The notes beneath the pieces are model-generated. The model worked only from the letters and a program-made list of their open reading frames with translations. It was not told where the DNA came from and did no database searches. Made by a program: the position numbers and the translations under genes. Shown here in pieces: positions 1 to 64,000 of a stretch of 64,000 bases of DNA; positions within the stretch are counted from its first letter, which is position 1; every line of letters starts with the position of its first letter. The DNA lies in contig CP011216.1 of assembly GCA_001029795.1 (NCBI GenBank), forward strand, positions 134,903 through 198,902. The letters are read 5' to 3'. Source of the DNA: a candidate division Kazan bacterium GW2011_GWA1_50_15. Its GTDB lineage: Bacteria > Patescibacteriota > Kazan-3B-28.

Positions 1-107
1 CCACCCACAACCGCGAGATAGTAGACAACATCAACAAACGGGTGATCAATATGGATAAAGGCCGGGTTGTGCGGGATAGACGGCGCGGTAAGTATGATTA
101 CAAATAA
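1..107 (+). CDS. ftsE: 3' end of an ABC ATPase, probably FtsE (partial, runs off window start)
   Basis: Frame 3 reads ...THNREIVDNINKRVINMDKGRVVRD...* with the typical ABC-ATPase C-terminus, ending 3 nt before ftsX. Confidence 0.55.
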   Translation, partial: THNREIVDNINKRVINMDKGRVVRDRRRGKYDYK

Positions 108-110
108 ACT

Positions 111-1022
111 ATGTTAATTTTTTGGCAGAGAATTTTTAGGTCGGCGACGTCCGGGTTCCGGCGCAATGGGTGGCTCAGTTTGGTGGCGGTGTTCATTATG
201 ACCCAGGCGCTGCTGTTGATCAGTATCTTTGCTTCGCTCAATCTGGTGATCGGCGCTTCGATCACAGCTATTAACGAACGGATCGACGTGGCTTTGTTTT
301 TCAAAGAGACCGTAACACAGAGTGAGGCAATGACGCTCAAAACCCAAGCGGAACAGATCGAAGGCGTTACGCAAGTTACCTATGTGTCATCTCAGGACGC
401 GCTGGATAAATTCTTGGCTGACCACCGTAACCGGGGGGCGATCTTAGACGTGGTATCGCGAGACGAAAATTTTCTGCCGGCCAGTTTGGAGATCAAGGTA
501 ACGGACCCTTATCTGATCGAAGGGATCGTGGGCCAGATCATCCGCGGCGATGGCGGCAAACTGATCTCACAAACCAGCCTGGAGGACAACCAGAAATTGA
601 TCGAGAAGTTGCGCAACTTTGGCGGGTTTGTGCAGAGGTCTAGCTTGATCCTGGCTTTGGTACTGATCATCATTGCGCTACTTATCATCTTTAATACGAT
701 CCGCATTACTATTTTTACGCGGCGAGAGGAGATCGAGATCATGAAGCTGGTGGGCGCCACCGATTGGTACATCCGCTGGCCGTTTATTATTGAAGGGATG
801 TTATATGGGGTGATCGCCACGATCTTGTCGTTGGTTTTGTTGTACGTGGGATACTTGGCCTTGGTCAAACCGATGGTAGATAGCTACCTGATCTCGGCTG
901 CCAGTAGCCCCGTGTTCACCCTAGGTTTCTTCATCTTTTTGGCTGCTTTACAGCTGGTGGTGGCGCTGGTGGTGGGCGGAGTCAGCAGTTACTGGGCGAC
1001 ACGTAAACATCTGCACGTATAA
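111..1022 (+). CDS. ftsX: Cell division permease FtsX
   Basis: 303 aa with an N-terminal TM helix, a periplasmic domain and three C-terminal TM helices (FtsX fold); sits directly after the ftsE-like 3' end. Confidence 0.8.
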   Translation: MLIFWQRIFRSATSGFRRNGWLSLVAVFIMTQALLLISIFASLNLVIGASITAINERIDVALFFKETVTQSEAMTLKTQAEQIEGVTQVTYVSSQDALDKFLADHRNRGAILDVVSRDENFLPASLEIKVTDPYLIEGIVGQIIRGDGGKLISQTSLEDNQKLIEKLRNFGGFVQRSSLILALVLIIIALLIIFNTIRITIFTRREEIEIMKLVGATDWYIRWPFIIEGMLYGVIATILSLVLLYVGYLALVKPMVDSYLISAASSPVFTLGFFIFLAALQLVVALVVGGVSSYWATRKHLHV

Positions 1023-1041
1023 AATAATTACAAATCAAAAA

Positions 1042-2214
1042 TTGCGGACGTATTCTATGAAGAGATTACCGATTATTCTGTTGGCGGTCTGGCTGGGGCT
1101 GGCGGGGTTAACGCCCGCCTGGGCCGATTTGTTGAGCGACAAAACTCAAGAACTGCAGAATCTGCAAAAACAGATCGAGCAGCAACAACAGGCTCTTGAT
1201 AAGGCCAAGAACCGGAGCGCTAGTCTAAAAAACCAGATCGATATTCTGGACCAACAGATAAAACTAACCCAGCTGCAGGTTGAAAGACTGGGGGAACAAG
1301 CGGCACAAACAACGGCGAACATTAGCCAGATCAATCGCGATCTGGTGGATGCCGAGGTTCAGATCTACAACAGCAAGCAGGTGTTAAGAGACGCTATTAC
1401 GGAGTCGTATATGCGTCAGCAGACCGGTCTGCTTGAGGTACTGTTGGGGTCATCTAATCTTTCGGACTTTGTTTCCCAGTTGGAGTACGTAACCGCAGTG
1501 GAAAGTCGGATTACTAACACCCTCTCAGTGCTGCAAGAGTTGAATGCGTCGTTGGCCGAGAAAAAAGGTCAGTTAGAGAAAGCCGAGAAAGAGTTGGCTG
1601 AGCTTTTAGCCAGTAAACAGCTAGAGGAGAATAGTCTCACTGTTCAGGTTGGCGCCAAACAGAATCTGTTGCACGATTCGCAGCTGACCGAGGCTGAGTA
1701 TCAAAAAAGACTCCAGGATGCGGCCGCTGAATACGCCCGCGTACAAAACGAGATCGCACAGTTGGCCCGGAATGTACGCAAAGACCAGCTCAACCAAGGT
1801 AAATACACTTTGCAGTGGCCGATCCCATCTCGGATGATCACGGCTGGGTTTAGAGATGCTGATTACTTGGCCAGATTTAAGATCCAACACAACGCTATCG
1901 ATATCGCCACTCCTCAGGGGACGCCGATCCGGGCTGCCGCCGATGCCTTTGTGGCTAAGGTCAAGTTCGACGGCAGTACCAGCTATTCCTATATTGTGCT
2001 GGACCATGGCAACGGGATGGTGACTGTCTACGCTCACGTCAGCGGGGTGTCGGTCAGCGCTGGCCAGTTCGTGCCGGTGGGTTCGGTCATTGGCTCGACC
2101 GGAGGGACACCAGGGACTACGGGAGCTGGCTGGCTTACCACGGGGCCTCATCTGCATTTGGAAGTTTGGTTAGATGGTCAAGCCCGTAGCCCGCTGGCCT
2201 ATCTTGTGGGCTAG
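1042..2214 (+). CDS. M23 (LytM) family peptidase with N-terminal coiled coil (EnvC-like)
   Basis: Signal peptide, a long Q/L/E-rich coiled coil, and a C-terminal M23 domain (HNAIDIATPQGTPIRAA...GPHLHLEV); adjacent to ftsEX. Confidence 0.8.
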   Translation: MRTYSMKRLPIILLAVWLGLAGLTPAWADLLSDKTQELQNLQKQIEQQQQALDKAKNRSASLKNQIDILDQQIKLTQLQVERLGEQAAQTTANISQINRDLVDAEVQIYNSKQVLRDAITESYMRQQTGLLEVLLGSSNLSDFVSQLEYVTAVESRITNTLSVLQELNASLAEKKGQLEKAEKELAELLASKQLEENSLTVQVGAKQNLLHDSQLTEAEYQKRLQDAAAEYARVQNEIAQLARNVRKDQLNQGKYTLQWPIPSRMITAGFRDADYLARFKIQHNAIDIATPQGTPIRAAADAFVAKVKFDGSTSYSYIVLDHGNGMVTVYAHVSGVSVSAGQFVPVGSVIGSTGGTPGTTGAGWLTTGPHLHLEVWLDGQARSPLAYLVG

Positions 2215-2269
2215 GAGGAAATCTCCTACGATGGATGGGTAGTAACTGGGGGTGAGGGAGTTTTAAGTT

Positions 2270-3469
2270 ATGGGTAAACAGGTTGGTTTGTATGCTGCCG
2301 GGGTTGTGCTGCTTTTGGCGGTCTACTTTTTAGGTATGACCTACGGCTACTATGGTCGGGTAAATTTACAAAACTATTCAGCCGTTTTTAAGCAGGAGTT
2401 GATGGGAAGTCGGTTGGGGCAAACTGACTTGGATCTGCTTTGGACCGTGACCGACCTGGTGGACGCCAAGTACATTGGTCGGCCGAACTATCAGGATATG
2501 TTGTATGGGGCCATCCGGGGGGCGGTAACGGCCCTGGGTGACCCGTACACAGTGTTTACTAGTCCTACAGAGAACCAAGAGTTCTTCGCCGCGCTTGATG
2601 GGATCTATGATGGGATCGGAGTAGAGATAGATGTGGTCGGGGGACATCTGCTAGTCATATCTCCTTTGAAGGATTCACCCGCGGATAAGGCAGGATTGTT
2701 GCCGCGCGACGAGGTGCTGGCCATAGATGGTGAGAGCGTTACGGGACTTACTCTGGGCGAAGTGGTCGCGAAGATGAAGGGTCCGGCTGGGACTGTCGTA
2801 CGGCTTACGGTAGGACGCGTTGGAATAAACGAACCATTAGATATCGAGATCCAGCGCGAGACAGTACGCAAACGGAGCGTGGAAGTAACCGTAGATGACA
2901 ATAAGATAGCAGTGGTGGGTATCTTGCGCTTTGCCTCGGATACCGAGACAACTTTTCGGGCGGCGGTAAATGAAGTATTGGCGAAGGGGGCGGTAGGGAT
3001 GGTGTTGGATATGCGTAACAATCCGGGCGGATTCTTGGATGTGGGGGTGAAGGTGGCTAACGAATTTTTGGCTTCGGGCCAGATAGTCGAGGAACGGTTT
3101 AAGGACGGGAAAGTTACCCCGTTCTCGGCTGACGGGTCCGGGAGATTAACTAAATTGCCTGTAGTGGTTTTGGTTAATGGCGGGAGTGCTTCCGCGGCCG
3201 AGATCGTGGCTGGAGCGTTGCAGGATAATCAGCGGGCCAAGATAGCCGGCGAACAGACCTTCGGTAAAGGAAGCGTGCAGGAGGTAGAGGCTTTCCCCGA
3301 CGGGTCCGCTCTGCGGCTCACGGTCGCAAAATGGTATACTCCCAAAGGCCGTTCCATCAGCGATGAAGGGATTAGACCAGATAAGGTGATAGAATGGAGG
3401 TCGGATAGCACGATAGACAATCAGTTGGACGGAGCAAAGCAAGTATTACAAACATTAATCGGTAGATGA
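2270..3469 (+). CDS. ctpA: Carboxy-terminal processing protease (S41, CtpA-like) with PDZ domain
   Basis: TM anchor, PDZ-like segment and an S41 core (VVLVNGGSASAAEIVAGALQD, AKWYTPKG). Ends in a TGA stop. Confidence 0.8.
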   Translation: MGKQVGLYAAGVVLLLAVYFLGMTYGYYGRVNLQNYSAVFKQELMGSRLGQTDLDLLWTVTDLVDAKYIGRPNYQDMLYGAIRGAVTALGDPYTVFTSPTENQEFFAALDGIYDGIGVEIDVVGGHLLVISPLKDSPADKAGLLPRDEVLAIDGESVTGLTLGEVVAKMKGPAGTVVRLTVGRVGINEPLDIEIQRETVRKRSVEVTVDDNKIAVVGILRFASDTETTFRAAVNEVLAKGAVGMVLDMRNNPGGFLDVGVKVANEFLASGQIVEERFKDGKVTPFSADGSGRLTKLPVVVLVNGGSASAAEIVAGALQDNQRAKIAGEQTFGKGSVQEVEAFPDGSALRLTVAKWYTPKGRSISDEGIRPDKVIEWRSDSTIDNQLDGAKQVLQTLIGR

Positions 3470-3478
3470 GATTTTAAC

Positions 3479-3913
3479 GTGGAAGTTATATTTTTACAAA
3501 ATGTGAACGGGGTAGCCCACAAAGGCGACGTTAAGCAGATCAGCGACGGTTACGCACGCAATTTTCTGTTGCCTAATGGGTTAGCCGAGGCGGCGACTCC
3601 GGGTAGAGTGGCAGCGATCAAGGTCGAAGCCGAACATAAGGTAGCCCAACGGGCTGAACGCGGCGCGGAGCTACAGCAGTTGATCGAGGCGTGGGATGGA
3701 CGTGAGATCACTATTGAGGCTAAGGCGAACAAGGCTGGCGGGCTGTTCGCGGCGATCACACCAGAAGTGGTTGCAAAACACCTGAATGGTGAGATTGGCG
3801 CGGAGCAGATCGTGATGCCAGTGCCGATTAAAACGGTGGGGGAGCATACTGTTAAGTTACGGGCTGGCGCGGACGCAATTGCTGCAATGACCGTGATAGT
3901 CAGACCGCTTTAA
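3479..3913 (+). CDS. rplI: 50S ribosomal protein L9
   Basis: MEVIFLQNVNGVAHKGDVKQISDGYARNFLLPNGLAE matches the L9 N-domain; GTG start. Confidence 0.8.
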   Translation: MEVIFLQNVNGVAHKGDVKQISDGYARNFLLPNGLAEAATPGRVAAIKVEAEHKVAQRAERGAELQQLIEAWDGREITIEAKANKAGGLFAAITPEVVAKHLNGEIGAEQIVMPVPIKTVGEHTVKLRAGADAIAAMTVIVRPL

Positions 3914-3921
3914 TCGTCAAG

Positions 3922-5232
3922 ATGATGAAAGATGGCGATAATTCAATGAAGGATATTGTAGCGCTCTGTAAGCGGCGCGGGTTGATTTACCCGGGTTCGG
4001 AGATTTATGGCGGATTGGCCAACACCTGGGACTATGGTCCGTATGGAGTACTTTTAAAAAACAACGTTAAACAACTCTGGTGGAAGGAAATAGTGATGAA
4101 ACGGGCCGACATCGTGGGTCTAGATAGTGGGATATTGATGAACCCAAAGGTATGGGAGGCTAGCGGCCATCTAACTGAGTTTACCGATCCGTTAATCGAG
4201 TGCAAAGACTGTAAAAAACGGTTTAAAGGAGATGATGTTAAGGGTGATGCCTGTCCGGAGTGTAGCGGAAGTCTTGGCGAGGCCAAAAAGTTCAATTTAA
4301 TGTTTGCGACCCACATCGGACCGGTGGCGGATGATAAAAGTATCACGTATCTGCGGCCGGAGACGGCGCAAGGGATTTTCGTCAATTTTAAAAATGTATT
4401 GGATAGCACGCGGGTGAGGCTACCCTTTGGCATCGCCCAGATCGGTAAGGCGTTTCGCAACGAAATCACCCCGGGCAACTTTACTTTTAGAACACTGGAA
4501 TTTGAGCAATTCGAGTTGGAGTATTTTGTCTATCCCGAAACCGCGGATAAATTTTTTGCTGACTGGGCGGATGAACGGTTGCGGTGGTATGTGGATCTGG
4601 GGTTAGACAGTGCCAAGATCCATCTGAAAGCGCATGACAAAAAAGATCTGGCGCACTACGCCAAAGCGGTCACGGATGTGGAGTACAAATTCCCGTTCGG
4701 CTGGAGCGAATTAGAGGGAATAGCCAACCGGGGTGACTATGACCTAGTTCAGCATCAGAAAGTCAGCGGCGAGAGTTTGGAATACACGGACGACGAGGGC
4801 AAAAAAGTGATGCCGTATATTATTGAACCGTCTGGCGGGGTGGATCGCGCCACGCTAGCATTTTTGGTGGATGCTTATCGCGAAGAAGAGGTCAAGGGTG
4901 AGAAGCGGGTGGTGTTGGCGTTAGACCCGCGCTTGGCGCCGATCAGGGCGGCTGTCTTGCCGTTAGTAAAAAAAGAACCGGTAGTGACCAAGGCCAAAGA
5001 GATCTGTGACAGTTTGAGAAATAAATTCTTTGTTGAGTATGACGAGTCGGGCACGGTGGGGAAGCGGTATCGCCGGCAAGATGAGATTGGGACGCCATTT
5101 TGTATTACCGTGGATTTTGAGGGGCTAGAAAGTGAGCCCCAGACCGTAACGATTCGTGACCGAGACACGATGGAGCAGAAGCGGATTGTGATAGACCAAG
5201 TTGGGGAATGGTTGGCAGGGAAAATAAACTAG
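3922..5232 (+). CDS. glyQS: Glycyl-tRNA synthetase (class II, dimeric GlyQS type)
   Basis: 436 aa with GSEIYGGLANTWDYGPYG, class II motifs and an anticodon-binding C-terminus. Confidence 0.85.
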   Translation: MMKDGDNSMKDIVALCKRRGLIYPGSEIYGGLANTWDYGPYGVLLKNNVKQLWWKEIVMKRADIVGLDSGILMNPKVWEASGHLTEFTDPLIECKDCKKRFKGDDVKGDACPECSGSLGEAKKFNLMFATHIGPVADDKSITYLRPETAQGIFVNFKNVLDSTRVRLPFGIAQIGKAFRNEITPGNFTFRTLEFEQFELEYFVYPETADKFFADWADERLRWYVDLGLDSAKIHLKAHDKKDLAHYAKAVTDVEYKFPFGWSELEGIANRGDYDLVQHQKVSGESLEYTDDEGKKVMPYIIEPSGGVDRATLAFLVDAYREEEVKGEKRVVLALDPRLAPIRAAVLPLVKKEPVVTKAKEICDSLRNKFFVEYDESGTVGKRYRRQDEIGTPFCITVDFEGLESEPQTVTIRDRDTMEQKRIVIDQVGEWLAGKIN

Positions 5233-5233
5233 A

Positions 5234-5863
5234 GTGATGAAATCATCAATCTTGCGAGTGGAAACAGTCCGAGGCGACAAGTATGAAAAGTACTTGCTAA
5301 AGTGCAAGAAAGAATTAGATAAATGGTTTGGGGTTAGTGTGGATATCCCCCGGGTGTTGTTTGTGCAGTCGCGTAAAGAATACGACAAGATCGTGGGGTA
5401 TAAAACCGAGGCCTGGCAGGTGGGGAACAGCGGAAATGGGGTAATTTATATTTTAGATCCGAAGATCTACACCAAAGAATCTGACCACAAAGACATTAAG
5501 CGGTTTTGGCTGGTGTTGAAGCATGAATATGTTCATCTGTACTGGCATCAAATGACTGCTTCGTGGAACCCTCGTTGGCTGAATGAGGGATTGGCGTGTT
5601 ATTTGGCTGGACAGGAGAAAAAGGCACCGAGTCAGGAAGTGGTTATCGATGTACGGAAATACTTTGGTCATGGTGGAATGTTTGTCTATGGACTCGGATA
5701 TTTTTGGGTGAATTATTTAGTGAAAAAGTTTGGCAAAACCAAATTGTTGAATTTGATTAAGAGCGTGGATGCGGATGTTACCAACAAGAAATTTGAGGCC
5801 AAGTTCAAGCGAATTTATGGGTTTGGGTTAGATAAGAAATCTCTCGCGAGAATTATGAATTAA
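5234..5863 (+). CDS. HExxH zinc-metallopeptidase-like protein (MA clan-like)
   Basis: HEYVHLYWHQ motif followed by NEGLACYLAG (candidate Glu ligand). AT-rich compared with neighbouring genes. Confidence 0.45.
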   Translation: MMKSSILRVETVRGDKYEKYLLKCKKELDKWFGVSVDIPRVLFVQSRKEYDKIVGYKTEAWQVGNSGNGVIYILDPKIYTKESDHKDIKRFWLVLKHEYVHLYWHQMTASWNPRWLNEGLACYLAGQEKKAPSQEVVIDVRKYFGHGGMFVYGLGYFWVNYLVKKFGKTKLLNLIKSVDADVTNKKFEAKFKRIYGFGLDKKSLARIMN

Positions 5864-5865
5864 GA

Positions 5866-6129
5866 ATGGAAATCATCAAAAAGAAAATTTGGCCGGAGTA
5901 TTTTGAGGCGGTGGTGTCGGGCAAGAAGAACTTTGAAGTGCGACTGGCCGATTTTGATGTGAATGAGGGCGACACGCTTCTTTTGGAGGAGTGGGACCCA
6001 GGGACCAAAGAGTATACTGGCCGGTCGGTAGAGAAGCAGGTTACTTATGTAGCCAAGACCAAGAGTTTTGCTTTCTACCAGCCGGAGGAAGTAGAAAAGT
6101 ACGGCTATCAGGTCATCGGTTTGAAGTAG
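5866..6129 (+). CDS. Small ASCH/DUF3850-like protein
   Basis: 87 aa; the KKNFEVRLADFDVNEGDTLLLEEWD pattern resembles ASCH-like beta-barrels. Tightly linked to the preceding gene (2-nt gap). Confidence 0.35.
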   Translation: MEIIKKKIWPEYFEAVVSGKKNFEVRLADFDVNEGDTLLLEEWDPGTKEYTGRSVEKQVTYVAKTKSFAFYQPEEVEKYGYQVIGLK

Positions 6130-6242
6130 GGGACTGGGGATAACTTTGGTTCCGTCTGAGGTAAAAACATAATATTTCGCTCTGGAAGCGAAGTATTTTT
6201 ATATAAAAATTAGTGGGGTCAAAGGGTTGCCAGATGAAACCT

Positions 6243-6302
6243 TAGTGGTATATGATAAAACCGTTGTGGATAAATGTGGGGATAAGTGGAGGAAACGGTG
6301 GA
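6243..6302 (+). promoter_or_regulatory. Candidate MraZ-box direct repeats (TGTGG at ~10-bp spacing)
   Basis: GTGG(G) motifs at 6245, 6266, 6276, 6286 and 6298; three of them (6266/6276/6286) are exactly 10 bp apart, as in MraZ operator repeats. Confidence 0.35.
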
Positions 6303-6729
6303 TAATGTTTTTATCGGTGAATATACGCATGTTTTAGACAGCAAGGGCCGGCTTGCTATTCCTGTCAAATTTAAAAACCTGCTGGAGAGGGGCGCGGTAG
6401 TTACCAAGGGTTTAGACGGCTGTCTCTTTCTCTACACCGAGGCCGAGTGGGCTAAGTTGGTGGCGAGGTTGAACCAGATGCCGATATCACAAAGTAACTC
6501 TCGGGCGTTCGCTCGACTGATGCTGGCCGGGGCGATGCCGGTGAGCTTGGACAGCCAGAACCGCATCAACCTTCCTAACTATTTGATCGCTTTTGCTGGG
6601 TTAGGGGGTACAGCAGTATTGGCTGGCTTGATGAACCGATTGGAGATCTGGGACACCAAGAAGTGGGCCAGCTACAAAAAGAAAACCGAGCCGGAATCCG
6701 AAAAGATAGCCGAACAACTGTTCATTTAA
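6286..6729 (+). CDS. mraZ: Division/cell wall cluster transcriptional regulator MraZ
   Basis: FIGEYTHVLDSKGRLAIPVKFK and a second SQNRINLPNYL half (duplicated MraZ fold); GTG start. Confidence 0.85.
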   Translation: MEETVDNVFIGEYTHVLDSKGRLAIPVKFKNLLERGAVVTKGLDGCLFLYTEAEWAKLVARLNQMPISQSNSRAFARLMLAGAMPVSLDSQNRINLPNYLIAFAGLGGTAVLAGLMNRLEIWDTKKWASYKKKTEPESEKIAEQLFI

Positions 6730-6732
6730 ATG

Positions 6733-6926
6733 CCCTCGGAGGGAGAAAACCATAATGGGTTTTCCCCCTTCCGACGCCCCGGCTTGCCGGGGCTGCCTCC
6801 TCCTTTCAAGGAGTTCGCAACCCGAAATAAATTCGGATTGCTCACGAGGGGACAAATATTCATTCGAAAAGAGTTTTGCCACTCCGAGGGAGCCTAAAAT
6901 AAATTCGGATTGCTCACGGGGGATTA
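6733..6926 (+). repeat. Intergenic repeat family 2, copy 1 (with internal partial duplication)
   Basis: About 115 bp nearly identical to 50706-50820 (cctcggagggagaaaacc...ccgacgccccggcttgccgggg...tcgcaacccgaaataaattcggattgctcacg). The last 30 bp are repeated again at 6897-6926. Confidence 0.7.
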
Positions 6927-7104
6927 TTGCTTACTTAAAAATTTGATTTTTCTTTTGCGCGGCCGGTAACTCACCACAATTAGTTATCTAGCTATTATCC
7001 GCAACTTTTCACCTCCTACAACTTGAGTTTTTACCCACCCCTGGGAAAATAAAAACCACCGAGTTGCCGGCCGCGTAAAGGAAAAGTCTTAACAAAATGT
7101 ATTA

Positions 7105-7983
7105 GTGCAAAGTTTCACCCATCAGCCCGTTCTGACTGATGCTGTAATCGAGCATTTGGCGCTGCGCCCCGGGCAAACTATAGTGGATGCCACGTTGGGA
7201 TTAGGCGGACACGCCAAGAGCATTCTGGAGCGATTGGGGGGAACCGGAAAGTTGGTTGGCATTGATCAAGATGAACAGGCATTACAAGCAGCAGAGCATA
7301 ACCTTAGTTCGTACCAAGATCAGTTGGTGTTGGTACGTGGCAATTTCCGCGATTTTGTTCAGTTGGTTCAGCGTGCCATCGGATCCGTACGCGTTGACGG
7401 AATACTTTTTGACCTCGGTGTCTCGTCTCTTCAACTAGACGATACGTCCCGAGGTTTTTCTTTTAACAAATCAGCCAGATTAGATATGCGCATGGGTGGC
7501 GGGGAGGTAACGGCGGCTGAGGTGGTTAACGCCTATCCAGTTGACGAGCTAGTTCGCATCTTTCGAGATTATGGCGAAGAGCCAAGGGCTATGAGCATTG
7601 CGAAACGGATAGCGGTAGCTCGGCAGCAGCAGCCGATCGAAACTACTGAACAGCTAGTCGGGATCATCGGTGGCTATCTGGGTGGGCGGCGCCATCCAGC
7701 TACTCGAATATTCCAGGCTTTGCGCATCGAAGTGAATGACGAGTTGGGGGCCCTAGAGAGAGCGTTGCCGCAGGCGGTGGAGTCGCTGAAACCGAGCGGA
7801 CGGCTAGTAGTTATCTCGTTCCATTCGTTAGAGGACCGGATAGTCAAACACTTCTTTAAAACTTTGACCACTGGGGGGAGCGTCCGGCTTCTCACCAAGA
7901 AGGCGGTTACGCCTTCTTGGGAGGAGCGCAAAAAGAACCGACGGGCGAGAAGCGCTAAACTGCGTGCTATCGAGAAATTATGA
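7105..7983 (+). CDS. rsmH: 16S rRNA m4C1402 methyltransferase RsmH (MraW)
   Basis: HQPVLTDAVIEHLALRPG...DATLGLGGH...GILFDLGVSSLQLD (SAM-MTase RsmH motifs). GTG start, TGA stop overlapping the ftsL start (ATGA). Confidence 0.85.
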   Translation: MQSFTHQPVLTDAVIEHLALRPGQTIVDATLGLGGHAKSILERLGGTGKLVGIDQDEQALQAAEHNLSSYQDQLVLVRGNFRDFVQLVQRAIGSVRVDGILFDLGVSSLQLDDTSRGFSFNKSARLDMRMGGGEVTAAEVVNAYPVDELVRIFRDYGEEPRAMSIAKRIAVARQQQPIETTEQLVGIIGGYLGGRRHPATRIFQALRIEVNDELGALERALPQAVESLKPSGRLVVISFHSLEDRIVKHFFKTLTTGGSVRLLTKKAVTPSWEERKKNRRARSAKLRAIEKL

Positions 7984-8363
7984 GACGAGGATTCAAACTT
8001 AATCTAAGAAATAAGATCAAGATGGGGCCAATGTCTTTGACTTACCTGGCCGTAATAGCTTTTTTCGCTATTGGTTTTGTCTATGTGTTAACGGTTAATG
8101 TGGTGTCGAATAAGGGCACCACATTGCGTTTATTAGAGTTGGAGAATAAAGGTCTGGTAAGTGAGAATGACCGATTAGAGGTGGAGGCGGCCAGATTGAA
8201 GTCACTGCGGGTAATTGAGGATAACGCTTCCGGCGAAGTGCATGTCGGCGATCTGGAGGCACCCAAAGAAGAGAACCTGCAGCCAGTAGCGATAGTGCCA
8301 AAACTTGTGCCGACGAGAACGCAGCAGTACCTGCCGAGTTATAGTCAGTTAGCGCAACGCTAG
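7980..8363 (+). CDS. ftsL: FtsL-like division protein (TM helix plus coiled coil)
   Basis: 127 aa with one TM helix followed by a coiled-coil segment (LELENKGLVSENDRLEVEAARLKSL); position in the dcw cluster. Confidence 0.5.
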   Translation: MRRGFKLNLRNKIKMGPMSLTYLAVIAFFAIGFVYVLTVNVVSNKGTTLRLLELENKGLVSENDRLEVEAARLKSLRVIEDNASGEVHVGDLEAPKEENLQPVAIVPKLVPTRTQQYLPSYSQLAQR

Positions 8364-8575
8364 GTTTTTTTGAACGCAAGCTGGCGTTCAATCCAGCGCT
8401 ACTTTTGTCTTGCCAAAAGTAGCCAAAAGCGTGGCCCTAGCGGCTCCAGCTCTATTCATTGGCTAAATTGCCGGGTGCTTCCGCCGAACTCCTCTCTAAC
8501 GGTCGTCAAACATGCGGCTCCGCCCCGAGCGATTTAGCTCAATTCAGGACGCGCCTCTGCCGAAGGGCCGGACAA
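8364..8575 (+). repeat. Mosaic intergenic repeat family 1, copy C
   Basis: Two hairpins (8371-8390 tgaacgc/gcgttca; 8398-8423 gctacttttg/caaaagtagc), then a body about 80% identical to 58583-58730, ending in gaagggccg. Confidence 0.7.
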
Positions 8576-8608
8576 GAAAAGGTCAAGGGGTAAGATATAA
8601 TTGAAGGT

Positions 8609-10339
8609 ATGCTAGATAGGGCAACGACATTACAGCTCGAACAACGGTACCGCATAGGGCTAATTAGTACGGCCTTTTTTATTTTGTTCGTGATGGCAGT
8701 AGGCCGTTTGGTGGAACGACAAGTATTTGAACATGGCCACTTTTCTAGATTGGCTAAAGAACAGCATTTGGCCAGTCAGGTGGTCCCGGCTCAGCGAGGC
8801 AAGATATTTACTGAGGAGCGGGATAATGATGAGCTGTACCCGCTGGCGACCAACGTAACCTTGTTCGCGCTAACCGCGGTGCCGTCTCAGGTAACGAGGC
8901 CGGAGTTGGTCGCCAGTAAACTAATGCCCTTTCTGACCGGATCGGGGGTAGAGGAAAGCGAGCTAATAGCTAAACTATCCAGCAAAGCGCAGTACATGCC
9001 TCCCTTGAAACGTAAGATCAGCAAAACTGAGGCCGAGGCTATCGATGCTCTGGATTTGACAGGAGTCTATCTCAGCCAAGAGAAATACCGCTATTCTCCA
9101 GAGGAGACGATGGCTGCACAGGTGCTGGGTTTTGTGAACCGTGATGGTGTGGGGCAGTACGGCTTGGAGGGCTACTTCGATAAAGAGTTGGGCGGGACGG
9201 CCGGTTTCCTCGAAGCAGAGCAAGACACGTTCGGTCGGCAGATCGCTCTAGGTAAACGCGAGTCGGTCAATCCGCAGGACGGTTTGGATATTGTTACCAC
9301 GCTGGACAGGGCGGCGCAGTACTACGTGGATAAGGCGGTTAGAGAAGCGGTGGAGCAACATCAAGCCACCCGAGGGATGGCGATCGTGATGGAGCCCAAA
9401 ACAGGCAAGATCATCGCTATGTCGGCGTATCCAAACTTCGATCCCAACAATTACAACAAGGAAGATATCGCAAGTTTCACCAACCCCAACATCTCGCAGG
9501 TATATGAGCCGGGTTCAGTTTTTAAAGTTATCACCATGGCGGCTGGAATCGATGCGGGGGTGATCGCGCCAAGCACGACTTATACTGACACTGGCCAAGT
9601 TGAGGTGAACGATCGGACGATAAAAAACTCTGAGCCGGGCGCCTTTGGGTCGCAGACTATGACTCAAGTATTGGAAAAGTCGTTGAATACCGGGGCGGTG
9701 TTCGTTATCCAGAAGTTGGGTAAATATCTATTCAATAAATATCTGGGACAGTTTGGGTTCACTACCCCGACCGGAGTGGAGTTGGAAGGCGAGGTGGCCG
9801 CGCATATTAAAAACCCCAAAGGGCTTTCAGATGTGGATTTGGCGACTATGTCGTTTGGGCAAGGTATCGCGGTGACCCCAGTTCAACTGTTGGCTGCCAT
9901 TGGGGCGATCGCTAATGATGGTCGTCTATTGCAGCCTCATATTGTTGATAGGATCCTCTATCCTTCGGGCGCCGTCTCGATCGACCCAACGGTAGTGGGG
10001 CAGGCGATTAGCCCGCAGACGGCTCAGCTAGTTTCGGCGATGATGGTGGGTGTGATCGAGAACGGTCATGGTAAAAGGGCGGGCGTGCCGGGGTATTGGA
10101 TAGCGGGCAAAACCGGTACAGCTCAGATCCCTGGACCGGGTGGGGGCTATCTGGATGGGTTTGGGAATACGATCGGGACTTTTGTAGGGTTCGGTCCGGT
10201 GGATAATCCAAGATTCGTGATGGTCACTCGTATCGATCAACCCAAGGACGTGCAGTTTGCTGAAAGTTCGGCGGCGCCGTTGTTTGGCAGGATCGCTAAG
10301 TTTTTGTTGGACTATTGGCATGTGCCGCCGACAAGGTAA
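8609..10339 (+). CDS. ftsI: Penicillin-binding protein / transpeptidase FtsI (PBP3-like)
   Basis: N-terminal TM anchor, SVFK (SxxK) and KTGTA (KTG) motifs; position in the dcw cluster. Confidence 0.85.
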   Translation: MLDRATTLQLEQRYRIGLISTAFFILFVMAVGRLVERQVFEHGHFSRLAKEQHLASQVVPAQRGKIFTEERDNDELYPLATNVTLFALTAVPSQVTRPELVASKLMPFLTGSGVEESELIAKLSSKAQYMPPLKRKISKTEAEAIDALDLTGVYLSQEKYRYSPEETMAAQVLGFVNRDGVGQYGLEGYFDKELGGTAGFLEAEQDTFGRQIALGKRESVNPQDGLDIVTTLDRAAQYYVDKAVREAVEQHQATRGMAIVMEPKTGKIIAMSAYPNFDPNNYNKEDIASFTNPNISQVYEPGSVFKVITMAAGIDAGVIAPSTTYTDTGQVEVNDRTIKNSEPGAFGSQTMTQVLEKSLNTGAVFVIQKLGKYLFNKYLGQFGFTTPTGVELEGEVAAHIKNPKGLSDVDLATMSFGQGIAVTPVQLLAAIGAIANDGRLLQPHIVDRILYPSGAVSIDPTVVGQAISPQTAQLVSAMMVGVIENGHGKRAGVPGYWIAGKTGTAQIPGPGGGYLDGFGNTIGTFVGFGPVDNPRFVMVTRIDQPKDVQFAESSAAPLFGRIAKFLLDYWHVPPTR

Positions 10340-10342
10340 TTC

Positions 10343-11734
10343 ATGAGGGGAGCACGCGGTATGTTCTCCCCTCATCGGTGGTCAGCAAAAGCTGGCCCTC
10401 GCTCCACTCGGGCTAGCCACCTGCTCCCTACTCCACCTCAGGAGGAGATAGAAGAAACTCTGGTCTGGGGGCGGGTTTTTGCGTATTATGGGAGGGTGAA
10501 AAAGATAGCTCTCAATCTGTTGGTGAGTTTGAGCCGGAGGATCTTGGCCAAGTATCAACCCCGTATCATCGGGGTGACGGGGAGCGTGGGCAAGACCACT
10601 ACCAAAGAAGCCATCTACACCGCTCTGCGCGGGAGCTTTCGCGTGGCGCGGAGTTTGAAAGATGCCAATACCGAATGGGGAGTGACAGCTACGATTATTG
10701 ATCAAGAGTTTTATCCGGTCGGTCGAGATAGTATCGGAAGAGCTAAATTATCGGTCGGTGAACTTATCGGTCTGCTTTATCGGGGGTGCAAGCGATTATT
10801 GGTAAAGGGGGATTATCCCGAGATCCTGATTTTGGAGTTAGCGGCTGAACAAGCGGGTGATATCAAATTTTTTAACCAGTTTTTACAATACGATATCGCG
10901 GTGATTACTAATATCGGTCAGGTGCATTTGGAGTTTTATCGTGACCAGACCGAGCTGACCGCCGAGAAACTAAGCATCGCTGACGGATTAAAACCTAGCG
11001 GGCTGATGGTGTTGAACGGCGACAATGAATTACTAACTGAATTTATTACTACAACTCGGTTGCGGCGAACAACTTTCGGTTGGGATGAAGCCAATCAATA
11101 TAATATCCACTTACGGGATATTGGCGTTGATGGTTTGCGGTATGAAGTTAATACGCCCGATGGCGGCGTGGAGGTGGTGTTGGGATTTGGCCGACAGCTG
11201 GTCGATGCCGCTGCTGTTGCCGTGGCGGTGGGTCGGGAGTTGGGTATACCTCTGGCGCAGTTGGGTCAGCGGTTGACAGGTTTGGCTTCGCCAGCTGGCC
11301 GGTTTGAGATGTGGCAGCTCCGACGCGGGATAACTTTGGTCAATGATGCCTACAACGCTAATCCTGACTCGATGAAGTCAGCCCTGACTAGTTTGCAGGA
11401 CATCGCCTCAGTCTCGCCCCCAGGGGCTACACGTAGAAGAGTGGCGATCCTGGGCGGGATGAGAGAGTTGGGGTTGGCGCACGAGACGGCCCATCTTGAT
11501 GTCGGTCGATTCCTGCGCGACAAAGTGGATCTACTGGTGGCAGTGGGGGCTGATGGCGGGCTGATGGCGGACGCCGCTGGCTTGTCGGCCGATCAAGTTG
11601 TTCAGGTAGATGATCCGAGCCAAGTAGATTTTTCCAAATTTTTGCAGGATAATGATGCCGTGTTAGTCAAAGCCTCGCGCAGTTTTGGTTTGGATGTTGT
11701 GGCACAAGCAATTCGGCAGAGGATAGGACAATAG
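10343..11734 (+). CDS. murF: UDP-MurNAc-pentapeptide synthetase MurF (true start probably downstream of the ORF start)
   Basis: GVTGSVGKTTTKE P-loop, Mur ligase middle and C-terminal domains (LVKASRSFGL). The first ~35 residues of the ORF look non-native. Confidence 0.7.
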   Translation: MRGARGMFSPHRWSAKAGPRSTRASHLLPTPPQEEIEETLVWGRVFAYYGRVKKIALNLLVSLSRRILAKYQPRIIGVTGSVGKTTTKEAIYTALRGSFRVARSLKDANTEWGVTATIIDQEFYPVGRDSIGRAKLSVGELIGLLYRGCKRLLVKGDYPEILILELAAEQAGDIKFFNQFLQYDIAVITNIGQVHLEFYRDQTELTAEKLSIADGLKPSGLMVLNGDNELLTEFITTTRLRRTTFGWDEANQYNIHLRDIGVDGLRYEVNTPDGGVEVVLGFGRQLVDAAAVAVAVGRELGIPLAQLGQRLTGLASPAGRFEMWQLRRGITLVNDAYNANPDSMKSALTSLQDIASVSPPGATRRRVAILGGMRELGLAHETAHLDVGRFLRDKVDLLVAVGADGGLMADAAGLSADQVVQVDDPSQVDFSKFLQDNDAVLVKASRSFGLDVVAQAIRQRIGQ

Positions 11735-12766
11735 ATGGAAGAACTGCTGCTACAAGTTGTTTTGCTGAGAGTTTTTATCCTGGCGGCGCTGGGTTTCTTT
11801 GTGGCTATTTTAGCTACGCCGTTTTGGACTAACTTTTTGTATAAATACAAATTTTGGAAACAGCCTAAAGAAGAAACCATCTATGGGACCCAAGCGACGG
11901 TCTACCAACAGCTACATGCCGAGAAACATAAACGGCTAGTGCCGACTATGGCTGGCGTATTGTTCTGGGTGCTCGTCGTGTTACTGTCCTTAAGGTTTAA
12001 TTTGACCCGCTCGCAGACCTATTTGCCGCTCTTCTCGCTGGTCGCGGTCGGGGTGATCGGAGCGGTCGATGACTGGTTTAATATCCGCGGCATTGGCGGG
12101 ATCAAGGGGATTCGGGCTCGGCAGAAGATGGTTTGGCTGCTTGCCATGGCGGGTCTGGGGGCTTGGTGGTTTTACTTTAAATTAGGGCAGAACAGTATTC
12201 ATCTGCCAGGAGTAGGGGACTTCCTTGTGGGATGGTGGTATATCCCGATCTTTATATTTATCATTCTGGCAACCGCTAACGCGTTCAATATTACTGATGG
12301 GTTGGATGGTCTATCCGGCGGGCTGTTCATTATTGCTTACGGCGCTTATGGCATTTTGGCGATGGCCAATAACCAGATCAGTCTTGCTATCTTCTGTACC
12401 ACGGTGGTAGGGGTATTGTTAGCCTATCTTTGGTTTAATGTTTACCCGGCAAGATTTTTTGGCGGCGACACATATTCGTTAGCCTTTGGAGCTACTCTAG
12501 GAGTCGTGGCTTTGATGATCAGTAATGGCATCGGTTTGGCCGTGTTGCCCCTAATAGCGTTCGTTCCGCTCGTTGAAACGCTGTCGGTCATCCTGCAGCT
12601 GACCTACCGCAAGATCTATAAAAGGAAATTGTTTTTAGTCGCTCCGATCCATCATCACTTCGAAGCCATTGGTTGGCCGGAAACAAAAGTAACTATGCGG
12701 TTTTGGATCATTGGGGCGGTGTTCGCGGTGATCGGGTTGGTGATAGGATTAGTCGGCGCAGGGTAA
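11735..12766 (+). CDS. mraY: Phospho-N-acetylmuramoyl-pentapeptide transferase MraY
   Basis: Polytopic membrane protein with NITDGLDGLSGG and the HHHFE motif. Confidence 0.85.
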   Translation: MEELLLQVVLLRVFILAALGFFVAILATPFWTNFLYKYKFWKQPKEETIYGTQATVYQQLHAEKHKRLVPTMAGVLFWVLVVLLSLRFNLTRSQTYLPLFSLVAVGVIGAVDDWFNIRGIGGIKGIRARQKMVWLLAMAGLGAWWFYFKLGQNSIHLPGVGDFLVGWWYIPIFIFIILATANAFNITDGLDGLSGGLFIIAYGAYGILAMANNQISLAIFCTTVVGVLLAYLWFNVYPARFFGGDTYSLAFGATLGVVALMISNGIGLAVLPLIAFVPLVETLSVILQLTYRKIYKRKLFLVAPIHHHFEAIGWPETKVTMRFWIIGAVFAVIGLVIGLVGAG

Positions 12767-12772
12767 TTTTTT

Positions 12773-13046
12773 GTAGCGCCTGCGTCGCGCTACACCGACG
12801 GTTACTTTCCTCTTGGGGAAAGTAACCAAAGCCGCTCCGCCAGTCGCTCTGGCTGTGAATAGAAAGCAAAACTAGCTTTCTGGCTTTCGGCGAACTTCTC
12901 CTCGCTGACTCGTTGTCAAACAACGCCTGCGCTGCGCTAGTTTTGCTAATTCACAACGCCAGATCTCCAATGGCGGAAGGGGAGAGGGGAAGGGACGTAG
13001 TTTGCTCGATGGGGGTGGAGGTAGACGACTCTTCGCTGAAGGGCCG
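12773..13046 (+). repeat. Mosaic intergenic repeat family 1, copy A
   Basis: Hairpin 1 is gtagcgc/gcgctac (12773-12793). Hairpin 2 (ggttactttcc-tcttgg-ggaaagtaacc, 12800-12827) is identical to the one at 58553-58580. The body is a diverged relative of copies B and C and ends in ctgaagggccg. Confidence 0.65.
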
Positions 13047-13057
13047 ATTACTTCTAG

Positions 13058-13088
13058 CCCATAATTCTTGATTCATAATTCGTTATTC
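13058..13088 (+). promoter_or_regulatory. AT-rich CATAATTC-N6-CATAATTC motif, copy 1
   Basis: cccataattcttgattcataattcgttattc; three further copies lie upstream of ftsW and ybaB and, inverted, upstream of murC. Confidence 0.4.
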
Positions 13089-13167
13089 TATTCTCCAGAT
13101 GCTTGTTCGATTGACCTAGAGCGGATTTTTTGGTATACCAGGATTATCTTGGACCTTGAGGTGATAG

Positions 13168-13380
13168 ATGTCACAAGCGAAGTGCGAGGTCGAAGGTTGC
13201 CGGTCAAGGGCAAACCGGAGCTGTGTAAAGTGCGGACGTCGAGTTTGTCCCGAGCATATGGCGATCTCCGAAGGTAGGCATATTGAAGTGTGTGATGTGT
13301 GCGTGCAAGGCGCATCTGGAGTACAAGCTAAACCGCCAGATCGGCGCCACAGAGATCAACGAGGAGGTGATCGACGTTGA
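13168..13380 (+). CDS. Small Cys-rich zinc-ribbon-like protein
   Basis: 70 aa with CEVEGC...CVKCGRRVCPEH...CDVC; strong SD (gaggtga) upstream. The stop overlaps the next ORF's TTG start. Confidence 0.35.
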   Translation: MSQAKCEVEGCRSRANRSCVKCGRRVCPEHMAISEGRHIEVCDVCVQGASGVQAKPPDRRHRDQRGGDRR

Positions 13381-13958
13381 AGTGGTTTAAGTTGAGTGTG
13401 GCAGTGTTGTTATGGATGATCGTCCCAGCGTTGGCACGGGCTCAATTAGAACCGAGCAAGCACCTGGAAGGGTATCTTGGCTATCGTTTCGGGATGGTCC
13501 CGACTCAGATCCAAGATATTGCCGCAGGCCGGCTGGTTCGGGATGTACACAGCGGTCTATCTGAAGTAGTGGACTACATGACCGACCAGGGTCGTCTGAC
13601 TAGTCCAGACGGTAGCGTAAAGGACCTCCCGGTCGGTCTGTGTCTATCATTCTACCGAGGTCGCTTAGCTGGCATTACGATCCAGATACCCGAACAGACA
13701 GACCTAGCAGCGGCAACTAGGCTAGTGGGGGCGCTCAGAACAAGCTTACTCGCGTATTACGATGCCTCGCTAGTCCAGCGTGACGATTGGCTGCCCGATC
13801 GACACCAAGCAGTTATTATGCTATACGACTCGGCGAACGGGAACGCGTTTTGGCTGTTGTGGGATAAGGAGACCGTTCTGGTTTGTTCTATGACGGGTGA
13901 GTTGATCATGCTCGATCCGGAATGCCAGGATCTCTTACCGGAGGATCCAGCGAATTGA
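13377..13958 (+). CDS. Secreted hypothetical protein
   Basis: N-terminal signal peptide (MKWFKLSVAVLLWMIVPALARAQ); no recognisable domain. Confidence 0.4.
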   Translation: MKWFKLSVAVLLWMIVPALARAQLEPSKHLEGYLGYRFGMVPTQIQDIAAGRLVRDVHSGLSEVVDYMTDQGRLTSPDGSVKDLPVGLCLSFYRGRLAGITIQIPEQTDLAAATRLVGALRTSLLAYYDASLVQRDDWLPDRHQAVIMLYDSANGNAFWLLWDKETVLVCSMTGELIMLDPECQDLLPEDPAN

Positions 13959-13977
13959 CATCGATCGAGACCGAACA

Positions 13978-14673
13978 TTGAATCGCTCTGCTACTATGGC
14001 GGAGCGATTTTTATTATTCCAAGATGTCACCGAGGTTTATTGTACAATGGGTGCGAGGGGGGAAGTGCACCTTCTTAATTTGACAGAGGCGGTGGCAGCT
14101 GTGGCAAAACCAGGAGAGATTTGGAGCCAGGAAGCCGACCTGCGCTTAGATTTCATGCATGAGATAGGCATCAGACCAGCCAAGATGCCCGAGCTGTTGC
14201 GATGGAGTCTGGGGGTTCGAGTAACTCGCCGTCAGGTTGAGCTCAGGATCAAAAAGCTCAGGCAGGCGCCGCCGGCATCTCCAAGTATCACTAGCGGGAT
14301 GTTAGCGCTGGTCCCAGAGAACATTCCCGATAGTGTGATCAAGAGCGCGCGTCGGCAGTGCCGTTTGCGGCACAGCGGCCGATGTATGGTCTGTGGGACA
14401 AAAAGGAACTTTACGGTTCACCACAAGGTTCCGTTAACTTACGGCGGCAGTTGGGCGCAGGAGAACTTGGATGGAGTCTGTGAACATTGCCACAAGGCCA
14501 TCCACAACATTAACGGCGCTTACGAGGAACTGGAGAGTGAAGCGCAACGTCAGCGGGTGGACGGCTACAGAACTATTATCGAGAACGCCCGCAAGCTGTA
14601 TCGGCAGCAGTGTCCGGTAAAATCACCTTTGGAGATACCTGGCCCAGTAACCGCTCAGCCGGTTCAGGCCTAG
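13978..14673 (+). CDS. HNH endonuclease domain protein (unknown N-domain)
   Basis: C-terminal CMVCGTKRNFTVHHKVPLTYGGSWAQENLDGVCEHCHKAIHN is a canonical HNH/His-Me finger. Confidence 0.6.
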   Translation: MNRSATMAERFLLFQDVTEVYCTMGARGEVHLLNLTEAVAAVAKPGEIWSQEADLRLDFMHEIGIRPAKMPELLRWSLGVRVTRRQVELRIKKLRQAPPASPSITSGMLALVPENIPDSVIKSARRQCRLRHSGRCMVCGTKRNFTVHHKVPLTYGGSWAQENLDGVCEHCHKAIHNINGAYEELESEAQRQRVDGYRTIIENARKLYRQQCPVKSPLEIPGPVTAQPVQA

Positions 14674-14764
14674 GCCGTCATGAGGGAGCTTATCAGCTCC
14701 CTTTTTTATAGGGAGAGACTAGGGATGTTAAGATATAGAAGCTAGATCGTTAATCGTAAGTTAT

Positions 14765-15187
14765 ATGAAAACAGCTATCTGGATCTTGGTTTTAGCGGTT
14801 GTAGTGGTCGGGGGCGCGTATCTTGTTGATAGGTCTCAACAACCAGCGCAACCAAATGAACAGAGTTTAATTAGTGTACAAGTTGATCAGCCAGCGCCTA
14901 ACGCCACCGTTGTAAGTCCGTTGGCAGTCTCTGGGCAAGCGGTCGGGGGTTGGTATTTTGAAGCATCTTTCCCCGTGGAGCTTTTGAATAGCTCCAACCA
15001 GGTGATCGCCACCACCACAGCTCAGGCCCAAAGCGATTGGATGACTACCAATTTGGTGCCGTTCACGGCCACCCTAACGTTCCCCGCGCAGACAACTGGC
15101 AGTTCGGGGACGCTGGTGTTGAGGAAGGATAATCCTTCCGGTGAACCGCAGAATGACGATTCGTTCTCGGTCCCGATCGTGTTTTAG
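14765..15187 (+). CDS. Secreted hypothetical protein
   Basis: Signal/TM anchor, then a Ser/Thr/Gln-rich extracytoplasmic region. Confidence 0.4.
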   Translation: MKTAIWILVLAVVVVGGAYLVDRSQQPAQPNEQSLISVQVDQPAPNATVVSPLAVSGQAVGGWYFEASFPVELLNSSNQVIATTTAQAQSDWMTTNLVPFTATLTFPAQTTGSSGTLVLRKDNPSGEPQNDDSFSVPIVF

Positions 15188-15211
15188 TCTTATATTAGTA
15201 AGTTCGCGCAA

Positions 15212-15700
15212 ATGAAATATCTCTATTGGTTGATTGGACTAGTTATCTTGGTTGGAGTAGGTTGGTTAGCCTACCAGGCGGCGCCTAGGCCGGTGGAGGA
15301 GCCGACCACACAAAAAGTATTTGTGTACTATACCTTGCTGACCGAAACCGACATGGACTTGGTAGCAGTGGAGCGCGAGGTGCCAGTGAATGACAATAAA
15401 AATGTTTTGGCGTTAGAGGCCCTGCGAGAGCTGGTGAAAGGCCCGACCGACGCGGAACAGACCCAAGGCATCTACTCGTCGTTTAATGACGGAACCGAGG
15501 TGAATAGCGTGGCGCTGGCTGACGGGGTGGCCATAATCGATTTTAATGAAACTTTCGATACCCCGATGGGCGGGAGCGCGCGAGTGCGCGCCATTTCTCA
15601 GACGCTCTTAAAAACCGTTCAGCAGTTCGATCAGGCCACCGAGTACACACTTGGACTGACCGTGAACAATGGCGAGCGAGACGCGGTGTTGGAACCCTAG
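15212..15700 (+). CDS. GerMN-domain (sporulation/germination-like) lipoprotein-like protein
   Basis: TM anchor followed by a GerMN-like segment (VFVYYTLLTE...ALEALRELVKGPTDAE...VAIIDFNETF). Confidence 0.5.
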   Translation: MKYLYWLIGLVILVGVGWLAYQAAPRPVEEPTTQKVFVYYTLLTETDMDLVAVEREVPVNDNKNVLALEALRELVKGPTDAEQTQGIYSSFNDGTEVNSVALADGVAIIDFNETFDTPMGGSARVRAISQTLLKTVQQFDQATEYTLGLTVNNGERDAVLEP

Positions 15701-15766
15701 GGCAGTGAAAAGTTACAAGTGACAGGTGACAAGTTATGGTGACCTTCGGTTCCCCGGGACTCATCT

Positions 15767-16333
15767 CTACTGCAGGCGCTTTGCGACCGTTGACCAGTCG
15801 ATGACGTTCATGAACGCGGTGATATAGTCGGTGCGGTTGGTGTTGTAGTCGAGCATAAAGGCGTGCTCGAAGATATCGAGGTTGAGCAGGACTACGCAGC
15901 CAGCCAGATGGCCGAGATCGTGTTCGTTGACGAAAATATTAAACAATCGGTTGGCCGTTGGGTCGTAGTAGAGAATGGCCCAACCAATACCGCGTATCAT
16001 AGCAGTGGCTTTAAAATCTGTCTCCCAATTTTCATAGGAACCGAAATCCTCGGTGATTTTTTGGTGCAGGGGCGAACCTGGGTCAAGTGCAGCCGGTGAT
16101 TTACTTAAACCACCGAAATAGTATTCATGCAGGCGCATCCCATTGAACTCCCACCCGAATCTCCGTTTGAGTTCAGCGTACTCGGGCTGGTCTGGGGCTG
16201 TGGTTTTCAACTTGTCGGCCAATTTATTGGTATTGGCAACATAGCCCTGATACAACTTAAAGTGGGTGTTAAGAGCGTTATCCGAAAACCCGGGTAGCTC
16301 CAACGATTGCGAGAAATCTTTAGCTTCATACAT
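15767..16333 (-). CDS. sodA: Fe/Mn superoxide dismutase
   Basis: NTHFKLYQGYVANTNKL ... DIFEHAFMLDYNTNRTDYI (matching the D-x-W-E-H-A-Y-Y region) and the metal-ligand histidines. Confidence 0.85.
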   Translation of the reverse strand: MYEAKDFSQSLELPGFSDNALNTHFKLYQGYVANTNKLADKLKTTAPDQPEYAELKRRFGWEFNGMRLHEYYFGGLSKSPAALDPGSPLHQKITEDFGSYENWETDFKATAMIRGIGWAILYYDPTANRLFNIFVNEHDLGHLAGCVVLLNLDIFEHAFMLDYNTNRTDYITAFMNVIDWSTVAKRLQ

Positions 16334-16406
16334 ATCAACATCCTTTATATTAGTTGTTCCATTCTACAGGAGATAAACGAATCCTTAAAGGCTGTATAAT
16401 CAGAGT

Positions 16407-17780
16407 ATGGCTAAAGTTAGGTTCCAGGGTAAAAAAACAGCAGTAATCGGCCTCGGACGTGAAGGGATCGAGTTGGTCAGGTGGCTGCGGCGTCAGGGAG
16501 CACTGGTGACCGTCTTGGACCGAGTTCCGGCCAGCAAACTGGGGGTGCAGTACAAAGAGGCTAAACATTTGGGCGCGGAGTTTCGCTTGGGTGACCAATA
16601 TTTGAGTAACCTCACTGATTTCGAAGTGGTTTTCCGCAGCCCCGGGGTGCCGCTGCAGTTAATAGAATTTAAGCGAGCTATCAAAGCCGGAGTAGCGTTC
16701 TCGAGTACTATCCAATTATTTTTGGAGCTGGCGCCGGCGCGGATCATCGGGGTGACAGGGACGAAGGGAAAATCTACTACGACCAGTTTGATCCATCATC
16801 TACTGAAGGGTGGCCAGCGGTGGGTATTTTTGGCCGGGAATATCGGGACCTCACCCCTGCCCCTGCTCACTAAGATTAAATCGGGCGATACGGTGGTACT
16901 GGAGCTGTCGAGTTTTCAGCTGGAGGATCTGACGAGAAGCCCCGATATCGCAGTGATGCTGAATGTTGTGCCGGAACACCTGGACCGGCACAAAACTTTT
17001 AGTAAATATTTGGCGGCCAAACAAAATATTTATACGCATCAAGGTAAGGCGGATTGGTTAATCGCCAGCTATGATTTTGTGCCGACCAAGGAGGCATTGA
17101 GGCGGGCGCGTGGCAAAACTTTGCCGATTTCGACCCGGCAGATCCTGCGTAAAGGCGTGTATCTCTCTAAAGGCGAAATAGTTTATCGGCACTGGCGGAG
17201 CGGTCGGCGGCAGGTGATCACCTCCGCTACCGGTCTGAAACTGATGGGGGAACATAATCTTCAAAATGTGTTGCCGGCGATCGCGACCGCCTTGGTTAGT
17301 AATGTGCCGGTTAAAACCATCGCCAAGAAACTGCGCAGCTTCAAACCCCTCAAGCATCGCATCGAGCTGGTGCGACGGATTGGCGATGTCAGTTTTATCA
17401 ATGATTCGTTGGGGACTACGCCGGAGGCGGCCGCGGCCGCTATCTTGGCGTTCCCCAACTTGCCCAAAGCTATCATTGTCGGCGGAGTGTACAAGGGCGG
17501 TGATATCAGCGCGTTGGCCAAAACCGCGGCCACCGGCAATGTGCGGATGGCAGTATTGATCGGTGGTTCCGCTAAAAAATTTCAGGCGGCGTTCAAACGG
17601 TTTGCTCCCAAAGTTTCCACTAAACTGGCTAAGACATTTCCACAGGCGGTCAAGGAAGCCATCGCGGCGGTGCGGACTCACGGGTTGGTGATGCTGACTC
17701 CGGCCTGCGCCAGTTTTGATATGTTCAAAGACGCGTATGATAGGGGTGACCAATTTAAAAAAATAGTTAATCACTTGTAG
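16407..17780 (+). CDS. murD: UDP-N-acetylmuramoylalanine--D-glutamate ligase MurD
   Basis: VIGLGREG Rossmann N-terminus, GVTGTKGKSTTT P-loop and Mur ligase C-domain. Confidence 0.8.
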   Translation: MAKVRFQGKKTAVIGLGREGIELVRWLRRQGALVTVLDRVPASKLGVQYKEAKHLGAEFRLGDQYLSNLTDFEVVFRSPGVPLQLIEFKRAIKAGVAFSSTIQLFLELAPARIIGVTGTKGKSTTTSLIHHLLKGGQRWVFLAGNIGTSPLPLLTKIKSGDTVVLELSSFQLEDLTRSPDIAVMLNVVPEHLDRHKTFSKYLAAKQNIYTHQGKADWLIASYDFVPTKEALRRARGKTLPISTRQILRKGVYLSKGEIVYRHWRSGRRQVITSATGLKLMGEHNLQNVLPAIATALVSNVPVKTIAKKLRSFKPLKHRIELVRRIGDVSFINDSLGTTPEAAAAAILAFPNLPKAIIVGGVYKGGDISALAKTAATGNVRMAVLIGGSAKKFQAAFKRFAPKVSTKLAKTFPQAVKEAIAAVRTHGLVMLTPACASFDMFKDAYDRGDQFKKIVNHL

Positions 17781-17787
17781 TCAGTTG

Positions 17788-17817
17788 TCCATTATTCGTG
17801 ATTCATAATTCATTATT
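17788..17817 (+). promoter_or_regulatory. AT-rich CATAATTC-N6-CATAATTC motif, copy 2 (10 bp upstream of ftsW)
   Basis: ccattattcgtgattcataattcattattc. Confidence 0.4.
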
Positions 17818-17826
17818 CTAGCTCTA

Positions 17827-19014
17827 ATGCGTCCGTATCACAGACAGGATTATTATTTGGCGGTGACCACTTTCGTGCTGGTCGTCTTTGGATTGATTAT
17901 GGTGGCTTCGGCTTCGGTAGTGGAGTCCTACGCCGCTACCGGCTCGAATAACTATTACTTCATTCGCCAATCCGTTTTTGCCGTGATCGGGATATTTTTA
18001 TGGTGGTTTTTACAGAAACTAGACTATCGCTACTGGAAACGCTGGGCGACTACTCTGCTGATCGTGGCTGGCGTATTGTTGGTGGCTGTGCTGATCCCAG
18101 GGTTGGGCGTAGAGGCGGGAGGCGCTCGGCGATGGATCGGGTTCGGTGATTTTACGTTGCAAGCCAGTGAGGTGGCCAAGTTCGCGCTGGTAGTGTACCT
18201 GGCGTATTGGTTCGAGAAGAAGGGACGGGAGATAACTGACTTTTACAAAACTTTTTTGCCGTTCGTGTTGGTTCTGGTGGGGGTGTTCTTTCTGGTTATG
18301 CAGGAGCCGGACTTGGGGACGGCATTAGTTATTGCTCTGATTGCTGGGACTATGTATATGGTAGCCGGGGCATCCTGGGGGCAGCTGTCTGGTCTAGTCT
18401 TGGCCGGGGTTGCTGGTGTGCTGCTACTGATCAAAGTGGCACCGTATCGCCTGAAACGGCTGTTAACGTTCCTTAATCCAAGCGCGGACCCGCTGGGGGC
18501 TGGGTACCACATCAATCAAGCGTTACTGGCTATTGGTTCGGGCGGTATCTTTGGGCTGGGATACGGTCATAGCCGCCAAAAGTACAATTTTCTGCCCGAG
18601 CCCTCATCTGACTCAATTTTTGCTATTATTGGGGAGGAGCTAGGCCTGATTGGGTCAGTCTTTCTGGTGATCATCCCTTTTGCTATCATCGTCTGGCGGG
18701 GCCTCCTGGTAGCCCGTAAGGCGCCAGATATGTTCGGTCGGATGATGGCGCTAGGGCTAACCTGTTGGATCGGATATCAGGCGATTATTAACATCGGCGC
18801 CATCGTGGGGCTATTCCCTCTAACTGGGGTGCCGCTGCCGTTCGTCAGTCTGGGCGGGTCATCACTGGTGATCATGCTAGCGGCTTCAGGAGTCCTCTTA
18901 AATATCTCCAAGCAGACGGTTAAAAGCACTGAAGATGAAAATCCTCTTAGCTGGTGGTGGAACTGGTGGGCACGTTATTCCCACACTGGCAGTAGCCGCT
19001 CAATTAGAAAGTAA
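17827..19014 (+). CDS. ftsW: Peptidoglycan glycosyltransferase FtsW (SEDS family)
   Basis: Ten-TM SEDS protein (GFGDFTLQASE, GVPLPFVSLGGSS); the 3' end overlaps murG by ~80 nt. Confidence 0.8.
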   Translation: MRPYHRQDYYLAVTTFVLVVFGLIMVASASVVESYAATGSNNYYFIRQSVFAVIGIFLWWFLQKLDYRYWKRWATTLLIVAGVLLVAVLIPGLGVEAGGARRWIGFGDFTLQASEVAKFALVVYLAYWFEKKGREITDFYKTFLPFVLVLVGVFFLVMQEPDLGTALVIALIAGTMYMVAGASWGQLSGLVLAGVAGVLLLIKVAPYRLKRLLTFLNPSADPLGAGYHINQALLAIGSGGIFGLGYGHSRQKYNFLPEPSSDSIFAIIGEELGLIGSVFLVIIPFAIIVWRGLLVARKAPDMFGRMMALGLTCWIGYQAIINIGAIVGLFPLTGVPLPFVSLGGSSLVIMLAASGVLLNISKQTVKSTEDENPLSWWWNWWARYSHTGSSRSIRK

Positions 19015-20050
19015 GGCGCCTGATACCGAACTGCTATATATTGGTTCACGAGTATCATCTGACGCCAAGCTGGTTGAAGCCGCTGGTCTGCCGTTCAGAG
19101 CCATAACAACTGGCAAGTTGCGGCGCTATTGGTCGTGGCAGAATGTGGTAGATGTTTTTAAGTTCCTGACCGGTCTCGTCCAGGCTGGCAAAATCTTGCG
19201 CGAGTTCCGCCCCGATGTGGTATTTGCCAAGGGTGGTTATGTGGCCCTGCCGGTAGTACTGGCGGCTAAACGACAGCATATCCCAGTAGTGGTGCATGAA
19301 TCCGATAGTCGGTTAGGGTTGGCTAATCGGTTAGCTATTCCATCTGCTAGCAAAGTGGCGGTATCTTTTCCGATCGATGAGTATATCCGGCAGCAACCTA
19401 ATTTGGGGCGATATCGCGCCAAATTTATCTACACCGGGCTGCCCCTGCCAGATTCACTTCTACGCGATTCAGGTAGGCCGGTATTTAGCAATCAACGGCC
19501 GACTATCTTGGTGACGGGTGGTTCGCAGGGGGCCCAAGCGATCAACCAGGCGGTCTGGGAGATATTGCCGGAGCTATTGGCGAAATATAATCTAGTGCAT
19601 CAGGTTGGGGCGAACGGTCTGACGGAGGCTGAGCGGCACGTCCAGGTGTTACCACCGGGGTTGGGAGAGTATTATCGCCCATTCGGTTTTGATGCCGACT
19701 TCTATCAACAAGCATTGCACGCCGCTGATCTAGTGGTTGCTAGGGCCGGTTCGATGGTATTTGAGCTGCAGGCCCTGGCCAAGCCGGCGATCCTAATCCC
19801 TCTGCCGCACTCAGCCGGCGGTCATCAACATCGCAACGCCAAGTTCTTGGTTGAGCATGATGCGGCAGTAGCGATTGACCAAAGACAGCTAACCGCCAAT
19901 GGATTGATGGCGGTGATAGAGCAGCTGATGAGTGACCAAACTCTGCGCGAGCGGTTAGCCCAGAATTTGTCAACTTTAGGCAAGGTCAACGTAGCTGCCA
20001 GCCGGACGCTGGCCGATCTAGTTATAGCCACTGCTCAACATGTTAGGTAA
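18935..20050 (+). CDS. murG: UDP-GlcNAc:lipid I GlcNAc transferase MurG
   Basis: MKILLAGGGTGGHV N-terminus and GT-B C-domain. Confidence 0.85.
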   Translation: MKILLAGGGTGGHVIPTLAVAAQLESKAPDTELLYIGSRVSSDAKLVEAAGLPFRAITTGKLRRYWSWQNVVDVFKFLTGLVQAGKILREFRPDVVFAKGGYVALPVVLAAKRQHIPVVVHESDSRLGLANRLAIPSASKVAVSFPIDEYIRQQPNLGRYRAKFIYTGLPLPDSLLRDSGRPVFSNQRPTILVTGGSQGAQAINQAVWEILPELLAKYNLVHQVGANGLTEAERHVQVLPPGLGEYYRPFGFDADFYQQALHAADLVVARAGSMVFELQALAKPAILIPLPHSAGGHQHRNAKFLVEHDAAVAIDQRQLTANGLMAVIEQLMSDQTLRERLAQNLSTLGKVNVAASRTLADLVIATAQHVR

Positions 20051-20639
20051 ATTAATTAAGGTCGGCCGCTGGCTGGTCATCGCTTTGCTCGTCATGGCGG
20101 TGTTGTTCGTGGCGATCAACAGCCAGTTTTTTATTAAGCAAGTAAATTTTTGGTGGGGGCAGGATGTGTCGCATAAAGCCATCCCGATTAACCCTACGGC
20201 TACTGACGTTCCCGACCAGATTCAGATCCCAGCGTTGCAGGTCCAGGCTCCATTGGTCTATATTGACAGCACTGACGTGTTAACGGTGCAGTCGGCTCTA
20301 GCCCAAGGGGTGGTACACTATCCGGGGACGGTTCTACCTGGGGAGTTTGGCAATGCGTTCTACTTTGGGCATTCATCGGATTTTATTAGTAAACCTGGCC
20401 GCTATAAAACCGTGTTTGCCTTGTTGCCGCGTATCGAAATTGGCCAAGAGATATTGGTCAATGACGGCCGGGGCCGCCAATTCACTTACCGGGTAGTGAG
20501 TAAGCAGGTAGTCCCGGCGACTGCGACGGAATGGTTGGACCAAGGCGACCGCCGCAGGAGGCTACTTACTCTTCAAACATCATATCCGGTAGGGACAGCG
20601 ATAGCGCGTTATATCGTTCAGGCGGAGATCAAGCAGTGA
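20040..20639 (+). CDS. Sortase-fold protein with Ser at the canonical Cys position
   Basis: TM anchor; FGHSSD (His), LLTLQTSYP where sortases have LTLITC, and a downstream conserved Arg (AIARYIV). Confidence 0.45.
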   Translation: MLGKLIKVGRWLVIALLVMAVLFVAINSQFFIKQVNFWWGQDVSHKAIPINPTATDVPDQIQIPALQVQAPLVYIDSTDVLTVQSALAQGVVHYPGTVLPGEFGNAFYFGHSSDFISKPGRYKTVFALLPRIEIGQEILVNDGRGRQFTYRVVSKQVVPATATEWLDQGDRRRRLLTLQTSYPVGTAIARYIVQAEIKQ

Positions 20640-20640
20640 A

Positions 20641-20670
20641 GCATGAATTATGAATAATGAATTATGAACG
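20641..20670 (-). promoter_or_regulatory. AT-rich CATAATTC-N6-CATAATTC motif, copy 3 (inverted, just upstream of murC)
   Basis: Minus strand reads ccgttcataattcattattcataattcatgc. Confidence 0.35.
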
Positions 20671-22058
20671 GGGAGAAGATGAAAAATAAGCAATATTTTT
20701 TGGTCGGGATCGGAGGGATCGGGATGCAGGCGGTGGCAAGACTTTTGGCGGCTAACGGTCACCGCGTGTCAGGTTCTGATGTGGGCGATTTCGAAGCACG
20801 CATGGATTTGAAGTGCGCGGGGATCGAGACGTTCGTTGGTCATGATGCCGCCCATATTACCAAGAACATCGACGAAGTCATCTACTCGGCGGCTATTCCC
20901 GAGACCAATCCCGAACTGCAAGCCGCTCGAAAACTCAACATCCCGGTTCGGCGGAGACTGGAACCGATCGGCGAGATAATGAAGACCAAGACAGGCATTG
21001 CGATCGCTGGGACTCACGGAAAAACTACCGCTACGACCATGCTAGCGCTGATCTTGCAGGCGGCCGGCCGAGATCCGCTGGCTTTGATCGGAGCCGAGGT
21101 AAAAGACGCGCACTCGAACGTGATGCTGGGGCACGGTTCATTAATGGTGGTAGAGGCTTGCGAATATAGCCGGTCGTTTCTTGATCTGAACCCGAAGATC
21201 ATCGTTATCACCAATATTGAGGCGGATCATCTAGATTATTATCGCGATCTAGATGACATCAAAGACGCATTCACTGATTTTCTAAAGAAACTTCCGTCCG
21301 ATGGCATTATTATCGCTAATGGCGATGATCCCACGGTGCGCGAGGTGGTGGGGCGGGTGAACCGTAAGGTGGTCTGGGCGGGGCTTGGCGAAGGGAACGA
21401 TCTGCGAGCTACTAACTTGGAGTACAGGGAAGGGCGTCTGCATTTTGCCGTCAATGGAACTAAGTTGCACCTACAAGTGCCCGGTCGGCACAACGTTAGC
21501 GATGCCGTGTTGGCCTGGGGCGCGGCCCGAGCCGTAGGGGTGGACGATGTCACGGTCAAGCATGTGTTGCAGGATGAGTTTAAGGGTATTCAGCGGCGGT
21601 TCGAGATCCTCGGGACTACGCGAGGGGTTACTTTCGTCGATGACTATGCTCATCATCCCACCGAGATCACAGCAGTATTGGAAGGGACGCGGGAGTATTT
21701 TGGCGACCGGAGACTTTGGGTAGTTTTCCATCCGCACCAATTCAGCCGGACTCGGTTGCTGCTGCACGACTTTGCTAAAAGTTTTGTTGGCGTTGATACA
21801 GTTTTGGTCGCGCCGATCTATGCCGTGCGCGATAGCGAGGCAGATAAAAAGTCGATCAGCAGCGAGCAGTTGGTGGACGCGATCAATCAAATCAGTAACA
21901 ATGCCAAATACGTGGGTGACTTTGCCAAGATCGAAGAGTGGTTAGAAGCCAAGCTCCAGCCGGGCGACGTGGTGCTAACCATGGGTGCGGGGCAAGCTAA
22001 TCTCTTTGGGATCAAGCTATTAGATCGGTTAAGAAGCCAGTCGCAGGCGGTATTCTAA
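20664..22058 (+). CDS. murC: UDP-N-acetylmuramate--L-alanine ligase MurC
   Basis: YFLVGIGGIGMQAVARLL, GIAIAGTHGKTTATTM P-loop and Mur ligase C-domain. Confidence 0.85.
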   Translation: MNGEKMKNKQYFLVGIGGIGMQAVARLLAANGHRVSGSDVGDFEARMDLKCAGIETFVGHDAAHITKNIDEVIYSAAIPETNPELQAARKLNIPVRRRLEPIGEIMKTKTGIAIAGTHGKTTATTMLALILQAAGRDPLALIGAEVKDAHSNVMLGHGSLMVVEACEYSRSFLDLNPKIIVITNIEADHLDYYRDLDDIKDAFTDFLKKLPSDGIIIANGDDPTVREVVGRVNRKVVWAGLGEGNDLRATNLEYREGRLHFAVNGTKLHLQVPGRHNVSDAVLAWGAARAVGVDDVTVKHVLQDEFKGIQRRFEILGTTRGVTFVDDYAHHPTEITAVLEGTREYFGDRRLWVVFHPHQFSRTRLLLHDFAKSFVGVDTVLVAPIYAVRDSEADKKSISSEQLVDAINQISNNAKYVGDFAKIEEWLEAKLQPGDVVLTMGAGQANLFGIKLLDRLRSQSQAVF

Positions 22059-22933
22059 TGTTGAAACGGGGGTTCGCTGCCAATTGGTTTACTAAAAAAC
22101 CGAGGCGTCCAATGGCGCAGCGGGTAGTGTTGTACAATCGGCAGCAGCGATCCGGCCGGGCGCTGCAGCGCGAATCATTCAGACCTCGTCTGAGGCTGCC
22201 TCAGGTGCGGGTAGATCTATCTCGGGGCAGTTCGGCGTGGTGGTCAAAGTTGGCGGTACTGATCGGTCTGGGGTTGGTTGGTTATCTGATATTTGGGACC
22301 AGCATGTTCACTCTGGATACGTTAAGAGTGGCAGGTACGCACTTAACTGATCCTCAAACCGTGCAGGATGTGTTGTTCCCGCATGGTTTTACTCGCATTA
22401 ACGCACTCACTTGGTGGGAGGGCCGAGCCAGACGCAAGGTGCTGTCGCTACCTCAGGTCCAGGAGGTGCATTTTAGCAAGAACCTGATCTCGGATACCTT
22501 GATTGTGGAGGTGACCGAACAGCAGACCGCGATAGTCTGGCAGACGGCCGGGGAAAAGTTTTTGGTCAATCGCTACGGGGTGGTCTATGACCGAGCGGAG
22601 GAGGGGAGTCCGCTTTTGACTATTGAGGACTTGAAAAATATTCCGGTAAGTTTAAATCAGCGTATCATCACTCCGGAATTCTTGGATTTTGTAACGAGTT
22701 TTGCCGCGAACTTGCCGCGGAAGACCAATTTGGTCATTCGCCGAATTACCGTACCCGAGACCACGTTTGAAGTCGAGATGGAGACCAGCGAGGGGTGGAG
22801 GATTATTTTAGACACAACCAGCAGCTACGAAGAGCAGTTGAATAATCTAGTTCGGGTTCTCCAAGAGATGGGGGACCAGAAGCCGAGGGAGTATGTGGAC
22901 TTAAGGGTCGGCAAGAAAGTTTTCTACCGCTAG
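22058..22933 (+). CDS. ftsQ: Cell division protein FtsQ/DivIB-like (POTRA)
   Basis: Basic N-terminus, TM helix, POTRA-like beta-rich region; follows murC with an ATG/TAA overlap. Confidence 0.55.
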   Translation: MLKRGFAANWFTKKPRRPMAQRVVLYNRQQRSGRALQRESFRPRLRLPQVRVDLSRGSSAWWSKLAVLIGLGLVGYLIFGTSMFTLDTLRVAGTHLTDPQTVQDVLFPHGFTRINALTWWEGRARRKVLSLPQVQEVHFSKNLISDTLIVEVTEQQTAIVWQTAGEKFLVNRYGVVYDRAEEGSPLLTIEDLKNIPVSLNQRIITPEFLDFVTSFAANLPRKTNLVIRRITVPETTFEVEMETSEGWRIILDTTSSYEEQLNNLVRVLQEMGDQKPREYVDLRVGKKVFYR

Positions 22934-23018
22934 GTTGCCAGCCAAGGGGTTGGTGTGGTATAGAGATGGCGGGGGCATAGTCTCCTAGCTCTTTGATTAG
23001 TACCAGTCCACAGGAGGT

Positions 23019-23519
23019 GTGATGGATATGGTTAAGGCGATCATTGAATATTGTCCATGGGGCGGAAATCCCCATCGTCGCTGGGTGCTGGTGGATGCTC
23101 AAGTCCAACTCCAGGGACAGCTGCCGGGCAAGTGGCGGATGAATGGCTGGAGTAGCGGGCAGGCGGTGTTCGAGGAGGATTTGATCGAATTAGCAGGCGC
23201 TCTGCCGCGGTTCGTCTTTACTCCTCGTCGTCAACGTCAAGGGCAAGCAGCTCTCTTTGACCAAAGCGAACCGGGGACCTGGGACTTCGACCAGGCGGCT
23301 GGTACGTTTCAGTTGGTGGCACCGGGTCGGCCAACAGTAGAAGGACGGCCGGAGGCGCCGATCGTGCTCGGTCAGGACTTAGTCCAGTTGGCCGGATGGC
23401 TGCCAGGCGTTATCTATAGATTACGTGAGCGGGCTGACCAGAGCGATGCATCGGGCCGACACGAGACGATGATCGTTCTCAGGCAGGACGACGTGGTTGA
23501 AGCCATGGTTGGCGGCTAG
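23019..23519 (+). CDS. Hypothetical protein (GC-rich, no recognisable domain)
   Basis: 166-aa ORF with coding-like composition, followed by an intrinsic terminator at 23530-23558. Confidence 0.3.
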   Translation: MMDMVKAIIEYCPWGGNPHRRWVLVDAQVQLQGQLPGKWRMNGWSSGQAVFEEDLIELAGALPRFVFTPRRQRQGQAALFDQSEPGTWDFDQAAGTFQLVAPGRPTVEGRPEAPIVLGQDLVQLAGWLPGVIYRLRERADQSDASGRHETMIVLRQDDVVEAMVGG

Positions 23520-23529
23520 CGGATGCTTA

Positions 23530-23558
23530 GTGGGAGAGAATTCCTCTCCCACTTTTTT
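23530..23558 (+). terminator. Rho-independent terminator
   Basis: gtgggagag-aattc-ctctcccac followed by tttttt. Confidence 0.6.
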
Positions 23559-23618
23559 ATGCTCGCCAACAGGGGCCTGTGCTATGATAGAAAGTGCTTA
23601 ATTTCCCAGGGAGGTTTT

Positions 23619-25088
23619 ATGCAGTTGGCTTGGTATCGCAAATACCGGCCCCAGACATTTTCCGAGGTGGTGGGGCAGGCTCATATTAAGACTACGCTAT
23701 TAAATCAGATCAAAGCGGGCAGTTTTGGCCATGCTTATTTATTCGCGGGTCCGAAGGGGACGGGCAAAACTTCTATCGCTCGAATACTGGCCAGAACAGT
23801 TAACTGTTTGGATACCAATTCTCCAGCTGGCGAAGGCGAAGCGTGCGGTAAGTGTGCTATGTGCCAAGCCTTCGACCATGGCCAGATGCTGGACCTGATC
23901 GAGATCGATGCCGCTTCTAATACCGGGGTAGATAACATCCGCGATCTGATTGACAAAATCGCTCTGGCCCCGACCATGGGGAGATTTAAGATCTACGTTA
24001 TCGACGAAGCGCACATGTTATCGAAAGCGGCTTTTAACGCGCTGTTGAAAACTCTAGAGGAACCGCCAGCGCACGCCATCTTTGTGCTAGCGACTACTGA
24101 ACCGCAAAAGTTCCCGGCTACTATTGTTTCACGGTGTCAGCGATTTGATTTCCACTATCTGACCGTGTCTGAGGTGGCAGATTGGTTGAAGACGGTGGCG
24201 GTGAAGGAACAGGTCAAGCTGGCCGACGCGGCGGCCGAACTGTTAGCGCAGGAGGCCGGCGGGAGTATGCGGGACGCTATCGCGCTTTTAGAACAAGCGG
24301 CCGCTGCCGGCGGAGAGATCACCAAAGACCAGCTAACAAGTTGGTTGGGCCTGGTCGATTGGACAACAGTATATCAACTTATGCAAAAGGTATTGGCGGG
24401 CGAGACTAAAGCCGCCACTGCGCAACTGGCCCAGATCTACCAAGACGGTTACGATCTACATCGGTTGGCAATAGCCTGGATCGCGCTGGTGCGTCAGATC
24501 TTGACTGTGAAGCTAGGCAATGCGTCCGAGCTGGGTTTAAGCGCCGATCGAGAGCGTCAGCTTGGGCCGCTGGCCGAACAACTCACTTTGGGCGAGATCG
24601 CTTGGCTGCTGGAAGATCTGATGCAGGCGGCAACCGACATTAAAACGGCGGCGGTGGTTCAGTTGCCGTTGGAGTTGGTGATAGTGAGAGCGGTACATCA
24701 ATTAGCGTCGGCGGGACATAATAATGATAATGATCAGCCGCCGAGTAGTAATATGACGCAGCCTCCGGTTAGCAACAAGACTGGCGATCCAAAGGACGCA
24801 GTAGAAAATTGGCCGCGGGTAGTGAGTGCGGTGCGGGAGACCCATCCAACTTTGGCCGCTCTGCTGGGGCAGGCGCACGTTGACCAACAAAGCAATAAAC
24901 TGCGGGCAACATTTGGCTTACCGTTTCACAAAGAGATGGTGGAGCAACCAGCCAACCGCCAGGTGGTGATGGGAGCGCTGCAGCGCCTGGGGTGGGAGTG
25001 TACAATAGAGTGTGTCGTGGATGCCAAACCGGCCACGCCTAAGGGCGTAGCGGTCGAAGAAGTTCTCCAGGTCTTCGGGCAAGTTTAA
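23619..25088 (+). CDS. dnaX: DNA polymerase III subunit tau/gamma (DnaX)
   Basis: MQLAWYRKYRPQTFSEVVGQ, GPKGTGKTS Walker A, a Zn module (CGKCAMCQ) and SRC. Start placed at the ATG after a GGGAGG SD and downstream of the terminator. Confidence 0.85.
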   Translation: MQLAWYRKYRPQTFSEVVGQAHIKTTLLNQIKAGSFGHAYLFAGPKGTGKTSIARILARTVNCLDTNSPAGEGEACGKCAMCQAFDHGQMLDLIEIDAASNTGVDNIRDLIDKIALAPTMGRFKIYVIDEAHMLSKAAFNALLKTLEEPPAHAIFVLATTEPQKFPATIVSRCQRFDFHYLTVSEVADWLKTVAVKEQVKLADAAAELLAQEAGGSMRDAIALLEQAAAAGGEITKDQLTSWLGLVDWTTVYQLMQKVLAGETKAATAQLAQIYQDGYDLHRLAIAWIALVRQILTVKLGNASELGLSADRERQLGPLAEQLTLGEIAWLLEDLMQAATDIKTAAVVQLPLELVIVRAVHQLASAGHNNDNDQPPSSNMTQPPVSNKTGDPKDAVENWPRVVSAVRETHPTLAALLGQAHVDQQSNKLRATFGLPFHKEMVEQPANRQVVMGALQRLGWECTIECVVDAKPATPKGVAVEEVLQVFGQV

Positions 25089-25136
25089 TCCTTCGTTTTT
25101 AACTTATCACTTGTCACCTATAACTTTTCACTGACC

Positions 25137-26483
25137 ATGGCCGACCTAACGCCACCTCAAAATCTGGACGCGGAACAGTCGCTTTTGGGCGCTATGCTTT
25201 TGGATAAGGAAACAATGGCGCGAGTGGTAGACGTGGTCCGGCCCGAGGATTTTTACGATGAGCGGCATGGGTTCGTTTTTGGCGCTATGCGCGAGCTGTA
25301 CGACAGCCATCGGCCGGTCGACCTAGTTACGGTAACGGAAGTGCTGGCGAATCAGGGGAATTTGGAGAGGGTCGGCGGGGCGAGTAAGTTGGCCGCATTG
25401 ACCACAGGCACTCCCAGTGCCGCCCACGCTGCCCAGTACGCCGAGATAGTGGCCAACAAAGCAACTCTGCGCCGGCTGATCTCAGCCGCCAGTATGATCG
25501 GGGAGCTGGCCTTTAAGGAAACCGCTAATTTAGATGAGACATTGGATCGGGCCGAACAAGCGCTGTTTAACGTATCGCGCAAACACCTCAAAACCTCGTT
25601 TATTCCCGTCAAAGAGGTCTTGAGCGGCGCTTTTGAACGGATCGACGCTTTATATGAGAACCGCGGGCAACTCAGGGGTATCCCAACCGGGTTCAAGGAT
25701 TTGGATGATTTGCTAGCCGGTCTGCAGGGCGCCAACTTGATCATTGTGGCGGCGCGGCCGAGTATGGGTAAAACCTCTTTTGCATTGAACGTAGCAGCGA
25801 ACGCGGCCGGACACGGCCACTATAGCGTGGGGATATTTAGCCTAGAGATGTCCAAAGACGAATTAGTCGAACGGCTATTAGCCTCGGAGGCGAACATTGA
25901 TTCATGGAAGATGCAGACAGGTAATTTGAACGAACAGGACTTCCCAGCTATCTCTGAAGCCATGGGCAAATTGGCTGAGATGCCTATTTACATTGATGAC
26001 ATTGGGTTTATTAACGTCCTGGAGATCAGATCAAAGGCTAGACGGTTGAAGGCTGAAAAAGGATTGGATCTGCTCATTATTGATCACATGCAGTTGATGG
26101 AGGGCTCAATGCGCCGCGACGAGAGCCGAGTACAGGAGATGTCAGAAATTTCTCGGTCATTGAAGGCGCTGGCCAAGGAGCTCAATATCCCCATTATCGC
26201 TATTTCACAGTTGTCACGAGCCGTGGAACAGCGTGAGCGGAAGATCCCGCAGTTGTCCGATCTGCGCGAGAGCGGGTCGATCGAACAAGACGCCGACGTG
26301 GTGATGTTCATCTATCGTGAGGAGTACTACAATCCCAAGACTGAACGCAAGAATGTGGCGGATATCCTGATCGCCAAGCATCGTAACGGGCCAACGGGCA
26401 GAGTAGAGATCTACTTTGACGCTAGTCGGATGCAGTTCAGGGACTTGGAGCGGCGGCGGGAGGAAGCCCCGGTAGCGGCTTAG
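25137..26483 (+). CDS. dnaB: Replicative DNA helicase DnaB
   Basis: DnaB N-domain (PPQNLDAEQSLLGAML), Walker A (ARPSMGKTSF), ISQLSR and an arginine finger. Confidence 0.9.
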   Translation: MADLTPPQNLDAEQSLLGAMLLDKETMARVVDVVRPEDFYDERHGFVFGAMRELYDSHRPVDLVTVTEVLANQGNLERVGGASKLAALTTGTPSAAHAAQYAEIVANKATLRRLISAASMIGELAFKETANLDETLDRAEQALFNVSRKHLKTSFIPVKEVLSGAFERIDALYENRGQLRGIPTGFKDLDDLLAGLQGANLIIVAARPSMGKTSFALNVAANAAGHGHYSVGIFSLEMSKDELVERLLASEANIDSWKMQTGNLNEQDFPAISEAMGKLAEMPIYIDDIGFINVLEIRSKARRLKAEKGLDLLIIDHMQLMEGSMRRDESRVQEMSEISRSLKALAKELNIPIIAISQLSRAVEQRERKIPQLSDLRESGSIEQDADVVMFIYREEYYNPKTERKNVADILIAKHRNGPTGRVEIYFDASRMQFRDLERRREEAPVAA

Positions 26484-26509
26484 CCGTTGCGGTCGGGTAT
26501 AATAGGAGG

Positions 26510-27784
26510 GTGAGTAACCGGCCGCATTTTTTATTACAGCTCATCAGGTGGGACCTGCGAGCGACTCTAGCCCTGGCCCTGGGTTTGGTGATCTTGGTGG
26601 GTTGGAGTTTAGCGGCGAGCGATGCCATGATAGCGTTCGATTTTGGGACAGCTTCTTTTGCCGACTTGAACTCGGGCGATATTCGGGTATCAGGCGGAGT
26701 GAGCTTATACCCGCAGACATCGGGGACGATTAGTTTTGGCTGGGTTAGCCCCGACATTACTGAGTTCAGTGATGGAGCGAATGTGAGCAATAAACGGAAT
26801 CGGGACTACAATGGCGGTCAGCCGCCAAACACTTTCCGGATCAGCGGCCTACCGGTTGGCAGTTATAAATTTAGCGCGACGGTGGGGACGGCGTCGGGGA
26901 CCCTGTCAACCCGGATGACGATTGGCGATAAAACCACAACTATCACTAAAAGTGACGGTTGGGGGACCATCTCGCTGATAACTAATGTGGGAGGCGACAG
27001 CGTCGACATCAATTTCTCTAGCGCTAACGGGGGAGACAGCTGGGGGATCAACGCGTTATTGATCAATCTTAGTACCGGGGCAGTGCCGCAGCCGGGGTTT
27101 AGTTTGAGCGCTGTGCCGGCTACCCAGCAGGTAATTGCTGGCGGGGTAGCCACTTTCGCGATCGGGATTACCCCATTCAATAACTATACGGGGACGGTAT
27201 CGTTCAGTGCGGCTGGGATAACGCCAGGAGTTACAGCAGCGTTCGTCCCATCACAGTTATCTAGTCTGCCAGGCAGCAGCGAGTTGCGGCTGGCGACCAC
27301 GGCGCAGACCTCACCGACTATCTACGAGGTCCTGGTTACAGCCGCGGGCAATGACAGCCAAGTTGTAACCAAGACGGCCATGGTAAAGCTGGTAGTGATA
27401 GCGGGGTCAGAGCCCAGTCCGCCAACTCAGCCGGGCGGAGAGGTGGTGAGTCCAGACGCTGTTTCGCCGCGGAGTGACCAAGAGGTCAAGGATGAATTTG
27501 CTTTAGTTGACCAGTATGTCCAACAAGTAGAGCAGCAGAGATTGGTCCAACCAAAAGAGGTAGTAGAACTGCAAACCATTAGTGATAGTATGGCCGGATT
27601 TCCCCTGGGGACTTTTGAACTCCCACCGCCTAAAACTAGCCTGGAGGCCTCGTTGCAGTTTCTTACCCGCGCCGGTATAATAGATTCGACTCTTAGTACT
27701 GCGTCCAGAAGCGACCAGCGCGCGCCGAAGCCACTAGGATTTTGGGCAAGGTTCTGGGGAGCGGTATCATCACCGGTGCAATGA
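26510..27784 (+). CDS. Secreted/membrane-anchored hypothetical protein (Ser/Thr/Gly-rich)
   Basis: Signal anchor, then 380 aa of low-complexity beta-rich sequence; GTG start immediately after a TATAAT plus AGGAGG. Confidence 0.4.
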   Translation: MSNRPHFLLQLIRWDLRATLALALGLVILVGWSLAASDAMIAFDFGTASFADLNSGDIRVSGGVSLYPQTSGTISFGWVSPDITEFSDGANVSNKRNRDYNGGQPPNTFRISGLPVGSYKFSATVGTASGTLSTRMTIGDKTTTITKSDGWGTISLITNVGGDSVDINFSSANGGDSWGINALLINLSTGAVPQPGFSLSAVPATQQVIAGGVATFAIGITPFNNYTGTVSFSAAGITPGVTAAFVPSQLSSLPGSSELRLATTAQTSPTIYEVLVTAAGNDSQVVTKTAMVKLVVIAGSEPSPPTQPGGEVVSPDAVSPRSDQEVKDEFALVDQYVQQVEQQRLVQPKEVVELQTISDSMAGFPLGTFELPPPKTSLEASLQFLTRAGIIDSTLSTASRSDQRAPKPLGFWARFWGAVSSPVQ

Positions 27785-28039
27785 CACTTTTGAGCAAAGA
27801 ATTTGTCCATGCGTTCAAACTTGAAGCAAGACGCCAAGAGGGGTTTACTAATTCCTTCTGGCGGCAGTTAGCGGTTATCTTGGTGGCTATCGCCATTATC
27901 AACTGGGTAGGACCCAAGATCATTCTCTACGGAACAAACATCACCGCGAACTGGACCGGAATGTAATAAAAAGCGCGGAACGGCGCTTTACCAATTGCTC
28001 TGGCTTGTCCAGAATCTTTTATTTATCTAAGCGCCTGCG

Positions 28040-28290
28040 CGGCGCTTAACCCGCAATTATCTTTGCCACCTCATTTGCTTGTCCAAACGGGGTGGCGCCC
28101 CAAAAGACACCCCACTCACCGATTGCTAGCCAAACAGAAAAATTGACCTTTCTGGACTTAACGCAAACTTGCCCCGACTTTCAGCCGGGGCTTTGAACAA
28201 TGCTATCTATACCGGGCAATTTTTCTATTGGCGGACGCAATCGGCTCGAAGGGGTAGCGGAGAAATGGACGACCCTCCACTGACGGGCCA
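28040..28290 (+). repeat. Mosaic intergenic repeat, copy D (related to 42800-43075)
   Basis: Shares tctttgccacc...ccaaacgg-ggtggcgcc-caaaag...caccccgctcac, gacctttctgg and caatttttctattggcggacgcaa blocks with copy E. Confidence 0.6.
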
Positions 28291-28366
28291 GTAAAGAAAT
28301 AAAGAGAAGTCTCGACTTGCCATCTCTCTTGCTAACCTGCTGACCAGCTGTGGTCTGTGCTAAAAT

Positions 28367-29122
28367 GTGAGGGTTATGTCGAAACGAGGGAAGGCCAGAA
28401 AAGAGAAGAAACTAGCCACCAAACGCGAATGGGAGGCTGGCCAGCGCGCGCAGAGGCGTCAGCAGACGGCTTGGGTTCGCCGGCTGGCGGCTTGGGGCGG
28501 GATGGTGGTTGGAGGCGGTCTGTTGTTGGCAGGGCTGATCATAGGTGGGATGCGTCTGTTCCAGACCTATTCGCCCATGGTCAAAATTAGCGGGCCGTTC
28601 GGGAGTATCGCCAGATCCGAGCTGGCTGATAGTAAGTTCGTTACCCTGCAGACTACTGAAGGGGACATCAAACTGGAGTTGGATGTTAAGAATACGCCCA
28701 AGACGGCGGCCAACTTTGTGCTGCTGGCCGGGAAAGATTTTTATAACGGAGTGAAGTTTCACCGGATCATGAAGGACTTTATGGTCCAGTCCGGCGATCC
28801 CAACTCCAAGGATGACGATCCGGCCAATGATGGTCAGGGTGGTCCGGGGTATCAATTTGATAACGAGAAGATTACCGGTGAATACACTCGTGGTACGTTA
28901 GCGATGGCTAATGCCGGGGAGAATACTAACGGGAGCCAGTTTTTCATTATGCACAAGGACACTAATCTGCCAAAGAACTATGTCATATTCGGGCACGTGG
29001 TCGAGGGGTTAGATGTACTCGACAAGATCGCGGAGACCCCGGTTAAAGACAACGGGCAGGGGGAGGTTAGCCAACCCACCAAAGATGTGGTAATAAATAA
29101 GGTTATTTTGAGCAGTGAATAG
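28367..29122 (+). CDS. ppiB: Membrane-anchored peptidyl-prolyl cis-trans isomerase (cyclophilin type)
   Basis: Basic/TM N-terminus, then a cyclophilin core (FHRIMKDFMVQSGDP...GTLAMANAGENTNGSQFFI). Confidence 0.8.
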   Translation: MRVMSKRGKARKEKKLATKREWEAGQRAQRRQQTAWVRRLAAWGGMVVGGGLLLAGLIIGGMRLFQTYSPMVKISGPFGSIARSELADSKFVTLQTTEGDIKLELDVKNTPKTAANFVLLAGKDFYNGVKFHRIMKDFMVQSGDPNSKDDDPANDGQGGPGYQFDNEKITGEYTRGTLAMANAGENTNGSQFFIMHKDTNLPKNYVIFGHVVEGLDVLDKIAETPVKDNGQGEVSQPTKDVVINKVILSSE

Positions 29123-29152
29123 TTATCAACTGATTGATAAGATTTATTTCTT

Positions 29153-29183
29153 CCCATAATTCATGATTCATAATTCACTATTC
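29153..29183 (+). promoter_or_regulatory. AT-rich CATAATTC-N6-CATAATTC motif, copy 4 (8 bp upstream of ybaB)
   Basis: cccataattcatgattcataattcactattc. Confidence 0.4.
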
Positions 29184-29190
29184 CGAGACA

Positions 29191-29487
29191 ATGTTCGATA
29201 AAGCTAAAAAAATGTGGCAGGCGCAGTCTACTGCAAAAAGGGTGCAGAAGGAGTTGCGCGAGTTAGAGTTCGAGGGCGTGGAGTTGGGCGGCAAGGTCAG
29301 AGTGGTAGTGAACGGCGAACAAAAAGTACAAACCATCGACATCGCTGAGGAGCTGCTGACTCCTAGCGAAAAGGAGAGTCTGGAACGGTTTTTGAAGCAG
29401 GCCATTACCTCAGCTATTACCAAATCCCAACAGGCCGCCGCGCAGAAGATGAAGTCGGTGGCGGGGGAGCTGGGTCTAAATATATAA
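29191..29487 (+). CDS. ybaB: Nucleoid-associated protein YbaB/EbfC
   Basis: 98 aa with the YbaB pattern (ELEFEGVELGGKVRVVVNGEQKV); the conserved ybaB-recR pairing. Confidence 0.8.
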   Translation: MFDKAKKMWQAQSTAKRVQKELRELEFEGVELGGKVRVVVNGEQKVQTIDIAEELLTPSEKESLERFLKQAITSAITKSQQAAAQKMKSVAGELGLNI

Positions 29488-29553
29488 GAAAGTATCTAGT
29501 ATCTAGGACTCGAAATTTTATTCGTTATTTGTCATTTTTAATTTGTAATTGAC

Positions 29554-30174
29554 TTGTCCAATACTTTACCAAAATCGATCGAGCGGTTGATCGTCAGTTT
29601 AAGTCAACTGCCTGGTATCGGTCCCAAGACCGCATCGCGGCTGGTGTTTTACTTGATCCGCAATAATCAGGTAGATCTGCGGGGGTTAGGCGAGGCGGTA
29701 ACGGGGTTGAAGGACGATCTGGTCTACTGCGGTGTCTGTCATAACATCGCCGACTCTGACCCATGCGTTATCTGCGCCGATAAACATCGCCAGAGCGGGA
29801 TGCTCTGCGTGGTGGAAGAGCCGTTGGATGTACTGGCTCTAGAACGAGCCGGGTTTACCGGCTTATATCATGTACTGGGTGGCTCCATCTCGCCTCTAGA
29901 AGGCGTAGGCCCTAACGAGCTACAAATCAACAGCCTAGTCGAACGCTTAAAGGCTAATTCGCAGATCAAGGAGGTAATCATCGCGACTAATCCGGATGTG
30001 GAGGGGGAAGCGACAGCAGCCTATCTTATCAAACTGCTGCAGAACCTGCCGGTCAGTATCACGCGAATCGCGAGAGGGCTACCCATGGGCGGGGATCTGG
30101 AGTACGCCGACGAGCTGACTTTGAGTCGGGCGCTAGAAGGTCGCAACCCAATTAATCTCAATGCCAAAGTATGA
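29554..30174 (+). CDS. recR: Recombination protein RecR
   Basis: HhH (LPGIGPKTASRL), C4 zinc finger (CGVCHN...CVIC) and a Toprim domain. Confidence 0.85.
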   Translation: MSNTLPKSIERLIVSLSQLPGIGPKTASRLVFYLIRNNQVDLRGLGEAVTGLKDDLVYCGVCHNIADSDPCVICADKHRQSGMLCVVEEPLDVLALERAGFTGLYHVLGGSISPLEGVGPNELQINSLVERLKANSQIKEVIIATNPDVEGEATAAYLIKLLQNLPVSITRIARGLPMGGDLEYADELTLSRALEGRNPINLNAKV

Positions 30175-31082
30175 CGACTAGCCCAAAAATCGGTTGGGTA
30201 CTGCAGGCGCTGTTCGTGGTGTTTCTCTGGTCAGCGGCCAAGATCATTATCAAGTTGGGGGTGCAGACCCTGCCGCCTTTCATCTTTGCCGCGGCTGTGC
30301 AGGTAGCGGCCGTTGCCGGTCTTTTGATCTACTACCGGTTTCATAAAAAACGTTACCGAGTAAAGTTCACTCGACAGGATATCCAGCTGATGGTTCTGCT
30401 GGGGTTAGTTGCCTTTGGCGGGGCAACTCTATTTTCGACTATTGGTCTGCAGTACGTCACGGGCGCCACGGCCGGGTTGATCGCCGCGCTGAATCCGTTA
30501 ATGGCGATTGGTCTGGCTGCTGTTATCTTGCGCGAAAAACCAGCAATAGCTCAATATCTGGGCGTGGCGGTAATGATAGCCGGCGCCTATATCTTTCTAC
30601 GCCAGGGCGACGTATCAGGCGCTTTGATCGGCATCTTACTGCTGCTCTTAGCCGAGGCGGGATTCGCTTTCAATAACGTCTTAGTGCGTCTGATCTCGCG
30701 CCAGCCTGGTGACGAATCGTTGACCATTACACTAGTGGGTAACCTGGTGGGGATGAGCGTGCTGGTCCCGCTAGGGCTGGCCATGGATGGGCTGCCGCCA
30801 GCCCTGTTGGAGTGGCGAATGATGGCAGTAGTGGTTGTAGTCGGGCTGATCTTTGGCTTTGGGGGGCTGCTATGGGCTGGGGTATTGGATAAACTGCGGA
30901 TTGTGGAGGCGACGGTGTTGAGCAACACCATGATAGTCCAGGTGGCGGTGTTGTCGGTTCTGTTCTTGGGCGAGGTTTTGACGTTTAATAACATTGCCGG
31001 CGGTTTGCTAGTTCTGGCGGGAGCGATAGTGACGGATAGAAACCTGCTCATGCCGCCTCAGGCTAATTTACGGCCAACGTGA
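30171..31082 (+). CDS. EamA/DMT-family transporter
   Basis: 10-TM protein with duplicated EamA-like halves. Confidence 0.65.
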   Translation: MTTSPKIGWVLQALFVVFLWSAAKIIIKLGVQTLPPFIFAAAVQVAAVAGLLIYYRFHKKRYRVKFTRQDIQLMVLLGLVAFGGATLFSTIGLQYVTGATAGLIAALNPLMAIGLAAVILREKPAIAQYLGVAVMIAGAYIFLRQGDVSGALIGILLLLLAEAGFAFNNVLVRLISRQPGDESLTITLVGNLVGMSVLVPLGLAMDGLPPALLEWRMMAVVVVVGLIFGFGGLLWAGVLDKLRIVEATVLSNTMIVQVAVLSVLFLGEVLTFNNIAGGLLVLAGAIVTDRNLLMPPQANLRPT

Positions 31083-32470
31083 TAAAACTTTTCAATACTT
31101 TAAACCGCAAGTTACAAACCTTTACCCCTATCCATAAGGGGCGGGTCTCGATGTATACCTGCGGCCCGACAGTGTACAGCTACGCGCATATCGGCAACCT
31201 AAGGGCGTACATTGCGGCGGATATGTTGCGCCGAGTGTTAGAGTATAACGGGCTAAAGGTTAAACAAGTGATCAACATTACGGATGTCGGTCATTTAACC
31301 TCGAACGCCGATACCGGCGAGGACAAAGTGGAACAAGAGGCCAAAAAAGAGTACAAGACCGCCAAACAGATCACCAAATTCTACGCTGATCAATTCATAA
31401 AGGACATTAAGGCGCTAAACATTAAATCGCCAGTCAAATTTGCTTGGGCAAGTAAGTATATCAAAGAACAGATCACTCTCATTAGGCGATTAGAGAGAAA
31501 AGGATATACCTACACAACCTCGGACGGCGTGTACTTTGATACCGCCAAGTTCAAGGGCTACGGCCGGTTGGGTAAGATCAGCAGCGGGAAAGCCCGCATA
31601 GCGCATAGTTTGGGGAAAAAGCGGGAGACGGATTTCGCGCTATGGAAGTTTTCGGCTAAAGGCGAAAAGCGGCAGCAGGAGTGGCTAAGCCCCTGGGGGG
31701 TGGCCACTGGCCCGGGGAAACGGCCTCTGGCCCGGAGAGGTTTCCCGGGCTGGCATATCGAGTGTTCGGCTATCTCTACCACAGAGTTAGGTCAGCCCTT
31801 TGATATCCACACTGGCGGTATCGACCACGTGTTGATCCACCACAACGACGAAATAGCTCAGAGCGAAGCGGCGTACGGTAAACCGTTGGCTAATTTTTGG
31901 ATCCATAACGAATTTTTGTTGGTGGACGACAAAAAGATGGCAAAGAGCGTCCGGAATTTTTACACGCTGGCCGATGTGGTGAAGTTAGGATACGACCAAA
32001 TGGCGTTCCGGTATCTGGCTATCGCGGGGCAGTACCGCAATAAACTGCATTTTTCTAAAGCCGCGCTGGAAGGAGCGCAGAACTCATTGGATAAACTGCG
32101 AGGTGTCTTTAACGAAAAAACAAAGGGCGGGAAAGTTGCCCAAGCATATAAGAAAAAGTTTTTATCGGCGATTAATGATGACCTCAATCTACCGAGAGCG
32201 CTCTCAGTGGTGTGGGACCTTGTAAGGTCCGATAGAACACTGGCGGATAAACAGGCCACGTTGCTTGATTTTGATCGGGTCTTGGGGCTGGGGCTGATGG
32301 GCGTTAAACCGCTAAAAATTCCGTCTGAGATAGCTAAATTAGCACGTAGACGCGAGATAGCCAGAAGGGCGGGGGACTGGAGGCTGGCGGATAAAATTAG
32401 AATTCAGATCGCCAAAGCTGGCTTTGCGGTCGATGATACTAACCGGGGGCCTAAATTACGTAAAAAATAG
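31079..32470 (+). CDS. cysS: Cysteinyl-tRNA synthetase
   Basis: MYTCGPTVYSYAHIGNLR (HIGH) and KMAKSVRNF (KMSKS), with a DALR-like C-terminus. Confidence 0.85.
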   Translation: MIKLFNTLNRKLQTFTPIHKGRVSMYTCGPTVYSYAHIGNLRAYIAADMLRRVLEYNGLKVKQVINITDVGHLTSNADTGEDKVEQEAKKEYKTAKQITKFYADQFIKDIKALNIKSPVKFAWASKYIKEQITLIRRLERKGYTYTTSDGVYFDTAKFKGYGRLGKISSGKARIAHSLGKKRETDFALWKFSAKGEKRQQEWLSPWGVATGPGKRPLARRGFPGWHIECSAISTTELGQPFDIHTGGIDHVLIHHNDEIAQSEAAYGKPLANFWIHNEFLLVDDKKMAKSVRNFYTLADVVKLGYDQMAFRYLAIAGQYRNKLHFSKAALEGAQNSLDKLRGVFNEKTKGGKVAQAYKKKFLSAINDDLNLPRALSVVWDLVRSDRTLADKQATLLDFDRVLGLGLMGVKPLKIPSEIAKLARRREIARRAGDWRLADKIRIQIAKAGFAVDDTNRGPKLRKK

Positions 32471-32781
32471 GCCGCTGGTTTGAAACCAAACGGCCTGTCG
32501 TGCGACGCAAGCCATCCCAGGATGGGGCCTAATGTAGGCTCCTCCGCCTTTACCCAGATACTGGATGTCTGCGTTTAGTCTCCACGGGAGTAGAGACTAG
32601 CAAAAAAAGAACAACCAGGCGGGTCAGTGAAATGATAGCACGGGCGAACGCCCGGCCCGCCTTATGATAATGATAGTAATGATAACGTGCCCCCGCTTGT
32701 AGGATAGTAGCACGAGGGTCGCTCTATGTCAATAGAGAAAAACAGGCTCTGGAACGGGTTGTTTTGGGCGGGGGATAGGGG

Positions 32782-33444
32782 TCAGCGGCGGCTTTTGGCA
32801 AACCAAATGTAAGACATCAAAATAGGGATGACGGTTGCCAAAACGATGCCGGTCATTGGCAGGTAGAAATTCCAGGGGACAGGCAGGAAGGGGGCGGATA
32901 GGAACAGCACCCCGCCAAGGACGAACATATACGAACCCAGGCGATGAGTTTTGTGCCAATTATCTTCCGAGGAGAGTGTCCACGGTGTCCGGATACCCAT
33001 AAAGAAGTTAGAACGGACTTGACCCAAATAGTTGCCGATCAGGATAAACAGCACGCCGACTATTACCGGTACGATCACCCCGATAGCTACCGGTACGCCG
33101 GTCACCCCGGAGTAGGTAGTGATGGCGAACAGCACAGCGAAAAACGCCATCATAAAGTTGCGAATGAGGGTGTAGAATCCCCAGGACTGGATGAAGTGAT
33201 TCCGGCGCGGTTCAATGTAGGGGAGGGCCAAAAAAAGTAGATAGAGAGCCAACATCATGCCAGGGACCCCGATGACATGCCCCAGCCGCGAAGTCCAACC
33301 ATCGACTTGTCCGGTAATGCCCCAATGCGAGGGCACACGGTCGGGGAGTAGGGGATAAGCCCATAGCCCGCCGGCGATGACCGCTGCTATCATTAATACC
33401 GAGAACCATTCCGACTTAACCGTAAACTTGATCTTCTGTGTCAT
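32782..33444 (-). CDS. SdpI/YhfL-family (DUF1648-like) membrane protein
   Basis: Polytopic membrane protein with a PDRVPSHWGITGQVDGW motif typical of DUF1648/SdpI-like immunity proteins. Co-oriented with the upstream ArsR-like gene (4-nt overlap). Confidence 0.5.
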   Translation of the reverse strand: MTQKIKFTVKSEWFSVLMIAAVIAGGLWAYPLLPDRVPSHWGITGQVDGWTSRLGHVIGVPGMMLALYLLFLALPYIEPRRNHFIQSWGFYTLIRNFMMAFFAVLFAITTYSGVTGVPVAIGVIVPVIVGVLFILIGNYLGQVRSNFFMGIRTPWTLSSEDNWHKTHRLGSYMFVLGGVLFLSAPFLPVPWNFYLPMTGIVLATVIPILMSYIWFAKSRR

Positions 33445-33710
33445 TTGAAACCCTCCAAGAAATTATTTAATAGTTCGTAGAATACGGTGGCGTTCAGTGA
33501 GTAGTAGATCTTTTGGCCTTCCTTGTCCGCGGTGATGAGGTTGGCCGCTTTCAAGAGGCTGAGGTGGTGTGACAGGGATGGTTTAGAGATAGAGAAGTAG
33601 GTGCTAAGCTCCCCCGGGGTCATTGACCGGTTGCGGAGTTTTTTGAGGATATCTCGGCGGGTCGGATCGGATAAGGCCTTAAATGCGAGCGAAACATCGC
33701 GGATAGCCAT
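33441..33710 (-). CDS. ArsR/SmtB-family transcriptional repressor (SdpR-like)
   Basis: 89 aa; LSDPTRRDILKKL...MTPGELSTYFSISKPSLSHHLSLLKAANLI is a canonical ArsR wHTH. Confidence 0.75.
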   Translation of the reverse strand: MAIRDVSLAFKALSDPTRRDILKKLRNRSMTPGELSTYFSISKPSLSHHLSLLKAANLITADKEGQKIYYSLNATVFYELLNNFLEGFK

Positions 33711-33722
33711 TTGATATATATT

Positions 33723-33744
33723 TAGATAATTGTCTAACTATCTA
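33723..33744 (+). promoter_or_regulatory. Candidate ArsR-type operator (inverted repeat TAGATA-N10-TATCTA)
   Basis: tagataattgtctaactatcta lies 13 bp upstream of the arsR-like start, in the divergent promoter region. Confidence 0.4.
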
Positions 33745-33896
33745 ATTATATTGAGAGATTTTGTTTGAGTCAAGAGGGGAGGTAATCCACCGGAAGACCC
33801 GTTTTGGCTAAATCTGATTTTTGACGATTTTTTGGTTTTGGTTTACGCTGGCTAAGTCGCCGGTTAAGGCGATGATTTTTACCTTAACAATGGGGA

Positions 33897-34571
33897 GTGT
33901 GGTGGGATATGAGGAAAAATGGCGGGATGGTGCTGATGATGCGCCACGCTGATGTCTATGACAACCCTGGAACGACCCGCCGGCTATACGGCAACCTTGA
34001 TGGGTTTTGGCTGAGTCAACTGGGTGTGCGCCAAGCGATGGATGCGGGCAAATTCTTACGGAAACTGTGCCGGTTGGATGTAGTTATCCATTCGCCGCTG
34101 GAGCGGACCGAACAGACCGCGCGGATAGTTATTGACCATAACTTAGGCGAACCTAAACGGTTTGCCGACTCGGCGCTGTTAGACATCATTGTCCCGCCGT
34201 GGCAGGGCAAGGTGTCGCGGAGTCGTTGGACTAAGCACCGGAAGTCGTTCTGGGCACAGCAGATGACGGGGGCCTTGCCCGGCCTAGAGCATCCTGAAAA
34301 AACCCAGCGGAGAGTGGTCGAGTGCATCGAACGGGCGATCCAGCGATATCCGGGTCGGAACTTGCTATTTGTAACCCACGGAGATCCGATGTGTTTTTTG
34401 TTCGAGTATCTGCGGGGTGAATCGCTGGAACCGCTGGTGAGCTACCCCTTGGGGGTAAACAAGGCCACGGTGTTCATGGCCTGTTTTGAACCAGGCATCG
34501 AACCGGACGAAGCGGTGCGCAAGCTCTTCGAGCCGGGCGAATACAGCACGGTCTACCCTCGCCCTAAGTAG
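33897..34571 (+). CDS. Histidine phosphatase (phosphoglycerate mutase-like) family protein
   Basis: LMMRHAD N-terminal motif and VTHGDPM C-terminal His motif. Confidence 0.5.
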   Translation: MWWDMRKNGGMVLMMRHADVYDNPGTTRRLYGNLDGFWLSQLGVRQAMDAGKFLRKLCRLDVVIHSPLERTEQTARIVIDHNLGEPKRFADSALLDIIVPPWQGKVSRSRWTKHRKSFWAQQMTGALPGLEHPEKTQRRVVECIERAIQRYPGRNLLFVTHGDPMCFLFEYLRGESLEPLVSYPLGVNKATVFMACFEPGIEPDEAVRKLFEPGEYSTVYPRPK

Positions 34572-34575
34572 TTTT

Positions 34576-34605
34576 ATCCCCGGCGCTTCGGCGCCGGGGA
34601 TTTTT
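34576..34605 (+). terminator. Rho-independent terminator
   Basis: atccccggcgc-ttcg-gcgccggggat followed by ttttt. Confidence 0.7.
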
Positions 34606-34674
34606 ATAAGGTTGGCTCTCCCCTACTGGTTTTACAAAAAACTGCCTCTGGTCTAAGGTATAATGAGTTCGCAT

Positions 34675-34748
34675 TCCCGGATCGTCTAGCGGCAGGACAC
34701 TTGGTTTTGGTCCAAGGAACCGGGGTTCGAATCCCTGTCCGGGAGCCA
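34675..34748 (+). tRNA. tRNA-Gln (anticodon TTG), CCA encoded
   Basis: Cloverleaf with acceptor tcccgga/tccggga, anticodon stem cttgg/ccaag, loop ttTTGgt, T-arm cgggg-ttcgaat-ccctg, discriminator G and CCA. A TATAAT sits 12 bp upstream. Confidence 0.75.
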
Positions 34749-34755
34749 GGCACTT

Positions 34756-35355
34756 ATGATCGAAATTGAACGAAAAATTAAGCTTAGCGAACAAGACGAG
34801 GCGCGATTAACAGAAGGTGCCGAGTTGATGAGCGAGAAAACCTTTGCGGATGTCTATTACGACGGTCCTGATTTTGCTTTGACTACTCAAGACAAGTGGC
34901 TGCGCTCTCGGGCGGGCCGATGGGAGCTCAAAGTTGCTGTACACGAGAGTTTGGAGCGGCAGGCGGATCAGTATGACGAGATAGAAGATGAAGCGGGGAT
35001 TCGCGCATCACTGGGTCTGCCGCCTGGTGATGATTTAGCCGCGGACATTGCGCAGGCAGGTTACGCACCGTTCGCGTCCCCCATCACGACTCGGAAGAAA
35101 TATCGCAGCGGCCAATTTACCATCGACTTGGACACCGTTGATTTTGGTGATTCAACTTACACCCTGGGTGAGATCGAAGTGATGGCAGAGGATCAGTCGC
35201 AGGCCGACGACGCGGCAAGGTCAATTATCGAGTTTGCCAAGGAGCGGGGAGTAGAGATTAAACCAACCCGGGGGAAGATAATCGAATATTTGAAACGATT
35301 CCGGCTAGAGCATTACCAGGCGTTGGTGGAGGCGGGGATAGTGAAGGATTTCTAG
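34756..35355 (+). CDS. CYTH-domain (triphosphate tunnel metalloenzyme) protein
   Basis: MIEIERKIKL (the EIEIK/ExExK CYTH signature) and an acidic beta-barrel pattern. Confidence 0.55.
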   Translation: MIEIERKIKLSEQDEARLTEGAELMSEKTFADVYYDGPDFALTTQDKWLRSRAGRWELKVAVHESLERQADQYDEIEDEAGIRASLGLPPGDDLAADIAQAGYAPFASPITTRKKYRSGQFTIDLDTVDFGDSTYTLGEIEVMAEDQSQADDAARSIIEFAKERGVEIKPTRGKIIEYLKRFRLEHYQALVEAGIVKDF

Positions 35356-35478
35356 GGTAGGGCGGCTCCCACCGGCCACTATCTGATGGTGGATTTTTCT
35401 TGCTCTGGGAACAGTTTTGGGGTATAAAGCGGGTGGTTCTTTGAGAACTAATTTTGCCCATCAAGGAGGGCCGCGCAT

Positions 35479-36499
35479 GAAGATGCGAGAAGTGGTAGTG
35501 GCTGGGACGGGGAGGTACCTTCCTGAGAGAGTGGTTACTAACGCGGAGTTGGTCGAGAGGTTGAAACAGATCGCTCCTGATACCACAGAGGAATGGATCG
35601 TCGAGAAAACTGGGGTCTGCCAGCGCCATGTGGCCGCTCCCGATGAACACACCTCCGATATGGCGTTCGAGGCCGCGCACGCCTGTTTGCACAAAGCGGG
35701 AGTCGACGCAAAAGACCTCGATCTCATCGTGGTGCCGACGGTCAGCGGCGATACCAACTTTCCGGCGACGGCCAATTGGCTGCAAGGCAAGCTGGAAAAT
35801 ACCAAAGCGTGGGCGTTCGATGTGAACGCTGGCTGTTCGGGGTTCATCTATGCCCTGTCTGCGGTAACGGCTTTGATCCGGGCAAGGCAGAGCGACCTGG
35901 TGTTGGTGGTCGGAGCGGAGAAGATGTCGGCGTTATACGATCCGCAGGACCGCACCTCTTATCCGCTTGCCGGCGACGGCGCCGCCGCGCTGCTGCTGCA
36001 GAGCATCGGACCGGAGGATAACTCCAAGTGGTACGGCATCCGCGGGTTTTATCTCCAGAGCGACGGCCAGATGGCGGATGTGTTGAAACAGCCGCTTGGC
36101 GGGACCAGCGAACCATTAACACGAGAGAACATAGACGACCCCAAGCGGTATCTCTGCATGGATGGCCCAAGAGTGTACCAACACGCTATCCGCAGGATGG
36201 TAGAGTCGGTTAACGGTGTGCTGGACAAGGTCCATGTGCAGAAGGACGAAGTTAACTGGTTCGTTGGTCATCAGGCCAATGGCCGTATTCTCGAGAAGGT
36301 CGCAGCGAAGTTGGGGGTGCCCGTGGAAAAGGTGTACATCAACATCAACAAGTATGCCAACACGACCTCGGCTACTATCCCGATCTGTCTCGACGAGCTG
36401 GCTGAGTCAGGCCAACTCAAACCGGGCCACAAAGTCGTGCTCTTCACTTTTGGTACAGGTTTCACTTGGGGAGCCTGCTACCTGGTGTGGGGAAACTGA
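35479..36499 (+). CDS. fabH: 3-oxoacyl-ACP synthase III (FabH/KAS III-like)
   Basis: FabH-like thiolase fold (NAGCSGFIYAL active-site Cys region, His/Asn C-terminal motifs GHQANGRI, NKYANTTSATIP, FGTGFTWG). Start placed at MKMREVVVAGTG. No other fab genes in the window. Confidence 0.7.
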
Positions 36500-36527
36500 T
36501 GGTGAAGCATCTGACGAGCGTTGGATT

Positions 36528-36567
36528 GCCCTAGTCCTGCTGTATTTGCGGGGCTAGGGCTTTTTTC
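36528..36567 (+). terminator. Rho-independent terminator after fabH
   Basis: gccctag...ctagggc stem followed by tttttt. Confidence 0.6.
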
Positions 36568-36637
36568 TTGCTCTGGGAGTAGGTTTGTGATACTCTCAGG
36601 CCGTTATTTCAATGCTCTTTGTCAGGAGGGGAACATC

Positions 36638-37036
36638 ATGCCGCGACGGTCAAAGAAGAAGTTTTGGGCTGAAGTGAATGCGCGCCGGTCTGCAAGATGG
36701 TCGCGAATCGGCCGGGAGTTCGAGGGTGAGGTTCTGGAGTTGCTGAAGGCGGCTCAAGAGAACGATACGCCCATCTTTACCAACGTAATTCACCATACGC
36801 CATACAGCGGGGCCGACTACGCTGGTAAGGATTTTACGGTGACGCGCTATGTCGATGGGCACACCGAGCACCGGTCGTTCGGTATAACCATCTCAAAGCA
36901 CAAGATCCAGGACGCGCAGATGCTTCATCCGGGAGTCCCCCAATTTCATTTTCCGATCGGTACCAAGCCAGAGACGATCGTCGCCAGGGTGAAGGCTTTG
37001 TTTAATGATCCGTCTCCGCCAGAAACTCCGTCATAG
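36638..37036 (+). CDS. Hypothetical protein
   Basis: 132 aa from the ATG after a GGAGGGG SD; no recognisable domain. A terminator follows at 37036-37062. Confidence 0.35.
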   Translation: MPRRSKKKFWAEVNARRSARWSRIGREFEGEVLELLKAAQENDTPIFTNVIHHTPYSGADYAGKDFTVTRYVDGHTEHRSFGITISKHKIQDAQMLHPGVPQFHFPIGTKPETIVARVKALFNDPSPPETPS

Positions 37037-37114
37037 TCTCCGAAGGGCATCGGAGACTTTTTATTAGATAAAAAAAGCCAGCATAAACGCTGGCTTCTCT
37101 GTTTGAGGCACGGC

Positions 37115-37825
37115 CTAGGCTCCGCCGCAAATGGGCTGGAGGTAGCTGTGGTATTTAACCACTTTGTCCGTGTGAGTTGGCCCGCCCAGCAAGCCTCGGG
37201 TCAAGTCACAGGCAGTTGCTAAGCTAAGTCCGCTGTGGGCGGTCGAAAGCCCAGGGACGAGTTGGTGTTGGTCGTGATCAGACGCCCGGCGGAAAGCGAG
37301 GAGTTTGCGGGGGTTGCCGACCGCCTCCGCGATAACGACGGCCTGTTCCGAGACGAAAATTTCAAGTTCCAAGCGGTCGATGTCGAAATTCTCGATCAGC
37401 GGGCGCAGACGCTCGATGCGCTGCTGCAAGGATGAGGGGAGTTGAGCAAAGCGCCGTCGCAGATCCATCTTAAGTTTGTCATACCGCTTCTGGTCCCGGT
37501 CGTGCATGCACTGGATGGTGCGGCGATTTTCAGCGTCTAACATTTCTCTAGTCATATACCGATAGACGTTGCGGTTGATGACGATGCCCCGGATATGCCC
37601 ACAGACTTCCCCACGCGCATCGAGCTGGCCGTAGAGACGGCCCCGATCTCCCTTGCGGGGAGCGGGCGTGCCGCGCCGCCGCTGTGGCAGAACGAAGGCG
37701 ATGCAAGGTTTCGCTTGCGGCCGGACAGCGGGAGTGAAGTATACATCCCAGTACTTAGGATGCGCCACAACATTGGTGACCAAGATGCCCTCAAACTCTT
37801 GGTCGTTGGGGTCGATCTTTGCCAA
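37115..37825 (-). CDS. Hypothetical protein (GC-rich)
   Basis: 236-aa ORF, convergent with the previous gene, with its own terminator (37076-37095, minus strand). Confidence 0.35.
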   Translation of the reverse strand: MAKIDPNDQEFEGILVTNVVAHPKYWDVYFTPAVRPQAKPCIAFVLPQRRRGTPAPRKGDRGRLYGQLDARGEVCGHIRGIVINRNVYRYMTREMLDAENRRTIQCMHDRDQKRYDKLKMDLRRRFAQLPSSLQQRIERLRPLIENFDIDRLELEIFVSEQAVVIAEAVGNPRKLLAFRRASDHDQHQLVPGLSTAHSGLSLATACDLTRGLLGGPTHTDKVVKYHSYLQPICGGA

Positions 37826-37939
37826 GGTTCACCTCCAAAGTGAAAGTGAGTTCAGTTAAACATATGATAATAGGGGTGTCAATATAAGTCGCTTCTGGAG
37901 CGACTTATAGTTATATGGCTGATGGATGCGAGAGGCGAA

Positions 37940-38962
37940 CTACGAAACGAAAGCCGACAAGCTATTGGCGGCGTAGGCAATGTAAATAACGAACAATATC
38001 ACCCCTTCACGCCGCGTCAGCATATTTTTCGACCACATTAAAATCCCGAACACGATCACCGACACCACCAAAAACGCGGCCGAGATGGCAGTGCTGTTAA
38101 ACGCGGTGATGGTAAACGGCCGGATAAGAGCCAGCAGTCCAAGAGTGGGGACGTTCAAGAGAACGTTACTTAAAAGATCACCCAAAACCAGATTTTGTGA
38201 CCGTTTGTATGATTGGGTTAGAACCAAGGTCAGTTCCGGCAGATTAGTGCCAATGGATAGGACTAGTAAACCGATTAGCAGCGGAGGGACATTTAAAGCG
38301 CTGGCTACGAATAACGATGAACCAACTAAATAGTAGGCCGAGGTTAAAATGACAGCCAGAGCGATAATTAGAATAGTAACCTCGCGCCCCAGATGGGTGT
38401 ACCGGCCTTTGGGCGCCGGAATAGACAGGTGCGGCTCATAAATGTTCCGCCGTTGATACATGCGTGCGGCGAACAGCAGGTAAGCTCCCACTAGCCAGAT
38501 GCCGTCCAGGCGGGTGAGGTGGCCGTCCATGACCGCCACGGCCGGCAGAACACTGATGGCGAGGTACAGCAGAAAATCATCATTTTTTAGAAATCGATTA
38601 ATGGACAACTTCCCGGCCAAAATGGCGGCCAGACCGGCCAATAGAGACATAATCACGATACTGGCGCCCAAGAGATTACCCAAAGATAACCCCGAGACGT
38701 TGCGCAAACCAGAGTTGATAGCCACAGTGATCTCTGGCGTAGAGGTGGCAAGACCAACGATGAAGAAACCAATGACGAAATCGTTGGTATGAAAAAGTTT
38801 AGCGATTTTGTGGGCGCTTTTGGTCGCAAAACTAGCCGCCGTACCCAGCGCATACGAAAGGGCGAACAATAGCAATATCTGAGTCGTTAACACCTTTTGA
38901 TTATGCCGTACCAGGGGGGAGTTGTCAGCCCTGGGGTTATGGCAACCGATTTTGCTGTACAA
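37940..38962 (-). CDS. Ca2+/Na+ antiporter (CaCA/YrbG family)
   Basis: Two alpha-repeat regions ([16 protein letters not shown]; [20 protein letters not shown]) in a 10-TM protein. Confidence 0.7.
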
Positions 38963-40137
38963 TGGGCGGTGAGATATTGGGGGTAGTTTTAATTATGGAA
39001 AGATGGAACGGGGGCAATCGAGTGGAGGAGACGCCAAGCGCTCCAGAGACCGCAAGCGTTCCCGAAACGGCGCCGGCTAAATCAAACGACCCGGCCAACG
39101 AAATTTGGCAGGGGAGTAATTTTGCCCAATATCTCGGATACGCCAGGGAGATAAAACAGCGGTTAGCGGAGGATCCGGCGCTGAAAAGCTACCTGAACCC
39201 GCCTCAGAACGAAACCAACGGTCGGATGTTTCGTGGCGGTGGAATGGGTTATTCCGGGGCCGAGATTAGAGCAGCCGAATATTTAGACGGGGAAGATACA
39301 GCGTTGGCTTATATGAGAGAAGTCCGTCGTATCCCGTTGCTTACTCCCGCGGAGGAGGCCTATCTTACGCGGCGATACCGGGAGGGCGACATGTCGGCCA
39401 AAGACCGATTAGTACGGGCCAATCAAAGATTGGTTATATCGATAGCTAAGCGGTATCTGCATCGGGGGCTGACTTTCATGGACTTAATCCAAGAAGGGAA
39501 TTTAGGGCTGATGCGGGCGCTAGAAAAATTTAGCCCTGAGCGAGGTCTTAAGGTGTCGACCTATGCCACGTGGTGGATACGCCAGCGCATCAGCCGGGCT
39601 CTTGGCGAACAGGGTGAACTGATCAGTAAACCCAACCACGTAGTGGAGACCATTATTCGGATCTACAAAGCCAAGCGCGAACTGCAGAATGAGTTAGGAG
39701 GCGAACCAACGTCAGAAGAACTATCGGCTAGAACCGGCATGGAACCCGGACACCTGCAAGAGGTAATAACTTACGGCGAGCGAGTGATGTCGCTGGACCA
39801 AGCCATCGGGGACAGCAATGAGAGAGATCAAATGGATCTCAAGGAGGTGCTGGCCGATACCCAGTCGGTTACGCCCGAACAGGATGCCGATGTGCTGTTG
39901 ACCGCCTCGGCGGTCCAATATGGTTTGCGGCATGGCGGATTAAAGCCTCGAGAGATGCAAGTCATCGATATGCGGTTTGGTCTGACCGATGGCAGATGTT
40001 TTGCCTTGGAAGATATTGGCAAAGCACTGAATGTGACTCGCGAACGCGCCAGGCAGATAGAGGTCAAAGCTCTGCGCAAACTCCGCCGAACTAAAACTTA
40101 CTGGGAAGACATCCGCCGAATGATAGACGATAACTAG
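38962..40137 (+). CDS. RNA polymerase sigma-70 family factor (RpoD-like; true start probably downstream)
   Basis: Region 2 ([35 protein letters not shown]), region 3 and region 4 ([28 protein letters not shown]). Confidence 0.8.
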
Positions 40138-40183
40138 CTGATATAATGGTCTGGCTATCACTAACGATAATATAGTAAAGCTT

Positions 40184-40615
40184 ATGAATAGACCGATCGG
40201 TTCGTTAATAGCTATCATTGGTTTGCTGGCGCTGACCGGCGCGGCTTGCGGCCGCACGGCGACCAACATTACTCCAACTCCGACTAACACGACAACTGAT
40301 AACCAAAGCACTACCCCACCAGAGGTGACGCCAGCGGCCAAGATCGTGACGGTTAGCTACACTGGGACCGGGTTCAGCCCGAGTTCAGTTACCGTCAACG
40401 CAGGTGACACGGTTAAATTTATTAACACGGGGCAGACGTCGGCAGTGTGGCCGGCGGTCAATCCTCATCCTGTCCACACCAGTGTCCCCGGGTTCGATGC
40501 CGGGAAGCCTCTTGCGAGTGGCGGGACTTACTCGTTCACTTTCACGGCGAGGGGAACGTTTGGGTATCATAACCACCTTAATCCCGCGCAGACCGGTACG
40601 ATAGTTGTGCAATGA
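40184..40615 (+). CDS. Cupredoxin-like lipoprotein (no Cys ligand)
   Basis: Lipobox (LALTGAACG) and a cupredoxin-like beta-sandwich pattern with YHNH but no copper-ligand Cys. Confidence 0.4.
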   Translation: MNRPIGSLIAIIGLLALTGAACGRTATNITPTPTNTTTDNQSTTPPEVTPAAKIVTVSYTGTGFSPSSVTVNAGDTVKFINTGQTSAVWPAVNPHPVHTSVPGFDAGKPLASGGTYSFTFTARGTFGYHNHLNPAQTGTIVVQ

Positions 40616-41817
40616 GATCAGGGTTACCGTCCAACTGGAAAGCCACAGCCGCCATATTTGGGGGGTTGGTGATCGTGTTTGTGGTAGTGGCGTGGTTAGC
40701 TGGCAGAATGACAACAGCACCGGCTTTTATTGGCGATAGTGCGTATCAGTCGTTAGTTTCGGCGCGGACAGTTTCCCGGGTAGCTGATAATTTAGGCCCG
40801 GTGACGAGAATTAAATTGACGCCGGACGAATTGCTGATGTTCGTGACAAATCTTAACGGCGAAGTTTTTGTTCTGGCCAAGGACGGTGACCAGTACATCA
40901 AGCAGGATACGCCGGTTTATAAAGTTAGGACCGGGTTCGTTCTGGGTGAAGAGAACGGGATGACGGGATTAGTCGTCAGTCAGAACTTTTCGGTTAACCA
41001 CTACATCTTTTTGACCTATGCCCAGCGGGAGGGGTCGGTGGGCCGCAACCGCATCTTGCGGTTGACGGTGGAGAAACAGGGCGAAGTGTATGTTGGCACC
41101 GAGCCAAAAGTTATCTTTACTGGCAACACGCCGGTACTTGGGGCGCATCAAATTCAAGGCGGAGTGAGCGTGATGATAGAGAGTCAACCGCACCTACTGT
41201 TTGCCGTCGGCGAGGCCTATCATCCCGGATACGCCCAGGACTTAGGGCGAGAAGCCGGCAAGTTGATGTTGATAACTGAAGATGGCGACAACCCTTACGG
41301 CGCCAGGCCGTGGCCGCAGTACCCTAAACTGCAGGCCATTGGTATCCGCAATGTTTATGACTTGAGCGTGGATCCGCAGACCAACTGGCTGTACTTTACC
41401 GACAACGGTCCCGACAGTAACGATACGATTATTCACGCGCCGGTTTTGGATGGTACCAGGCAGTTTGATTTCAACTGGCACAATAACGCCGATGACCTGT
41501 TAAATCCTTTGGAGAACGGTCAGCCGCATCCGGAGTACGTTGTCTATCATTGGCCGGTGACGGTGGCGCCGACCGATATCGCGGCGGATAATATCGGCCG
41601 GTTTTACTTCAATATCTTTTCCTCGGTGCGCGAGCCGCAAAAAGAGTTGGTGATGGGTAAATTAAATGGTCAGGGGATTGCTGCCTTGCAGACTATTGCC
41701 AACCGGCGACCCGATGTGGCTGGAGGAAATCTGCTAGGATTGGCGTTATCTGATAATGGGAGTATTTATTTTGGGGATTTTCTGGATGGGGCGATCTATC
41801 GTTTCGGGAGGTTGTAG
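40612..41817 (+). CDS. Beta-propeller protein (soluble sugar dehydrogenase/SGDH-like)
   Basis: TM anchor and a repetitive beta-propeller-like sequence (GDFLDGAIYRF at the C-terminus). Confidence 0.3.
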   Translation: MRSGLPSNWKATAAIFGGLVIVFVVVAWLAGRMTTAPAFIGDSAYQSLVSARTVSRVADNLGPVTRIKLTPDELLMFVTNLNGEVFVLAKDGDQYIKQDTPVYKVRTGFVLGEENGMTGLVVSQNFSVNHYIFLTYAQREGSVGRNRILRLTVEKQGEVYVGTEPKVIFTGNTPVLGAHQIQGGVSVMIESQPHLLFAVGEAYHPGYAQDLGREAGKLMLITEDGDNPYGARPWPQYPKLQAIGIRNVYDLSVDPQTNWLYFTDNGPDSNDTIIHAPVLDGTRQFDFNWHNNADDLLNPLENGQPHPEYVVYHWPVTVAPTDIAADNIGRFYFNIFSSVREPQKELVMGKLNGQGIAALQTIANRRPDVAGGNLLGLALSDNGSIYFGDFLDGAIYRFGRL

Positions 41818-41844
41818 CAAGCGCGAGCTGTTATAATAGAAGGG

Positions 41845-42786
41845 ATGGAACACCCGACCAAATACAACTTTGCCAGAGATGGATTCATCTATCTGTTGAG
41901 CTACGCCACTTTGGTGATTACCAGCGTGAGCGTGAATTTTTTGGCTAAGGCGTTGGTTAACCGGTGGATACCGGACGCGGTCAGTAACGAGTTCCTGGCG
42001 ATGGACAGCGCCATTATCGGATTTCTGGCGGCAGCGGTTATCGCTCTGCCGGTATTTATCTATTTGAGCTATCTGGCCAATAAGATGCTGGGGGCCAAAA
42101 CCATGCGGGCGGATAGCGGGGTGCGGCATTGGTTGATATATATCACGCTGGTGGTGGTGATATTAATCATTATCTGGCAGTTGGCGGTGCTGTTCTTCTC
42201 GTTCCTGAACGGGACATTGATACTGCAGTTTGGGGTGCACACTTTGATCACGCTAATTATTGCCGGGTTGATCTTGTGGTATCAGTGGTGGCACCTGAAG
42301 TTTTTCGCCGGTGAGCCAAAAAAATTAGGAGTGGGATTTAAGGTTTTTGAATGGACGGCGCTGGCCGTTATTATCGCGATAATCAGCTGGACCTTTACGA
42401 CCATCGCCAGCCCGGCAGAACAGCGAGCCAAGAATTTGGATAAGACGCGGGTGGAGCGGCTGACTTACATTCGCGACGCGGTGCAGAGCTTTTACGGCTT
42501 CGATAAAATTAGCGGTCATCTGCGGCTGCCGCAGAGTTTGGCCGAGCTAGAAAAGGATGCGCGGGTGTACCTGCCCGGCGATGGGTTAGTGGACCCGGTG
42601 ACCAAAGAACAGTTCGCTTACCGCGTGATCAACAAAACTACTTACGAGCTGTGCGCTGCTTTCGATACCGAGTTTAAAGAAGCGTCAACTAATGCTGTCC
42701 CGGCACCGGAGTCGGTACCGGATAGTCGGATGAAGATGTTTTATCACGGTATTGGGACGAAATGTTTTGAGCTGAAGGTAGGATAG
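41845..42786 (+). CDS. Membrane protein with C-terminal type IV pilin-like domain
   Basis: Several TM helices, then KTRVERLTYIRDAVQSFYGF... resembling pseudopilin/pilin alpha-beta domains. Confidence 0.35.
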   Translation: MEHPTKYNFARDGFIYLLSYATLVITSVSVNFLAKALVNRWIPDAVSNEFLAMDSAIIGFLAAAVIALPVFIYLSYLANKMLGAKTMRADSGVRHWLIYITLVVVILIIIWQLAVLFFSFLNGTLILQFGVHTLITLIIAGLILWYQWWHLKFFAGEPKKLGVGFKVFEWTALAVIIAIISWTFTTIASPAEQRAKNLDKTRVERLTYIRDAVQSFYGFDKISGHLRLPQSLAELEKDARVYLPGDGLVDPVTKEQFAYRVINKTTYELCAAFDTEFKEASTNAVPAPESVPDSRMKMFYHGIGTKCFELKVG

Positions 42787-42799
42787 TTTTTCCAAGTGT

Positions 42800-43075
42800 T
42801 CCAGCCTCGCTTGACCGGGCGTTTCTTTTTGCCACCATTTTGATTGCCCAAAACGGTGGCGCCAAAAGGGCACCCCGCTCACAAATCATGAGCCAATTTA
42901 AGCAAAATTGGCCTTTCTGGTTTTTCCGCCAGCTGGCGGACGCAAACTCGTTCCCCGACAAGTCGGGGTCCTCAAACATGCTGGACCAAGCGGCCAATTT
43001 TTCTATTGGCTTGCATAATTTGCTCGACGGGTCCCATAACACAAGACAGCCCTCCTCCAATGGCGGAGGGAAGAA
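42800..43075 (+). repeat. Mosaic intergenic repeat, copy E (related to 28040-28290)
   Basis: See copy D. It also carries sub-blocks shared with family 1: tcaaacatgc, and tccaatggcggaggg (compare A: tccaatggcggaagg). Confidence 0.6.
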
Positions 43076-43103
43076 TCCTAGATTTCTAGTATTAGATGCT
43101 AGT

Positions 43104-43132
43104 TGACAAAGATGGATTTGTATGGTATAATA
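43104..43132 (+). promoter_or_regulatory. Consensus sigma-70 promoter (TTGACA-17-TATAAT) giving an apparently leaderless transcript
   Basis: ttgaca(43104-09)-17 nt-tataat(43127-32); the ATG of the downstream gene is at 43140, 7 nt after the -10. Confidence 0.6.
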
Positions 43133-43139
43133 GAAAGAT

Positions 43140-43925
43140 ATGAAAGATATGCTCTGGCTGCACCTTTTAAGGAAGAAGGGCCAGCGCCGTAACGGAACGG
43201 CGGTGGTTGTGTTGCCGGGGTTGATTCCCAATTCGACTTTGTTTGATGAAACTGTGCAGCAGCTGACGGCAGGAGGGGACTTATGGGAACTGCTCTACCC
43301 GAATCGGTATATTGACGAGAGCGATCTTCTGATCGGGGTAACCCAGGAACTCAAGCAGCTGCGGTATAAAAAGGTCGTGTTAGTCGGGGTGTCATTTGGC
43401 GGGACATTAGCGTACCTACTGTTGCGGCACTGGCGCCGATTGAGAGTACCATTCCAAGTACAAGGTTTTGTGGCGGTCTCAGCACCCTTTGACCCAGCAG
43501 ACGTGTCGTGGGCAGCTAAATTAGAGTTGCGTCTAGGACACGGGTTGTATCGGCATATGCGGAGGTTGTTCCGAGGGGTTTTGCGTGTGGTGAGGTTGGT
43601 TTGGCTGTATGACTGGCGGCCGGACAAGCGGGCGTATGTGCACGAGAATTCGTTCAGTCAGATGGTCAATGGGCTACGGATGAGTCACGTGTTGGGACGG
43701 ACCCGATTTGTAGAGATAGCGTTCCAGGATCTGCCAGCGTTGCTATTGAATACTGTAACTGGGGTGCGTGACAACCTTGTGTCGCGCAATAATGAAAAAA
43801 GTTTTGCGCGTTTGTTTCCGGCCGGGATGATAGTGCGGGGGTTAAATGAGCACGCCAGTCTGGACTGTCTGACCCGTCCGGCCCGGACGACGCTAAATCG
43901 GTTTTTAGCCGGGTTGGCCCGCTAA
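43140..43925 (+). CDS. Alpha/beta hydrolase fold protein
   Basis: GVSFGG (GxSxG nucleophile elbow) and alpha/beta-hydrolase-like periodicity. Confidence 0.45.
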   Translation: MKDMLWLHLLRKKGQRRNGTAVVVLPGLIPNSTLFDETVQQLTAGGDLWELLYPNRYIDESDLLIGVTQELKQLRYKKVVLVGVSFGGTLAYLLLRHWRRLRVPFQVQGFVAVSAPFDPADVSWAAKLELRLGHGLYRHMRRLFRGVLRVVRLVWLYDWRPDKRAYVHENSFSQMVNGLRMSHVLGRTRFVEIAFQDLPALLLNTVTGVRDNLVSRNNEKSFARLFPAGMIVRGLNEHASLDCLTRPARTTLNRFLAGLAR

Positions 43926-43957
43926 CGGTACAATGGGAGCGAAGGGGGTGATGCACA

Positions 43958-44317
43958 TTGGAACTGTCGTTAGTGCTGTCTAGACATTTGGATGAGTGTC
44001 TGCTTCGGCTTGGTCGGATAGACCCGAGTCATATCCGATTTGTGTGCCAAGGTCAAACTATCGAGCTGTGGGGCTATCTGCATAGCTTGCGCCACTCGAA
44101 TGTGCCGTTGGTCGTTGTGCGCGGGGTAGCGCCAGAGACAGTAACGGCTCAGATCATTCCGCGGGTCCGACTGGCTGGCTGGGTAGAGTACGTGATTGAC
44201 GGTTGGGACCGGGACAGGCTGCGCAGCTATGACTTTAGTTTTGATCTGCTCTGCCCCGATCCGCCGACACCCAACCCCACCAGCGTGTTGTTCCTTTCCC
44301 GGAACGGCCGCCGTTAA
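43958..44317 (+). CDS. Hypothetical protein
   Basis: 119-aa ORF followed by a terminator at 44318-44348. Confidence 0.25.
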   Translation: MELSLVLSRHLDECLLRLGRIDPSHIRFVCQGQTIELWGYLHSLRHSNVPLVVVRGVAPETVTAQIIPRVRLAGWVEYVIDGWDRDRLRSYDFSFDLLCPDPPTPNPTSVLFLSRNGRR

Positions 44318-44457
44318 GCCGTCCTGCTTACAGCAAGGACGGCTTTTTGCTTGTCAGTGGCTCTAAATTGTGATATAAGTGGAAGCGAAGGAGTCATGGG
44401 TTAACCGCCTTTATCTCATGGTTCCAATGTTCTTTCATTCCACGGGAGGTAGTTGTA

Positions 44458-44793
44458 ATGGTAGGTTCTTTGAGTAATGGTGTGCGTCGTAACACTCAGA
44501 GCAAAGAAGAAATATTAGCCTCGATCACCCGGGCGGCCGAGAAGGCCCCGACTGACGAGCACTACTTCGGCGCTCAGCTCTTCAACTTCATCGAGTGGGC
44601 CCGCGAGGCCGGTCTCGATGGAGGCGAGGTCATGGAAGCGGTTCATAAGGGTGGCTTAAAAACGCCGCGCCTGATCGACATCCTTGACACGCTCAAAGCC
44701 AAACACGGCGAAGAGAAGATTACACGGCAATTCCCCAATGTTAACGCTATGGCGCTTGGGCACCACGTTGACATGGGGGCCGCGCACGCCTAA
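44458..44793 (+). CDS. Hypothetical protein
   Basis: 111-aa ORF followed by a hairpin at 44822-44850. Confidence 0.3.
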   Translation: MVGSLSNGVRRNTQSKEEILASITRAAEKAPTDEHYFGAQLFNFIEWAREAGLDGGEVMEAVHKGGLKTPRLIDILDTLKAKHGEEKITRQFPNVNAMALGHHVDMGAAHA

Positions 44794-44920
44794 AGAGGTT
44801 TATCCTCCCCGTTGCATTATTGAGCCGGCCTGTTTTATGGGCCGGCTCTTCCGTATCTTCAGACCTTGGAAAAGGGCCAGTTTACAGATATAATGGAGGT
44901 ATCAAAAAGGTAAGACCAGT

Positions 44921-45916
44921 ATGGAGATCGAGGACGAAATTACCGCCGAAGAGGCTAATGAGATAGAGGCAGAGGCTACTACAATGAAGCGTCCACGCCG
45001 TCCGCGGAGCATGGGAGTGATTTTGACCGTTTTTGCGGCCGTGATAGTTGTTTTGGTAGGCGGGTTGGCCTCGTACTACTACTACACCTTCCAGCGCCAA
45101 GGAGTGGTCAGCGAACAAGAGCTACGGGATGTTTGGGATGAAACAGTGCTAGTAACCGTAACGCTGACCAATCGGTTCCAAACAGTGGATAAATTCGAGC
45201 AGATAGACGCTTCGGGTAAGAACTCTTTCGTAGAAGCGCTGAATGATGCTAACCGAACTGTCCGCGATGGGATGTTTTCATTAAGAAATCAAGCCGGCTT
45301 GGGAGTTGATGCCAGCACATTCGCCAGCAAGTTCAACTCGTTTTTGGATGACTATGGCGGGATGTTGACCGAATTGAGACGGATCATTGACCGCAAATCC
45401 GAAATCGATAGTCTGACCGCTTTGGACCAACTACTGGCCGATAAAGATGCGATGGAGAAGTCATATGATGATCTTTTACTGGTGAGTCGCGGGTTTATCC
45501 AAGCCAACCTGCCGCGGGCGATATTCGATCTGCCAGGAAGCATCTCTGACTTGTTGAAAAAACAGTTGGACGAGCAGGGGACCCAAGACGAACAGACGAA
45601 AGCTGCCCGCCAGGCGGCCGAGGGGGTGGTAACCCAGTTCGCTCAAGCTTGGCAGGACCGCGACGGTGGGGCAATGACTAAGCTGCTGACGGCTGGAGCT
45701 AAGCGTGAGTTTAACCAGGGGATATTAGAGGACTCGTCGGACATTACCAGTTTCCGGATAATTACTACTGATCTGCCGGATCCGGCTAAGGCTGAGATCG
45801 ATAGCCAGCTGACAAAGGAGACCCCTGACGGGGTGACCAAGACGGAGAGCTGGCATTTTGTTGTCTTAAAAGATGGTGCCGGGAATTGGCTGATTGATAC
45901 CTGGCAGGCAAAATAG
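44921..45916 (+). CDS. Membrane-anchored hypothetical protein
   Basis: Acidic N-terminus, basic stretch plus TM helix (RPRRPRSMGVILTVFAAVIVVLVGGL), then a ~270-aa extracytoplasmic domain. Confidence 0.35.
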   Translation: MEIEDEITAEEANEIEAEATTMKRPRRPRSMGVILTVFAAVIVVLVGGLASYYYYTFQRQGVVSEQELRDVWDETVLVTVTLTNRFQTVDKFEQIDASGKNSFVEALNDANRTVRDGMFSLRNQAGLGVDASTFASKFNSFLDDYGGMLTELRRIIDRKSEIDSLTALDQLLADKDAMEKSYDDLLLVSRGFIQANLPRAIFDLPGSISDLLKKQLDEQGTQDEQTKAARQAAEGVVTQFAQAWQDRDGGAMTKLLTAGAKREFNQGILEDSSDITSFRIITTDLPDPAKAEIDSQLTKETPDGVTKTESWHFVVLKDGAGNWLIDTWQAK

Positions 45917-45987
45917 TAAAGTAGTTTAGTGGTCGGCCGCCCATGTCTTACTGGTTGGCCTGGGTTGGGTAGTTAATTGACTAATGT

Positions 45988-48798
45988 ATGGACGACAATA
46001 ATTTAGGCAAGATCGAACCTCGGGTCTTAGAGACTGAGATGCAGCAGTCGTATTTGAGTTACGCCATGAGCGTAATAGTTTCGCGCGCGCTGCCGGATGT
46101 CCGGGATGGCCTGAAGCCGGTCCACAGGCGGATCTTGTATGCCATGGAGCGAGAGGGTTTGCGGCACTCAGCCAAATATTCTAAATGTGCTGGTGTGGTG
46201 GGAGAGGTGTTGAAAAAGTATCACCCTCACGGCGATATGGCGGTCTATGATGCTCTGGTCCGGTTGGCCCAGCCGTGGAACTTGCGCTATCTGCTGGTGG
46301 ATGGCCAGGGCAACTTTGGTTCGGTCGATGGAGACTCAGCCGCGGCCTATCGGTACACCGAGGCGCGCTTGAGTAAGATCGCCGACGAGATCCTGGTTGA
46401 TCTAGAAAAAAATACGGTTGAGTTGGTGGATAACTTTGACGGGACGGCGAAGGAGCCAACGGTGCTGCCAACCCGAGTACCTCAGCTGTTGATGAACGGG
46501 ACGGTCGGTATCGCTGTGGGGATGGCTACGAACATCCCGCCGCACAATTTAGGCGAACTAATAGATGCCATCATGCATCTGATCGACAAGCCCGAGGCCG
46601 AGGTGGACGATTTACTGGAGTATGTTAAGGGCCCCGACTTTCCAACCGGCGGCATTATTTTTAATCCCAAAGATATTAAAGAGGCTTACGCTACCGGACA
46701 TGGCAAGATCGTAATGCGGGCGGTGGCGGAGATAGTCGAGGGTAAGAACGGCCATCAGATCATTGTGACGGAGCTGCCGTATCAGGTGAACAAAGCTACG
46801 CTGGTGGAGTCCATCGCTGAATTGGTTAAAAACAAGAAGCTGATCGGTATCGCGGACTTGAGAGACGAGTCGGACCGCAAAGGCATCCGTATCGCGGTGG
46901 ATCTGAAGCGGGACGCCTACCCGAGGAAGGTTTTGAACCAATTATTTAAGATGACGCAGATGCAGTCCAGTTTCCACGTCAACCTGTTGGCATTGGTGGA
47001 CGGTCTGCAGCCTAGGGTGTTGGACCTCAAGGCGGCGCTGCATCACTTTATCGAGCATCGCCGAGTGGTGGTTACGCGGCGGACTCAGTTCGAACTAAAA
47101 CGAGCGGAGGAGCGGGCGCACATCCTGGAAGGGTTTATGATCGCTCTCACCAATATCGACGCGATCATCAAGACGATCAAGCAATCGGCGACCAAAGAAG
47201 AGGCGCACACTAATCTGCAAAAAAAGTTCAAGCTGACCGATATTCAGGCTAGCGCTATTTTGGAGATGAGACTCTCGGCCTTGGCCGGACTGGAGCGTAA
47301 AAAAGTTGAAGAGGAGTACAAAGAAAAGAAAGCGCTGATCAAGAATCTGAAAGAGTTACTGGCAGACGCAAAAAAGATCGATCAAGTGATCAAGGATGAA
47401 TGCGAGGAGGTCAAAACCAAGTATGGTGATGAACGCCGGACTAAGATCAGTAATAAAGCGGTAGGCGAGTTTACCGATATGGACCTGATCCCCAACGAGG
47501 AGGTTGTGGTCACGATGAGCGTGGGCGGGTACATCAAACGCCAACAGATCGCCGAGTTCCGCACCCAGCGCCGGGGAGGCAAGGGCGTCATTGGGATGAC
47601 CACCAAAGAAGAAGATCAGATCAGCAGTATTCAGGTGGCTAAAAATCACGATGATATTCTCTTTTTCACCAACCGCGGTCGGGTGTTCAAGCAAAAAGTA
47701 TTCGAGATTCCCAAGGCCTCGCGCATCGCGCGCGGGACGGCGGTGGTCAACTTGATCCAGGTCGCGCCAGATGAACTAGTCACCACAGTGATGAGTTTAG
47801 CTGAGTTCGACGAGAAAGATGACTTGGTAATGATCACCAAACAAGGCGTGATCAAGAAAACCCAGTTGTTGGCTTATGCTAATATCCGCAGCAACGGCTT
47901 GATCGCGATTAAGTTAGACGAAGGCGATGAACTAACTTGGGTGCGGCGGTCTCGGCCGGGCGACGAGGTGATCATCGCTACGCGTCTAGGCCAGTCGATC
48001 CGATTTAAAGAAGCTGACGCCAGGCCGCTCGGGCGTTCAACCCGCGGGGTGCGGGCAATTAAACTGCGCGCTAAAGATGAAGTGATTGGTGCGGATGTCG
48101 CCAAACAGGGGCAGGCTATGGCTTTGTTGGTGATATCGGAAAAAGGGATGGGCAAACAGACCATGGTTTCGCAATACACACTGCAGCACCGTGGTGGGAT
48201 CGGGATCAAAACCATGAACATCACCGACAAGACCGGCAAACTGGTCGGGGCCAAGCTAGTCGGGCGGGGGCTCAAGAGCGACATGATCGTTACTTCCACT
48301 GAAGGTCAGATCATTCGGATGCCACTGAAGGGTGTGCCGACTCTGGGACGGGCGACCCAAGGCGTGCGGCTGATGCGGATGAAGGGTGCGGACAAGGTAG
48401 CTTCATTCACGGTATTGATCATGGAGGAGGCCGATGGCAGTCTGAGTAACCCCAACGAAGAGTTAACCGAGAGCGAACTGGCCAAGCTTCCAGCTGTTGA
48501 GGTAATGGAGGACAAAAAGCCGGTCAAGGCTAAATCCGAGTCAAGCCGGGAGGTCAGACCGGCGGCAAAACCGGAGGCGAAGGTTCAGCCAAAATCTTTT
48601 GCGAAACGAGTGCTAGCTAAGCCGGCCGCCGCTAAACCAGTAAGCCGGATGAAGAGTAAAGTTACAAAACCAGCATCCAAGAAATCATTTACGGTGCGCA
48701 AACTGGTCAAGCCGGCGGCGGCCAAGCCGTCTAGCCGGATCAAGAGTAAAATCACCAAACGACCGGCTAAAACCTTTACTCGCAGGAAATTAAGGTAA
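45988..48798 (+). CDS. gyrA: DNA gyrase subunit A with Lys/Ala/Pro-rich C-terminal tail
   Basis: Active-site region [10 protein letters not shown] (Tyr), QRR loop and a GyrA-box-like beta-pinwheel; the C-terminal ~90 aa are basic AKP repeats. Confidence 0.9.
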
Positions 48799-48803
48799 AT
48801 TTT

Positions 48804-49211
48804 ATGTCTTTACTTAATTTATTTCACATCAGTTATTATTTTGATAACAATCTCGGATCCACATTCACCGGGTTCTGGTTTGCGTTGGTCGTAGCCAGTT
48901 TGCTGATAATGGCCAGCGTAATAGTTAATATTAAATCTAAGCGGTGGTCGTATTTCTACCGGCAGATAGCCGTTCGGGCGACCCAGATCGGTTCGATCGT
49001 TGGTTGGATTGGGCTGATCTGGCTATTTTTCCGGTATGAGGGTATTCCATACTTTACCTGGCGGGTGTGGCCGGCGCTGCTGTTTATTTATGTGCTGGTG
49101 GCGCTCTACTATCTGGTGCGGTTTATCAAAGTGGATTATCCGGAACGGCAAAAACAGCGGGGGAGCCGGGCGGATAAGGATATTTATTTAAGAAAGTTTC
49201 TTGGGAAGTAG
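48804..49211 (+). CDS. Small membrane protein
   Basis: 135 aa with three or four hydrophobic helices. Confidence 0.4.
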   Translation: MSLLNLFHISYYFDNNLGSTFTGFWFALVVASLLIMASVIVNIKSKRWSYFYRQIAVRATQIGSIVGWIGLIWLFFRYEGIPYFTWRVWPALLFIYVLVALYYLVRFIKVDYPERQKQRGSRADKDIYLRKFLGK

Positions 49212-49217
49212 TCGGGG

Positions 49218-49246
49218 TTGACTGGGGATAGCTCCTAGGGTATACT
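49218..49246 (+). promoter_or_regulatory. Sigma-70 promoter upstream of rpsA (TTGACT-17-TATACT)
   Basis: ttgact(49218-23)-17 nt-tatact(49241-46). Confidence 0.5.
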
Positions 49247-49303
49247 CCCGACATATAGCACTGTTTGATAAGGTCATACTTTTAAACTTTCTCCCGAGGT
49301 GTC

Positions 49304-50632
49304 ATGGGCACTACCCGGCAAATTTTTGTGGCTCCTAAGTCGAAAACAACCAGTCCGTTCGCTCAACTGCTTGACGCTGCCGAGAGTACTTTGCGTATCT
49401 ATAAAGCGGCTGACCTAGTAGTCGGCGAGGTGACAGCGATTACCAAGAACCGTATCTGGGTAGAGATCGACGGCGGCCGGTTTATCGGCATGATCAGCAA
49501 CCGGGAGCTTCAGGAAGAGGGCATCTCCGCGCCGGACTATCATGTGGGTGACCGGATAACCGCTTCGGTTCTACTACCAGAGAACGACGACGGATTTATG
49601 GTCTTGAGCTTGCGCGACGCACTTGAGAATAAAGGTTGGGAGGCGTTAGAGCGGCGGCGGACGGCTGATGAGATATTCGAAGTGAAGGTGGTAGAGGCCA
49701 ACCGCGGCGGATTGATCGTGGAGGCGGACGGCTTGCGCGGATTCCTGCCGGTATCTCAGCTAGCTCCCGAGCATTATCCCAGAGTCGGCAGCGACAAGGA
49801 TGAAATTTTGAATCGATTGGCCAAATTTGAAGGCAAGATGTTACAGGTCAAAGTGTTGGATCTGGATAAAAGCGTTAATAAATTGATATTCTCCGAGCGG
49901 GTGGCCCGCAAAGGCGAGTTTGATGAACTGGTCGCTGGGATTAATGTGGGCGACACATTAGAAGGAAAGGTTAGCGGAGTAGTAGACTTTGGTATCTTTG
50001 TTAATCTTGGTAAATTAGAGGGGCTGGTCCACATCTCAGAGATCAGCTGGGGGAAGGTTGATCATCCTAGCAACTTTACCAAGGTTGGCGACACCATCAA
50101 CGTGGTGGTAATCGGGATCGAAGAAGATAAGATCTCACTTTCGATGAAGCGGCTGCAGCCTGACCCGTGGTTGGATGTGATCTCGAAGTTTAGCATTGGC
50201 CAGGCAGTAGAGGCCGAAGTAACTCAGATCATGCCGTTCGGGGTATTTGTGAAAGTAGGTGTAGAGGGTGTTGATGGGCTAATTCATATCTCTGAGTTGG
50301 CCCATGAGCATGTGACCGACCCAGCCAGCGTGGTAGCAGTGGGAGACAAACTGAAGTTGAAGGTGATTGATCTGGGCCCGGATAGCCATAGATTGGGGTT
50401 GAGCTTGAAAGCGACTCAGTCACCCAAAGTGGCGGGACCGACCGAGGCCGTGCCGGCGCCAGTCGGTGATCTGGCCAGTCTGGGATTGACCCCGGCGTTA
50501 GTTAAGAAGTTGCAGACAGCCGGTATCGGTACGGTGTTCGAGCTGGAGGGCAAGAGCGAAGCGGAGTTAGAATCCTTGCCGGGTATCGGCAAGGCGACGG
50601 CAGCCAAAATTGTTGCGGCTATGAAGCACTAA
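49304..50632 (+). CDS. rpsA: 30S ribosomal protein S1 (four S1 domains plus C-terminal HhH)
   Basis: Four repeated S1/OB segments (GxV.G.V..I...G.FV.L) and a C-terminal helix-hairpin-helix (ESLPGIGKATAAKIV). Confidence 0.8.
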   Translation: MGTTRQIFVAPKSKTTSPFAQLLDAAESTLRIYKAADLVVGEVTAITKNRIWVEIDGGRFIGMISNRELQEEGISAPDYHVGDRITASVLLPENDDGFMVLSLRDALENKGWEALERRRTADEIFEVKVVEANRGGLIVEADGLRGFLPVSQLAPEHYPRVGSDKDEILNRLAKFEGKMLQVKVLDLDKSVNKLIFSERVARKGEFDELVAGINVGDTLEGKVSGVVDFGIFVNLGKLEGLVHISEISWGKVDHPSNFTKVGDTINVVVIGIEEDKISLSMKRLQPDPWLDVISKFSIGQAVEAEVTQIMPFGVFVKVGVEGVDGLIHISELAHEHVTDPASVVAVGDKLKLKVIDLGPDSHRLGLSLKATQSPKVAGPTEAVPAPVGDLASLGLTPALVKKLQTAGIGTVFELEGKSEAELESLPGIGKATAAKIVAAMKH

Positions 50633-50705
50633 ACTTTTCAGGCGCAATGGGGATTTGGGACTGCCAACGGCTAGTATTTTGAGTCAAAGCAGTCCTTTTT
50701 GTAAG

Positions 50706-50820
50706 TCCTCGGAGGGAGAAAACCAAAAAGGTTTTCCCCCTTCCGACGCCCCGGCTTGCCGGGACTGCCTCCTCCTTTCAAGGAGTTCGCAACCCGGAAT
50801 AAATCCAGATTGCTCACGGG
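50706..50820 (+). repeat. Intergenic repeat family 2, copy 2 (between rpsA and infB)
   Basis: Near-identical to 6733-6850. Confidence 0.7.
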
Positions 50821-50837
50821 ATAATAGATTAATTTTT

Positions 50838-52601
50838 ATGACAGACGAGAAAAAACAATTAGTTCTCCCCGGCGTTCTAACGGTCAAGGAGTTGGCCGAG
50901 TTGATCAATGTGCCAGTCACGACCGTGATTAAACAGTTGTTGGGCAATGGAGTGTTGGCGACCATTAACGACAATTTGGATTTCGAAACTGCCGCGGTGG
51001 TAGCGGATGACCTAGGATTCGAGGCAGCGTTAGAACCAACTGAGACTATGTCGGAGGACAGCGCCGAAAAACCAAAGGAGGTCGCGGGAGAACCGCGGGC
51101 TCCGATTGTTACCGTGATGGGACACGTGGACCATGGCAAAACCTCACTGCTGGACTATATTAGAAAAACCAAAGTGGTTGAGGGGGAATCGGGCGGGATT
51201 ACTCAGCATATCGGTGCTTACCAGGTGGACTACAATGGTCGGCGGATCACTTTTCTAGACACTCCCGGGCATGAAGCCTTTTCGACCATCCGGGCGCAAG
51301 GGACTAAGGTAACCGACGTGGCTATCTTAGTGGTGGCAGCCGATGAAGGGATCAAACCACAGACTATTGAAGCGATCGAGTTAGCTAGGGCAGCTGGCGT
51401 GCCGCTCATTGTGGCGATCACTAAGATCGATAAGCCCGAGGCTAACGTGATGCGGGTGGAGCAGGAGCTGGCAGCGCACAATATCGTTACCGAGAAGTGG
51501 GGCGGGAAAGATGTGGTAATTGGGGTGTCGGCTAAAACTGGCCAGGGGGTTGATGAACTATTGGAACTGGTGCTATTGACTGCCGACCTAGCTGAACTGC
51601 GAGCGCCAGCCGAGGGGTTGGCCGAAGGAGTTGTGATCGAAAGCAAACACGATCCCAAAGTAGGAGCCTTGGCTACACTGTTGATCCAGCGCGGGAAACT
51701 GCAGGTAGGAGACCCGTTCGTGGTTGGGAACCATTTTGGCAAGGTCAAGGCGATGGAGGACTATCTGGGTAAGCGTGTTAAACAAGCCGGTCCAGCTCAG
51801 CCGGTGTTGGTCACTGGGTTTACGGCTCCGCCTAGCGTGGGGGAGGTCCTGGCGGCGGTAGCCAGCGATAAGACCGCTCGGGAGATCATCGCACAGAGAA
51901 ATAAACGGGCCACATCTCGGCAGATGTCGGTGCGCACCTCTGACCTGGCTAGATTGGCCAGCCAGATCAGATCTTCACAACTGCATCACATTAATATCGT
52001 GTTAAAGGCGGATGTACAGGGTTCGCTGGAAGCGATCAAACAACAACTAGAGAAGATCAAAACTGACAAAGGTCAGATCCGAATTGTGGCTGAGGGTTTG
52101 GGCAACATCGGCGAATCGGACGTCCAATCGGCCGCGGGCGAGAATGGGTTTGTGGTTGGTTTTAAAGTGGCGGTTAGCCCATCGGCGCGGCGCACGGCCA
52201 AAAAAGACGATATCAAAGTACTAACTTACGATATTATCTATGAGCTCACTGACGATTTGACTCGGATACTGCTGGACTCTATTGGTCCGGAAAAGATCGA
52301 GACCAGCATGGGGCGGGCGACGATCTTGAAGATCTTCCGCGATGCTAGACATGAAAAGATCTTGGGGATGAAGGTGATCTCAGGTAAAGCTCAGTTGGGT
52401 AATACGGTGCGATTTTTTAACGAGAACAAAGAACCGATCGGCGAAGGTGAGATTAAGTTAATCAAGCGGGTAGCAGAGGAGGTGAGTGAGGCAACGGCCG
52501 GCGACGATTTCGGATTCCAGATCGTTACTCACGCTAAAGTCAAAGAAGGCGATGCGGCCGAGTTCGTCCGAGTGGATTATCGTAAGGTCAGCTTGAAGTG
52601 A
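50838..52601 (+). CDS. infB: Translation initiation factor IF-2 (short N-terminus)
   Basis: G-domain (GHVDHGKTSLLD, DTPGHEAF, TKIDK) and IF2 C-domains; start placed at MTDEKKQLV after the repeat element. Confidence 0.85.
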   Translation: MTDEKKQLVLPGVLTVKELAELINVPVTTVIKQLLGNGVLATINDNLDFETAAVVADDLGFEAALEPTETMSEDSAEKPKEVAGEPRAPIVTVMGHVDHGKTSLLDYIRKTKVVEGESGGITQHIGAYQVDYNGRRITFLDTPGHEAFSTIRAQGTKVTDVAILVVAADEGIKPQTIEAIELARAAGVPLIVAITKIDKPEANVMRVEQELAAHNIVTEKWGGKDVVIGVSAKTGQGVDELLELVLLTADLAELRAPAEGLAEGVVIESKHDPKVGALATLLIQRGKLQVGDPFVVGNHFGKVKAMEDYLGKRVKQAGPAQPVLVTGFTAPPSVGEVLAAVASDKTAREIIAQRNKRATSRQMSVRTSDLARLASQIRSSQLHHINIVLKADVQGSLEAIKQQLEKIKTDKGQIRIVAEGLGNIGESDVQSAAGENGFVVGFKVAVSPSARRTAKKDDIKVLTYDIIYELTDDLTRILLDSIGPEKIETSMGRATILKIFRDARHEKILGMKVISGKAQLGNTVRFFNENKEPIGEGEIKLIKRVAEEVSEATAGDDFGFQIVTHAKVKEGDAAEFVRVDYRKVSLK

Positions 52602-53011
52602 GCCATCTGCGCAAAACTAAATTAGAATCTTTGATCCAAGCGATCATCGCCAAGTTTTTGAATGAAGCCCGGCTGCGATGGGGGGTAAGCGATTTGATTA
52701 CGGTGGACCAGGTATTTTTAGCCGCCGATCTGAAGTCGGGCCAAATTTGGGTTAGTTTTATCCCGCATACCAAAGGGTTGGCAGAGAAGAATTTTGCTGT
52801 GCTGGAGCGGCATATGGCTGATATCCAGCGAGAGGTTTTTCACCAGCTGAGTATTAAACGTGTACCAAAATTGACCATTAAACTAGCCGACCCGGAGCAG
52901 TCTTTCCGTTTGCAGGAAATCTTTGATACTCTTGAGGGTCATGGAAACGACAGCGGAACAAATTCTCACGACCCTGAAAGCGGGAAGCAGGATCCTGCTG
53001 GTAACGCATAA
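52598..53011 (+). CDS. rbfA: Ribosome-binding factor A
   Basis: KH-like RbfA core; canonical infB-rbfA order with a 4-nt overlap. Confidence 0.65.
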   Translation: MSHLRKTKLESLIQAIIAKFLNEARLRWGVSDLITVDQVFLAADLKSGQIWVSFIPHTKGLAEKNFAVLERHMADIQREVFHQLSIKRVPKLTIKLADPEQSFRLQEIFDTLEGHGNDSGTNSHDPESGKQDPAGNA

Positions 53012-53900
53012 AGACCCCGATGGCGATGCGTTGGGGAGTATGTTGGGGCTGTACGGCGTACTGAGCCGGGAGTTTCATATGGAGGTGGGGCTGGCGGCGG
53101 ATGGGGACGTACCGCAGGCCTACGCATATCTGCCGTACTTTTTTAGAATTAGCGACGGATTTGATCCGCTGAAGTTCGATACGGTGGTGATACTGGACTG
53201 CGGCAGTTGGGCGCGAACTGGATTTTTTGATGATGTGGAGTTGAACATCGCTTGGCCGGAACGGTTGATAGTTATTGACCATCATGCGGTACAAAGACTA
53301 ACTCCGGGTCTGCATTTGGTAGACAGCACCGCTTCATCTACTTCGGAAATTATCTGGCGTCTGATACAAGCGTGGCGAGTGCCGGTAACCAAGGAAGTAG
53401 CGACTTGTTTGCTGACCGGCATTTCGTTCGATACTGGCTCTTTTCAGCACGACAATACTCGTATTGCTACTTTGCAGGCCGCGGCCGGGATGATGGAGGC
53501 GGGGGCGAGCTTGAATAAAATCGTTAGCGGGATATATCTCGGCAAAAGCGTGGCGAGGTTGAAACTATGGGGTAAGGTGTTGGGACGCTTAAAGTACGAT
53601 CATGGCCGCAAGTTGAGCGTGTCGATGGTGACACAAGCCGATTTGAAAGAATGCGGGGCGGGGCCAGATGATATTGAAGGCCTGGTGAATCTAATGAACA
53701 CGGTCCCGGGGACCAAGTTCACTTTGCTATTGTCGGAAGAAAAGGAGGGTCGGCTGAAGGGAAGTTTTCGGACCGAGGACGACGCGGTGGACGTGGCGAA
53801 GCTAGCGAAGCTCTTGGGAGGCGGGGGACACAAAAAGGCCGCCGGATTTGCGGTGCCGGCGGAGTTGGTGATGGACGGGCAGGTCTGGAAAGTGCTCTAG
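52923..53900 (+). CDS. nrnA: DHH/DHHA1 phosphoesterase (NrnA-like nanoRNase/pAp phosphatase)
   Basis: DHH motifs (HKDPDGDALGS, DHH) and DHHA1 GGGH (LLGGGGHKKAAGF). Confidence 0.7.
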   Translation: MILLRVMETTAEQILTTLKAGSRILLVTHKDPDGDALGSMLGLYGVLSREFHMEVGLAADGDVPQAYAYLPYFFRISDGFDPLKFDTVVILDCGSWARTGFFDDVELNIAWPERLIVIDHHAVQRLTPGLHLVDSTASSTSEIIWRLIQAWRVPVTKEVATCLLTGISFDTGSFQHDNTRIATLQAAAGMMEAGASLNKIVSGIYLGKSVARLKLWGKVLGRLKYDHGRKLSVSMVTQADLKECGAGPDDIEGLVNLMNTVPGTKFTLLLSEEKEGRLKGSFRTEDDAVDVAKLAKLLGGGGHKKAAGFAVPAELVMDGQVWKVL

Positions 53901-54574
53901 GATTGTTTTTCGAGGGCTTGGGCGGCGGCATTCATCTCGGCCTCGCGTTTGCTGGTGCCGGTGCCGGTGGCGACTTTTTTGTTGCCGACATACAATCCCA
54001 CAGTAAAGATCCGATCGTGATCTGGGCCGGTGGTTTGCTCTAATTTGTAGTGCGGGGTGGTGCCGTCTTGCTCTTGGACAATTTCCTGGAATCGGCTTTT
54101 GGCGTCGATGTGTTCCTCGGCTTTGACGATGGCCTCCAGGCGAGGCAGGAGAAATTGTTTAAGGAATTTATCCACGGCCGGCAGGCCTTGGTCCAAAAAT
54201 AGCGCGCCGATGAAGGCCTCGGCGGCATTGCTTAATATCATCGATTTGGCCTTGTCCGCGTTACCGGCTTCACCCTTGCTCAAACGCAGATAGTTCTCGA
54301 AGTGGAGTTCTTTGCCGATCTCACTTAAAGTGTTGCGACGCACCAGAGCGGCGCGCAGGTTGGTCAGTTCACCCTCGGGCTTATCCGGGAACTTAGCGTA
54401 TAAGAATTGGGTAACGATCAGTTCCACTACCGCGTCGCCCAAAAACTCCAGCCGTTCATTGTGGCCGGTGACTTCAGGATGTTCATTCAAATACGACCGA
54501 TGGGTGAAAGCTTGCTCGTAGAGAGCGGTGTTGGTAAGCGATAATCCGATCGTGTTAGCGAGTTCATCGAACAT
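53897..54574 (-). CDS. rnc: Ribonuclease III
   Basis: ERLEFLGDAVVEL signature and a C-terminal dsRBD. Confidence 0.85.
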   Translation of the reverse strand: MFDELANTIGLSLTNTALYEQAFTHRSYLNEHPEVTGHNERLEFLGDAVVELIVTQFLYAKFPDKPEGELTNLRAALVRRNTLSEIGKELHFENYLRLSKGEAGNADKAKSMILSNAAEAFIGALFLDQGLPAVDKFLKQFLLPRLEAIVKAEEHIDAKSRFQEIVQEQDGTTPHYKLEQTTGPDHDRIFTVGLYVGNKKVATGTGTSKREAEMNAAAQALEKQS

Positions 54575-54576
54575 TA

Positions 54577-55026
54577 CTATTTGGGCTTTTCATCTTCGGG
54601 CTTGTATTTGGCGGAGGTGCGGAAGACAGTGCCCAGCACTCCGTTGACGAATTTGCTGGAGTTCTCACCGCCAAAGGCTTTGGCTAATTCAACCGCCTCA
54701 TTGATGGCGGCTTTGGGCGGAACCTCGTCATCGAATAGTAGTTCAAAAATAGCTAATCGCAAGATGCTTAAGTCGACCTGAGCGATCTGAGGGATGGGCC
54801 ATTCTGGAGCCGAGGCAGTGATGATGGCGTCGATCTCCTCCATATGCCGCTTCAGGCCGGCAACGGCCTTATGGATGAACTTCAGATTATTCTCCTCGAA
54901 CTCATGCCTCCCTAGATGCCGCTCGATGATCTTGGCTAAATCCTCATCGTCGCGCTGTTGCCACTCGTACAGCGCCTGCATAAGGAGGATACGGGCAAAA
55001 TGTCGGTTGGAAGCCATATCGTCCAA
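54577..55026 (-). CDS. nusB: Transcription antitermination factor NusB
   Basis: All-helical NusB pattern (ARILLMQALYEW...AINEAVELAK). Confidence 0.8.
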   Translation of the reverse strand: MDDMASNRHFARILLMQALYEWQQRDDEDLAKIIERHLGRHEFEENNLKFIHKAVAGLKRHMEEIDAIITASAPEWPIPQIAQVDLSILRLAIFELLFDDEVPPKAAINEAVELAKAFGGENSSKFVNGVLGTVFRTSAKYKPEDEKPK

Positions 55027-55093
55027 ATCCTTTCACTTTAACGGAAAGTCGCGGTCGCTCCTTTCCTTTTGAGGCTCAAGGATTTCTCCTCTC

Positions 55094-55128
55094 CCTAAAA
55101 TATTCTAGCGAAGCGAATATTTTAGGGT
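55094..55128. terminator. Bidirectional hairpin (13-bp perfect stem) between rpmF and nusB
   Basis: ccctaaaatattc-tagcgaagc-gaatattttaggg. Confidence 0.5.
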
Positions 55129-55168
55129 ACCCCTTTTATAATCTAACCAATCTAACCGATTTCAATGA

Positions 55169-55492
55169 CTATTCCTGGTCGGTGTGGAATTCTTCGCCAG
55201 TATTTTTCGGAGTGTTGATCGTTTTATGGGTGGTTTTGGGTTGGGTAGCTTTCTTTGGGACCGATGGTTTGTCTGGTTTGGTCTTCTCAAGAGTTTTATG
55301 TACCTTGCTTTCTAGTTTAGTAGAGAGCACCTTGGCCCGACCATAGTAACCGCACTCGGGACACGCTCGATGCGGGAGTTTTAGGACTTTACATTTGGCG
55401 CACAGTACTAACCGCGGCAGGGTCGCGCGCCAGTGGGCCCGGCGGGTTTTCCCCCTGACTTTGCTAATTTTCTTCTTGGGTTGGGCAGACAT
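55169..55492 (-). CDS. rpmF: 50S ribosomal protein L32 with ~50-aa basic C-terminal extension
   Basis: The N-terminal 55 aa match L32, including the CxxC...CxxC zinc knuckle (CAKC...CPECGYY). The tail is Lys/Thr/Pro-rich. Confidence 0.75.
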   Translation of the reverse strand: MSAQPKKKISKVRGKTRRAHWRATLPRLVLCAKCKVLKLPHRACPECGYYGRAKVLSTKLESKVHKTLEKTKPDKPSVPKKATQPKTTHKTINTPKNTGEEFHTDQE

Positions 55493-55545
55493 TTAAAGGG
55501 GAATTTAAACTTTAGAATTAAAAATTAAGAATTCGGGGACAAGAT

Positions 55546-55965
55546 TTATGCTTCGGTGAGATTAAGATTTTCGCCGGTAGTAGGGTCGAGGCCTTTGCAG
55601 TCTGGTTTACATACGACTTGCAACGGCAGGCTGATGGAGACTTCCTGCGCGATGGCTAGATCGGTGTCTAGTTCACCATCGCCAACTGCCAGAACCTCGG
55701 GGTCATCAGAGGGGACGAGTGAATATTCGCGATCAAAGCTCAAGGGCAGCTGTTCGCGGAACGACTCCAAGCATTTGTCGCAGTTCAGATTTAGGCTGGC
55801 GGTGATATCGAATTTGGCCAAAATCGACTGATCAAGTCGAGTCAGCAGCACCTTCCCCTGGATCTGAGCTGAGTTCCGGTCTGGGATGGCGACCTCCTCA
55901 TCGAGCCCATGCTCTGAGGTAGCACTAACCTCCTTACTGATCAGCTTGCTTACATCAACTTTCAT
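55546..55965 (-). CDS. yceD: YceD/DUF177 family protein (L32 operon partner)
   Basis: CDKC...C...CKPDC pattern; conserved yceD-rpmF arrangement. Confidence 0.65.
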   Translation of the reverse strand: MKVDVSKLISKEVSATSEHGLDEEVAIPDRNSAQIQGKVLLTRLDQSILAKFDITASLNLNCDKCLESFREQLPLSFDREYSLVPSDDPEVLAVGDGELDTDLAIAQEVSISLPLQVVCKPDCKGLDPTTGENLNLTEA

Positions 55966-56017
55966 CGTGTACAGGAGGTATTATAGGAGAGAAAAGTGTG
56001 GCTGACAACCCTCATTC

Positions 56018-56046
56018 TTGACATCCAGCTCCTTGCCAGCTAAAAT
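56018..56046 (+). promoter_or_regulatory. Sigma-70 promoter upstream of rpsP (TTGACA-17-TAAAAT)
   Basis: ttgaca(56018-23)-17 nt-taaaat(56041-46). Confidence 0.55.
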
Positions 56047-56076
56047 CCTTATGTATATCAGGTAAGCCGAAATGCT

Positions 56077-56646
56077 TTGTTAGTACTCCGTTTAGCTCGT
56101 ACCGGACGCCGGAATCAGCCGAAATACCGTCTGGTCGTAGCCGAAAACAGTAAGCCTTTGGATGGGAAAGTGGTTGAGGTGGTGGGGCACTACAATCCGA
56201 CTGACCCCAATAAACCTCTGGTTATCGAAAAAGAGGTGATTTCCGCGTGGCTCGGGAAGGGCGCGATGCCATCTAACACCGTGGCTAAACTTTTGAATAA
56301 AGAGGGTTTTAACCTGCCGGTACACCAGCATCCGGTCCGGCCGGCCAAGAAAGCGCCGAAGGGGGAAGCGGCTCCGGCAGCTCCTGCTGCGGACCTGCCC
56401 TCCGAAGCTATAACGGAGGAGGCGCCCAAGGAAGAATTGGCTGCGGTGACAGAAGAAGCCGCACCAGAGGCAGTTTCCGAAGCCGTGTCCGAAACACCAG
56501 TTGAAGAAGTACCAGTCGAATCGGTAGTGGAAACAGCCTCCGAAGCTCCGGCTACCAAAGCAGAGGCTCCAGCCAAACCGGTGGCCGAAGAGGTCCCAGC
56601 GCAAGAAAGCGAGACCAAGCCAGAGGGCGAGGCGGGCGCAGAATAA
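56077..56646 (+). CDS. rpsP: 30S ribosomal protein S16 with long Ala/Glu/Pro-rich C-terminal extension
   Basis: LVLRLARTGRRNQPKYRLVVAE matches the S16 N-terminus (TTG start); residues ~90-189 are low-complexity AEP-rich. Confidence 0.8.
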   Translation: MLVLRLARTGRRNQPKYRLVVAENSKPLDGKVVEVVGHYNPTDPNKPLVIEKEVISAWLGKGAMPSNTVAKLLNKEGFNLPVHQHPVRPAKKAPKGEAAPAAPAADLPSEAITEEAPKEELAAVTEEAAPEAVSEAVSETPVEEVPVESVVETASEAPATKAEAPAKPVAEEVPAQESETKPEGEAGAE

Positions 56647-56673
56647 TCTTGATTTTAATTATATCGTTAATTC

Positions 56674-57054
56674 GTGAGCGAGGGAGATATGGCAGAGAAA
56701 GATCAGGAATTCGTTGAATACGCGGTGCGGGCGATCGTTGAAAATCCCGACAAGGTCAAGGTCGAGCGGACCATCGACGAGCGGGGCGTACTATTGTCGC
56801 TGGAGGTTGACCCAGCCGATATGGGCAAGATCATTGGCAAAGACGGGCGGACCGCCAAAGCCATCCGCACTCTTCTCAGGGTGCTGGGCGCTCAGAATGA
56901 CGCGCGGGTGAATCTGAAAATTATTGAGCCGGAAGGCGGTCTGGGCCGGGCTTCCGAGCGGGCGGAACGGACTGAACCGGTCGCCGAGCCGGTGGCCGCA
57001 GTCGATATGCCTGAGACAACTTCAAAAGAAGACCTCGGCGCGTTGGAAGAGTAA
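56674..57054 (+). CDS. KH-domain RNA-binding protein (YlqC-like)
   Basis: GKIIGKDGRTAKAIRTLL KH motif; the conserved rpsP-KH arrangement. Confidence 0.7.
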   Translation: MSEGDMAEKDQEFVEYAVRAIVENPDKVKVERTIDERGVLLSLEVDPADMGKIIGKDGRTAKAIRTLLRVLGAQNDARVNLKIIEPEGGLGRASERAERTEPVAEPVAAVDMPETTSKEDLGALEE

Positions 57055-57135
57055 TCGTTGATTAAATTGACAGCCAACAAGAGCCCCTTGTGGGCTCCTG
57101 TTTTGTTTTTAGAACAGGACACTAGTTCTTACTGT

Positions 57136-57167
57136 GCACTACTTTGAACGGCCGTTCAGGGTAGTGC
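57136..57167. promoter_or_regulatory. 32-bp palindrome overlapping the promoter of the wHTH/Cas2-like gene
   Basis: gcactac-tt-tgaacggccgttca-gg-gtagtgc; the -35-like ttgaac lies inside it, tacaat -10 at 57168-73, ATG at 57180. Confidence 0.55.
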
Positions 57168-57179
57168 TACAATATTATC

Positions 57180-57650
57180 ATGAAAACAAGTAGAACGGCG
57201 TGGCGACTGATGAAATATTTTATGCGACTCTCGGATGAGATAGGGGAACTTGTCTTGGATGAGTTGCGACAACGCAAACTGCGCAAGAGCCCGCGGGCGG
57301 GGGAAGGTAGATCCTTTCGTTATCTGAAGCAGGCGGGTTATCTTGTTCCATTAGGAGAAAATCGTTTTCAGATTACTGATCTTGCGCGGATTAATTTTTT
57401 AGCCGAACTGGTCAAGGGACGCAAACCAGACGGTCAGTGGAGAATAGTGATTTTTGATATTCCTGAAAAATTGAAACGCAGTCGCAATGTCTTTCGCCGT
57501 CATCTTAGAGAATTGGGCTTCCGAATGAAACAACAGAGCGTATGGGTGTCGCCGTTACCCTGTGATGATTTGGTGGAGTTGGTAATAAAATATCATGGTC
57601 TGGGTCGGTACGCCGAGTTGTTGGTAGGGACAACAGTAGCACTACACTGA
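57180..57650 (+). CDS. Putative regulator: N-terminal winged-helix plus C-terminal Cas2/PaaX-C-like domain
   Basis: 156 aa; the N-terminal half looks like a wHTH, and the C-terminal WRIVIFDIPEKLKRSRNVFRRHLRELGFRMKQQSVWV resembles the Cas2-like ferredoxin fold seen in PaaX-type regulators. It occupies the rimM position between the KH gene and trmD. Confidence 0.35.
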   Translation: MKTSRTAWRLMKYFMRLSDEIGELVLDELRQRKLRKSPRAGEGRSFRYLKQAGYLVPLGENRFQITDLARINFLAELVKGRKPDGQWRIVIFDIPEKLKRSRNVFRRHLRELGFRMKQQSVWVSPLPCDDLVELVIKYHGLGRYAELLVGTTVALH

Positions 57651-57670
57651 ACGGCCGTTCAGTGTAGTGC
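57639..57670. promoter_or_regulatory. Second, perfect copy of the 32-bp palindrome (overlaps the stop codon of the wHTH gene, upstream of trmD)
   Basis: gcactacactgaacggccgttcagtgtagtgc is a perfect palindrome, followed by a gcacaatg direct repeat. Confidence 0.55.
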
Positions 57671-57747
57671 ACAATGTAATGCACAATGAGATTGACGAGG
57701 TGGGGTGCATAAAGGTATGGTGCTGATGTGAAATTTATGGTGCTGAT

Positions 57748-58467
57748 ATGAAGTTTACGGTGATAACGATTTTTCCGGGGTTGGTGGAGGATTATTTCAA
57801 GGAAGGGATTTTGTCCCGGGCTTTGCGGAACAAGCAGGTTGGATTAAAAGCGATTAATCCGCGCAAGTTTACGAAGGATAAGCATCAGACCGTGGATGAT
57901 GTGCCGTATGGCGGGGGGGCGGGGCTGGTCATGAAGTTGGAGCCGCTGGTGGCGGCAATTAAACAAGCGGCGAAGTCTCGTTTTCGTCATTCCGAACTTG
58001 TTTCGGAATCTAGTTATGAAACGGGGAAGATCCTGAAACGAGTTCAGGATGACGGGAAAAAAGTAAGAATTATTTTATTAGATCCGAGGGGGAGGCGGTT
58101 TACGCAGAAAGAAGCGAAGCGGCTGACGAAATATGATGAATTGATTTTTGTGTGTGGAAGATACGAAGGGATAGATGAAAGAATTAAACATTATATTGAC
58201 GAGAAATTGTCAATCGGGGATTTTGTGTTGATGGGTGGAGAATTGGGGGCGCTGACGGTAATGGAAGCGGTGGCGCGATTAATTCCAAATGTGTTGCATC
58301 ATCCGGAATCGACAAAATTTGAAAGTTTTTCCGAAGGAAATAATTTGGAACATCCGCAGTACACTCGGCCGGAGGTATTCGAGGGGCATAAAGTGCCGAA
58401 GGTACTTTTGTCTGGGCATCATGGGAAAATTGGGACGTGGAGAGAGAAACAGACCAAGAAAGCTTGA
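57748..58467 (+). CDS. trmD: tRNA (m1G37) methyltransferase TrmD
   Basis: SPOUT trefoil-knot motifs (VITIFPGL, GGGAGLVMK, CGRYEGIDERI, GGELGALTVMEAV). Confidence 0.85.
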   Translation: MKFTVITIFPGLVEDYFKEGILSRALRNKQVGLKAINPRKFTKDKHQTVDDVPYGGGAGLVMKLEPLVAAIKQAAKSRFRHSELVSESSYETGKILKRVQDDGKKVRIILLDPRGRRFTQKEAKRLTKYDELIFVCGRYEGIDERIKHYIDEKLSIGDFVLMGGELGALTVMEAVARLIPNVLHHPESTKFESFSEGNNLEHPQYTRPEVFEGHKVPKVLLSGHHGKIGTWREKQTKKA

Positions 58468-58523
58468 TTTTTTGCCTTAGGTTTTTTTGTCATTCCGGAT
58501 TTAGCTCGGAATCCTTTTTGTTT

Positions 58524-58730
58524 TTCAAGGGTCTGAGCGACCCTTGGACCGCGGTTACTTTCCTCTTGGGGAAAGTAACCAAAGCCGTGGCCCTGTTCAC
58601 TCGGCCTATTCATTGGCTAAATCGATGGGTGCTCCCGCCGAACTCGTCCCGGCTAGCCGGGACTCAAACATGCGGCTCCGCCCCAAGCGATTTAGCTCAA
58701 TTCAAGACGGCCTCGTTCCAAAGGGCCGTA
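58524..58730 (+). repeat. Mosaic intergenic repeat family 1, copy B
   Basis: Hairpin 1 is agggtc/gaccct (58526-58546). Hairpin 2 (58553-58580) is identical to copy A. The body is about 80% identical to copy C. Confidence 0.7.
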
Positions 58731-58887
58731 TTGGGGGAAAGCTTGACTGGGAGCGAGTTTTGTGCTATGTTTGGGGTGTAAGGTGGAGCGGTCGTAATCT
58801 GGATTTCTAGTGCCGCTATATCAACCACCAGCACCTTAAAGACTTGCTTACTACAGTTGGCCTATAAGGTGAAACAAGGAGACTGGG

Positions 58888-59508
58888 ATGAAACTCCTGG
58901 CCGCCCTTAAGTTTGTCGTCGAGTTGCTCACGCAGCTCGTCACCCTGGGTGAAGAAGGCCTTGGTCGGATTATGGAACGGATGAACTATATCCGCGAAAT
59001 TACCGGCCGGGTACACCTGCCCACCATCCAGGAATTCACACAATTTCTGGACCAGGCCGTAGGCCACATCGTAGACTGCGATGCTGATCCAACCATCCCC
59101 TCGGATTACAACTGGACCATCGAACGCCACATCAAGAGCGGTAAGGTTCGGCTGGAACGCCGTGGAGACACTCTGTATGTTGACGGGAAGAAGGTTATCC
59201 TTCATCTCGTCAAGCAACAGACCAGGAACGGGGTCATCCTGGGCCACGAACTCTGCAAGGAGCTCGAGAAAGGCAAGTTGGTGTTGCTCAGCGCCAACCT
59301 ACTTGACTATTTACTTGAGCACCCCGAGCTTATCCCCGATACCTGGAAGGGTAAGGCCGTGTTCTTCTGGGGCACAGTCTATCGCGGCTCGGACGGCAGC
59401 CTCAACGTTCGTTACCTCGGCTGGGACGATGGTGGGTGGAGCTGGGACTACTACTGGCTCGACTACGGCTGGTACTCGAACCGCCCGGCTGCTGTTCTCG
59501 CAAGTTAG
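58888..59508 (+). CDS. DGR target protein: C-type-lectin/FGE-like fold with C-terminal variable repeat; no signal peptide
   Basis: 206 aa. The last ~42 aa (VYRGSDGSLNVRYLGWDDGGWSWDYYWLDYGWYSNRPAAV) are encoded by the VR, which matches the TR except at TR adenines. Confidence 0.85.
   Translation: MKLLAALKFVVELLTQLVTLGEEGLGRIMERMNYIREITGRVHLPTIQEFTQFLDQAVGHIVDCDADPTIPSDYNWTIERHIKSGKVRLERRGDTLYVDGKKVILHLVKQQTRNGVILGHELCKELEKGKLVLLSANLLDYLLEHPELIPDTWKGKAVFFWGTVYRGSDGSLNVRYLGWDDGGWSWDYYWLDYGWYSNRPAAVLAS
59377..59501 (+). repeat. DGR variable repeat (VR)
   Basis: Ungapped 125-bp alignment with 59832-59956 (offset 455): 107 identical, 18 mismatches, every one at an A in the TR (A->G 13, A->T 3, A->C 2). 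Confidence 0.9.
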
Positions 59509-59528
59509 TCTTTGGACCTTGGGCCCTT

Positions 59529-59586
59529 GGATCTTCGGATCCTTTGACCTTGGTCCTGCCCGCACGGCAACGTGCGGGTTTTTTTG
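59529..59586 (+). terminator. Two tetraloop hairpins downstream of the VR (ggatc-ttcg-gatcc; cccgcacg-gcaa-cgtgcggg plus T7)
   Basis: The second hairpin plus ttttttt is an intrinsic terminator for the target gene. A GC-rich hairpin 3' of the VR is also a known DGR homing enhancer. Confidence 0.55.
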
Positions 59587-59831
59587 TTACAATGTTGCTG
59601 GAACTAGGCGAATATGCCAGAGATCACGGTTTCTGGCTGCCGAACCCAGTATCCATATGTCCAGAGTATCTCCGACTACGGTTTGAGGTAGTGTGATGTA
59701 TGTAGAAACTTCAAAAAATGAAGATACTTGGTGCGAGATATTCAGGCATTATAGATGCCGAATAAAATACAGCCCCAAGAGTTCTGCTGTACAGCAGAAT
59801 CAAGGGGTGGTGACAATGGATGGTATCTCGC

Positions 59832-59956
59832 ATAAATCGCAACTCGGACGGCAACCTCAACGTTCGTTACCTCAACTGGAACGATGGTAGGTGGAACTGG
59901 AACTACAACTGGCTCGACAACGACTGGAACTCGAACAACCCGGCTGCTGTTCTCGC
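59832..59956 (+). repeat. DGR template repeat (TR)
   Basis: Invariant partner of the VR; read in frame it encodes 13 Asn (AAC) codons (SRINRNSDGNLNVRYLNWNDGRWNWNYNWLDNDWNSNNPAAV). Confidence 0.9.
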
Positions 59957-59964
59957 TACTGTCT

Positions 59965-60330
59965 TCATTTCTCTCCCGACTTATCGGGAGAGTTTTGTCT
60001 ATTAAGCTGTCCGTTCCATCCACCCAGCATCTTGCCGATTTCATCCAGTTGAACCGAGACAGCACTGTACTTTTTGTTATCTAGTGACTTGGTCTCCCAG
60101 AGAACCATTAACAGAATTTTGAGGGTGTCAGTTTTACGGATTGCTAATCTGACATATGGAGATTTTTCGGCTCGACTAAGAAAACTGGCTTGGGCGACGG
60201 CTTCGATAACCTCAACAAAAAGGTTGTCCGCCCTTCGTCCCAAGGAATAACGATGGAGTTTGGGCAGAACTTGGTAATAGTTATACCATAGGAGGTACGC
60301 CTGTTTTAGATGTTGAAGTAGCGGGAGCAA
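59965..60330 (-). CDS. avd: DGR accessory variability determinant (Avd-like four-helix-bundle protein), opposite strand to TR and RT
   Basis: 121 aa. The C-terminal DEIGKMLGGWNGQLNRQ matches, from memory, the conserved (E)(V/I)G(R/K)(I/M)LG(S/G)W...(L/V)NR(K/Q) C-terminus of Avd / 23S-IVS four-helix-bundle proteins. TTG start; located between the TR and the RT. Confidence 0.55.
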   Translation of the reverse strand: MLPLLQHLKQAYLLWYNYYQVLPKLHRYSLGRRADNLFVEVIEAVAQASFLSRAEKSPYVRLAIRKTDTLKILLMVLWETKSLDNKKYSAVSVQLDEIGKMLGGWNGQLNRQNSPDKSGEK

Positions 60331-60351
60331 CTCTCTCTCTCTCTCTCTCTC
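60331..60351. repeat. (CT)10 dinucleotide microsatellite in the avd/RT divergent intergenic region
   Basis: ctctctctctctctctctctc sits within the 44-bp gap between the avd start (60330, minus) and the RT start (60375, plus). Confidence 0.9.
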
Positions 60352-60374
60352 GATGCCGCGGGTCGGTTCATCAT

Positions 60375-61418
60375 ATGAAAATCGCCGAAGGGTATTACGA
60401 ACACATTATCTCACTCCATAACCTCCTTGAGGCCTGGCGGGAGTTCGTGGTTGGGAAGCGAGCTAGGGTAGATGTCCAGTTGTTTGAGCGGAACTTAATG
60501 GCTAATATTATCAAACTAAATAGGGATTTGGAAGTTGGGAAATATCGGCACTCGGATTATCACCCATTTAAGATTTCTGATCCGAAACCTAGGAACATTC
60601 ATAAGGCGAGTGTCCGAGACCGATTATTGCATAAAGCCATCTATAGAATCTTATATCCGACATGGGATAAAACCTTTATTGTCGACAGCTATTCTTGTCG
60701 AAATAACAAAGGTACTCACAAGGCATTTGCTAAACTTGAGACTGTCGCTCGGAAGATTAGCCAGAATTATACCAGACCATGTTTTGCACTGAAGTGCGAT
60801 ATTAAAAGATTTTTCGACAGCGTGGATCATGGGGTGTTGATGGGACTGCTAAGGGAACGCATCGCCGATGAACGACTTTTGAAGTTGCTTGAAGAAATTA
60901 TTTTTAGTTTTTCTGTCTGGATTCCGGGTCAAGCCCGGAATGACGAAGAGGGCAAGGGGATGCCGTTGGGGAATCTGACATCGCAACTGTTTGCCAATAT
61001 CTATCTCGACCCGCTGGATAAGTTCGCGAAGCACCAACTCAAAGCCAAATATTATCTACGGTATGCAGATGATTTTATCTTTTTGGCCGATAATCCGGAT
61101 GAATTGACGGGCTACTTAGTTGAAGTTGCCAGGTTTGCGAAATCGGAACTGGAGCTCCAACTCCATCCTAACAAGATTAGTTTGAGAAAACTGAAATGGG
61201 GGATTGATTATGTTGGGTATGTCGCCCTGCCGCAATATAGCTTGCCTAGAAAGAAGACGGTCACACGAATTATTAAAAATATTCGTCGACTTTTGGCGGC
61301 GGGAGACGATGTGGCGCTGGCTAATGCGCTGCCATCGTACTTAGGGTACCTGAAACATGCCAGGAGCCGTGGGATAGTTTGCGGGCTGGAGCGGCTGATG
61401 GCGCCAAAGGGGTGGTGA
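60375..61418 (+). CDS. DGR reverse transcriptase
   Basis: 347 aa with RT motifs 1-7, including GMPLGNLTSQLFANIYL (the DGR-specific I/LGxxxSQ motif) and LRYADDFIFL (YxDD). Confidence 0.9.
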   Translation: MKIAEGYYEHIISLHNLLEAWREFVVGKRARVDVQLFERNLMANIIKLNRDLEVGKYRHSDYHPFKISDPKPRNIHKASVRDRLLHKAIYRILYPTWDKTFIVDSYSCRNNKGTHKAFAKLETVARKISQNYTRPCFALKCDIKRFFDSVDHGVLMGLLRERIADERLLKLLEEIIFSFSVWIPGQARNDEEGKGMPLGNLTSQLFANIYLDPLDKFAKHQLKAKYYLRYADDFIFLADNPDELTGYLVEVARFAKSELELQLHPNKISLRKLKWGIDYVGYVALPQYSLPRKKTVTRIIKNIRRLLAAGDDVALANALPSYLGYLKHARSRGIVCGLERLMAPKGW

Positions 61419-61586
61419 GGTACACTAGGAGAAGAAGGCGCTACGCTAGATTCCTCGACTGCGTTCGGAATGACAAAAGAGGGGCGGGGATGACGAGGAT
61501 GGATCCTGACCTGCCTGCCGGCAGGCAGGAATAAATTCAGGATGACAGAAACAAGGGTCGTTCAGGGTGACGGAGAGGGAGAAGCA

Positions 61587-63563
61587 ATGAAGTTTAAGAT
61601 TAAATCCAAATTGAAACCTGCGGGAGATCAGCCCGAAGCAATTCGGGCGTTGGTCGATGGGCTCAAAAAGAAATATCGGGACCAGACCTTGCTGGGGGTG
61701 ACGGGGTCGGGGAAGACCTTTACGATGGCCAATGTCATCGAGAAGGTGCAGAAGCCGACGCTAGTTATCGCGCACAATAAAACGCTGGCGGCGCAGTTGG
61801 CCAGCGAGTTCCGCGAATATTTTCCCGACAACGCGGTGCATTATTTCGTGTCCTACTACGACTACTATCAGCCGGAGGCGTACATCCCGCGGACCGATAC
61901 TTACATTGCCAAAGATGCCTCCATCAACGATGAGATAGATAGATTGCGCAATGCAGCGACTGAGGCGCTTTTAACTCGCAAGGATGTGATTATTGTGGCG
62001 TCAGTGTCGTGCATCTACGGTTTGGGCAATCCGGAGGTCTATCAAAATGAGAGCATCGAGTTGAGGGCGGGCAAGACCTACAAACGGGAGCGAATCCTGC
62101 GGCAGCTGACCGATATTCAATACCAACGCAACGATATCAACTTTGTTCGCGGGAGTTTTCGGGTGCGGGGCGAAGTGATGGAGATTTTTCCGGCTTATGC
62201 GGAAGTGGCGTACCGATTTGAATGGTTTGGTGATAAGTTGGAGCGGATTCGACAGGTGGAGTATTTGACCGGCGAGATTTTGAGCGAACCAAAGGAGGTG
62301 ACCATCTTTCCGGCCAAACATTTTATTACCCCACAAGACCGCTTAAAGGGAGCGATTGAAAATATTCGGACTGAACTTAGAACTCGTTTGAAGGAACTGA
62401 CGGTAGCGAATAAATTGCTGGAGGCCCAGCGGCTGGAACAGCGAACGAATTATGATATTGAAATGTTGCAGACGGTCGGATATGTTTCCGGAGTTGAAAA
62501 CTATTCGCGGTATTTGGACGGACGGGAAGCCGGCTCTCCGCCATCAACTTTGCTCCATTATTTTCCGGACGATTTTTTGATGTTCATTGATGAATCGCAT
62601 ATGACTTTGCCGCAAATTCGCGGGATGTATAACGGCGACCGGGCCAGAAAAGAAGTGTTGATCGAGCACGGGTTCCGCCTGCCCAGCGCGTTTGATAACC
62701 GCCCACTGCAGTTTTTGGAATTCGAGAAATTGGTTAACCAAGTGATTTATACTTCCGCGACGCCCAGCCAAGAGGAACTTGGTAATAGCAAACAAATCGT
62801 GGAGCAGATCGTGCGGCCGACCGGTCTAGTGGACCCGGCGGTAGAGGTGCGGCCGATCGAGGGGCAGGTGGACGACTTGATGGAAGAGATTCGCAAGCGG
62901 GTGGCTGTCCATCAGCGGGTGTTGGTGACAACGCTAACCAAAAAGATGGCCGAGGATTTAACCAGCTTTTTGCAGGAGGCGGATATTAAAGTTCAATACA
63001 TTCATTCGGATGTGGAAACCTTAGAGCGGATAGATATTCTCCGCGACCTGCGGTTGGGCAAATATGATGTGCTGGTGGGAATTAACTTGCTTCGCGAGGG
63101 GCTGGACCTACCGGAGGTATCGTTGGTGGCGATTTTGGACGCGGACAAAGAGGGCTTTTTACGGTCAGATACTGCTTTAATCCAAACCTTTGGACGGGCA
63201 GCTCGGCATTTGAACGGCAGAGTCATCATGTACGCTGATAAAATTACCGGCTCAATGCAACGAGCGCTGGAGGAAACCGACCGACGGAGAGAAAAGCAAG
63301 TTGAATATAATAAGAAACATAAAATTACGCCGACAACGATTATTAAAGCGATTAAGAGTATTCACGCGTCAACCGGCGAGGAAGAATTGCCGCCGGAGCA
63401 GGATATCAATAAATTTGCCAAGGCGGCCAACGCCGAAGAGCTGAAGGCAATGATTCGCGAGCTAGAAGATGAGATGGACTTGGCGGCGAAGAATTTGGAG
63501 TTCGAAAAAGCGGCGGAGTTGAGAGATAGGGTAGAATTGCTAAGAGGGGAGCTAGGGAAGTAA
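61587..63563 (+). CDS. uvrB: Excinuclease ABC subunit B
   Basis: [15 protein letters not shown] Walker A, a beta-hairpin region, helicase motifs and a C-terminal UvrB/UvrC interaction coiled coil ([14 protein letters not shown]...FEKAAELRD). Start placed at MKFKIKS. Confidence 0.9.
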
Positions 63564-63590
63564 TTGTTCTTTGACGGAGGTGATGCACTA

Positions 63591-63791
63591 GTGTCCGTAC
63601 AGAAGGAGTATAAGAACAAGGCGGTGGTTAAGGAGGTGCGGTACACGGATGAACCGTGTCCCAAATGTAGTAAGGGGCATCTGGTCTACTGGCGTAGGGA
63701 CTGCTGAGGGGCGGGGTGGTATCGCAGTTGCGATAACCCCAAATGCAATTACGAGAGTCGAGACCCCAACGAGTTACCACGTTACTTTTAA
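63591..63791 (+). pseudogene. Topoisomerase-type C4 zinc-ribbon mini-ORF interrupted by an in-frame TGA
   Basis: GTG...EPCPKCSKGHLVYWRRDC-TGA-GAGWYRSCDNPKCNYESRD...TAA. Both halves together match the zf-C4-Topoisom pattern CPxC...LV...G.F(Y/W)GC(S/D)N.P.C(K/N)Y; a perfect terminator follows at 63797-63825. Confidence 0.35.
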
Positions 63792-63796
63792 GTAAG

Positions 63797-63825
63797 GCCG
63801 ACACAGGAATGTGTCGGCTTTTTTA
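63797..63825 (+). terminator. Rho-independent terminator
   Basis: gccgacaca-ggaa-tgtgtcggc followed by tttttt. Confidence 0.75.
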
Positions 63826-63878
63826 TTGTTTTTGCCTGGATTCTCTGATCGAGTCAGAGAATGACGAAGGGGGGTTAC

Positions 63879-64000
63879 TTACTGGAACGGGAGGGTTTCA
63901 TGCCGGCCCATTCGCGCAGAATGATATAGACCATGGTGGTCACCGGCACGGCCAAGAGGATACCAAGAATACCCATCAACTTGGCGCCGATCAAAAGCAC
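63879..64000 (-). CDS. 3' end of a membrane transporter, possibly AI-2E/PerM family (partial, runs off window)
   Basis: Minus strand reads ...VLLIGAKLMGILGILLAVPVTTMVYIILREWAGMKPSRSSK*. Confidence 0.35.
   Translation of the reverse strand, partial: AFDRRQVDGYSWYPLGRAGDHHGLYHSARMGRHETLPFQ

Follow-up and report, generated by a model that had tools for sequence, protein, structure and literature searches.

Structured intergenic repeats of a Kazan-group bacterium and the recurrence of their folded head in other bacterial phyla

The window analysed here, a 64-kb stretch of the tiny genome of a candidate division Kazan bacterium of the candidate phyla radiation (CPR), contains exactly five copies of a non-coding, heavily folded repeat of 210 to 280 bp, all of which lie on the + strand. 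Three copies are canonical and two have a remodelled second hairpin, and this single family makes up approximately 2% of the window (1,263 of 64,000 bases). Each copy consists of a head and a body. The head comprises a T-rich leader, two GC-rich helices (S1 and S2), a hairpin with a conserved stem of 10 to 11 bp and a loop containing CUUG (hairpin 2), and an A-rich tail that finishes in (C/G)CG. The head is followed by a body in which several helices form a closed set and which terminates in GAAGGGCC or CAATGGCGG. The copies at 12773, 58524, and 8364 are referred to as A, B, and C, respectively, and those at 28018–28295 and 42795–43075 as D and E.

Copy C follows ftsL (8364–8575; 78.6 bits with the head model). 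It begins with a T-run at 8365–8371, S1 is formed by 8371–8377 and 8384–8390 and S2 by 8380–8384 and 8393–8397, and these are followed by hairpin 2 at 8398–8423 (loop TCTTGC), the tail CAAAAGCG at 8424–8431, and a body at 8432–8571 ending in GAAGGGCCGG. Copy A, which follows mraY (12767–13046; 83.4 bits), has S1 at 12772–12779/12787–12794, S2 at 12783–12787/12796–12800, hairpin 2 at 12800–12827, and a tail at 12828–12834; its body is of the B type, carries three 3' modules (..CTCCAATGGCGG, ..GCTCGATGGGGG, and ..GCTGAAGGGCCG), and ends at 13046. Copy B is located between trmD and the cassette of a diversity-generating retroelement (DGR) (58519–58730; 79.2 bits; folding z-score of −5.95), with S1 at 58526–58533/58539–58546, hairpin 2 at 58553–58580, a tail at 58581–58587, and an A-type body that ends in AAAGGGCCG at 58728. 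The divergent copy D lies after a gene for a secreted protein of 424 amino acids (28018–28295; 21.8 bits, E of 4e-4; z-score of −4.15) and shows S1 at 28028–28035/28041–28048, a remodelled hairpin 2 at 28066–28096 (GCCACC..TTTG-CTTGTC-CAAA..GGTGGC), the tail CCCCAAAAG at 28098–28106, and a D/E-type body ending in GACGGGCC at 28289. Copy E, also divergent, lies after a DUF5671 gene (42795–43075; z-score of −3.72), with S1 at 42793–42798/42808–42813, a remodelled hairpin 2 at 42831–42861, the tail GCCAAAAGG at 42861–42869, and a body with an extra hairpin that ends in CTCCAATGGCGGAGGG at 43070. The promoter of the next gene (TTGACA-17-TATAAT, 43105–43133) is situated 3' of this copy.

The original prediction had described five copies of one family, and all five loci were found in place and homologous to one another. 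Hairpin 2 is indeed identical in copies A and B and is present as a gctacttttg variant in copy C, and aagggccg closes all three canonical copies (8564–8570, 13040–13046, and 58722–58728). Copies D and E, which had been set apart as a second subfamily, are true members, given that alignment showed S1/S2 and the A-rich tail to be kept; in their hairpin 2 the lower stem is replaced (GCCACC/GGTGGC), with the upper TTTG/CAAA stem and the CTTG loop retained. The head model alone was weak for copy E (9.5 bits, E of 1.9), and its assignment to the family is based on a 72% alignment with copy D together with body blocks in common. A 28-nt hairpin-2 pattern gave three matches in the window compared with none in 100 shuffles, even at three mismatches, and neither two nhmmer profiles nor the head covariance model run with filters off revealed a sixth copy in the window. 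The copies after ftsL and mraY, the two that were so compared, are identical across five independent assemblies, and the copies are therefore not assembly artefacts.

The first hairpin of the earlier description, with arms tgaacgc/gcgttca, gtagcgc/gcgctac, and agggtc/gaccct and pairing kept in each case, corresponds to two overlapping and mutually exclusive helices, both of which show covariation: S1 and S2, the latter pairing the loop of S1 with the linker that precedes hairpin 2. A classical H-type pseudoknot was rejected for this arrangement, because the helices overlap by 1 to 2 nt and the connecting loop is only 1 to 3 nt. Single copies folded with z-scores of −3.95 and −5.95. Of the cells in the body alignment (A3), 94.5% were paired, compared with 82.3% in shuffles, and 21 of 44 pairs were compensatory, a value reached in 0 of 500 shuffles (slid controls, 31–49%). 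The corresponding values for the head alignment (A4) were 96.1% and 75.4%, with 12 of 18 pairs compensatory; here too, no shuffle of 500 reached the observed score. The third-last base of the A-rich tail would pair with the hairpin-2 loop, as 8429 with 8413 in copy C, and loop and tail covary at this contact (G:C in 70, C:G in 13, and exceptions in 4 of 87 distinct variants). The foot of the hairpin-2 stem varies among GTAAC, GTAGC, GTATC, GTGGC, and GCGGG. Unpaired motifs (RAACTC ... CTCAAACA) are conserved, and these, the whole body architecture, and the junction motif are common to CPR and Xanthomonadales. Local 3' hairpins such as CCCTTCACTGAAGGG were noticed by eye in the element sequences. 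The strong covariation bears out the earlier suggestion of structural constraint rather than neutral junk.

Two observations bear on the strand and on the nucleic acid in which this fold is read. G·U pairs are as rare as A·C mismatches in the helices (approximately 10 and 8), whereas in typical structured RNAs G·U is not so rare relative to A·C. The opposite strand is on average more stable by 9.6 kcal/mol, and for the window copies its folding z-scores are equal or better. Shuffled sequences shift by a similar amount, however, the + strand being C-rich, so that folding energy is confounded by base composition and gives no call of strand.

Comparison with relatives revealed both turnover and persistence of the copies. 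The sites after ftsL and mraY are both occupied in the window and in the close relatives METB01 and L120, whose MraY proteins are approximately 87–88% identical. The counterparts of copy C are at 2968–3170 of METB01 locus L112 and at 5845–6047 of L120, and those of copy A at 168–375 of L053 and 11045–11252 of L120; copy D is syntenic with L045 (307–550) and was aligned with L045 and L063. METB01 and L120 have an extra copy between ftsI and murE, a position that is empty in the window. Relatives with MraY identities of 79%, 76%, and 71% lack copies at these sites, and the corresponding gaps of L122 are only 20, 3, and 7 nt. Copies have therefore been gained or lost between these lineages. The lineage at 79% MraY identity carries copies elsewhere (L011, L020, L029, L103, and L105). 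An apparent absence of copy B from L006 proved to be a run of N rather than an empty site, and the flanks were too diverged or rearranged for element boundaries to be set by precise empty-site comparison.

Orthologous copies are 73–78% identical, compared with 33–54% at four-fold sites of ftsI, mraY, rsmH, and dnaB, and they show compensatory change, with S1 being TGAACGC/GCGTTCA in the window and TGACCGT/ACGGTCA in L112. As judged from these alignments, this far better conservation of syntenic copies indicates selection in place, although conversion between copies could partly explain it: copy A is 79% identical to a paralog and 78% to its ortholog. Paralogs within the window genome are 65–79% identical, and given that near-identical copies are absent and the closest pair is at 79%, there has been no recent burst in this genome.

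The original prediction was confined to this genome, and the family is not specific to it. The 28-nt hairpin and tail are also present at high copy number in genomes of Pseudomonas, Xanthomonas relatives, Bacteroidota, and gut Firmicutes, and a pattern scan detected the head in at least five phyla. For hairpin 2 plus the A-rich tail, more than 111 exact matches were present among those listed, compared with approximately 0.07 expected by our own arithmetic for 22 specified bases scanned over 596 Gb. Distribution across phyla is patchy, and some genomes carry near-identical copies. Many matches in Pseudomonas and Acutalibacteraceae lie at contig ends, so that these copies are alike enough to break assemblies. 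A plasmid collection gave no match to a window copy or a Pseudomonas copy (blastn, distant mode), and viral contigs gave none to the head pattern. Rfam 15 returned only tRNA-Gln for the window at the gathering threshold, no match at the elements for the whole window in E-value mode, and none for copy A alone. Among 17 related loci, the only Rfam match at the elements was TwoAYGGAY (RF01731), which lies in the body of the Pseudomonas relatives on the strand opposite to the head (46.7 bits, threshold of 43) and has no counterpart in the window or in the copies of Xanthomonas, Bacteroidota, and Firmicutes. In the full-text literature the hairpin sequence was absent as DNA or RNA, and keywords for CPR or Xanthomonadaceae repeats yielded nothing specific; the hairpin was likewise absent from the repeat consensus files of the P. 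fluorescens genome paper.

At the CPR loci the copies follow a stop codon, and the upstream open reading frame is co-oriented with the element in 18 of 20. Ten stop codons lie 27–44 nt before hairpin 2, half of the copies begin within approximately 10 nt of a stop codon, several sit between convergent genes, and −10-like promoter boxes are found 3' of elements. The closeness to stop codons may be no more than a consequence of very short intergenic gaps. Positive GC skew in the orientation of the element at the CPR loci is inseparable from gene orientation, and no such bias was apparent at 81 other loci. In Proteobacteria the strands of the upstream and downstream genes were (+,+) in 11, (+,−) in 13, (−,−) in 13, and (−,+) in 2 cases, showing that divergent gaps are avoided, and the element shows no preference for either orientation with respect to genes or GC skew. 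The same avoidance of divergent gaps has been reported for intergenic repeats of Pseudomonas (PMC2718517). A terminator scan flagged S2 and the U-rich arm that follows it in copies C and A (8380–8397 and 12783–12800); the flagged structure consists of the S2 hairpin and GCTACTTTTG or GTTACTTTCC, with an interrupted U-tract and a stem of just 4 to 6 bp. None of the five window copies has a U-run after the 3' motif or a terminator closing the element.

The earlier suggestion of MITE-like elements agrees with their behaviour, in that they are multi-copy, gained and lost between relatives, and avoid divergent promoter gaps, but not with their anatomy. Terminal inverted repeats were not found, the longest inverted k-mers between flanks being 5–7 nt and within chance; the T-rich leader and a purine-rich trailer are only loosely complementary. 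Nor were target-site duplications found, given that shared direct k-mers were 5–6 nt (chance of 0.80 for a 5-mer and 0.34 for a 6-mer). The called genes of the 64-kb window include no transposase family, HUH gene, or Y1_Tnp. No recurrent neighbour protein was apparent near 117 pattern matches when open reading frames within 3.5 kb were compared all against all by blastp, which yielded only spurious frames running across the repeat itself. It is thus from the distribution of the elements that their mobility is deduced. Doublets in head-to-head arrangement occurred in L025 and L083 only. The proposal of modular shuffling is plausible: in the relative L045 the position that matches copy D by synteny is occupied by a D-type body bearing a canonical head, and across phyla one head is joined to unrelated bodies.

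Several other identities were set aside on inspection. A small conserved open reading frame is contradicted by an ATG that is not conserved and by substitutions that are compensatory rather than synonymous, an RNase P minihelix by the lack of conservation of CCA in variant heads, and an IS110 bridge RNA or TnpB/IscB guide RNA by the lack of an adjacent recombinase or nuclease gene. Integron attC sites, IHF sites, and LexA or other operator palindromes were also dropped.

We tentatively favour, as a reading with somewhat less than an even chance, that the family is a non-autonomous mobile repeat that behaves like REP, BIME, BOX, or ERIC-type elements and has been retained as a structured element at transcript 3' ends. 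Given the lack of inverted termini and target duplications, mobilisation would be closer to a hairpin-ended, single-strand (HUH-type) mode than to that of DDE-type MITEs. The element would settle in the tail-side gaps between transcription units, and in the Kazan-group lineage resident copies would be kept by purifying selection. Because they lie between a stop codon and the next promoter in sense orientation, the copies probably make up the transcribed 3' end of the upstream mRNA. The folded RNA might then have two means of marking and insulating the end of the transcript: the GC-rich S2 hairpin (or hairpin 1), together with the U-rich 5' arm of hairpin 2 that comes after it, resembles a weak intrinsic terminator, and the compact fold could block 3' exonucleases. 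The orientation neutrality of the proteobacterial elements to genes and GC skew argues against a strand-specific RNA role for the whole family, and conserved unpaired motifs, the S1/S2 alternative, and loop-tail covariation would all be superfluous for a mere stabiliser.

It seems unlikely that each copy is a small-RNA gene in its own right, the copies together forming a multi-copy family of structured non-coding RNAs that would act in trans (for instance, by sequestering a protein) and could be transcribed from either strand. Such a family would account for the complex architecture, with its covarying helices, unpaired motifs, CUUG loop, and loop-tail covariation, for purifying selection on resident copies, and for the equal or better folding of the opposite strand. 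L105 adjoins the start of a divergently transcribed gene, with a terminator following, and so cannot be the 3' UTR of that gene, and the Pseudomonas relatives carry TwoAYGGAY, proposed to be a CsrA-binding small RNA (PMC4333381). Yet there were no promoter-like sites in 8250–13450, in or just before the copies A and C region, compared with 4.5 expected, elements have no closing terminator, and half of the CPR copies start almost at a stop codon. Identity of only 65–79% within a genome represents more divergence than is usual when a trans-acting RNA has one partner, TwoAYGGAY is confined to the Pseudomonas copies among those compared, and G·U pairs are not enriched over A·C mismatches. We regard it as similarly improbable that the copies are purely selfish DNA, each being what is left of a hairpin-ended single-strand DNA transposon (IS91/ISCR-like rolling-circle, IS200/IS605-like, or REP-RAYT-like) or a non-autonomous derivative of one, with no host function and a fold read by an HUH-type enzyme on single-stranded DNA. 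The patchy cross-phylum range with near-identical copies in some genomes, the absence of inverted termini and target duplication, the symmetric constraint seen in the rarity of G·U, and the neutral orientation of proteobacterial copies relative to genes would all fit, and one conserved end with variable cargo resembles one-ended rolling-circle capture. The IS91 family has two subterminal palindromes at oriIS, single-strand circular intermediates, no target duplication, and junction tetranucleotides CTTG/GTTC/CTCG (PMC13181058); the head likewise has two subterminal palindromes, and at the base of S1, CAAG occurs in 11 and GAAC in 3 of 26 S1 hairpins from 25 copies with shared ancestry (GAGC, CGAG, and TAAG also occur). 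This tetranucleotide match involves four bases only and copies that are not independent, no HUH gene is present in the window, and the proteobacterial copies lack orientation bias relative to GC skew. Against pure selfishness also stand the body architecture and junction motif common to CPR and Xanthomonadales and the old syntenic copies, which are conserved with compensatory changes where synonymous sites are saturated, whereas selfish selection would not preserve copies that do not move.

The idea that the elements are recombination or insertion hot-spots at the DNA level, serving as landing pads for cassettes such as the DGR or as substrates for recombination between copies, we consider highly improbable as an explanation of the family. 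One point in its favour held up: a DGR cassette (target gene, template repeat, and reverse transcriptase) immediately follows an element on its 3' side in four related genomes, and this occurs at three chromosomal sites, namely after trmD in the window, after mraY in METB01 (L053) and L120, and after a His_Phos gene in L121, where the copy is decayed. The mosaic combinations of heads and bodies would also suit this explanation. Four of the five window copies, however, have no adjacent cassette, some adjacency is expected by chance at approximately one element per 5–13 kb, the elements flanking the DGR belong to different subtypes, and the conserved fold would be left unexplained. A more far-reaching proposal, which we view as quite doubtful, is that a single conserved machinery reads the head as a portable module in at least five phyla, in which case the family would be a new class of mobile structured element, either RNA or single-stranded DNA, and more than a further REP-like repeat. 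S1 would then pair its own flank (CAAG/GAAC) with an internal guide in a form of target-guide recognition, and the S1/S2 alternative would be a functional switch.

The ultra-small genomes of CPR bacteria are believed to retain hardly any dispensable DNA. The presence of some 2% of the window in one folded family that is better conserved than synonymous sites points to a function in these reduced genomes, which may lie in the control of transcript ends or in the organisation of the genome. The 28-nt hairpin and tail are kept in sequence from Pseudomonas through gut Firmicutes to CPR, and they are always multi-copy and non-coding and matched no Rfam family. Such sharing is out of the ordinary, since interspersed repeats of bacteria are as a rule confined to one lineage, and it suggests either an element that spreads horizontally with great success by some mobilisation system or a shared host factor. 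Culturable carriers, including the P. mosselii, P. guariconensis, and P. sichuanensis group, Xanthomonas hortorum, and Lysobacter, make the family experimentally accessible.

Among known systems, IS91/ISCR- and IS200/IS605-derived ends resemble the elements in their subterminal hairpins (here S1/S2 and hairpin 2) without inverted termini or target duplication, in their strand-specific architecture, and in the combination of one conserved end with variable internal sequence. This likeness is drawn from descriptions, and that of CAAG/GAAC at the base of S1 to the IS91 targets CTTG/GTTC extends over just four bases. Unlike in those elements, no Y1/Y2 transposase was found near any copy, and the internal body is conserved and covarying, which they do not require. 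The TwoAYGGAY RNA motif, reported from gamma-Proteobacteria, Clostridiales, and the human gut (PMC2864571), overlaps the head in range and is present above threshold in Pseudomonas members of the family, but it covers only approximately 66 nt of the Pseudomonas body, on the opposite strand, and none of the window copies. BOX, ERIC/IRU, Correia/NEMIS, and bcr1 elements, which are MITE-like and co-transcribed with genes, are likewise modular, non-coding intergenic repeats of 100–300 bp with stable folds, and they can alter the stability or termination of neighbouring transcripts, as is proposed here. They have terminal inverted repeats and usually target duplications, whereas here neither rises above chance, and they are restricted to a genus or family.

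With regard to the REP/BIME elements of enterobacteria and the REPIN-RAYT systems of Pseudomonas, elements of the present family are longer, at 210–330 bp with a multi-helix body, than the palindromes of 20–40 bp or simple doublets of REP. They carry no GTAG/CGTC tag as a rule, GTAGC occurring in some hairpin-2 variants only, no RAYT gene was seen among the called genes of the 64-kb window, and the head spans phyla whereas REP families are lineage-specific. Both are nevertheless multi-copy extragenic palindromes of mosaic organisation that are found after genes and between convergent genes but rarely between divergent ones (PMC2718517). Both also persist vertically over long periods with compensatory changes, and for both, roles in mRNA 3'-end protection and termination have been proposed.

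The five loci constitute one structured intergenic repeat family that is widely distributed and carries no name. All five loci of the original prediction were found in the window and are mutually homologous, and the strings quoted for them were correct when copies A, B, and C were taken to start at 12773, 58524, and 8364, respectively. The proposed layout of a variable hairpin, a conserved hairpin, and a body closing in aagggccg was borne out for the copies after ftsL (8364–8575), mraY (12767–13046), and trmD (58519–58730), in which a T-rich leader is followed by the variable hairpin, the conserved hairpin, an A-rich tail, and the body. The conserved-hairpin pattern, TACTTTNNTCTTGNNNAAAGTANCCAAA, matched three times in the window and in none of 100 shuffles, even at three mismatches. 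The copies at 28018–28295 (D) and 42795–43075 (E), all on the + strand like the others, had been described as a second subfamily; they are indeed divergent but belong to the same family as the canonical copies. Alignment of D and E with two relatives that possess a canonical head and the same body type (loci L045 and L063 in other genomes) showed that hairpin 2 has kept its upper TTTG/CAAA stem, its CTTG loop, and its CCAAAAG tail, with GCCACC/GGTGGC in place of the lower stem GGTTAC/GTAACC. A head covariance model scored the mraY, trmD, and ftsL copies at 83, 79, and 79 bits, respectively, D at 21.8 bits (E 4e-4), and E at 9.5 bits (E 1.9). No sixth copy was found in the window by two nhmmer profiles and the head model run without filters, and the elements did not reach the gathering score of any Rfam 15 family. 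The copies after ftsL and mraY are not assembly artefacts, a concern raised at the outset, because five independent assemblies of this organism carry identical versions of them.

Single copies folded with z-scores of –3.95 and –5.95 relative to shuffles. For twelve copies from the window and related candidate phyla radiation (CPR) genomes with the body type of the ftsL and trmD copies, RNAalifold predicted 38 pairs, with compensatory changes in 21. When a closing stem was included, giving 44 pairs, 94.5% of cells were paired versus 82.3% in shuffles, and the covariation score was 0.392 versus 0.160, a value reached by 0 of 500 shuffles; slid controls of the structure were 31–49% paired. An ungapped alignment of 23 heads had 96.1% of cells paired versus 75.4% in shuffles (0 of 500), with compensatory changes at 12 of 18 pairs. 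The idea that hairpin 1 keeps its pairing despite sequence change was upheld. What had been read as hairpin 1 is in fact two helices, S1 and S2. S1, the hairpin originally described, has 6–10 bp and about 20 distinct sequences among the 26 hairpins listed. In S2, the linker just 5' of hairpin 2 pairs with the 3' side of the S1 loop (for example, GCTGG/CCAGC, CGTCG/CGACG, or AACG/CGTT), and all five pairs show compensatory changes. Because S1 and S2 overlap by 1–2 nt and are joined by only 1–3 nt, they are alternatives, and a classical pseudoknot is ruled out. Covariation also links the base 3' of the TCTTG loop to the third-last tail base (in 87 distinct head variants spanning several phyla, G:C 70, C:G 13, T:C 3, and C:C 1), a three-pair loop-tail helix was 100% paired in the head alignment, and the length of the A-run in the tail follows that of the T-run in the stem. 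A tertiary contact within RNA, an alternative helix, or protein recognition may underlie these relations.

The flanking proteins assign the source of the window to the Kazan group within CPR, with identities to Kazan bacterium METB01000001.1 of 88% for MraY, 83% for FtsI, and 76% for RsmH. Gene calls and Pfam annotation described a compact genome in which the + strand carries almost every gene; transposase families were absent from the annotated calls. Every copy occupies the gap from a stop codon to the following gene, and the –10 box of the next gene sits 3' of the element at the ftsL copy and at copy E. In a relative with no copy at this site (L122), only 20 nt, with TATAAT inside, separate the ftsL stop from the ftsI start, and the ftsL element therefore lies exactly between stop codon and promoter. 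This TATAAT, with only 8 nt before the ftsI start, is conserved in the window (8594–8611) and in L122 (7021–7037) even though the latter has no element there, an arrangement suggestive of leaderless or near-leaderless transcripts.

Counterparts in other genomes were found for the ftsL site (L112, L120), the mraY site (L053, L120), and copy D (L045, between the secreted-protein and PPIase genes). The ftsI-murE gap holds an extra copy in METB01000001.1 and L120 and none in the window. Relatives with MraY identities of 79%, 76%, and 71% have no copies at the compared sites, and those at 79% carry copies at other genome positions. Element positions therefore turn over at genus-to-family scale, as would be expected for inserted DNA. 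Resident copies nevertheless do not decay: orthologous copies are 73–78% identical, compared with 33–54% at four-fold degenerate sites of ftsI, mraY, rsmH, and dnaB, and both S1 and S2 differ between orthologs by compensated pairs, which argues that each copy is under selection in place. Copy-to-copy conversion may also be a source of this conservation, given that the paralogs at ftsL and trmD are as similar as orthologs (79%). At the site occupied by the element in METB01000001.1 and L120, the first ~39 codons of the listed murE ORF in the window (10343–10460) have no match in the Kazan homolog and contain a 10-bp hairpin (ATGAGGGGAG..CTCCCCTCAT); other gene callers place the murE start further downstream, and the segment is probably a non-coding spacer.

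The 28-nt hairpin pattern was scanned against 185,579 species-representative genomes and matched >111 stretches versus about 0.07 expected by calculation, since it specifies 22 bases. Among the matches listed, carriers included Pseudomonas (putida group), Xanthomonas, Lysobacter, Pseudoxanthomonas, Stenotrophomonas, and Trinickia; Mucilaginibacter and other Bacteroidota; gut Acutalibacteraceae; and MAGs of Kazan, Patescibacteria, and 'Saccharibacteria'. Several copies per carrier were usual among these matches, frequently at contig ends, and a GC-rich hairpin lay immediately 5' of the conserved one in all lineages. A window copy and a Pseudomonas copy had no match in the plasmid collection, the head pattern had none in viral contigs, and the hairpin string did not occur in a full-text literature search. 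Bodies depend on lineage. The CPR plan, with a closing helix and the junction RAACTC-[hairpin]-CTCARACA, recurs in Xanthomonadales and in an unclassified MAG (L048). Copies from Pseudomonas span about 330 nt, with inverted hexamer/heptamer microsatellites on both flanks ((GATCTT)n, (GCTCTT)n/(AAGAGC)n, (GGCTTTT)n), and their body carries the Rfam TwoAYGGAY motif (46.7 bits, threshold 43) on the strand opposite to the head, as in L083 (269–334 and 709–774, + and – strands, above the Rfam threshold), L009, L041, and others; the motif was not found in the window or the other lineages tested. Head-to-head pairs occur in L083 and in a Bacteroidota locus, L025.

The window also contains a second, unrelated repeat (6725–6846 and 50698–50818, plus 6897–6922), GC-rich with several hairpins, 91% identical over 100 nt, and without a match to an Rfam family; its locations are the mraZ-rsmH gap and the gap between the S1/HHH (NusA-like) gene and infB. 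Short tandem heptamer arrays, with units including (CATAATT)n, (ATGAATT)n, (ACTTATC)n, and (AGTGACA)n, occupy many small gaps just 5' of gene starts (13060–13088, 17790–17818, 29155–29183, 20643–20668, 25102–25132, and 15704–15734). The same type of array is present 3' of elements in Kazan loci (L112, 5722–5750; L096, after 2407), and the ftsL-ftsI gap of the related genomes L121 and L123 holds different heptamer/octamer arrays.

In CPR loci, a co-oriented ORF lay upstream of 18 of 20 copies, 10 stop codons were located 27–44 nt 5' of hairpin 2, and several copies occupied convergent gaps; in CPR locus L105, the copy adjoins the start of a divergent gene, with a terminator 3' of the copy. Given that CPR genes are strongly co-oriented, this orientation bias is inseparable from replication-strand bias. 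For Proteobacteria, where GC3 was used to call genes, the upstream and downstream strands relative to the element were (+,+) in 11 cases, (+,–) in 13, (–,–) in 13, and (–,+) in 2, and GC skew had no relation to element orientation. Orientation is neutral there, yet divergent promoter gaps are clearly avoided, the same pattern as for Pseudomonas intergenic repeats (PMC2718517). The elements may act as RNA, as favored by the CUUG loop of hairpin 2, the A/C-rich unpaired segments of the + strand, the S1 and S2 alternatives (each covarying), the loop-tail covariation, the sense orientation of CPR copies, and the terminator-like layout in which S2 (or hairpin 1) precedes the U-rich arm of hairpin 2. 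They may instead act as DNA, in line with the orientation neutrality in Proteobacteria and with the twelve-copy alignment, which shows no excess of G.U pairs over A.C mismatches (about 10 versus 8). The opposite strand folded better by 9.6 kcal/mol on average, with a similar shift in shuffled sequences because the + strand has more C than G.

As a tentative reading, we suggest that copies would arrive as a non-autonomous mobile repeat and that resident copies in this lineage would then be kept as structured modules at the 3' ends of transcription units. MITE-like mobility, as originally proposed, fits the turnover of positions but not the anatomy, which consists of two subterminal palindromes at one end, one hairpin at the other, and no duplication; neither inverted termini nor target duplications exceeded chance at the window copies. 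No recurrent protein was found beside copies when proteins near pattern matches were compared. Elements of the IS91 family carry two palindromes at oriIS and one at terIS, CTTG/GTTC/CTCG tetranucleotides, and single-strand circular intermediates, and they capture adjacent DNA one-endedly (PMC13181058). The tetranucleotide at the S1 base is CAAG in 11 and GAAC in 3 of the 26 S1 hairpins listed (25 copies). In anatomy the elements resemble hairpin-ended single-strand elements, for which the IS91 family may offer a parallel. That they are purely selfish DNA elements of this kind seems unlikely, and we consider an independent small-RNA family similarly improbable.

A role as recombination hot-spots is very unlikely, although a DGR (diversity-generating retroelement) cassette lies immediately 3' of an element in four related genomes: the window (variable repeat 59381–59501, template repeat 59836–59956, reverse transcriptase 60375–61418), L053 (~830–3785), L120 (11648–14692), and L121 (17190–20478). 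The cassette sites differ, being 3' of trmD, 3' of mraY (two genomes), and 3' of a His_Phos gene beside a decayed copy. A promoter, TTGACTGGG..N..TA(T/G)(G/T)(T/A)T, precedes the DGR target gene in both the window and L121, and a perfect (CT)10.5 dinucleotide run (60331–60351) lies just 5' of the reverse-transcriptase gene in the window. A 32-nt palindrome, GCACTAC.TTGAACGGCCGTTCA..GTAGTGC, is present on both sides of the PaaX_M-like gene upstream of trmD (57136–57167 and 57639–57670), and in L121 (17676–17712) the decayed element is separated from the DGR by a TTGAACGGCCGTTCAA hairpin that is similar.

REP, BIME, and BOX elements represent a kind of element that is already known, and the window family is alike in kind. 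None of the families matched has a head shared across phyla, alternative S1 and S2 helices, or covariation of loop and tail.

Follow-up and report, generated by a model that had tools for sequence, protein, structure and literature searches.

A short PaaX-type gene between two copies of a locus-specific palindrome: a putative autorepressor cassette of Patescibacteria

The locus and its two palindromes

The stretch of DNA analysed here (the window, 64 kb) contains, between an rpsP-KH unit and trmD, a small gene with one palindrome at each end, the upstream dyad U and the downstream dyad D. We refer to the gene together with both palindromes as the cassette. The features of the locus are as follows:

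57081..57111, + strand: intrinsic terminator of the rpsP-KH unit, GAGCCCCTTGTGGGCTC followed by a T-rich tail (terminator scan)
57136..57167, no strand: upstream dyad U, GCACTACTTTGAACGGCCGTTCAGGGTAGTGC, built as GCACTAC-TT-TGAACGGCCGTTCA-GG-GTAGTGC
57144..57173, + strand: promoter of the gene, -35 TTGAAC, 18-nt spacer, TG, -10 TACAAT
57180..57650, + strand: gene for a 156-aa truncated PaaX-family protein (PaaX_M, AlphaFold model, Foldseek)
57639..57670, no strand: downstream dyad D, GCACTACACTGAACGGCCGTTCAGTGTAGTGC, a perfect palindrome built as GCACTAC-AC-TGAACGGCCGTTCA-GT-GTAGTGC
57660..57683, + strand: 12-nt tandem duplication of the right arm of D (CAGTGTAGTGCA / CAATGTAATGCA), lineage-specific
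57692..57721, + strand: promoter-like site for trmD, TTGACG-18-TATGGT, 21 nt past D, conserved in the relative L094
57716..57762, + strand: 20-nt tandem duplication over the trmD -10 and start codon, lineage-specific
57748..58467, + strand: trmD, the downstream neighbour (Pfam tRNA_m1G_MT, 4e-55)

Both palindromes are 32 nt long: a 14-bp core lies between two 2-nt free linkers, with a 7-bp box at each outer end (7 + 2 + 14 + 2 + 7 = 32); an earlier note on this DNA had given the linkers as N3, one nucleotide too many. The same note described D as a perfect second copy. D is indeed a perfect palindrome, and the longest one in the 64-kb window, but it differs from U at 3 of 32 positions, all within the 2-nt linkers, and U has two T:G mismatches. 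U and D are the only matches in the 64 kb when up to three mismatches are allowed (0 expected, 100 shuffles), and a search of the same 64 kb for further operators carrying the outer boxes only or the core only gave nothing above chance. Between the window and the 92%-identical relative L094, variation in the dyads is confined to the linkers: boxes and cores are identical at 56/56 positions, although 27% of the gene's 4-fold sites differ. We count this conservation as probable evidence of selection.

D begins 9 nt ahead of the stop codon of the 156-aa ORF, and the stop TGA (57648-57650) forms the first triplet of its 14-bp core. This is likewise the case in L011, L012, L015 and L016, while in L013 the corresponding stop is TAA and the core is a variant (TAAACGGCCG). 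The 12-nt duplication at the right arm of D creates an additional half-site-like box and the GCACAATG direct repeat. This repeat, pointed out in the earlier note, is real and is the product of that lineage-specific duplication, which is absent from L094 and L104. The 20-nt duplication at trmD is also absent from L094.

The promoter of the gene overlaps U, with the -35 TTGAAC inside the core and the TG of the extended -10 supplied by the outer box. The ATG at 57180 lies 6 nt past the -10, with transcription predicted to begin at this codon or beside it. A long ORF with a leaderless start is supported because the spacing of -10, 6 nt and ATG recurs in 6/8 close relatives and the N-terminal motif MKTSRxAYRL is conserved among homologs; the promoter call and the relatives' spacing thus agree with the earlier proposal of a palindrome over the gene's own -35/-10. 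A hairpin equivalent to the rpsP-KH terminator also follows KH in L009, in L094 and in genomes where the site is empty, and this terminator is predicted to insulate the cassette against upstream transcription. Neither rimM nor rplS, which the operon had been said to lack, is detectable in the window. At 31 more distant loci, RimM is encoded between KH and trmD. The gene therefore occupies the rimM slot positionally, with respect to the canonical operon, but in the closest relatives this slot is simply empty.

A truncated PaaX-family protein

The 156-aa protein comprises an N-terminal helix, a winged helix (approximately residues 5-65), a linker helix and a Cas2-like beta-alpha-beta-beta-alpha-beta domain (87-150). 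Residues 82-154 match Pfam PF20803 (PaaX_M) with E = 8.3e-21 (74.3 bits; cutoff 24). The AlphaFold (AF2) model has a pLDDT of 89.9 and shows a helix-strand-helix-helix-wing arrangement at the N-terminus; its best Foldseek match is E. coli PaaX (8a39), over 165 columns spanning both domains, with type II-A Cas2 next. A winged helix followed by a Cas2-like domain in the PaaX fold, as read from the sequence earlier, is thus supported. The Pfam model of the PaaX N-terminal domain has no match in the 156-aa protein. PaaX_C has no match either: the protein stops at residue 156, directly after the Cas2-like domain.

TIGR02277 (PaaX_trns_reg) reaches 18.7 bits against a cutoff of 264.55. The Cas2 model TIGR01573 scores 27.5 bits (cutoff 24.5), yet aligns residues 88-126 only, and Pfam CRISPR_Cas2, at 22.8, stays below its cutoff of 23.8. 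PaaX_M outscores Cas2 by 15 orders of magnitude. All close homologs in alignment A1 share the Asp of Cas2-like beta1 (D93). The 4 kb on either side of the gene contain no cas genes, and there is no CRISPR repeat array in the 64 kb.

Several other candidates were considered and rejected. A phage or plasmid origin finds no relatives of the protein among viral contigs (IMG/VR) or phage records, and the only PHROG match is at chance level (E = 0.058). For a defence system, PADLOC gives partial Cas2 matches only. The site of T. thermophilus TTHA0973 (AACnAACGTTnGTT) resembles the core of the palindrome, but its protein is a TetR-family PaaR and the likeness is irrelevant.

The cassette in related genomes

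The two-palindrome layout is not peculiar to the window. At 45 of 76 relatives' loci, mostly from Patescibacteria, a locus-specific dyad of 28-52 bp stands on either side of the gene; a repeat shared by the two flanks was found at only 7 of 365 control ORFs (p = 2e-33). The relatives' dyads have a CG-N2-CG-type centre in common, while the outer boxes are private to each paralog. There are several paralogs per genome, next to unrelated housekeeping genes: one 700-kb genome contains three paralogs with three different box sets, and four homologs in three genomic contexts each have their own dyad twice. In close relatives U and D are 503-534 bp apart, and no helical phasing is conserved. The short PaaX-like family includes approximately 1,600 clusters at E <= 1e-10 and approximately 4,900 at E <= 1e-3, and the bracket layout is predicted to recur in thousands of relatives across CPR bacteria. 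Our literature search found no paper that ties short PaaX-like or Cas2-like CPR proteins to flanking palindromes.

Could the palindrome be a generic dispersed repeat (REP- or BIME-like) that flanks the gene by chance? A few solo CG-centred intergenic palindromes do exist in other CPR genomes, at L107 (between apt and the MTAP gene), L161 and L073. However, the window's 64 kb contain only the two copies, and exactly two dyad copies are present at 42 of 44 loci (usually two per 8 kb). The dyad sequence is locus-specific and changes along with the protein. Among strong CG-centred dyads, 62 of 67 adjoin a family gene in approximately 900 kb of CPR sequence; in 563 kb, 57 adjoin a family gene and 1 is solo. 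The occurrence of the palindrome at many unrelated loci without the gene, which would mark a REP, is contradicted by these counts, and we give a generic repeat, ruled out on copy number, practically no credence.

The position of D is tied to the family gene itself. At 27 of 55 loci its left edge is found no more than 15 nt before or 10 nt after the stop codon, and in many relatives it starts a few nucleotides past the stop codon. This bears on the possibility that D is primarily an operator of the downstream gene (trmD here), with the protein a local trmD regulator and the bracket incidental. The promoter-like site for trmD, a short distance past D, would fit such a role, as would L015, where the right box of D overlaps positions 17-23 nt ahead of the trmD -10. 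Between KH and trmD, L093 and L161 (288-337) have no copy of the gene but a solo palindrome of this kind, and in L066 the dyad is present in five intergenic regions around neighbouring genes, much like a local regulon. Against this, D is linked to the stop codon of the family gene and not to the start of the next gene, and it is present whatever follows: 30 of 72 downstream neighbours are convergent, and the 72 represent 100 Pfam families with no common partner. Because the trmD -35 in the window lies 21 nt beyond the end of D, a protein on D would not obviously occlude the trmD promoter directly. We consider this reading tentative and rather unlikely. The earlier suggestion that the operator also controls trmD keeps some ground in the solo palindromes and the promoter-like site, and loses some in that D is built into the cassette regardless of the downstream gene; trmD is a possible regulatory target of D.

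Where U and D differ from each other, each keeps its own dyad symmetry: there are 26 compensated double differences, against approximately 2 expected. Such strict within-copy symmetry is not predicted by simple base-specific recognition by one protein, and it suggests either pairing within a strand (cruciform or hairpin) or symmetrisation by template switching. It also invites the idea that the palindromes are RNA hairpins (terminators or stabilisers at 3' ends, or RNA targets of the Cas2-like domain) and not DNA operators. As RNA, D would form a 14-bp stem of -29.9 kcal/mol (z = -4.7), and the dyads of L067, L077 and L083 have a GC stem between A and T runs, like bidirectional terminators. 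On the sense strand, G:T mismatches exceed A:C mismatches (39 vs 19, p = 0.012), a weak excess for RNA-level selection that is outweighed by 72 non-wobble mismatches. U lies upstream of the gene's own -10 and downstream of a separate terminator, so no sense transcription is expected here. No U-tract follows D, which drew no call from the terminator scan. There is no Rfam family match (56000-60500 at E <= 1: nothing apart from two chance-level matches), and a terminator role does not explain why both ends of one gene should carry a common locus-specific sequence. We regard RNA hairpins as a very unlikely account of the palindromes.

The cassette is not always present, and its history differs from that of the flanking genes. 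The KH-trmD slot is empty in L095-L097, L099 and L113. At 4-fold sites the window and L094 are 73% identical in the cassette, compared to 41% in KH and 48% in TrmD; with L092 the order is reversed (29% in the cassette, 62% in TrmD). The segment recently shared by the window and L094 reaches past the palindromes and covers both intergenic regions. Since it extends beyond them, homologous replacement fits better than site-specific recombination. In a distance tree the rpsP-slot copies are not grouped, though the branches are long and permit no strong conclusion. The best reading of these sequence comparisons is that the gene and both palindromes were probably gained, lost and swapped as one unit.

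It is tempting to ask whether such a unit is a small mobile or selfish element, with the palindromes as its recombination ends (hairpin, cruciform or att-like) and either the Cas2-like protein cutting and joining them or a host recombinase acting on the sites. The cassette occurs in unrelated contexts with several copies per genome, the same KH-trmD slot can be empty or hold a solo palindrome, the history is decoupled from the flanks, and in L051 part of the neighbouring ABC ATPase gene is duplicated, in decayed form, beside the cassette. The strict symmetry is as for intrastrand-pairing structures, and the invariant D93 might also be cited in its favour. However, no transposase, integrase or HUH motif was found (Pfam, NCBIfam, PADLOC, PHROG); in particular, the protein has no HUH-Tyr transposase match in Pfam, NCBIfam or PHROG, and there is no integrase in the cassette or the neighbouring genes. 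The flanks (...TTACTGT|U and D|ACAATGT) show no target-site duplication, and the relative orientation of U and D is inconsistent (direct at 8 and inverted at 5 scorable loci). The paralogs are old (53-76% identity), and no near-identical copies were found in different contexts. In L093 the solo palindrome is followed by a weak 15-residue match to residues 9-23 of the protein (E = 0.01, tiny database), which may reflect decay by deletion as opposed to clean excision. We therefore hold a mobile element to be quite improbable. Terminal inverted repeats of an inserted cassette had been proposed as an alternative. What stands of this is that gene and palindromes act as a unit, absent from the same slot in related genomes and with a separate synonymous-site history; what lacks support is the inserted-element part, given the missing duplication, transposase and consistent inversion, and a shared segment that overshoots the palindromes.

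A further reading, which we think unlikely, is that the bracketed cassettes form an unrecognised class of self-contained element, mostly of Patescibacteria, whose protein acts on folded flanking palindromes (cruciform or hairpin). Unlike an ordinary transcription factor, it would insulate, copy, swap or excise the unit. If true, this would account for the within-copy symmetry, the multi-copy private sites, the solo sites and the decoupled history, and the protein would be a DNA-structure-recognising Cas2 relative outside CRISPR.

A putative self-repressing module and known systems

The explanation we favour is that the gene encodes a truncated PaaX-type autorepressor and that the two palindromes are its putative operators; we put its probability at roughly 0.6. 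The idea of an autoregulatory repressor, already raised in the earlier note, is strengthened in that the palindrome co-varies and travels with the gene in all contexts examined, and that PaaX is itself a dyad-binding autorepressor. The product would be a minimal PaaX-family DNA-binding protein, with a winged helix and a Cas2-like domain, the latter proposed to mediate dimerisation, and with no effector domain. A dimer on U would sit over both the -35 and the extended -10 of the leaderless promoter that drives the gene itself, and would thereby silence it. D, on the stop codon, would be a second operator in the same circuit, most likely looping to U and/or halting RNA polymerase where the gene ends, in the manner of LacI at O3; the effect would be tighter self-repression and gated read-through towards trmD. 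The sequences themselves show the anatomy, the bracket architecture, the co-variation of dyad and gene, the presence or absence of the cassette in the slot and its mosaic history; that the protein binds and represses, and that D serves for looping or as a roadblock, is what we infer from them. Terminator, U, promoter, gene and D together form the usual self-contained module of a family that is very large and found mostly in Patescibacteria (CPR), and over evolutionary time this module has probably been duplicated, lost and exchanged whole. Several observations weigh against the operator model: the symmetry kept within each copy, the varying distance between U and D, and the 21 nt that separate D from the trmD -35. 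Moreover, beyond the gene's own flanks there is no target site in the 64 kb, and a protein that lacks the PaaX effector domain has no evident signal.

To our knowledge, Patescibacteria have very few recognisable regulators. The short PaaX-like family, with several copies per sub-megabase genome, may be among their main DNA-binding protein families. For any member, the sequences that flank the gene directly reveal the putative operator, and the hundreds of natural protein-site pairs that would result could be used to study the evolution of winged-helix specificity and to design orthogonal repressors. The layout suggests a general self-limiting circuit that combines promoter occlusion with a block at the stop codon. 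At the same time, the symmetry data and the swapping of cassettes raise the possibility of a structure-dependent DNA transaction with a Cas2-like fold.

Public annotation names members of this family "Cas2" or "PaaX, phenylacetate regulator". By the features tested the family is neither a CRISPR Cas2 nor PaaX at the equivalog level, because there is no cas1 or CRISPR array, no PaaX C-terminal domain and no paa genes. PaaX (E. coli W, 8a39; Rv0674, 3kfw) is a phenylacetyl-CoA-responsive repressor of paa operons. It shares the N-terminal winged helix followed by the Cas2-like middle domain (PaaX_M), and no other structure matches better. At 156 amino acids, compared to approximately 305-316, the window protein has half its length and lacks the entire C-terminal domain, and its gene has no paa link, with rpsP, KH and trmD as neighbours. 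The operator of PaaX is a long dyad, TGATTC-N27-GAATCA, and the bound protein sterically represses the promoter of its own gene (PMC9493321). Whereas that site consists of two distant hexamers, the putative operator in the window is one uninterrupted palindrome of 32 bp whose CG-rich centre is conserved, and a second putative copy lies on the stop codon. The short family is, moreover, multi-copy in tiny genomes.

With Cas2 (type II-A: 5zyf, 5xvn, 6jhz), the C-terminal domain of the window protein shares the ferredoxin-like fold, the beta1 motif "vifDiPe" with its A1-invariant Asp, and the matching motif "QqSVW"; NCBI labels one relative Cas2. However, Cas2 profiles match over residues 88-126 only, and the domain is fused to a winged helix. 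A small gene between similar palindromes, coding for a protein with a ferredoxin-like core, also recalls RAYT/REP and IS200/IS605 elements. The window protein differs from these in having no HUH/Tyr motif and no Y1 transposase match, and in contrast to REPs its palindromes are not dispersed (two in 64 kb), the paralogs being old and each having its own sequence.

A precedent for the position of D comes from an unrelated protein family. The comparison with LacI is an analogy of layout only: LacI has an auxiliary operator at the end of the repressor's own gene, and D straddles the stop codon. At O3, at the 3' end of lacI, looping blocks RNA polymerase and leads to truncated stop-less transcripts and an SsrA-tagged product (PMC3711431).

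Anatomy of the locus

A gene for a 156-amino-acid protein lies between the KH gene and trmD, bracketed by an upstream (U) and a downstream (D) copy of one palindrome:

56077-56646: rpsP
56674-57054: KH gene, KhpA-type
57081-57097: intrinsic terminator, followed by a T tract, downstream of the KH gene
57136-57167: palindrome U, 32 nt
57144-57173: promoter of the 156-amino-acid ORF (promoter scan), TTGAAC-18-TACAAT with an upstream TG
57180-57650: 156-amino-acid ORF, start ATG at 57180, stop TGA
57639-57670: palindrome D, 32 nt
57748-58467: trmD

With up to three mismatches allowed, a search of 64 kb returns U and D alone, where chance predicts none, and D is the longest palindrome of the window. 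Each consists of a 7-bp box (GCACTAC), a 2-nt linker, a 14-bp core (TGAACGGCCGTTCA), another 2-nt linker and the inverted box. Differences between U and D are confined to the linkers, which an earlier note, made from the sequence alone, had taken to be three nucleotides long. The −35 of the ORF promoter lies inside the U core and the TG is supplied by the outer box of U, while the first triplet of the D core is the ORF stop codon. The −10 is separated from the ATG by 6 nt. Because this spacing recurs in six of eight close relatives and the N-terminal MKTSRxAYRL is conserved, comparison of sequences makes a leaderless start at 57180 well supported; some databases start the ORF 10 codons later and thus list a shorter gene. 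Two tandem duplications are particular to the window's lineage: the GCACAATG repeat and one of 20 nt at the start of trmD.

In this clade trmD (57748-57762) is apparently leaderless as well, its ATG being preceded, at a distance of about 6 nt, by a −10-like hexamer. The same pattern is seen in four genomes with no gene between KH and trmD (L096, L097, L099, L113; L numbers denote loci or contigs of relatives), where the −10 immediately follows the T tract of the KH terminator. Ribosomal protein S16 (56077-56646) carries a low-complexity C-terminal extension of approximately 110 residues, rich in Ala, Glu, Pro and Val, which is its poorly conserved part among relatives; where KH shows 94% identity, RpsP reaches only 66%.

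A truncated PaaX-like protein and its palindrome

The 156-amino-acid protein is a truncated member of the PaaX superfamily, as judged from four results. Residues 82-154 match Pfam PaaX_M (8e-21), the model for the Cas2-like middle domain of PaaX. In a confident AlphaFold model (pLDDT 89.9, pTM 0.81; built from 21 homologs) a winged helix follows an N-terminal helix, and a linker helix leads on to a beta-alpha-beta-beta-alpha-beta domain. In a Foldseek search of the PDB the top match is E. coli PaaX (8a39), aligned across both domains; type II-A Cas2 and Rv0674 come next. Finally, the protein ends where the C-terminal domain of PaaX would start. A PaaX equivalog is ruled out (18.7 bits versus a cutoff of 264.55). 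Cas2 models cover residues 88-126 only, and by its context the protein is not a CRISPR Cas2, with no cas1 in the 4 kb on either side and no array in 64 kb.

Homologs with 57-76% identity occupy three contexts: the KH-trmD slot of the rpsP operon, the position after tig, and the position after the target gene of a diversity-generating retroelement (DGR). In every case one dyad copy precedes the promoter and another sits on the stop codon, with the ACGGCCGT centre retained. The outer boxes vary from locus to locus, yet match between the two copies of one locus; three paralogs within a single 700-kb Kazan genome each have their own box set. A scan of one genome per species yields at least 541 relatives, and 77 of the best 80 have Patescibacteria-group record titles. 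A profile search of 1.8 billion cluster representatives gives 4,879 relatives at E ≤ 1e-3, of which 1,599 reach E ≤ 1e-10, and most of the 150 best-scoring are 170-195 amino acids long.

A repeat common to the upstream and downstream regions (score ≥ 16) is present in 45 of 76 loci of this short PaaX-like family versus 7 of 365 ORFs taken from these loci as controls (p = 2e-33), and a looser dyad search finds the element in most remaining loci. Within approximately 8 kb there are exactly two copies in 42 of 44 loci. The 563 kb around family genes contain 57 strong CG-centred dyads adjoining the gene and one solo; in 336 kb picked via trmD, a sample chosen independently of the family, five adjoin a family gene and four are solo. 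Family dyads are 28-52 bp long, with locus-specific arms and centres CGATCG, CGGCCG, GCGACCGC or GCTAT(A/C)GC. A generic REP, occurring at unrelated loci without the gene, had been raised in the earlier note; the copy numbers and the adjoining dyads therefore exclude it. Confidence is high in the anatomy and in the link between protein and site.

Solo family-type palindromes with no adjacent PaaX-like gene occur in L161 (288-337), L107 (4919-4964) and L093 (approximately 2866-2901). The L107 palindrome, 46 nt long, has the final base of the apt stop codon as its first nucleotide and precedes an MTAP-like gene.

Putative roles of the two copies

PaaX recognises a long dyad and, through steric hindrance, represses its own promoter (PMC9493321). 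In the window, U spans the −35 to −10 region of the ORF promoter. Between the window and L094, a 92%-identical relative, boxes and core are identical (56/56) and the four linker positions of U vary freely, while the gene differs at 27% of 4-fold sites; a protein-binding site whose linkers are not contacted is expected to look like this. Given the PaaX precedent, the position of U and this pattern, autorepression, in which the PaaX-like protein would repress its own promoter at U, is the most likely function of U, with moderate confidence, as the earlier note had suggested.

The same note had the operator also controlling trmD. As a general role this seems not to hold, because 30 of 72 downstream neighbours are convergent, the 72 represent 100 Pfam families with no common partner, and D is positioned at the stop codon: of 55 loci, its left edge lies −15 to +10 nt from it in 27 and no further than +40 nt in 46. 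D thus keeps to the end of the family gene, not to the following gene. Locally, however, control of trmD by D is a possibility to be taken seriously. A promoter-like site begins 21 nt past D, the right box of D in L015 overlaps the sequence immediately before the trmD −10, and two of the three solo palindromes (L093, L161) lie between KH and trmD with no family gene there. Local regulation is also suggested by L066 (2400-7130), a GC-rich contig labelled Candidatus Fimivivens, where the family dyad (…ACATAATAATGCGGTCGTCAGATTATGT…) occurs nine times, mostly in pairs approximately 100 bp apart, in five intergenic regions, including every one between five neighbouring genes. These genes encode function-unassigned paralogous proteins of approximately 190-235 amino acids with no Pfam match, and the array resembles a local regulon under the PaaX-like protein.

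The nearest precedent for D, as a putative second operator at the end of its own gene, is LacI O3, which lies at the end of lacI, is looped to O1 and blocks RNA polymerase, giving stop-less transcripts and an SsrA-tagged product (PMC3711431). By analogy, and with low to moderate confidence, D could be a loop anchor and/or roadblock that would close the self-repression circuit and gate read-through.

When U and D of a locus differ, the change in one arm of a copy often has its counterpart in the other arm. Over 569 arm positions there are 26 compensated double differences (approximately 2 expected, p = 6e-20), 47 single differences and 10 other doubles. In L012, L023 and L083, for example, the two copies have the outer boxes and centre in common and differ in the intervening segment, yet within either copy the symmetry of that segment is perfect. 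Mirrored differences are not what a single protein reading specific bases would lead one to expect. Intrastrand pairing, in cruciform or hairpin form, may matter; alternatively, the arms may be kept alike through template switching in quasi-palindromes, a known mutational process. An excess of G:T over A:C mismatches on the sense strand (39 versus 19) hints weakly at RNA-level selection; mismatches of the non-wobble kind are commoner yet (72), and U in the window should not be transcribed at all. The symmetry is not universal, since one subfamily (L047, L048, L065, L084) has a conserved asymmetry in both copies.

History of the slot and comparison with PaaX

The earlier note spoke of a rimM slot. 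RimM does lie between KH and trmD in more distant relatives, but in the Kazan-like clade the slot is empty in L095-L097, L099 and L113, where terminator and promoter occupy 70-150 nt. The cassette, that is, the gene with its palindromes, fills it in the window, L092, L094 and L104, and apparently, judged from neighbour sizes alone, in L013 and L015. Identity at 4-fold sites between the window and L094 is 41% for KH, 73% for the cassette gene and 48% for TrmD; against L092 the values are 43%, 29% and 62% (Fisher p = 0.0005-0.006). This mosaic shows that the cassette was exchanged between lineages after the flanking genes had diverged. The segment recently shared with L094 takes in both intergenic regions, beyond the inter-palindrome stretch, and the window cassette has no target-site duplication at its flanks; homologous replacement of a variable locus thus appears to fit better than site-specific transposition, though confidence in any mobility mechanism is low. 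Of the proposed inserted cassette with terminal inverted repeats, what survives is a unit absent or present in the same slot and exchanged, with the palindromes unlikely to be its ends. From PaaX equivalogs, CRISPR Cas2, REP/RAYT and TIR transposons it departs, in each case, in at least one tested defining feature. The viral collections searched contain no relatives of the family. The paralogs are old (53-76% identity), and those from one slot do not cluster together in a distance tree.

A DGR occupies 58888-61418 of the window. Its 206-amino-acid target gene product has a C-terminus (…YYWLDYGWYSNRPAAVLAS) echoed by an Asn-rich template-like repeat at approximately 59820-60005, and it includes:

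59965-60330, minus strand: bAvd-like gene (Pfam bAvd, 7.8e-10)
60375-61418: reverse transcriptase (RVT_1, 4e-22)

In L011, a related genome with neighbours approximately 84% identical, the DGR target gene is retained and the cassette follows it, in place of the template repeat, bAvd gene and reverse transcriptase. A non-coding element of approximately 175 nt is repeated at 58556-58728, 8400-8570 and 12794-12834 of the window, in L015 (470-662) and L097 (3667-3769), and in the KH-trmD spacers of L098, L102 and L105. The two full window copies are 79.5% identical. Inside the element, conserved flanks (GAACTCG-hairpin-CTCAAAC) enclose a hairpin whose sequence differences compensate one another, and a promoter-like CTTGACTGGGAGCG follows the element. 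It has no Rfam match; it might be a MITE or encode a small RNA, and may mediate rearrangements like that in L011. In L051, a cassette with four dyad copies, not two, has an intact ABC-transporter ATPase gene downstream (4931-6289) and, directly upstream, a frameshifted copy of the first approximately 215 codons of that gene (3037-3700).

We found no description of the short PaaX-like family or its bracket architecture in the literature searched. Its interest lies in its scale in CPR genomes, in protein-site pairs that can be read off sequence, and in the unexplained symmetry within dyad copies. The closest known system is PaaX, which has the same fold and the same logic of dyad plus autorepression, binding by the window protein being predicted. 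The window protein differs in having neither an effector domain nor paa genes, and its putative operator is a contiguous palindrome with a CG-rich centre. Unlike PaaX, the family has a second putative operator copy on the stop codon, comes as multi-copy paralogs with private sites, and is gained, lost and exchanged in the manner of a cassette.

Follow-up and report, generated by a model that had tools for sequence, protein, structure and literature searches.

What is new here is that the template repeat (TR) of a diversity-generating retroelement (DGR) lies within a conserved structured RNA of about 400 nt whose scaffold sits 5' of the template, unlike that of the one DGR studied in detail. 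The element is chromosomal in the candidate division Kazan bacterium GW2011_GWA1_50_15 (CPR/Patescibacteria), and was examined in a 64-kb window (the whole 64,000-nt stretch of DNA analysed, to which all positions refer). The genome of this organism has been public for years. The sole mechanistic model of DGR reverse transcription derives from one phage element, in which the scaffold follows the template; our comparison of 39 loci defines a different arrangement at nucleotide resolution, with a predicted priming site and stop helix, and opens a direct way to test how general RNA-guided priming and stopping are among DGRs. Taking all lines of evidence together, the locus is very probably a Patescibacteria-type B3 DGR with a TR-containing RNA of about 400 nt, for which a Bordetella-like priming and stop mechanism can be proposed.

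The cassette, its repeats and its proteins

The cassette runs in the order target-VR (variable repeat), TR, avd (accessory variability determinant) on the reverse strand, and reverse transcriptase (RT), with TR and RT on the plus strand as in the B3 layout (Table 1). The claim of a complete DGR in the initial annotation is well supported, since each test that we ran agrees with it: the TR/VR mismatches are confined to adenines, Avd and a DGR-type RT are present, and about 40 related loci show the same adenine-specific pattern. The order TR-avd(-)-RT was seen in 33 of 41 related loci, and four further loci have avd alone. DGRs are significantly enriched in CPR/Patescibacteria, which have a DGR clade of their own ('DGR clade 2'; Roux 2021, PMC8144416), and 90% of the DGRs in CPR bacteria have the B3 architecture, TR-(avd)-RT (Wu 2018, PMC5758913). 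Neither the cassette nor its location is therefore unusual, contrary to the earlier remark that a DGR is unexpected in a reduced genome; this one is ordinary, of a type common among tiny "candidate phyla radiation" bacteria, and the cassette alone adds little to what is known of their abundant B3 DGRs.

Table 1. Positions of the DGR features in the 64-kb window
Feature	Position	Strand	Description
Target (variable protein) gene	58888..59508	+	206 aa, C-terminal VR
VR	59381..59501	+	ends 7 nt short of the target ORF end
Nested imperfect hairpin	59514..59556	+	12 nt past VR; apical stem GGATC-TTCG-GATCC
Intrinsic terminator of target gene	59558..59586	+	9-bp stem, then T7
-10-like box	59585..59593	+	TGTTACAAT, extended -10-like, 6-8 nt before the conserved RNA start
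DGR RNA	59599..59996	+	~398 nt: structured leader, TR, then 3' strand and hairpin
Leader helix P1	59607..59641	+	GGC/GCC plus GCCAGAGATC/GGTTTCTGGC; GAATAT internal loop
Leader helix P2	59654..59702	+	three-segment hairpin
Centre strand and linker	59716..59730	+	AAATGAAGA (59716-59724) pairs with 59962-59970; then nearly invariant TACTTG
P3 domain	59731..59833	+	12-bp closing helix, 59731-59742 with 59822-59833; encloses P3a, P3b and conserved AAUAAAAUACA and GGUGGUG stretches
P3 interior	59745-59759, 59772-59808	+	hairpins P3a and P3b
TR	59836..59956	+	32 A; 12 AAC codons in the VR frame; A-free 3' block 59939-59956
Post-TR strand and hairpin	59962..59996	+	TCTTCATTT (centre-strand partner), then CTCTCCCG-ACTTAT-CGGGAGAG, TTTT
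avd	59965..60330	-	121 aa, TTG start, convergent with TR
(CT)n run	60331..60351	.	between divergent avd and RT starts; strain-variable length
DGR RT	60375..61418	+	347 aa, LGNLTSQ and YADD motifs, Pfam RVT_1

Ungapped alignment of 59377-59501 with 59832-59956 reproduced the 107 identities and 18 mismatches (125 bp) described before, and in every mismatch the TR carries A (12 A>G, 4 A>T, 2 A>C). The 125-bp TR holds 35 adenines, 17 of them unchanged in the VR; the probability that all 18 mismatches fall on A by chance is 1.9e-12. Homology is improbable for the first four aligned positions (59377-59380 / 59832-59835), which read GTCT against ATAA; two of them, 59832-59833, form part of the P3 helix of the RNA, on its 3' strand. 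The repeat is secure over the 121-bp pair given in Table 1, with 15/15 mismatches at A (P 1e-10). In the reading frame of the target, nearly all mismatches (17/18) and TR adenines (34/35) fall on the first or second codon position. Thirteen Asn codons are indeed encoded in frame by the 125-bp TR, but as 12 AAC and one AAT rather than 13 AAC. Similarly, the proposed 4^18 possible variants count only the positions already changed, whereas 32-35 template adenines are open to change. The TR/VR homology breaks off abruptly at 59501/59956, after the A-free 18-nt block CCCGGCTGCTGTTCTCGC; these last 18 nt of the VR (59484-59501) are GC-rich, common to the TR and IMH-like. A search of the 64-kb window turned up neither a further VR nor a paralogue of the target.

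The target protein consists of N-terminal helices, beginning with a hydrophobic, amphipathic-looking helix (KD19 = 1.73), a beta-rich middle and a compact C-terminal C-type-lectin-like domain (~residues 97-206), whose variable face is encoded by the VR. The VR lies in a ligand-binding-type fold with template adenines at codon positions 1 and 2, as expected of a DGR. Pfam, NCBIfam and PDB yielded no match when searched with the target sequence. Downstream of the VR, the nested hairpin and the target terminator folded as DNA gave z = -5.55, and nested hairpins of similar kind occur 3' of the VR in most of the 41 loci; the apical stems vary in sequence with pairing kept in five related VRs. The hairpin, which is not rich in GC, is a candidate target-recognition hairpin or cruciform by analogy with Guo 2011 (PMC3240598).

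The accessory protein is supplied by the 121-aa minus-strand ORF. An Avd-like gene had been correctly placed between TR and RT, with no mention that it is on the opposite strand and convergent with the TR, from whose end its stop codon is 9 nt away. Avd scored 60.3 bits with NCBIfam DivGenRetAVD, where it spans positions 1-102 of the 104 in the model and the cutoff is 80, and 39.6 bits with Pfam bAvd, where the cutoff is 40; both scores fall just short of the curated cutoffs. The gene was detected in 37 of 41 loci, in the same place and on the minus strand in all 37. The (CT)n run next to its start is 21 nt long in this strain; a 99.95%-identical contig has 19 nt, relatives have 37 and 13 nt, and two lack the run. 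A role in expression would be speculative.

The RT ORF starts 419 nt past the TR, which agrees with the ~420 bp reported earlier, and its sequence places it in the DGR type by the [I/L/V]GxxxSQ motif (LGNLTSQ) that accompanies YADD. As anticipated, it is closer to a DGR RT than to group II enzymes: the best solved relative was 8ub7, an entry titled only 'Reverse transcriptase' (E 4e-45, compared with 6e-20 for group II intron RTs), from a series which we take to be the Bordetella phage bRT-Avd-RNA complex. The alignment to 8ub7 shows conservation of fingertip and palm residues: bRT F66, R74, I76, G182 and Q187 are retained, and I181 is replaced by Leu (residue names from the preprint 10.1101/2023.10.23.563531).

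A conserved structured RNA around the template

We aligned the RNA from 39 loci (alignment A4) and found 68 base pairs in 11 helices, with 95.1% of cells paired compared with 40-50% for slid-partner controls. Compensatory changes were present in 54 of the 68 pairs, and the observed values were reached by none of 500 shuffles; the single-sequence minimum free energy of the DGR RNA also departed from expectation (z = -3.75). Helix P1 illustrates the covariation, pair 11/76 being UA in 20 sequences and CG in 19, and compensatory changes extend to all 13 pairs of the two main segments of P2 and to 10 of the 12 pairs of the P3 closing helix. The long-range helix between the centre strand and the post-TR strand was 90.9% paired, with compensatory changes in six of nine pairs (few sequences per pair), a mean duplex energy of -6.9 kcal/mol compared with -3.1 kcal/mol for shuffles, and values of -4 or lower in 38/39 loci. 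The post-TR hairpin, with four of six pairs compensatory, resembles a terminator and is a candidate stem-loop for Avd binding; its sequence falls within the part of the convergent avd ORF that encodes the C-terminal tail.

The leader thereby contributes a single continuous strand, AAAUGAAGA-UACUUG-GUGCGAGAUAUU, that pairs first with the 3' flank and then with the 5' flank of the TR, so that the TR is looped out between two helices. The borders of the TR/VR homology coincide with these helices: its onset falls 0-4 nt past P3 in 37/39 loci, and its end falls within -3 to +5 nt of the long-range strand in 38/39. By analogy with Bordetella, the flanking helices may act as priming and stop duplexes; the candidate for the primer strand is the centre strand AAATGAAGA, in which A59724 or a nucleotide close to it is predicted to prime, and P3 is the candidate reverse-transcription stop. 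Upstream, a TAnAAT-like hexamer is conserved across loci at the position of the -10-like box, which suggests TGTTACAAT (59585-59593) as the putative promoter of the RNA; a consensus promoter scan missed this box because it has no -35 box.

Several other pairings were considered. The local hairpin CUUCA-AAAAA-UGAAG of the single-sequence fold, a competitor of the long-range duplex, averaged -2.2 kcal/mol across loci compared with -1.8 kcal/mol for shuffles and was rejected as no better than these. In this strain the 5' strand of P3 also matches the end of the TR over 6 nt, a pairing that was likewise rejected, as it is not conserved. RNAalifold pairs within the TR, and between the leader 'CCAG' and the TR 'CUGG', were dropped for want of covariation. 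A search throughout the RNA for a covarying partner of the A-free TR 3' end, as in a Bordetella-style primer duplex inside the TR, found none.

We built a covariance model of the P3 region (R1) for this RNA family, which matched once in each locus, in every case immediately 5' of a TR, and once in the 64-kb window (59711-59840, 106.9 bits). The RNA co-occurs with the RT in 33 of 34 RT-bearing loci, and metagenome contigs carry the same RNA with avd(-) and RT(+) beside unrelated target families. A 14-mer metagenome scan yielded mostly chance matches, nine of the 80 loci listed passing the covariance model. The model is usable for finding TRs in Patescibacteria; in this large clade, the scaffold would escape surveys that cover no more than 40 nt 5' and 100 nt 3' of the TR.

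Proposed mechanism and alternative readings

The RNA would be transcribed separately from the -10-like box and end at the hairpin and U-tract (59971-59996). Following the Bordetella analogy, the first helix would bring the leader adenosine (~59724) to the 3' edge of the TR, where it would prime cDNA synthesis in cis, and the second, P3, would halt the RT at the 5' edge; P1, P2, P3a/b and the 3' hairpin may serve as binding sites for RT and Avd. In the next step, which the A-free 18-nt block and the hairpin 3' of the VR may guide, adenine-mutagenised cDNA would take the place of the VR, and the outcome would be an altered ligand-binding surface on the target protein. Relative to Bordetella, the RNA scaffold appears to be circularly permuted, being upstream of the TR rather than a downstream spacer. 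For Patescibacteria B3 DGRs as a whole, we give about even chances to the proposal that such a permuted RNA, a self-contained gene of ~400 nt, provides the priming strand, the stop helix and the protein-binding scaffold from a leader of ~230 nt. Read as a self-contained gene, the RNA would have its own promoter and terminator and be convergent with avd. If the permuted arrangement is true, RNA control of reverse transcription is a modular, rearrangeable feature of DGRs, and a compact RT-Avd-RNA unit (~1.8 kb) serves many unrelated target families. Such a small module might be engineered for targeted mutagenesis.

Comparison among relatives speaks for adenine-directed diversification of the family. 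The ~40 related loci, from different species, have the same cassette and A-biased TR/VR differences; TRs are nearly identical among loci with differing VRs, VRs differ between species at A positions, and close target homologues (82-96% identical) differ almost solely at A-templated VR positions. In this strain, diversification is not visible at the consensus level, because the identical 206-aa target including its VR is found on at least 24 contigs from many samples and projects, and the window has 100% identity to several contigs with lengths of 5-6.6 kb. These observations would fit a real DGR that is now silent or nearly so, its VR a frozen allele, and so does an in-frame palindromic insert in the RT (DNA 60920-60944, 'IPGQARND') immediately before the catalytic-site motif LGxxxSQ; selection, repression, or impairment, for instance by the RT insert or the state of the (CT)n tract, could be the cause. 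One near relative, L088 (97.6% identical), has another VR tail and looked like a within-population VR variant; since its differences extend to non-A sites and the flank, it is not clean evidence of recent retrohoming and was set aside. Yet all ORFs are intact, the RNA retains every conserved helix at the family-model score given above, and the insert, kept in several lineages, is shared with one locus (L001) and larger in another (L007), both with diversified VRs of their own. Moreover, the activity question was addressed with consensus contigs only, which hide minority VR variants. We thus regard silencing as possible but the less probable state of this element.

The position of the functional RNA can also be read differently. 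A spacer-like RNA downstream of the TR, as in Bordetella, is the sole arrangement with an experimental demonstration; here it would be antisense to avd, whose coding constraints would hide any conserved structure past the hairpin. The upstream leader would then do another job, such as transcript stability, regulation or acting as a separate small RNA. We consider this improbable, given that a terminator-like hairpin and U-tract are conserved directly 3' of the TR, that the leader strand pairs both TR flanks with homology borders at the helices, and that the leader always accompanies avd and RT, whatever the target. Still further from the data is a group II intron, retron or defence RT beside a duplication with biased mutation. 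The top NCBIfam match of the RT is indeed a group II intron RT/maturase model, with no DGR-RT model among the matches in that library, but its 138 bits are far under the 300-bit cutoff, the DGR RT is a much better solved relative, and a search of the locus with Rfam found no group II intron or retron RNA. Together with the adjoining Avd, the A-only mismatches (P 2e-12) and the same pattern in ~40 species, this makes such an origin extremely improbable.

Relation to known systems

The nearest known counterparts include the C-type-lectin-fold DGR variable proteins (Mtd 1yu0, TvpA 2y3c) and FGE-like domains. The cassette itself shows no difference from the B3 DGRs of CPR bacteria, which it matches in gene order, strands and reversed avd, in the small target with a C-terminal VR and no domain recognisable by sequence, in the AAC-rich TR, in the Patescibacteria host and in a cellular rather than phage context. 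Paul et al. 2017 is said to deal with CPR/Patescibacteria DGRs as well. RNA structure around the TR in CPR DGRs is not described in the papers examined.

Among known RNA families, RT-11 (RF03106) and RT-16 (RF03019), which Weinberg et al. 2017 (PMC5737381) describe as RT-associated motifs of unknown function, align with the P3 domain (59700-59840, +) through a common AUAAAAUACAGCC...AAGxGGxGGUG core and hairpin layout, and likewise adjoin RT genes. Their scores of 25.1 bits (RT-11, gathering threshold 143.5) and 24.0 bits (RT-16, threshold 50) place the P3 domain outside both families, which are at most distant, uncurated relatives. Rfam RT-10 had no match at the locus, and nothing reached an Rfam gathering threshold at the locus or in 17 related loci.

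Likeness to the Bordetella BPP-1 DGR includes Avd, adenine-specific TR-to-VR transfer, the closest solved RT, a stem-loop by the TR 3' end and a hairpin 3' of the VR. The bRT-Avd-RNA work of Handa et al. has reportedly been published in Nature 2025. The Bordetella RNA comprises a primer strand, a 2-nt linker, a stop strand and an Avd-binding stem-loop adjoining the TR, with 20 nt before the TR and 140 nt (Sp) after it, and its primer strand pairs inside the TR (10.1101/2023.10.23.563531). In both systems, one continuous strand (primer, short linker, stop) forms two TR-flanking duplexes; here the helices have covariation support and lie at the homology borders. Most of the scaffold and the continuous strand, however, lie 5' of the TR here (~230 nt) with ~40 nt after it, the partner of the putative primer strand is 3-5 nt outside the TR/VR homology rather than inside the TR, and the linker has 6 nt instead of 2. 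We found no Bordetella-type downstream scaffold with an avd-mRNA 5' flank: with avd on the opposite strand, the TR does not have the avd mRNA as its 5' flank in the way it does in Bordetella, and an upstream scaffold fits with avd taking the downstream side.

Adenine-restricted variation in an abundant type of cassette

We compared the template repeat (TR) with the variable repeat (VR) of the diversity-generating retroelement (DGR) by pairwise alignment, and the initial annotation's alignment was borne out: the repeats, offset by 455 nt, match without a gap, with 107/125 identities and 18 mismatches, all of them at A in the TR (12 A>G, 4 A>T and 2 A>C). Given 35 A in the TR, the probability of 18/18 mismatches falling on A by chance is 1.9e-12, and 17 of the 18 changes fall on the first or second position of codons in the target ORF. 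The first four aligned positions (GTCT vs ATAA) are doubtful; 59832-59833 belong to RNA helix P3, and the homology in relatives starts at ATCGCAAC. The total of 18 holds for the alignment as drawn, and the secure repeat contains 15 mismatches, again all at A. An A-free block, CCCGGCTGCTGTTCTCGC, precedes the abrupt end of the homology. The 13 AAC codons previously ascribed to the TR are 12 AAC and one AAT in the target frame. No further VR or target paralogue was found within the 64-kb window.

Target homologues numbered 107 in the protein collection (about 170-280 aa, most 170-220), the named ones all from Patescibacteria, and 381 stretches related to the target were found in one-genome-per-species contigs. 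Homologues 82-96% identical to the target differ almost only at A-templated VR residues. Three related loci (L001, L003 and L007) carry TRs nearly as in the window and different VRs, with TR-adenine mismatches of 8/8, 16/17 and, for the two targets of L007, 24/24 and 22/24; these two are tandem genes (L007 6001-8005, on a 690-kb contig) that share one TR for both VRs. At about 40 loci from different species, the 3' end of the target holds the VR, a TR of about 123 nt comes 380-560 nt further downstream, and TR adenines account for nearly all mismatches. The gene for the accessory variability determinant (avd) was detected at 37 loci, on the minus strand in every one and 3-59 nt after the TR, and 33 of these 37 also have a detected plus-strand reverse transcriptase (RT) gene about 400-520 nt after the TR. 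Genomic neighbourhoods differ: the L003 cassette is syntenic with that of the window, between trmD and uvrB, that of L001 adjoins recO and an integrase, and that of L007 is flanked by genes for a sortase and a Mur ligase. This DGR family is active over evolutionary time. The exact 206-aa target, VR included, recurs across many samples, on at least 24 contigs, and ongoing diversification is therefore not visible at the consensus level in this strain; the window is also 100% identical over 6.6 kb to GCA_003484385.1 and other contigs. Three further loci (L009, L025 and L034) have target, VR and TR-containing RNA with no avd or RT detected in the following kilobases, and may represent a template RNA separated from its enzymes or decayed cassettes.

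The host lineage, that of candidate division Kazan bacterium GW2011_GWA1_50_15, to which the GenBank entries of target and RT are assigned, belongs to the CPR/Patescibacteria, which are significantly enriched in DGRs and include a DGR clade confined to Patescibacteria, whose targets are usually without recognisable transmembrane or other domains (Roux et al. 2021, PMC8144416). Architecture B3, TR-(avd)-RT, accounts for 90% of CPR DGRs (Wu et al. 2018, PMC5758913). Given this enrichment and share, calling a DGR in a reduced genome unusual is not supported; the cassette is an unremarkable example of a known and abundant kind, and its reversed avd is typical of the Patescibacteria clade. The DGR interpretation itself is supported, with corrections to the avd strand, the secure mismatch number and this remark.

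Proteins, target-side signals and inserted palindromes

The RT ORF matched Pfam RVT_1 (4e-22) and aligned over its full length with its best solved relative, PDB 8ub7 (E 4e-45), followed by group II intron RTs (6e-20); an NCBIfam search of the RT gave only a sub-threshold group II match (138 bits vs a cutoff of 300). The alignment to 8ub7 revealed the LGNLTSQ and YADD motifs. Residues F66, R74, I76, G182 and Q187, which in the Bordetella phage RT contact the template and the incoming nucleotide (10.1101/2023.10.23.563531), are conserved, and I181 is replaced by Leu. Avd scored 60.3 bits (cutoff 80) in an end-to-end match to NCBIfam DivGenRetAVD and 39.6 bits (cutoff 40) with Pfam bAvd; gene callers give it 92, 121, 129 or 135 aa. 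The start codons of the divergent avd and RT genes are separated by a (CT)n run of varying length: 21 nt in the window and five identical contigs, 19 nt in L094 (a 99.95% identical contig in which it is the sole indel), 37 nt in L007 and 13 nt in L008, with none in L001 and L003. The tract may be prone to slippage and tune avd or RT expression.

The target starts with a hydrophobic, amphipathic-looking helix (KD19 1.73). A nested hairpin and then a canonical terminator follow the VR; nested hairpins like this one recur in related loci, with apical stems that still pair despite their different sequences. This hairpin resembles the inverted repeat needed for efficient homing in Bordetella (PMC3240598), and might be its counterpart.

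Palindromic elements occur in and around the cassette. An in-frame element in the RT gene, GATTCCGGGTCAAGCCCGGAATGAC, adds 'IPGQARND' immediately ahead of the LGxxxSQ motif; L001 has it too, L007 has a larger one, and the syntenic L003 lacks it. Two in-frame hairpin elements in trmD lengthen TrmD by 17 aa relative to L003, and these inserts recall Rickettsia palindromic elements. A 5.9-kb contig from another sample (L091) has only three substitutions relative to the window (57925-57941), all within the trmD palindromic insert. The intergenic stretches flanking the DGR are dense in short GC-rich palindromes (GTCATTCCGG...CCGGAATC, CCTGCCTGCCGGCAGGCAGG), and L015, L052 and L056 have similar insertions in the DGR RNA leader or the VR flank. 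Two genes upstream of the DGR lies a 156-aa gene with a PaaX central/Cas2-like domain (Pfam PaaX_M 8e-21; TIGR01573 cas2 27.5 bits, just over cutoff), near which no CRISPR array was noticed.

Features of the cassette and its surroundings (window positions)
Feature	Position	Remarks
PaaX/Cas2-like gene	57180-57650
trmD hairpin elements	57984-58055
Palindrome-rich intergenic stretches	58467-58887, 61420-61590
41-nt element	58552-58587	GGTTACTTTCCTCTTGGGGAAAGTAACC; found again at 12794-12834
Target ORF (+)	58888-59508	206 aa
Secure VR	59381-59501
Nested hairpin	59514-59556	12 nt after VR
RNA alignment	59599-60003	39 loci
P1	59607-59641
P2	59654-59702
Centre strand	59716-59724	AAATGAAGA; pairs with TCTTCATTT, 59962-59970
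Linker		TACTTG, between centre strand and P3; nearly invariant
P3	59731-59742 with 59822-59833	12-bp helix; encloses P3a and P3b
Secure TR	59836-59956	32 A
avd ORF (-)	59965-60330
3' hairpin	59971-59992	followed by TTTT; also called by terminator scan
(CT)n run	60331-60351
RT ORF	60375-61418
RT palindromic element	60920-60944

A covarying RNA that accompanies RT and Avd

The approximately 240 nt between the target terminator and the TR are non-coding and highly conserved over loci in different contexts. RNAalifold on the 39-locus alignment yielded several helices with many compensatory changes; after unsupported intra-TR pairs had been removed and a long-range helix spotted by eye had been added, we counted 68 pairs in 11 helices. 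Standard pairs are formed in 95.1% of cells, against 40-50% in controls with the 3' partners slid by 1-3 columns, and 54 of the 68 pairs show changes on both sides (slid control, 24-34), while none of 500 shuffles equalled any observed measure. The long-range duplex is stabler than shuffles in 38/39 loci (mean -6.9 vs -3.1 kcal/mol). A local hairpin that would compete with it is not conserved across loci. TR/VR homology begins 0-4 nt after P3 in 37/39 loci and ends -3 to +5 nt from the long-range strand in 38/39; thus, the copied unit is delimited by the two helices. A covarying partner was sought for the A-free TR end and none was found.

A covariance model built on the centre strand and P3 domain gave one match at each locus, in every case on the strand of the TR and immediately 5' of it; the window as a whole gave a single match (106.9 bits). 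Of 34 RT-bearing loci, 33 have the RNA, and 44 stand-alone target homologues lack it. Metagenome contigs were also retrieved by a 14-mer from the linker, and 9 pass the model among the 80 loci listed; several of these carry avd(-), RT(+) and an A-biased VR in targets unmatched by the window target, and therefore the RNA belongs to the RT-Avd module and not to the target. In five metagenome contigs (L142, L169, L121, L157 and L162), this leader RNA, the reversed avd and the RT go with targets that differ in their N-terminal parts and VR sequences, showing an exchange of the RT-Avd-RNA module among target families. The stand-alone homologues make up 44 of 87 target-family loci (L011-L014, L020 and about 40 others; L004/L005), without TR RNA, avd or RT within 4 kb; a DGR at another place in the genome may use them as remote targets, or they may be paralogues that are not diversified.

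Comparison with known DGR RNAs

The P3 domain scored 25.1 bits against RT-11 (threshold 143.5) and 24 bits against RT-16 (threshold 50), two RT-associated Rfam motifs with which it has a AUAAAAUACAGCC...GGUG core in common; both scores are below threshold, and no related locus examined reached the Rfam RT-motif thresholds. Some RT motifs have been suggested to belong to DGRs, and RT-10 is the Bordetella spacer (Weinberg et al., PMC5737381). The added value here is the covariation-supported RNA and its permuted layout, no description of which was found in the accessible literature. A preprint survey was restricted to 40 nt before and 100 nt after the TR (10.1101/2023.10.23.563531), a span that would not contain the centre strand.

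In Bordetella, the RNA needed for cis-primed reverse transcription runs from 20 nt of avd through the TR into 140 nt of downstream spacer (Sp). The priming adenosine A56 comes from Sp 47-56, which base-pairs to the 3' part of the TR; two nt on, Sp 59-70 forms a duplex with the stretch of avd immediately 5' of the TR ('cPRT Stop'), and a stem-loop adjoining the TR binds Avd (10.1101/2023.10.23.563531). Similarly, a single strand in the window pairs on both sides of the TR, first at the 3' flank and, six nt further along, at the 5' flank. Our RNA model makes specific, testable predictions: by analogy, the priming nucleotide would lie at or near A59724, the first templated base at 59957-61 and the cDNA 3' end at 59834-36, by the base of P3, which would act as the reverse-transcription stop; the predicted transcript is a plus-strand RNA of about 400 nt, from about 59599 to about 59996. 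These putative priming and stopping roles are an inference from the Bordetella system, and the analogy is weakened in that the putative primer strand here pairs with a sequence just outside the TR, not inside as in Bordetella. Also unlike Bordetella, the pairing strand and most of the scaffold are upstream of the TR, with only about 40 nt after it, which fits the gene order because avd fills the downstream side of the TR on the other strand; the 3' hairpin overlaps the C-terminal tail of the avd ORF. As the strand pairs with both TR flanks yet sits upstream, we propose that this DGR RNA is circularly permuted with respect to that of Bordetella.
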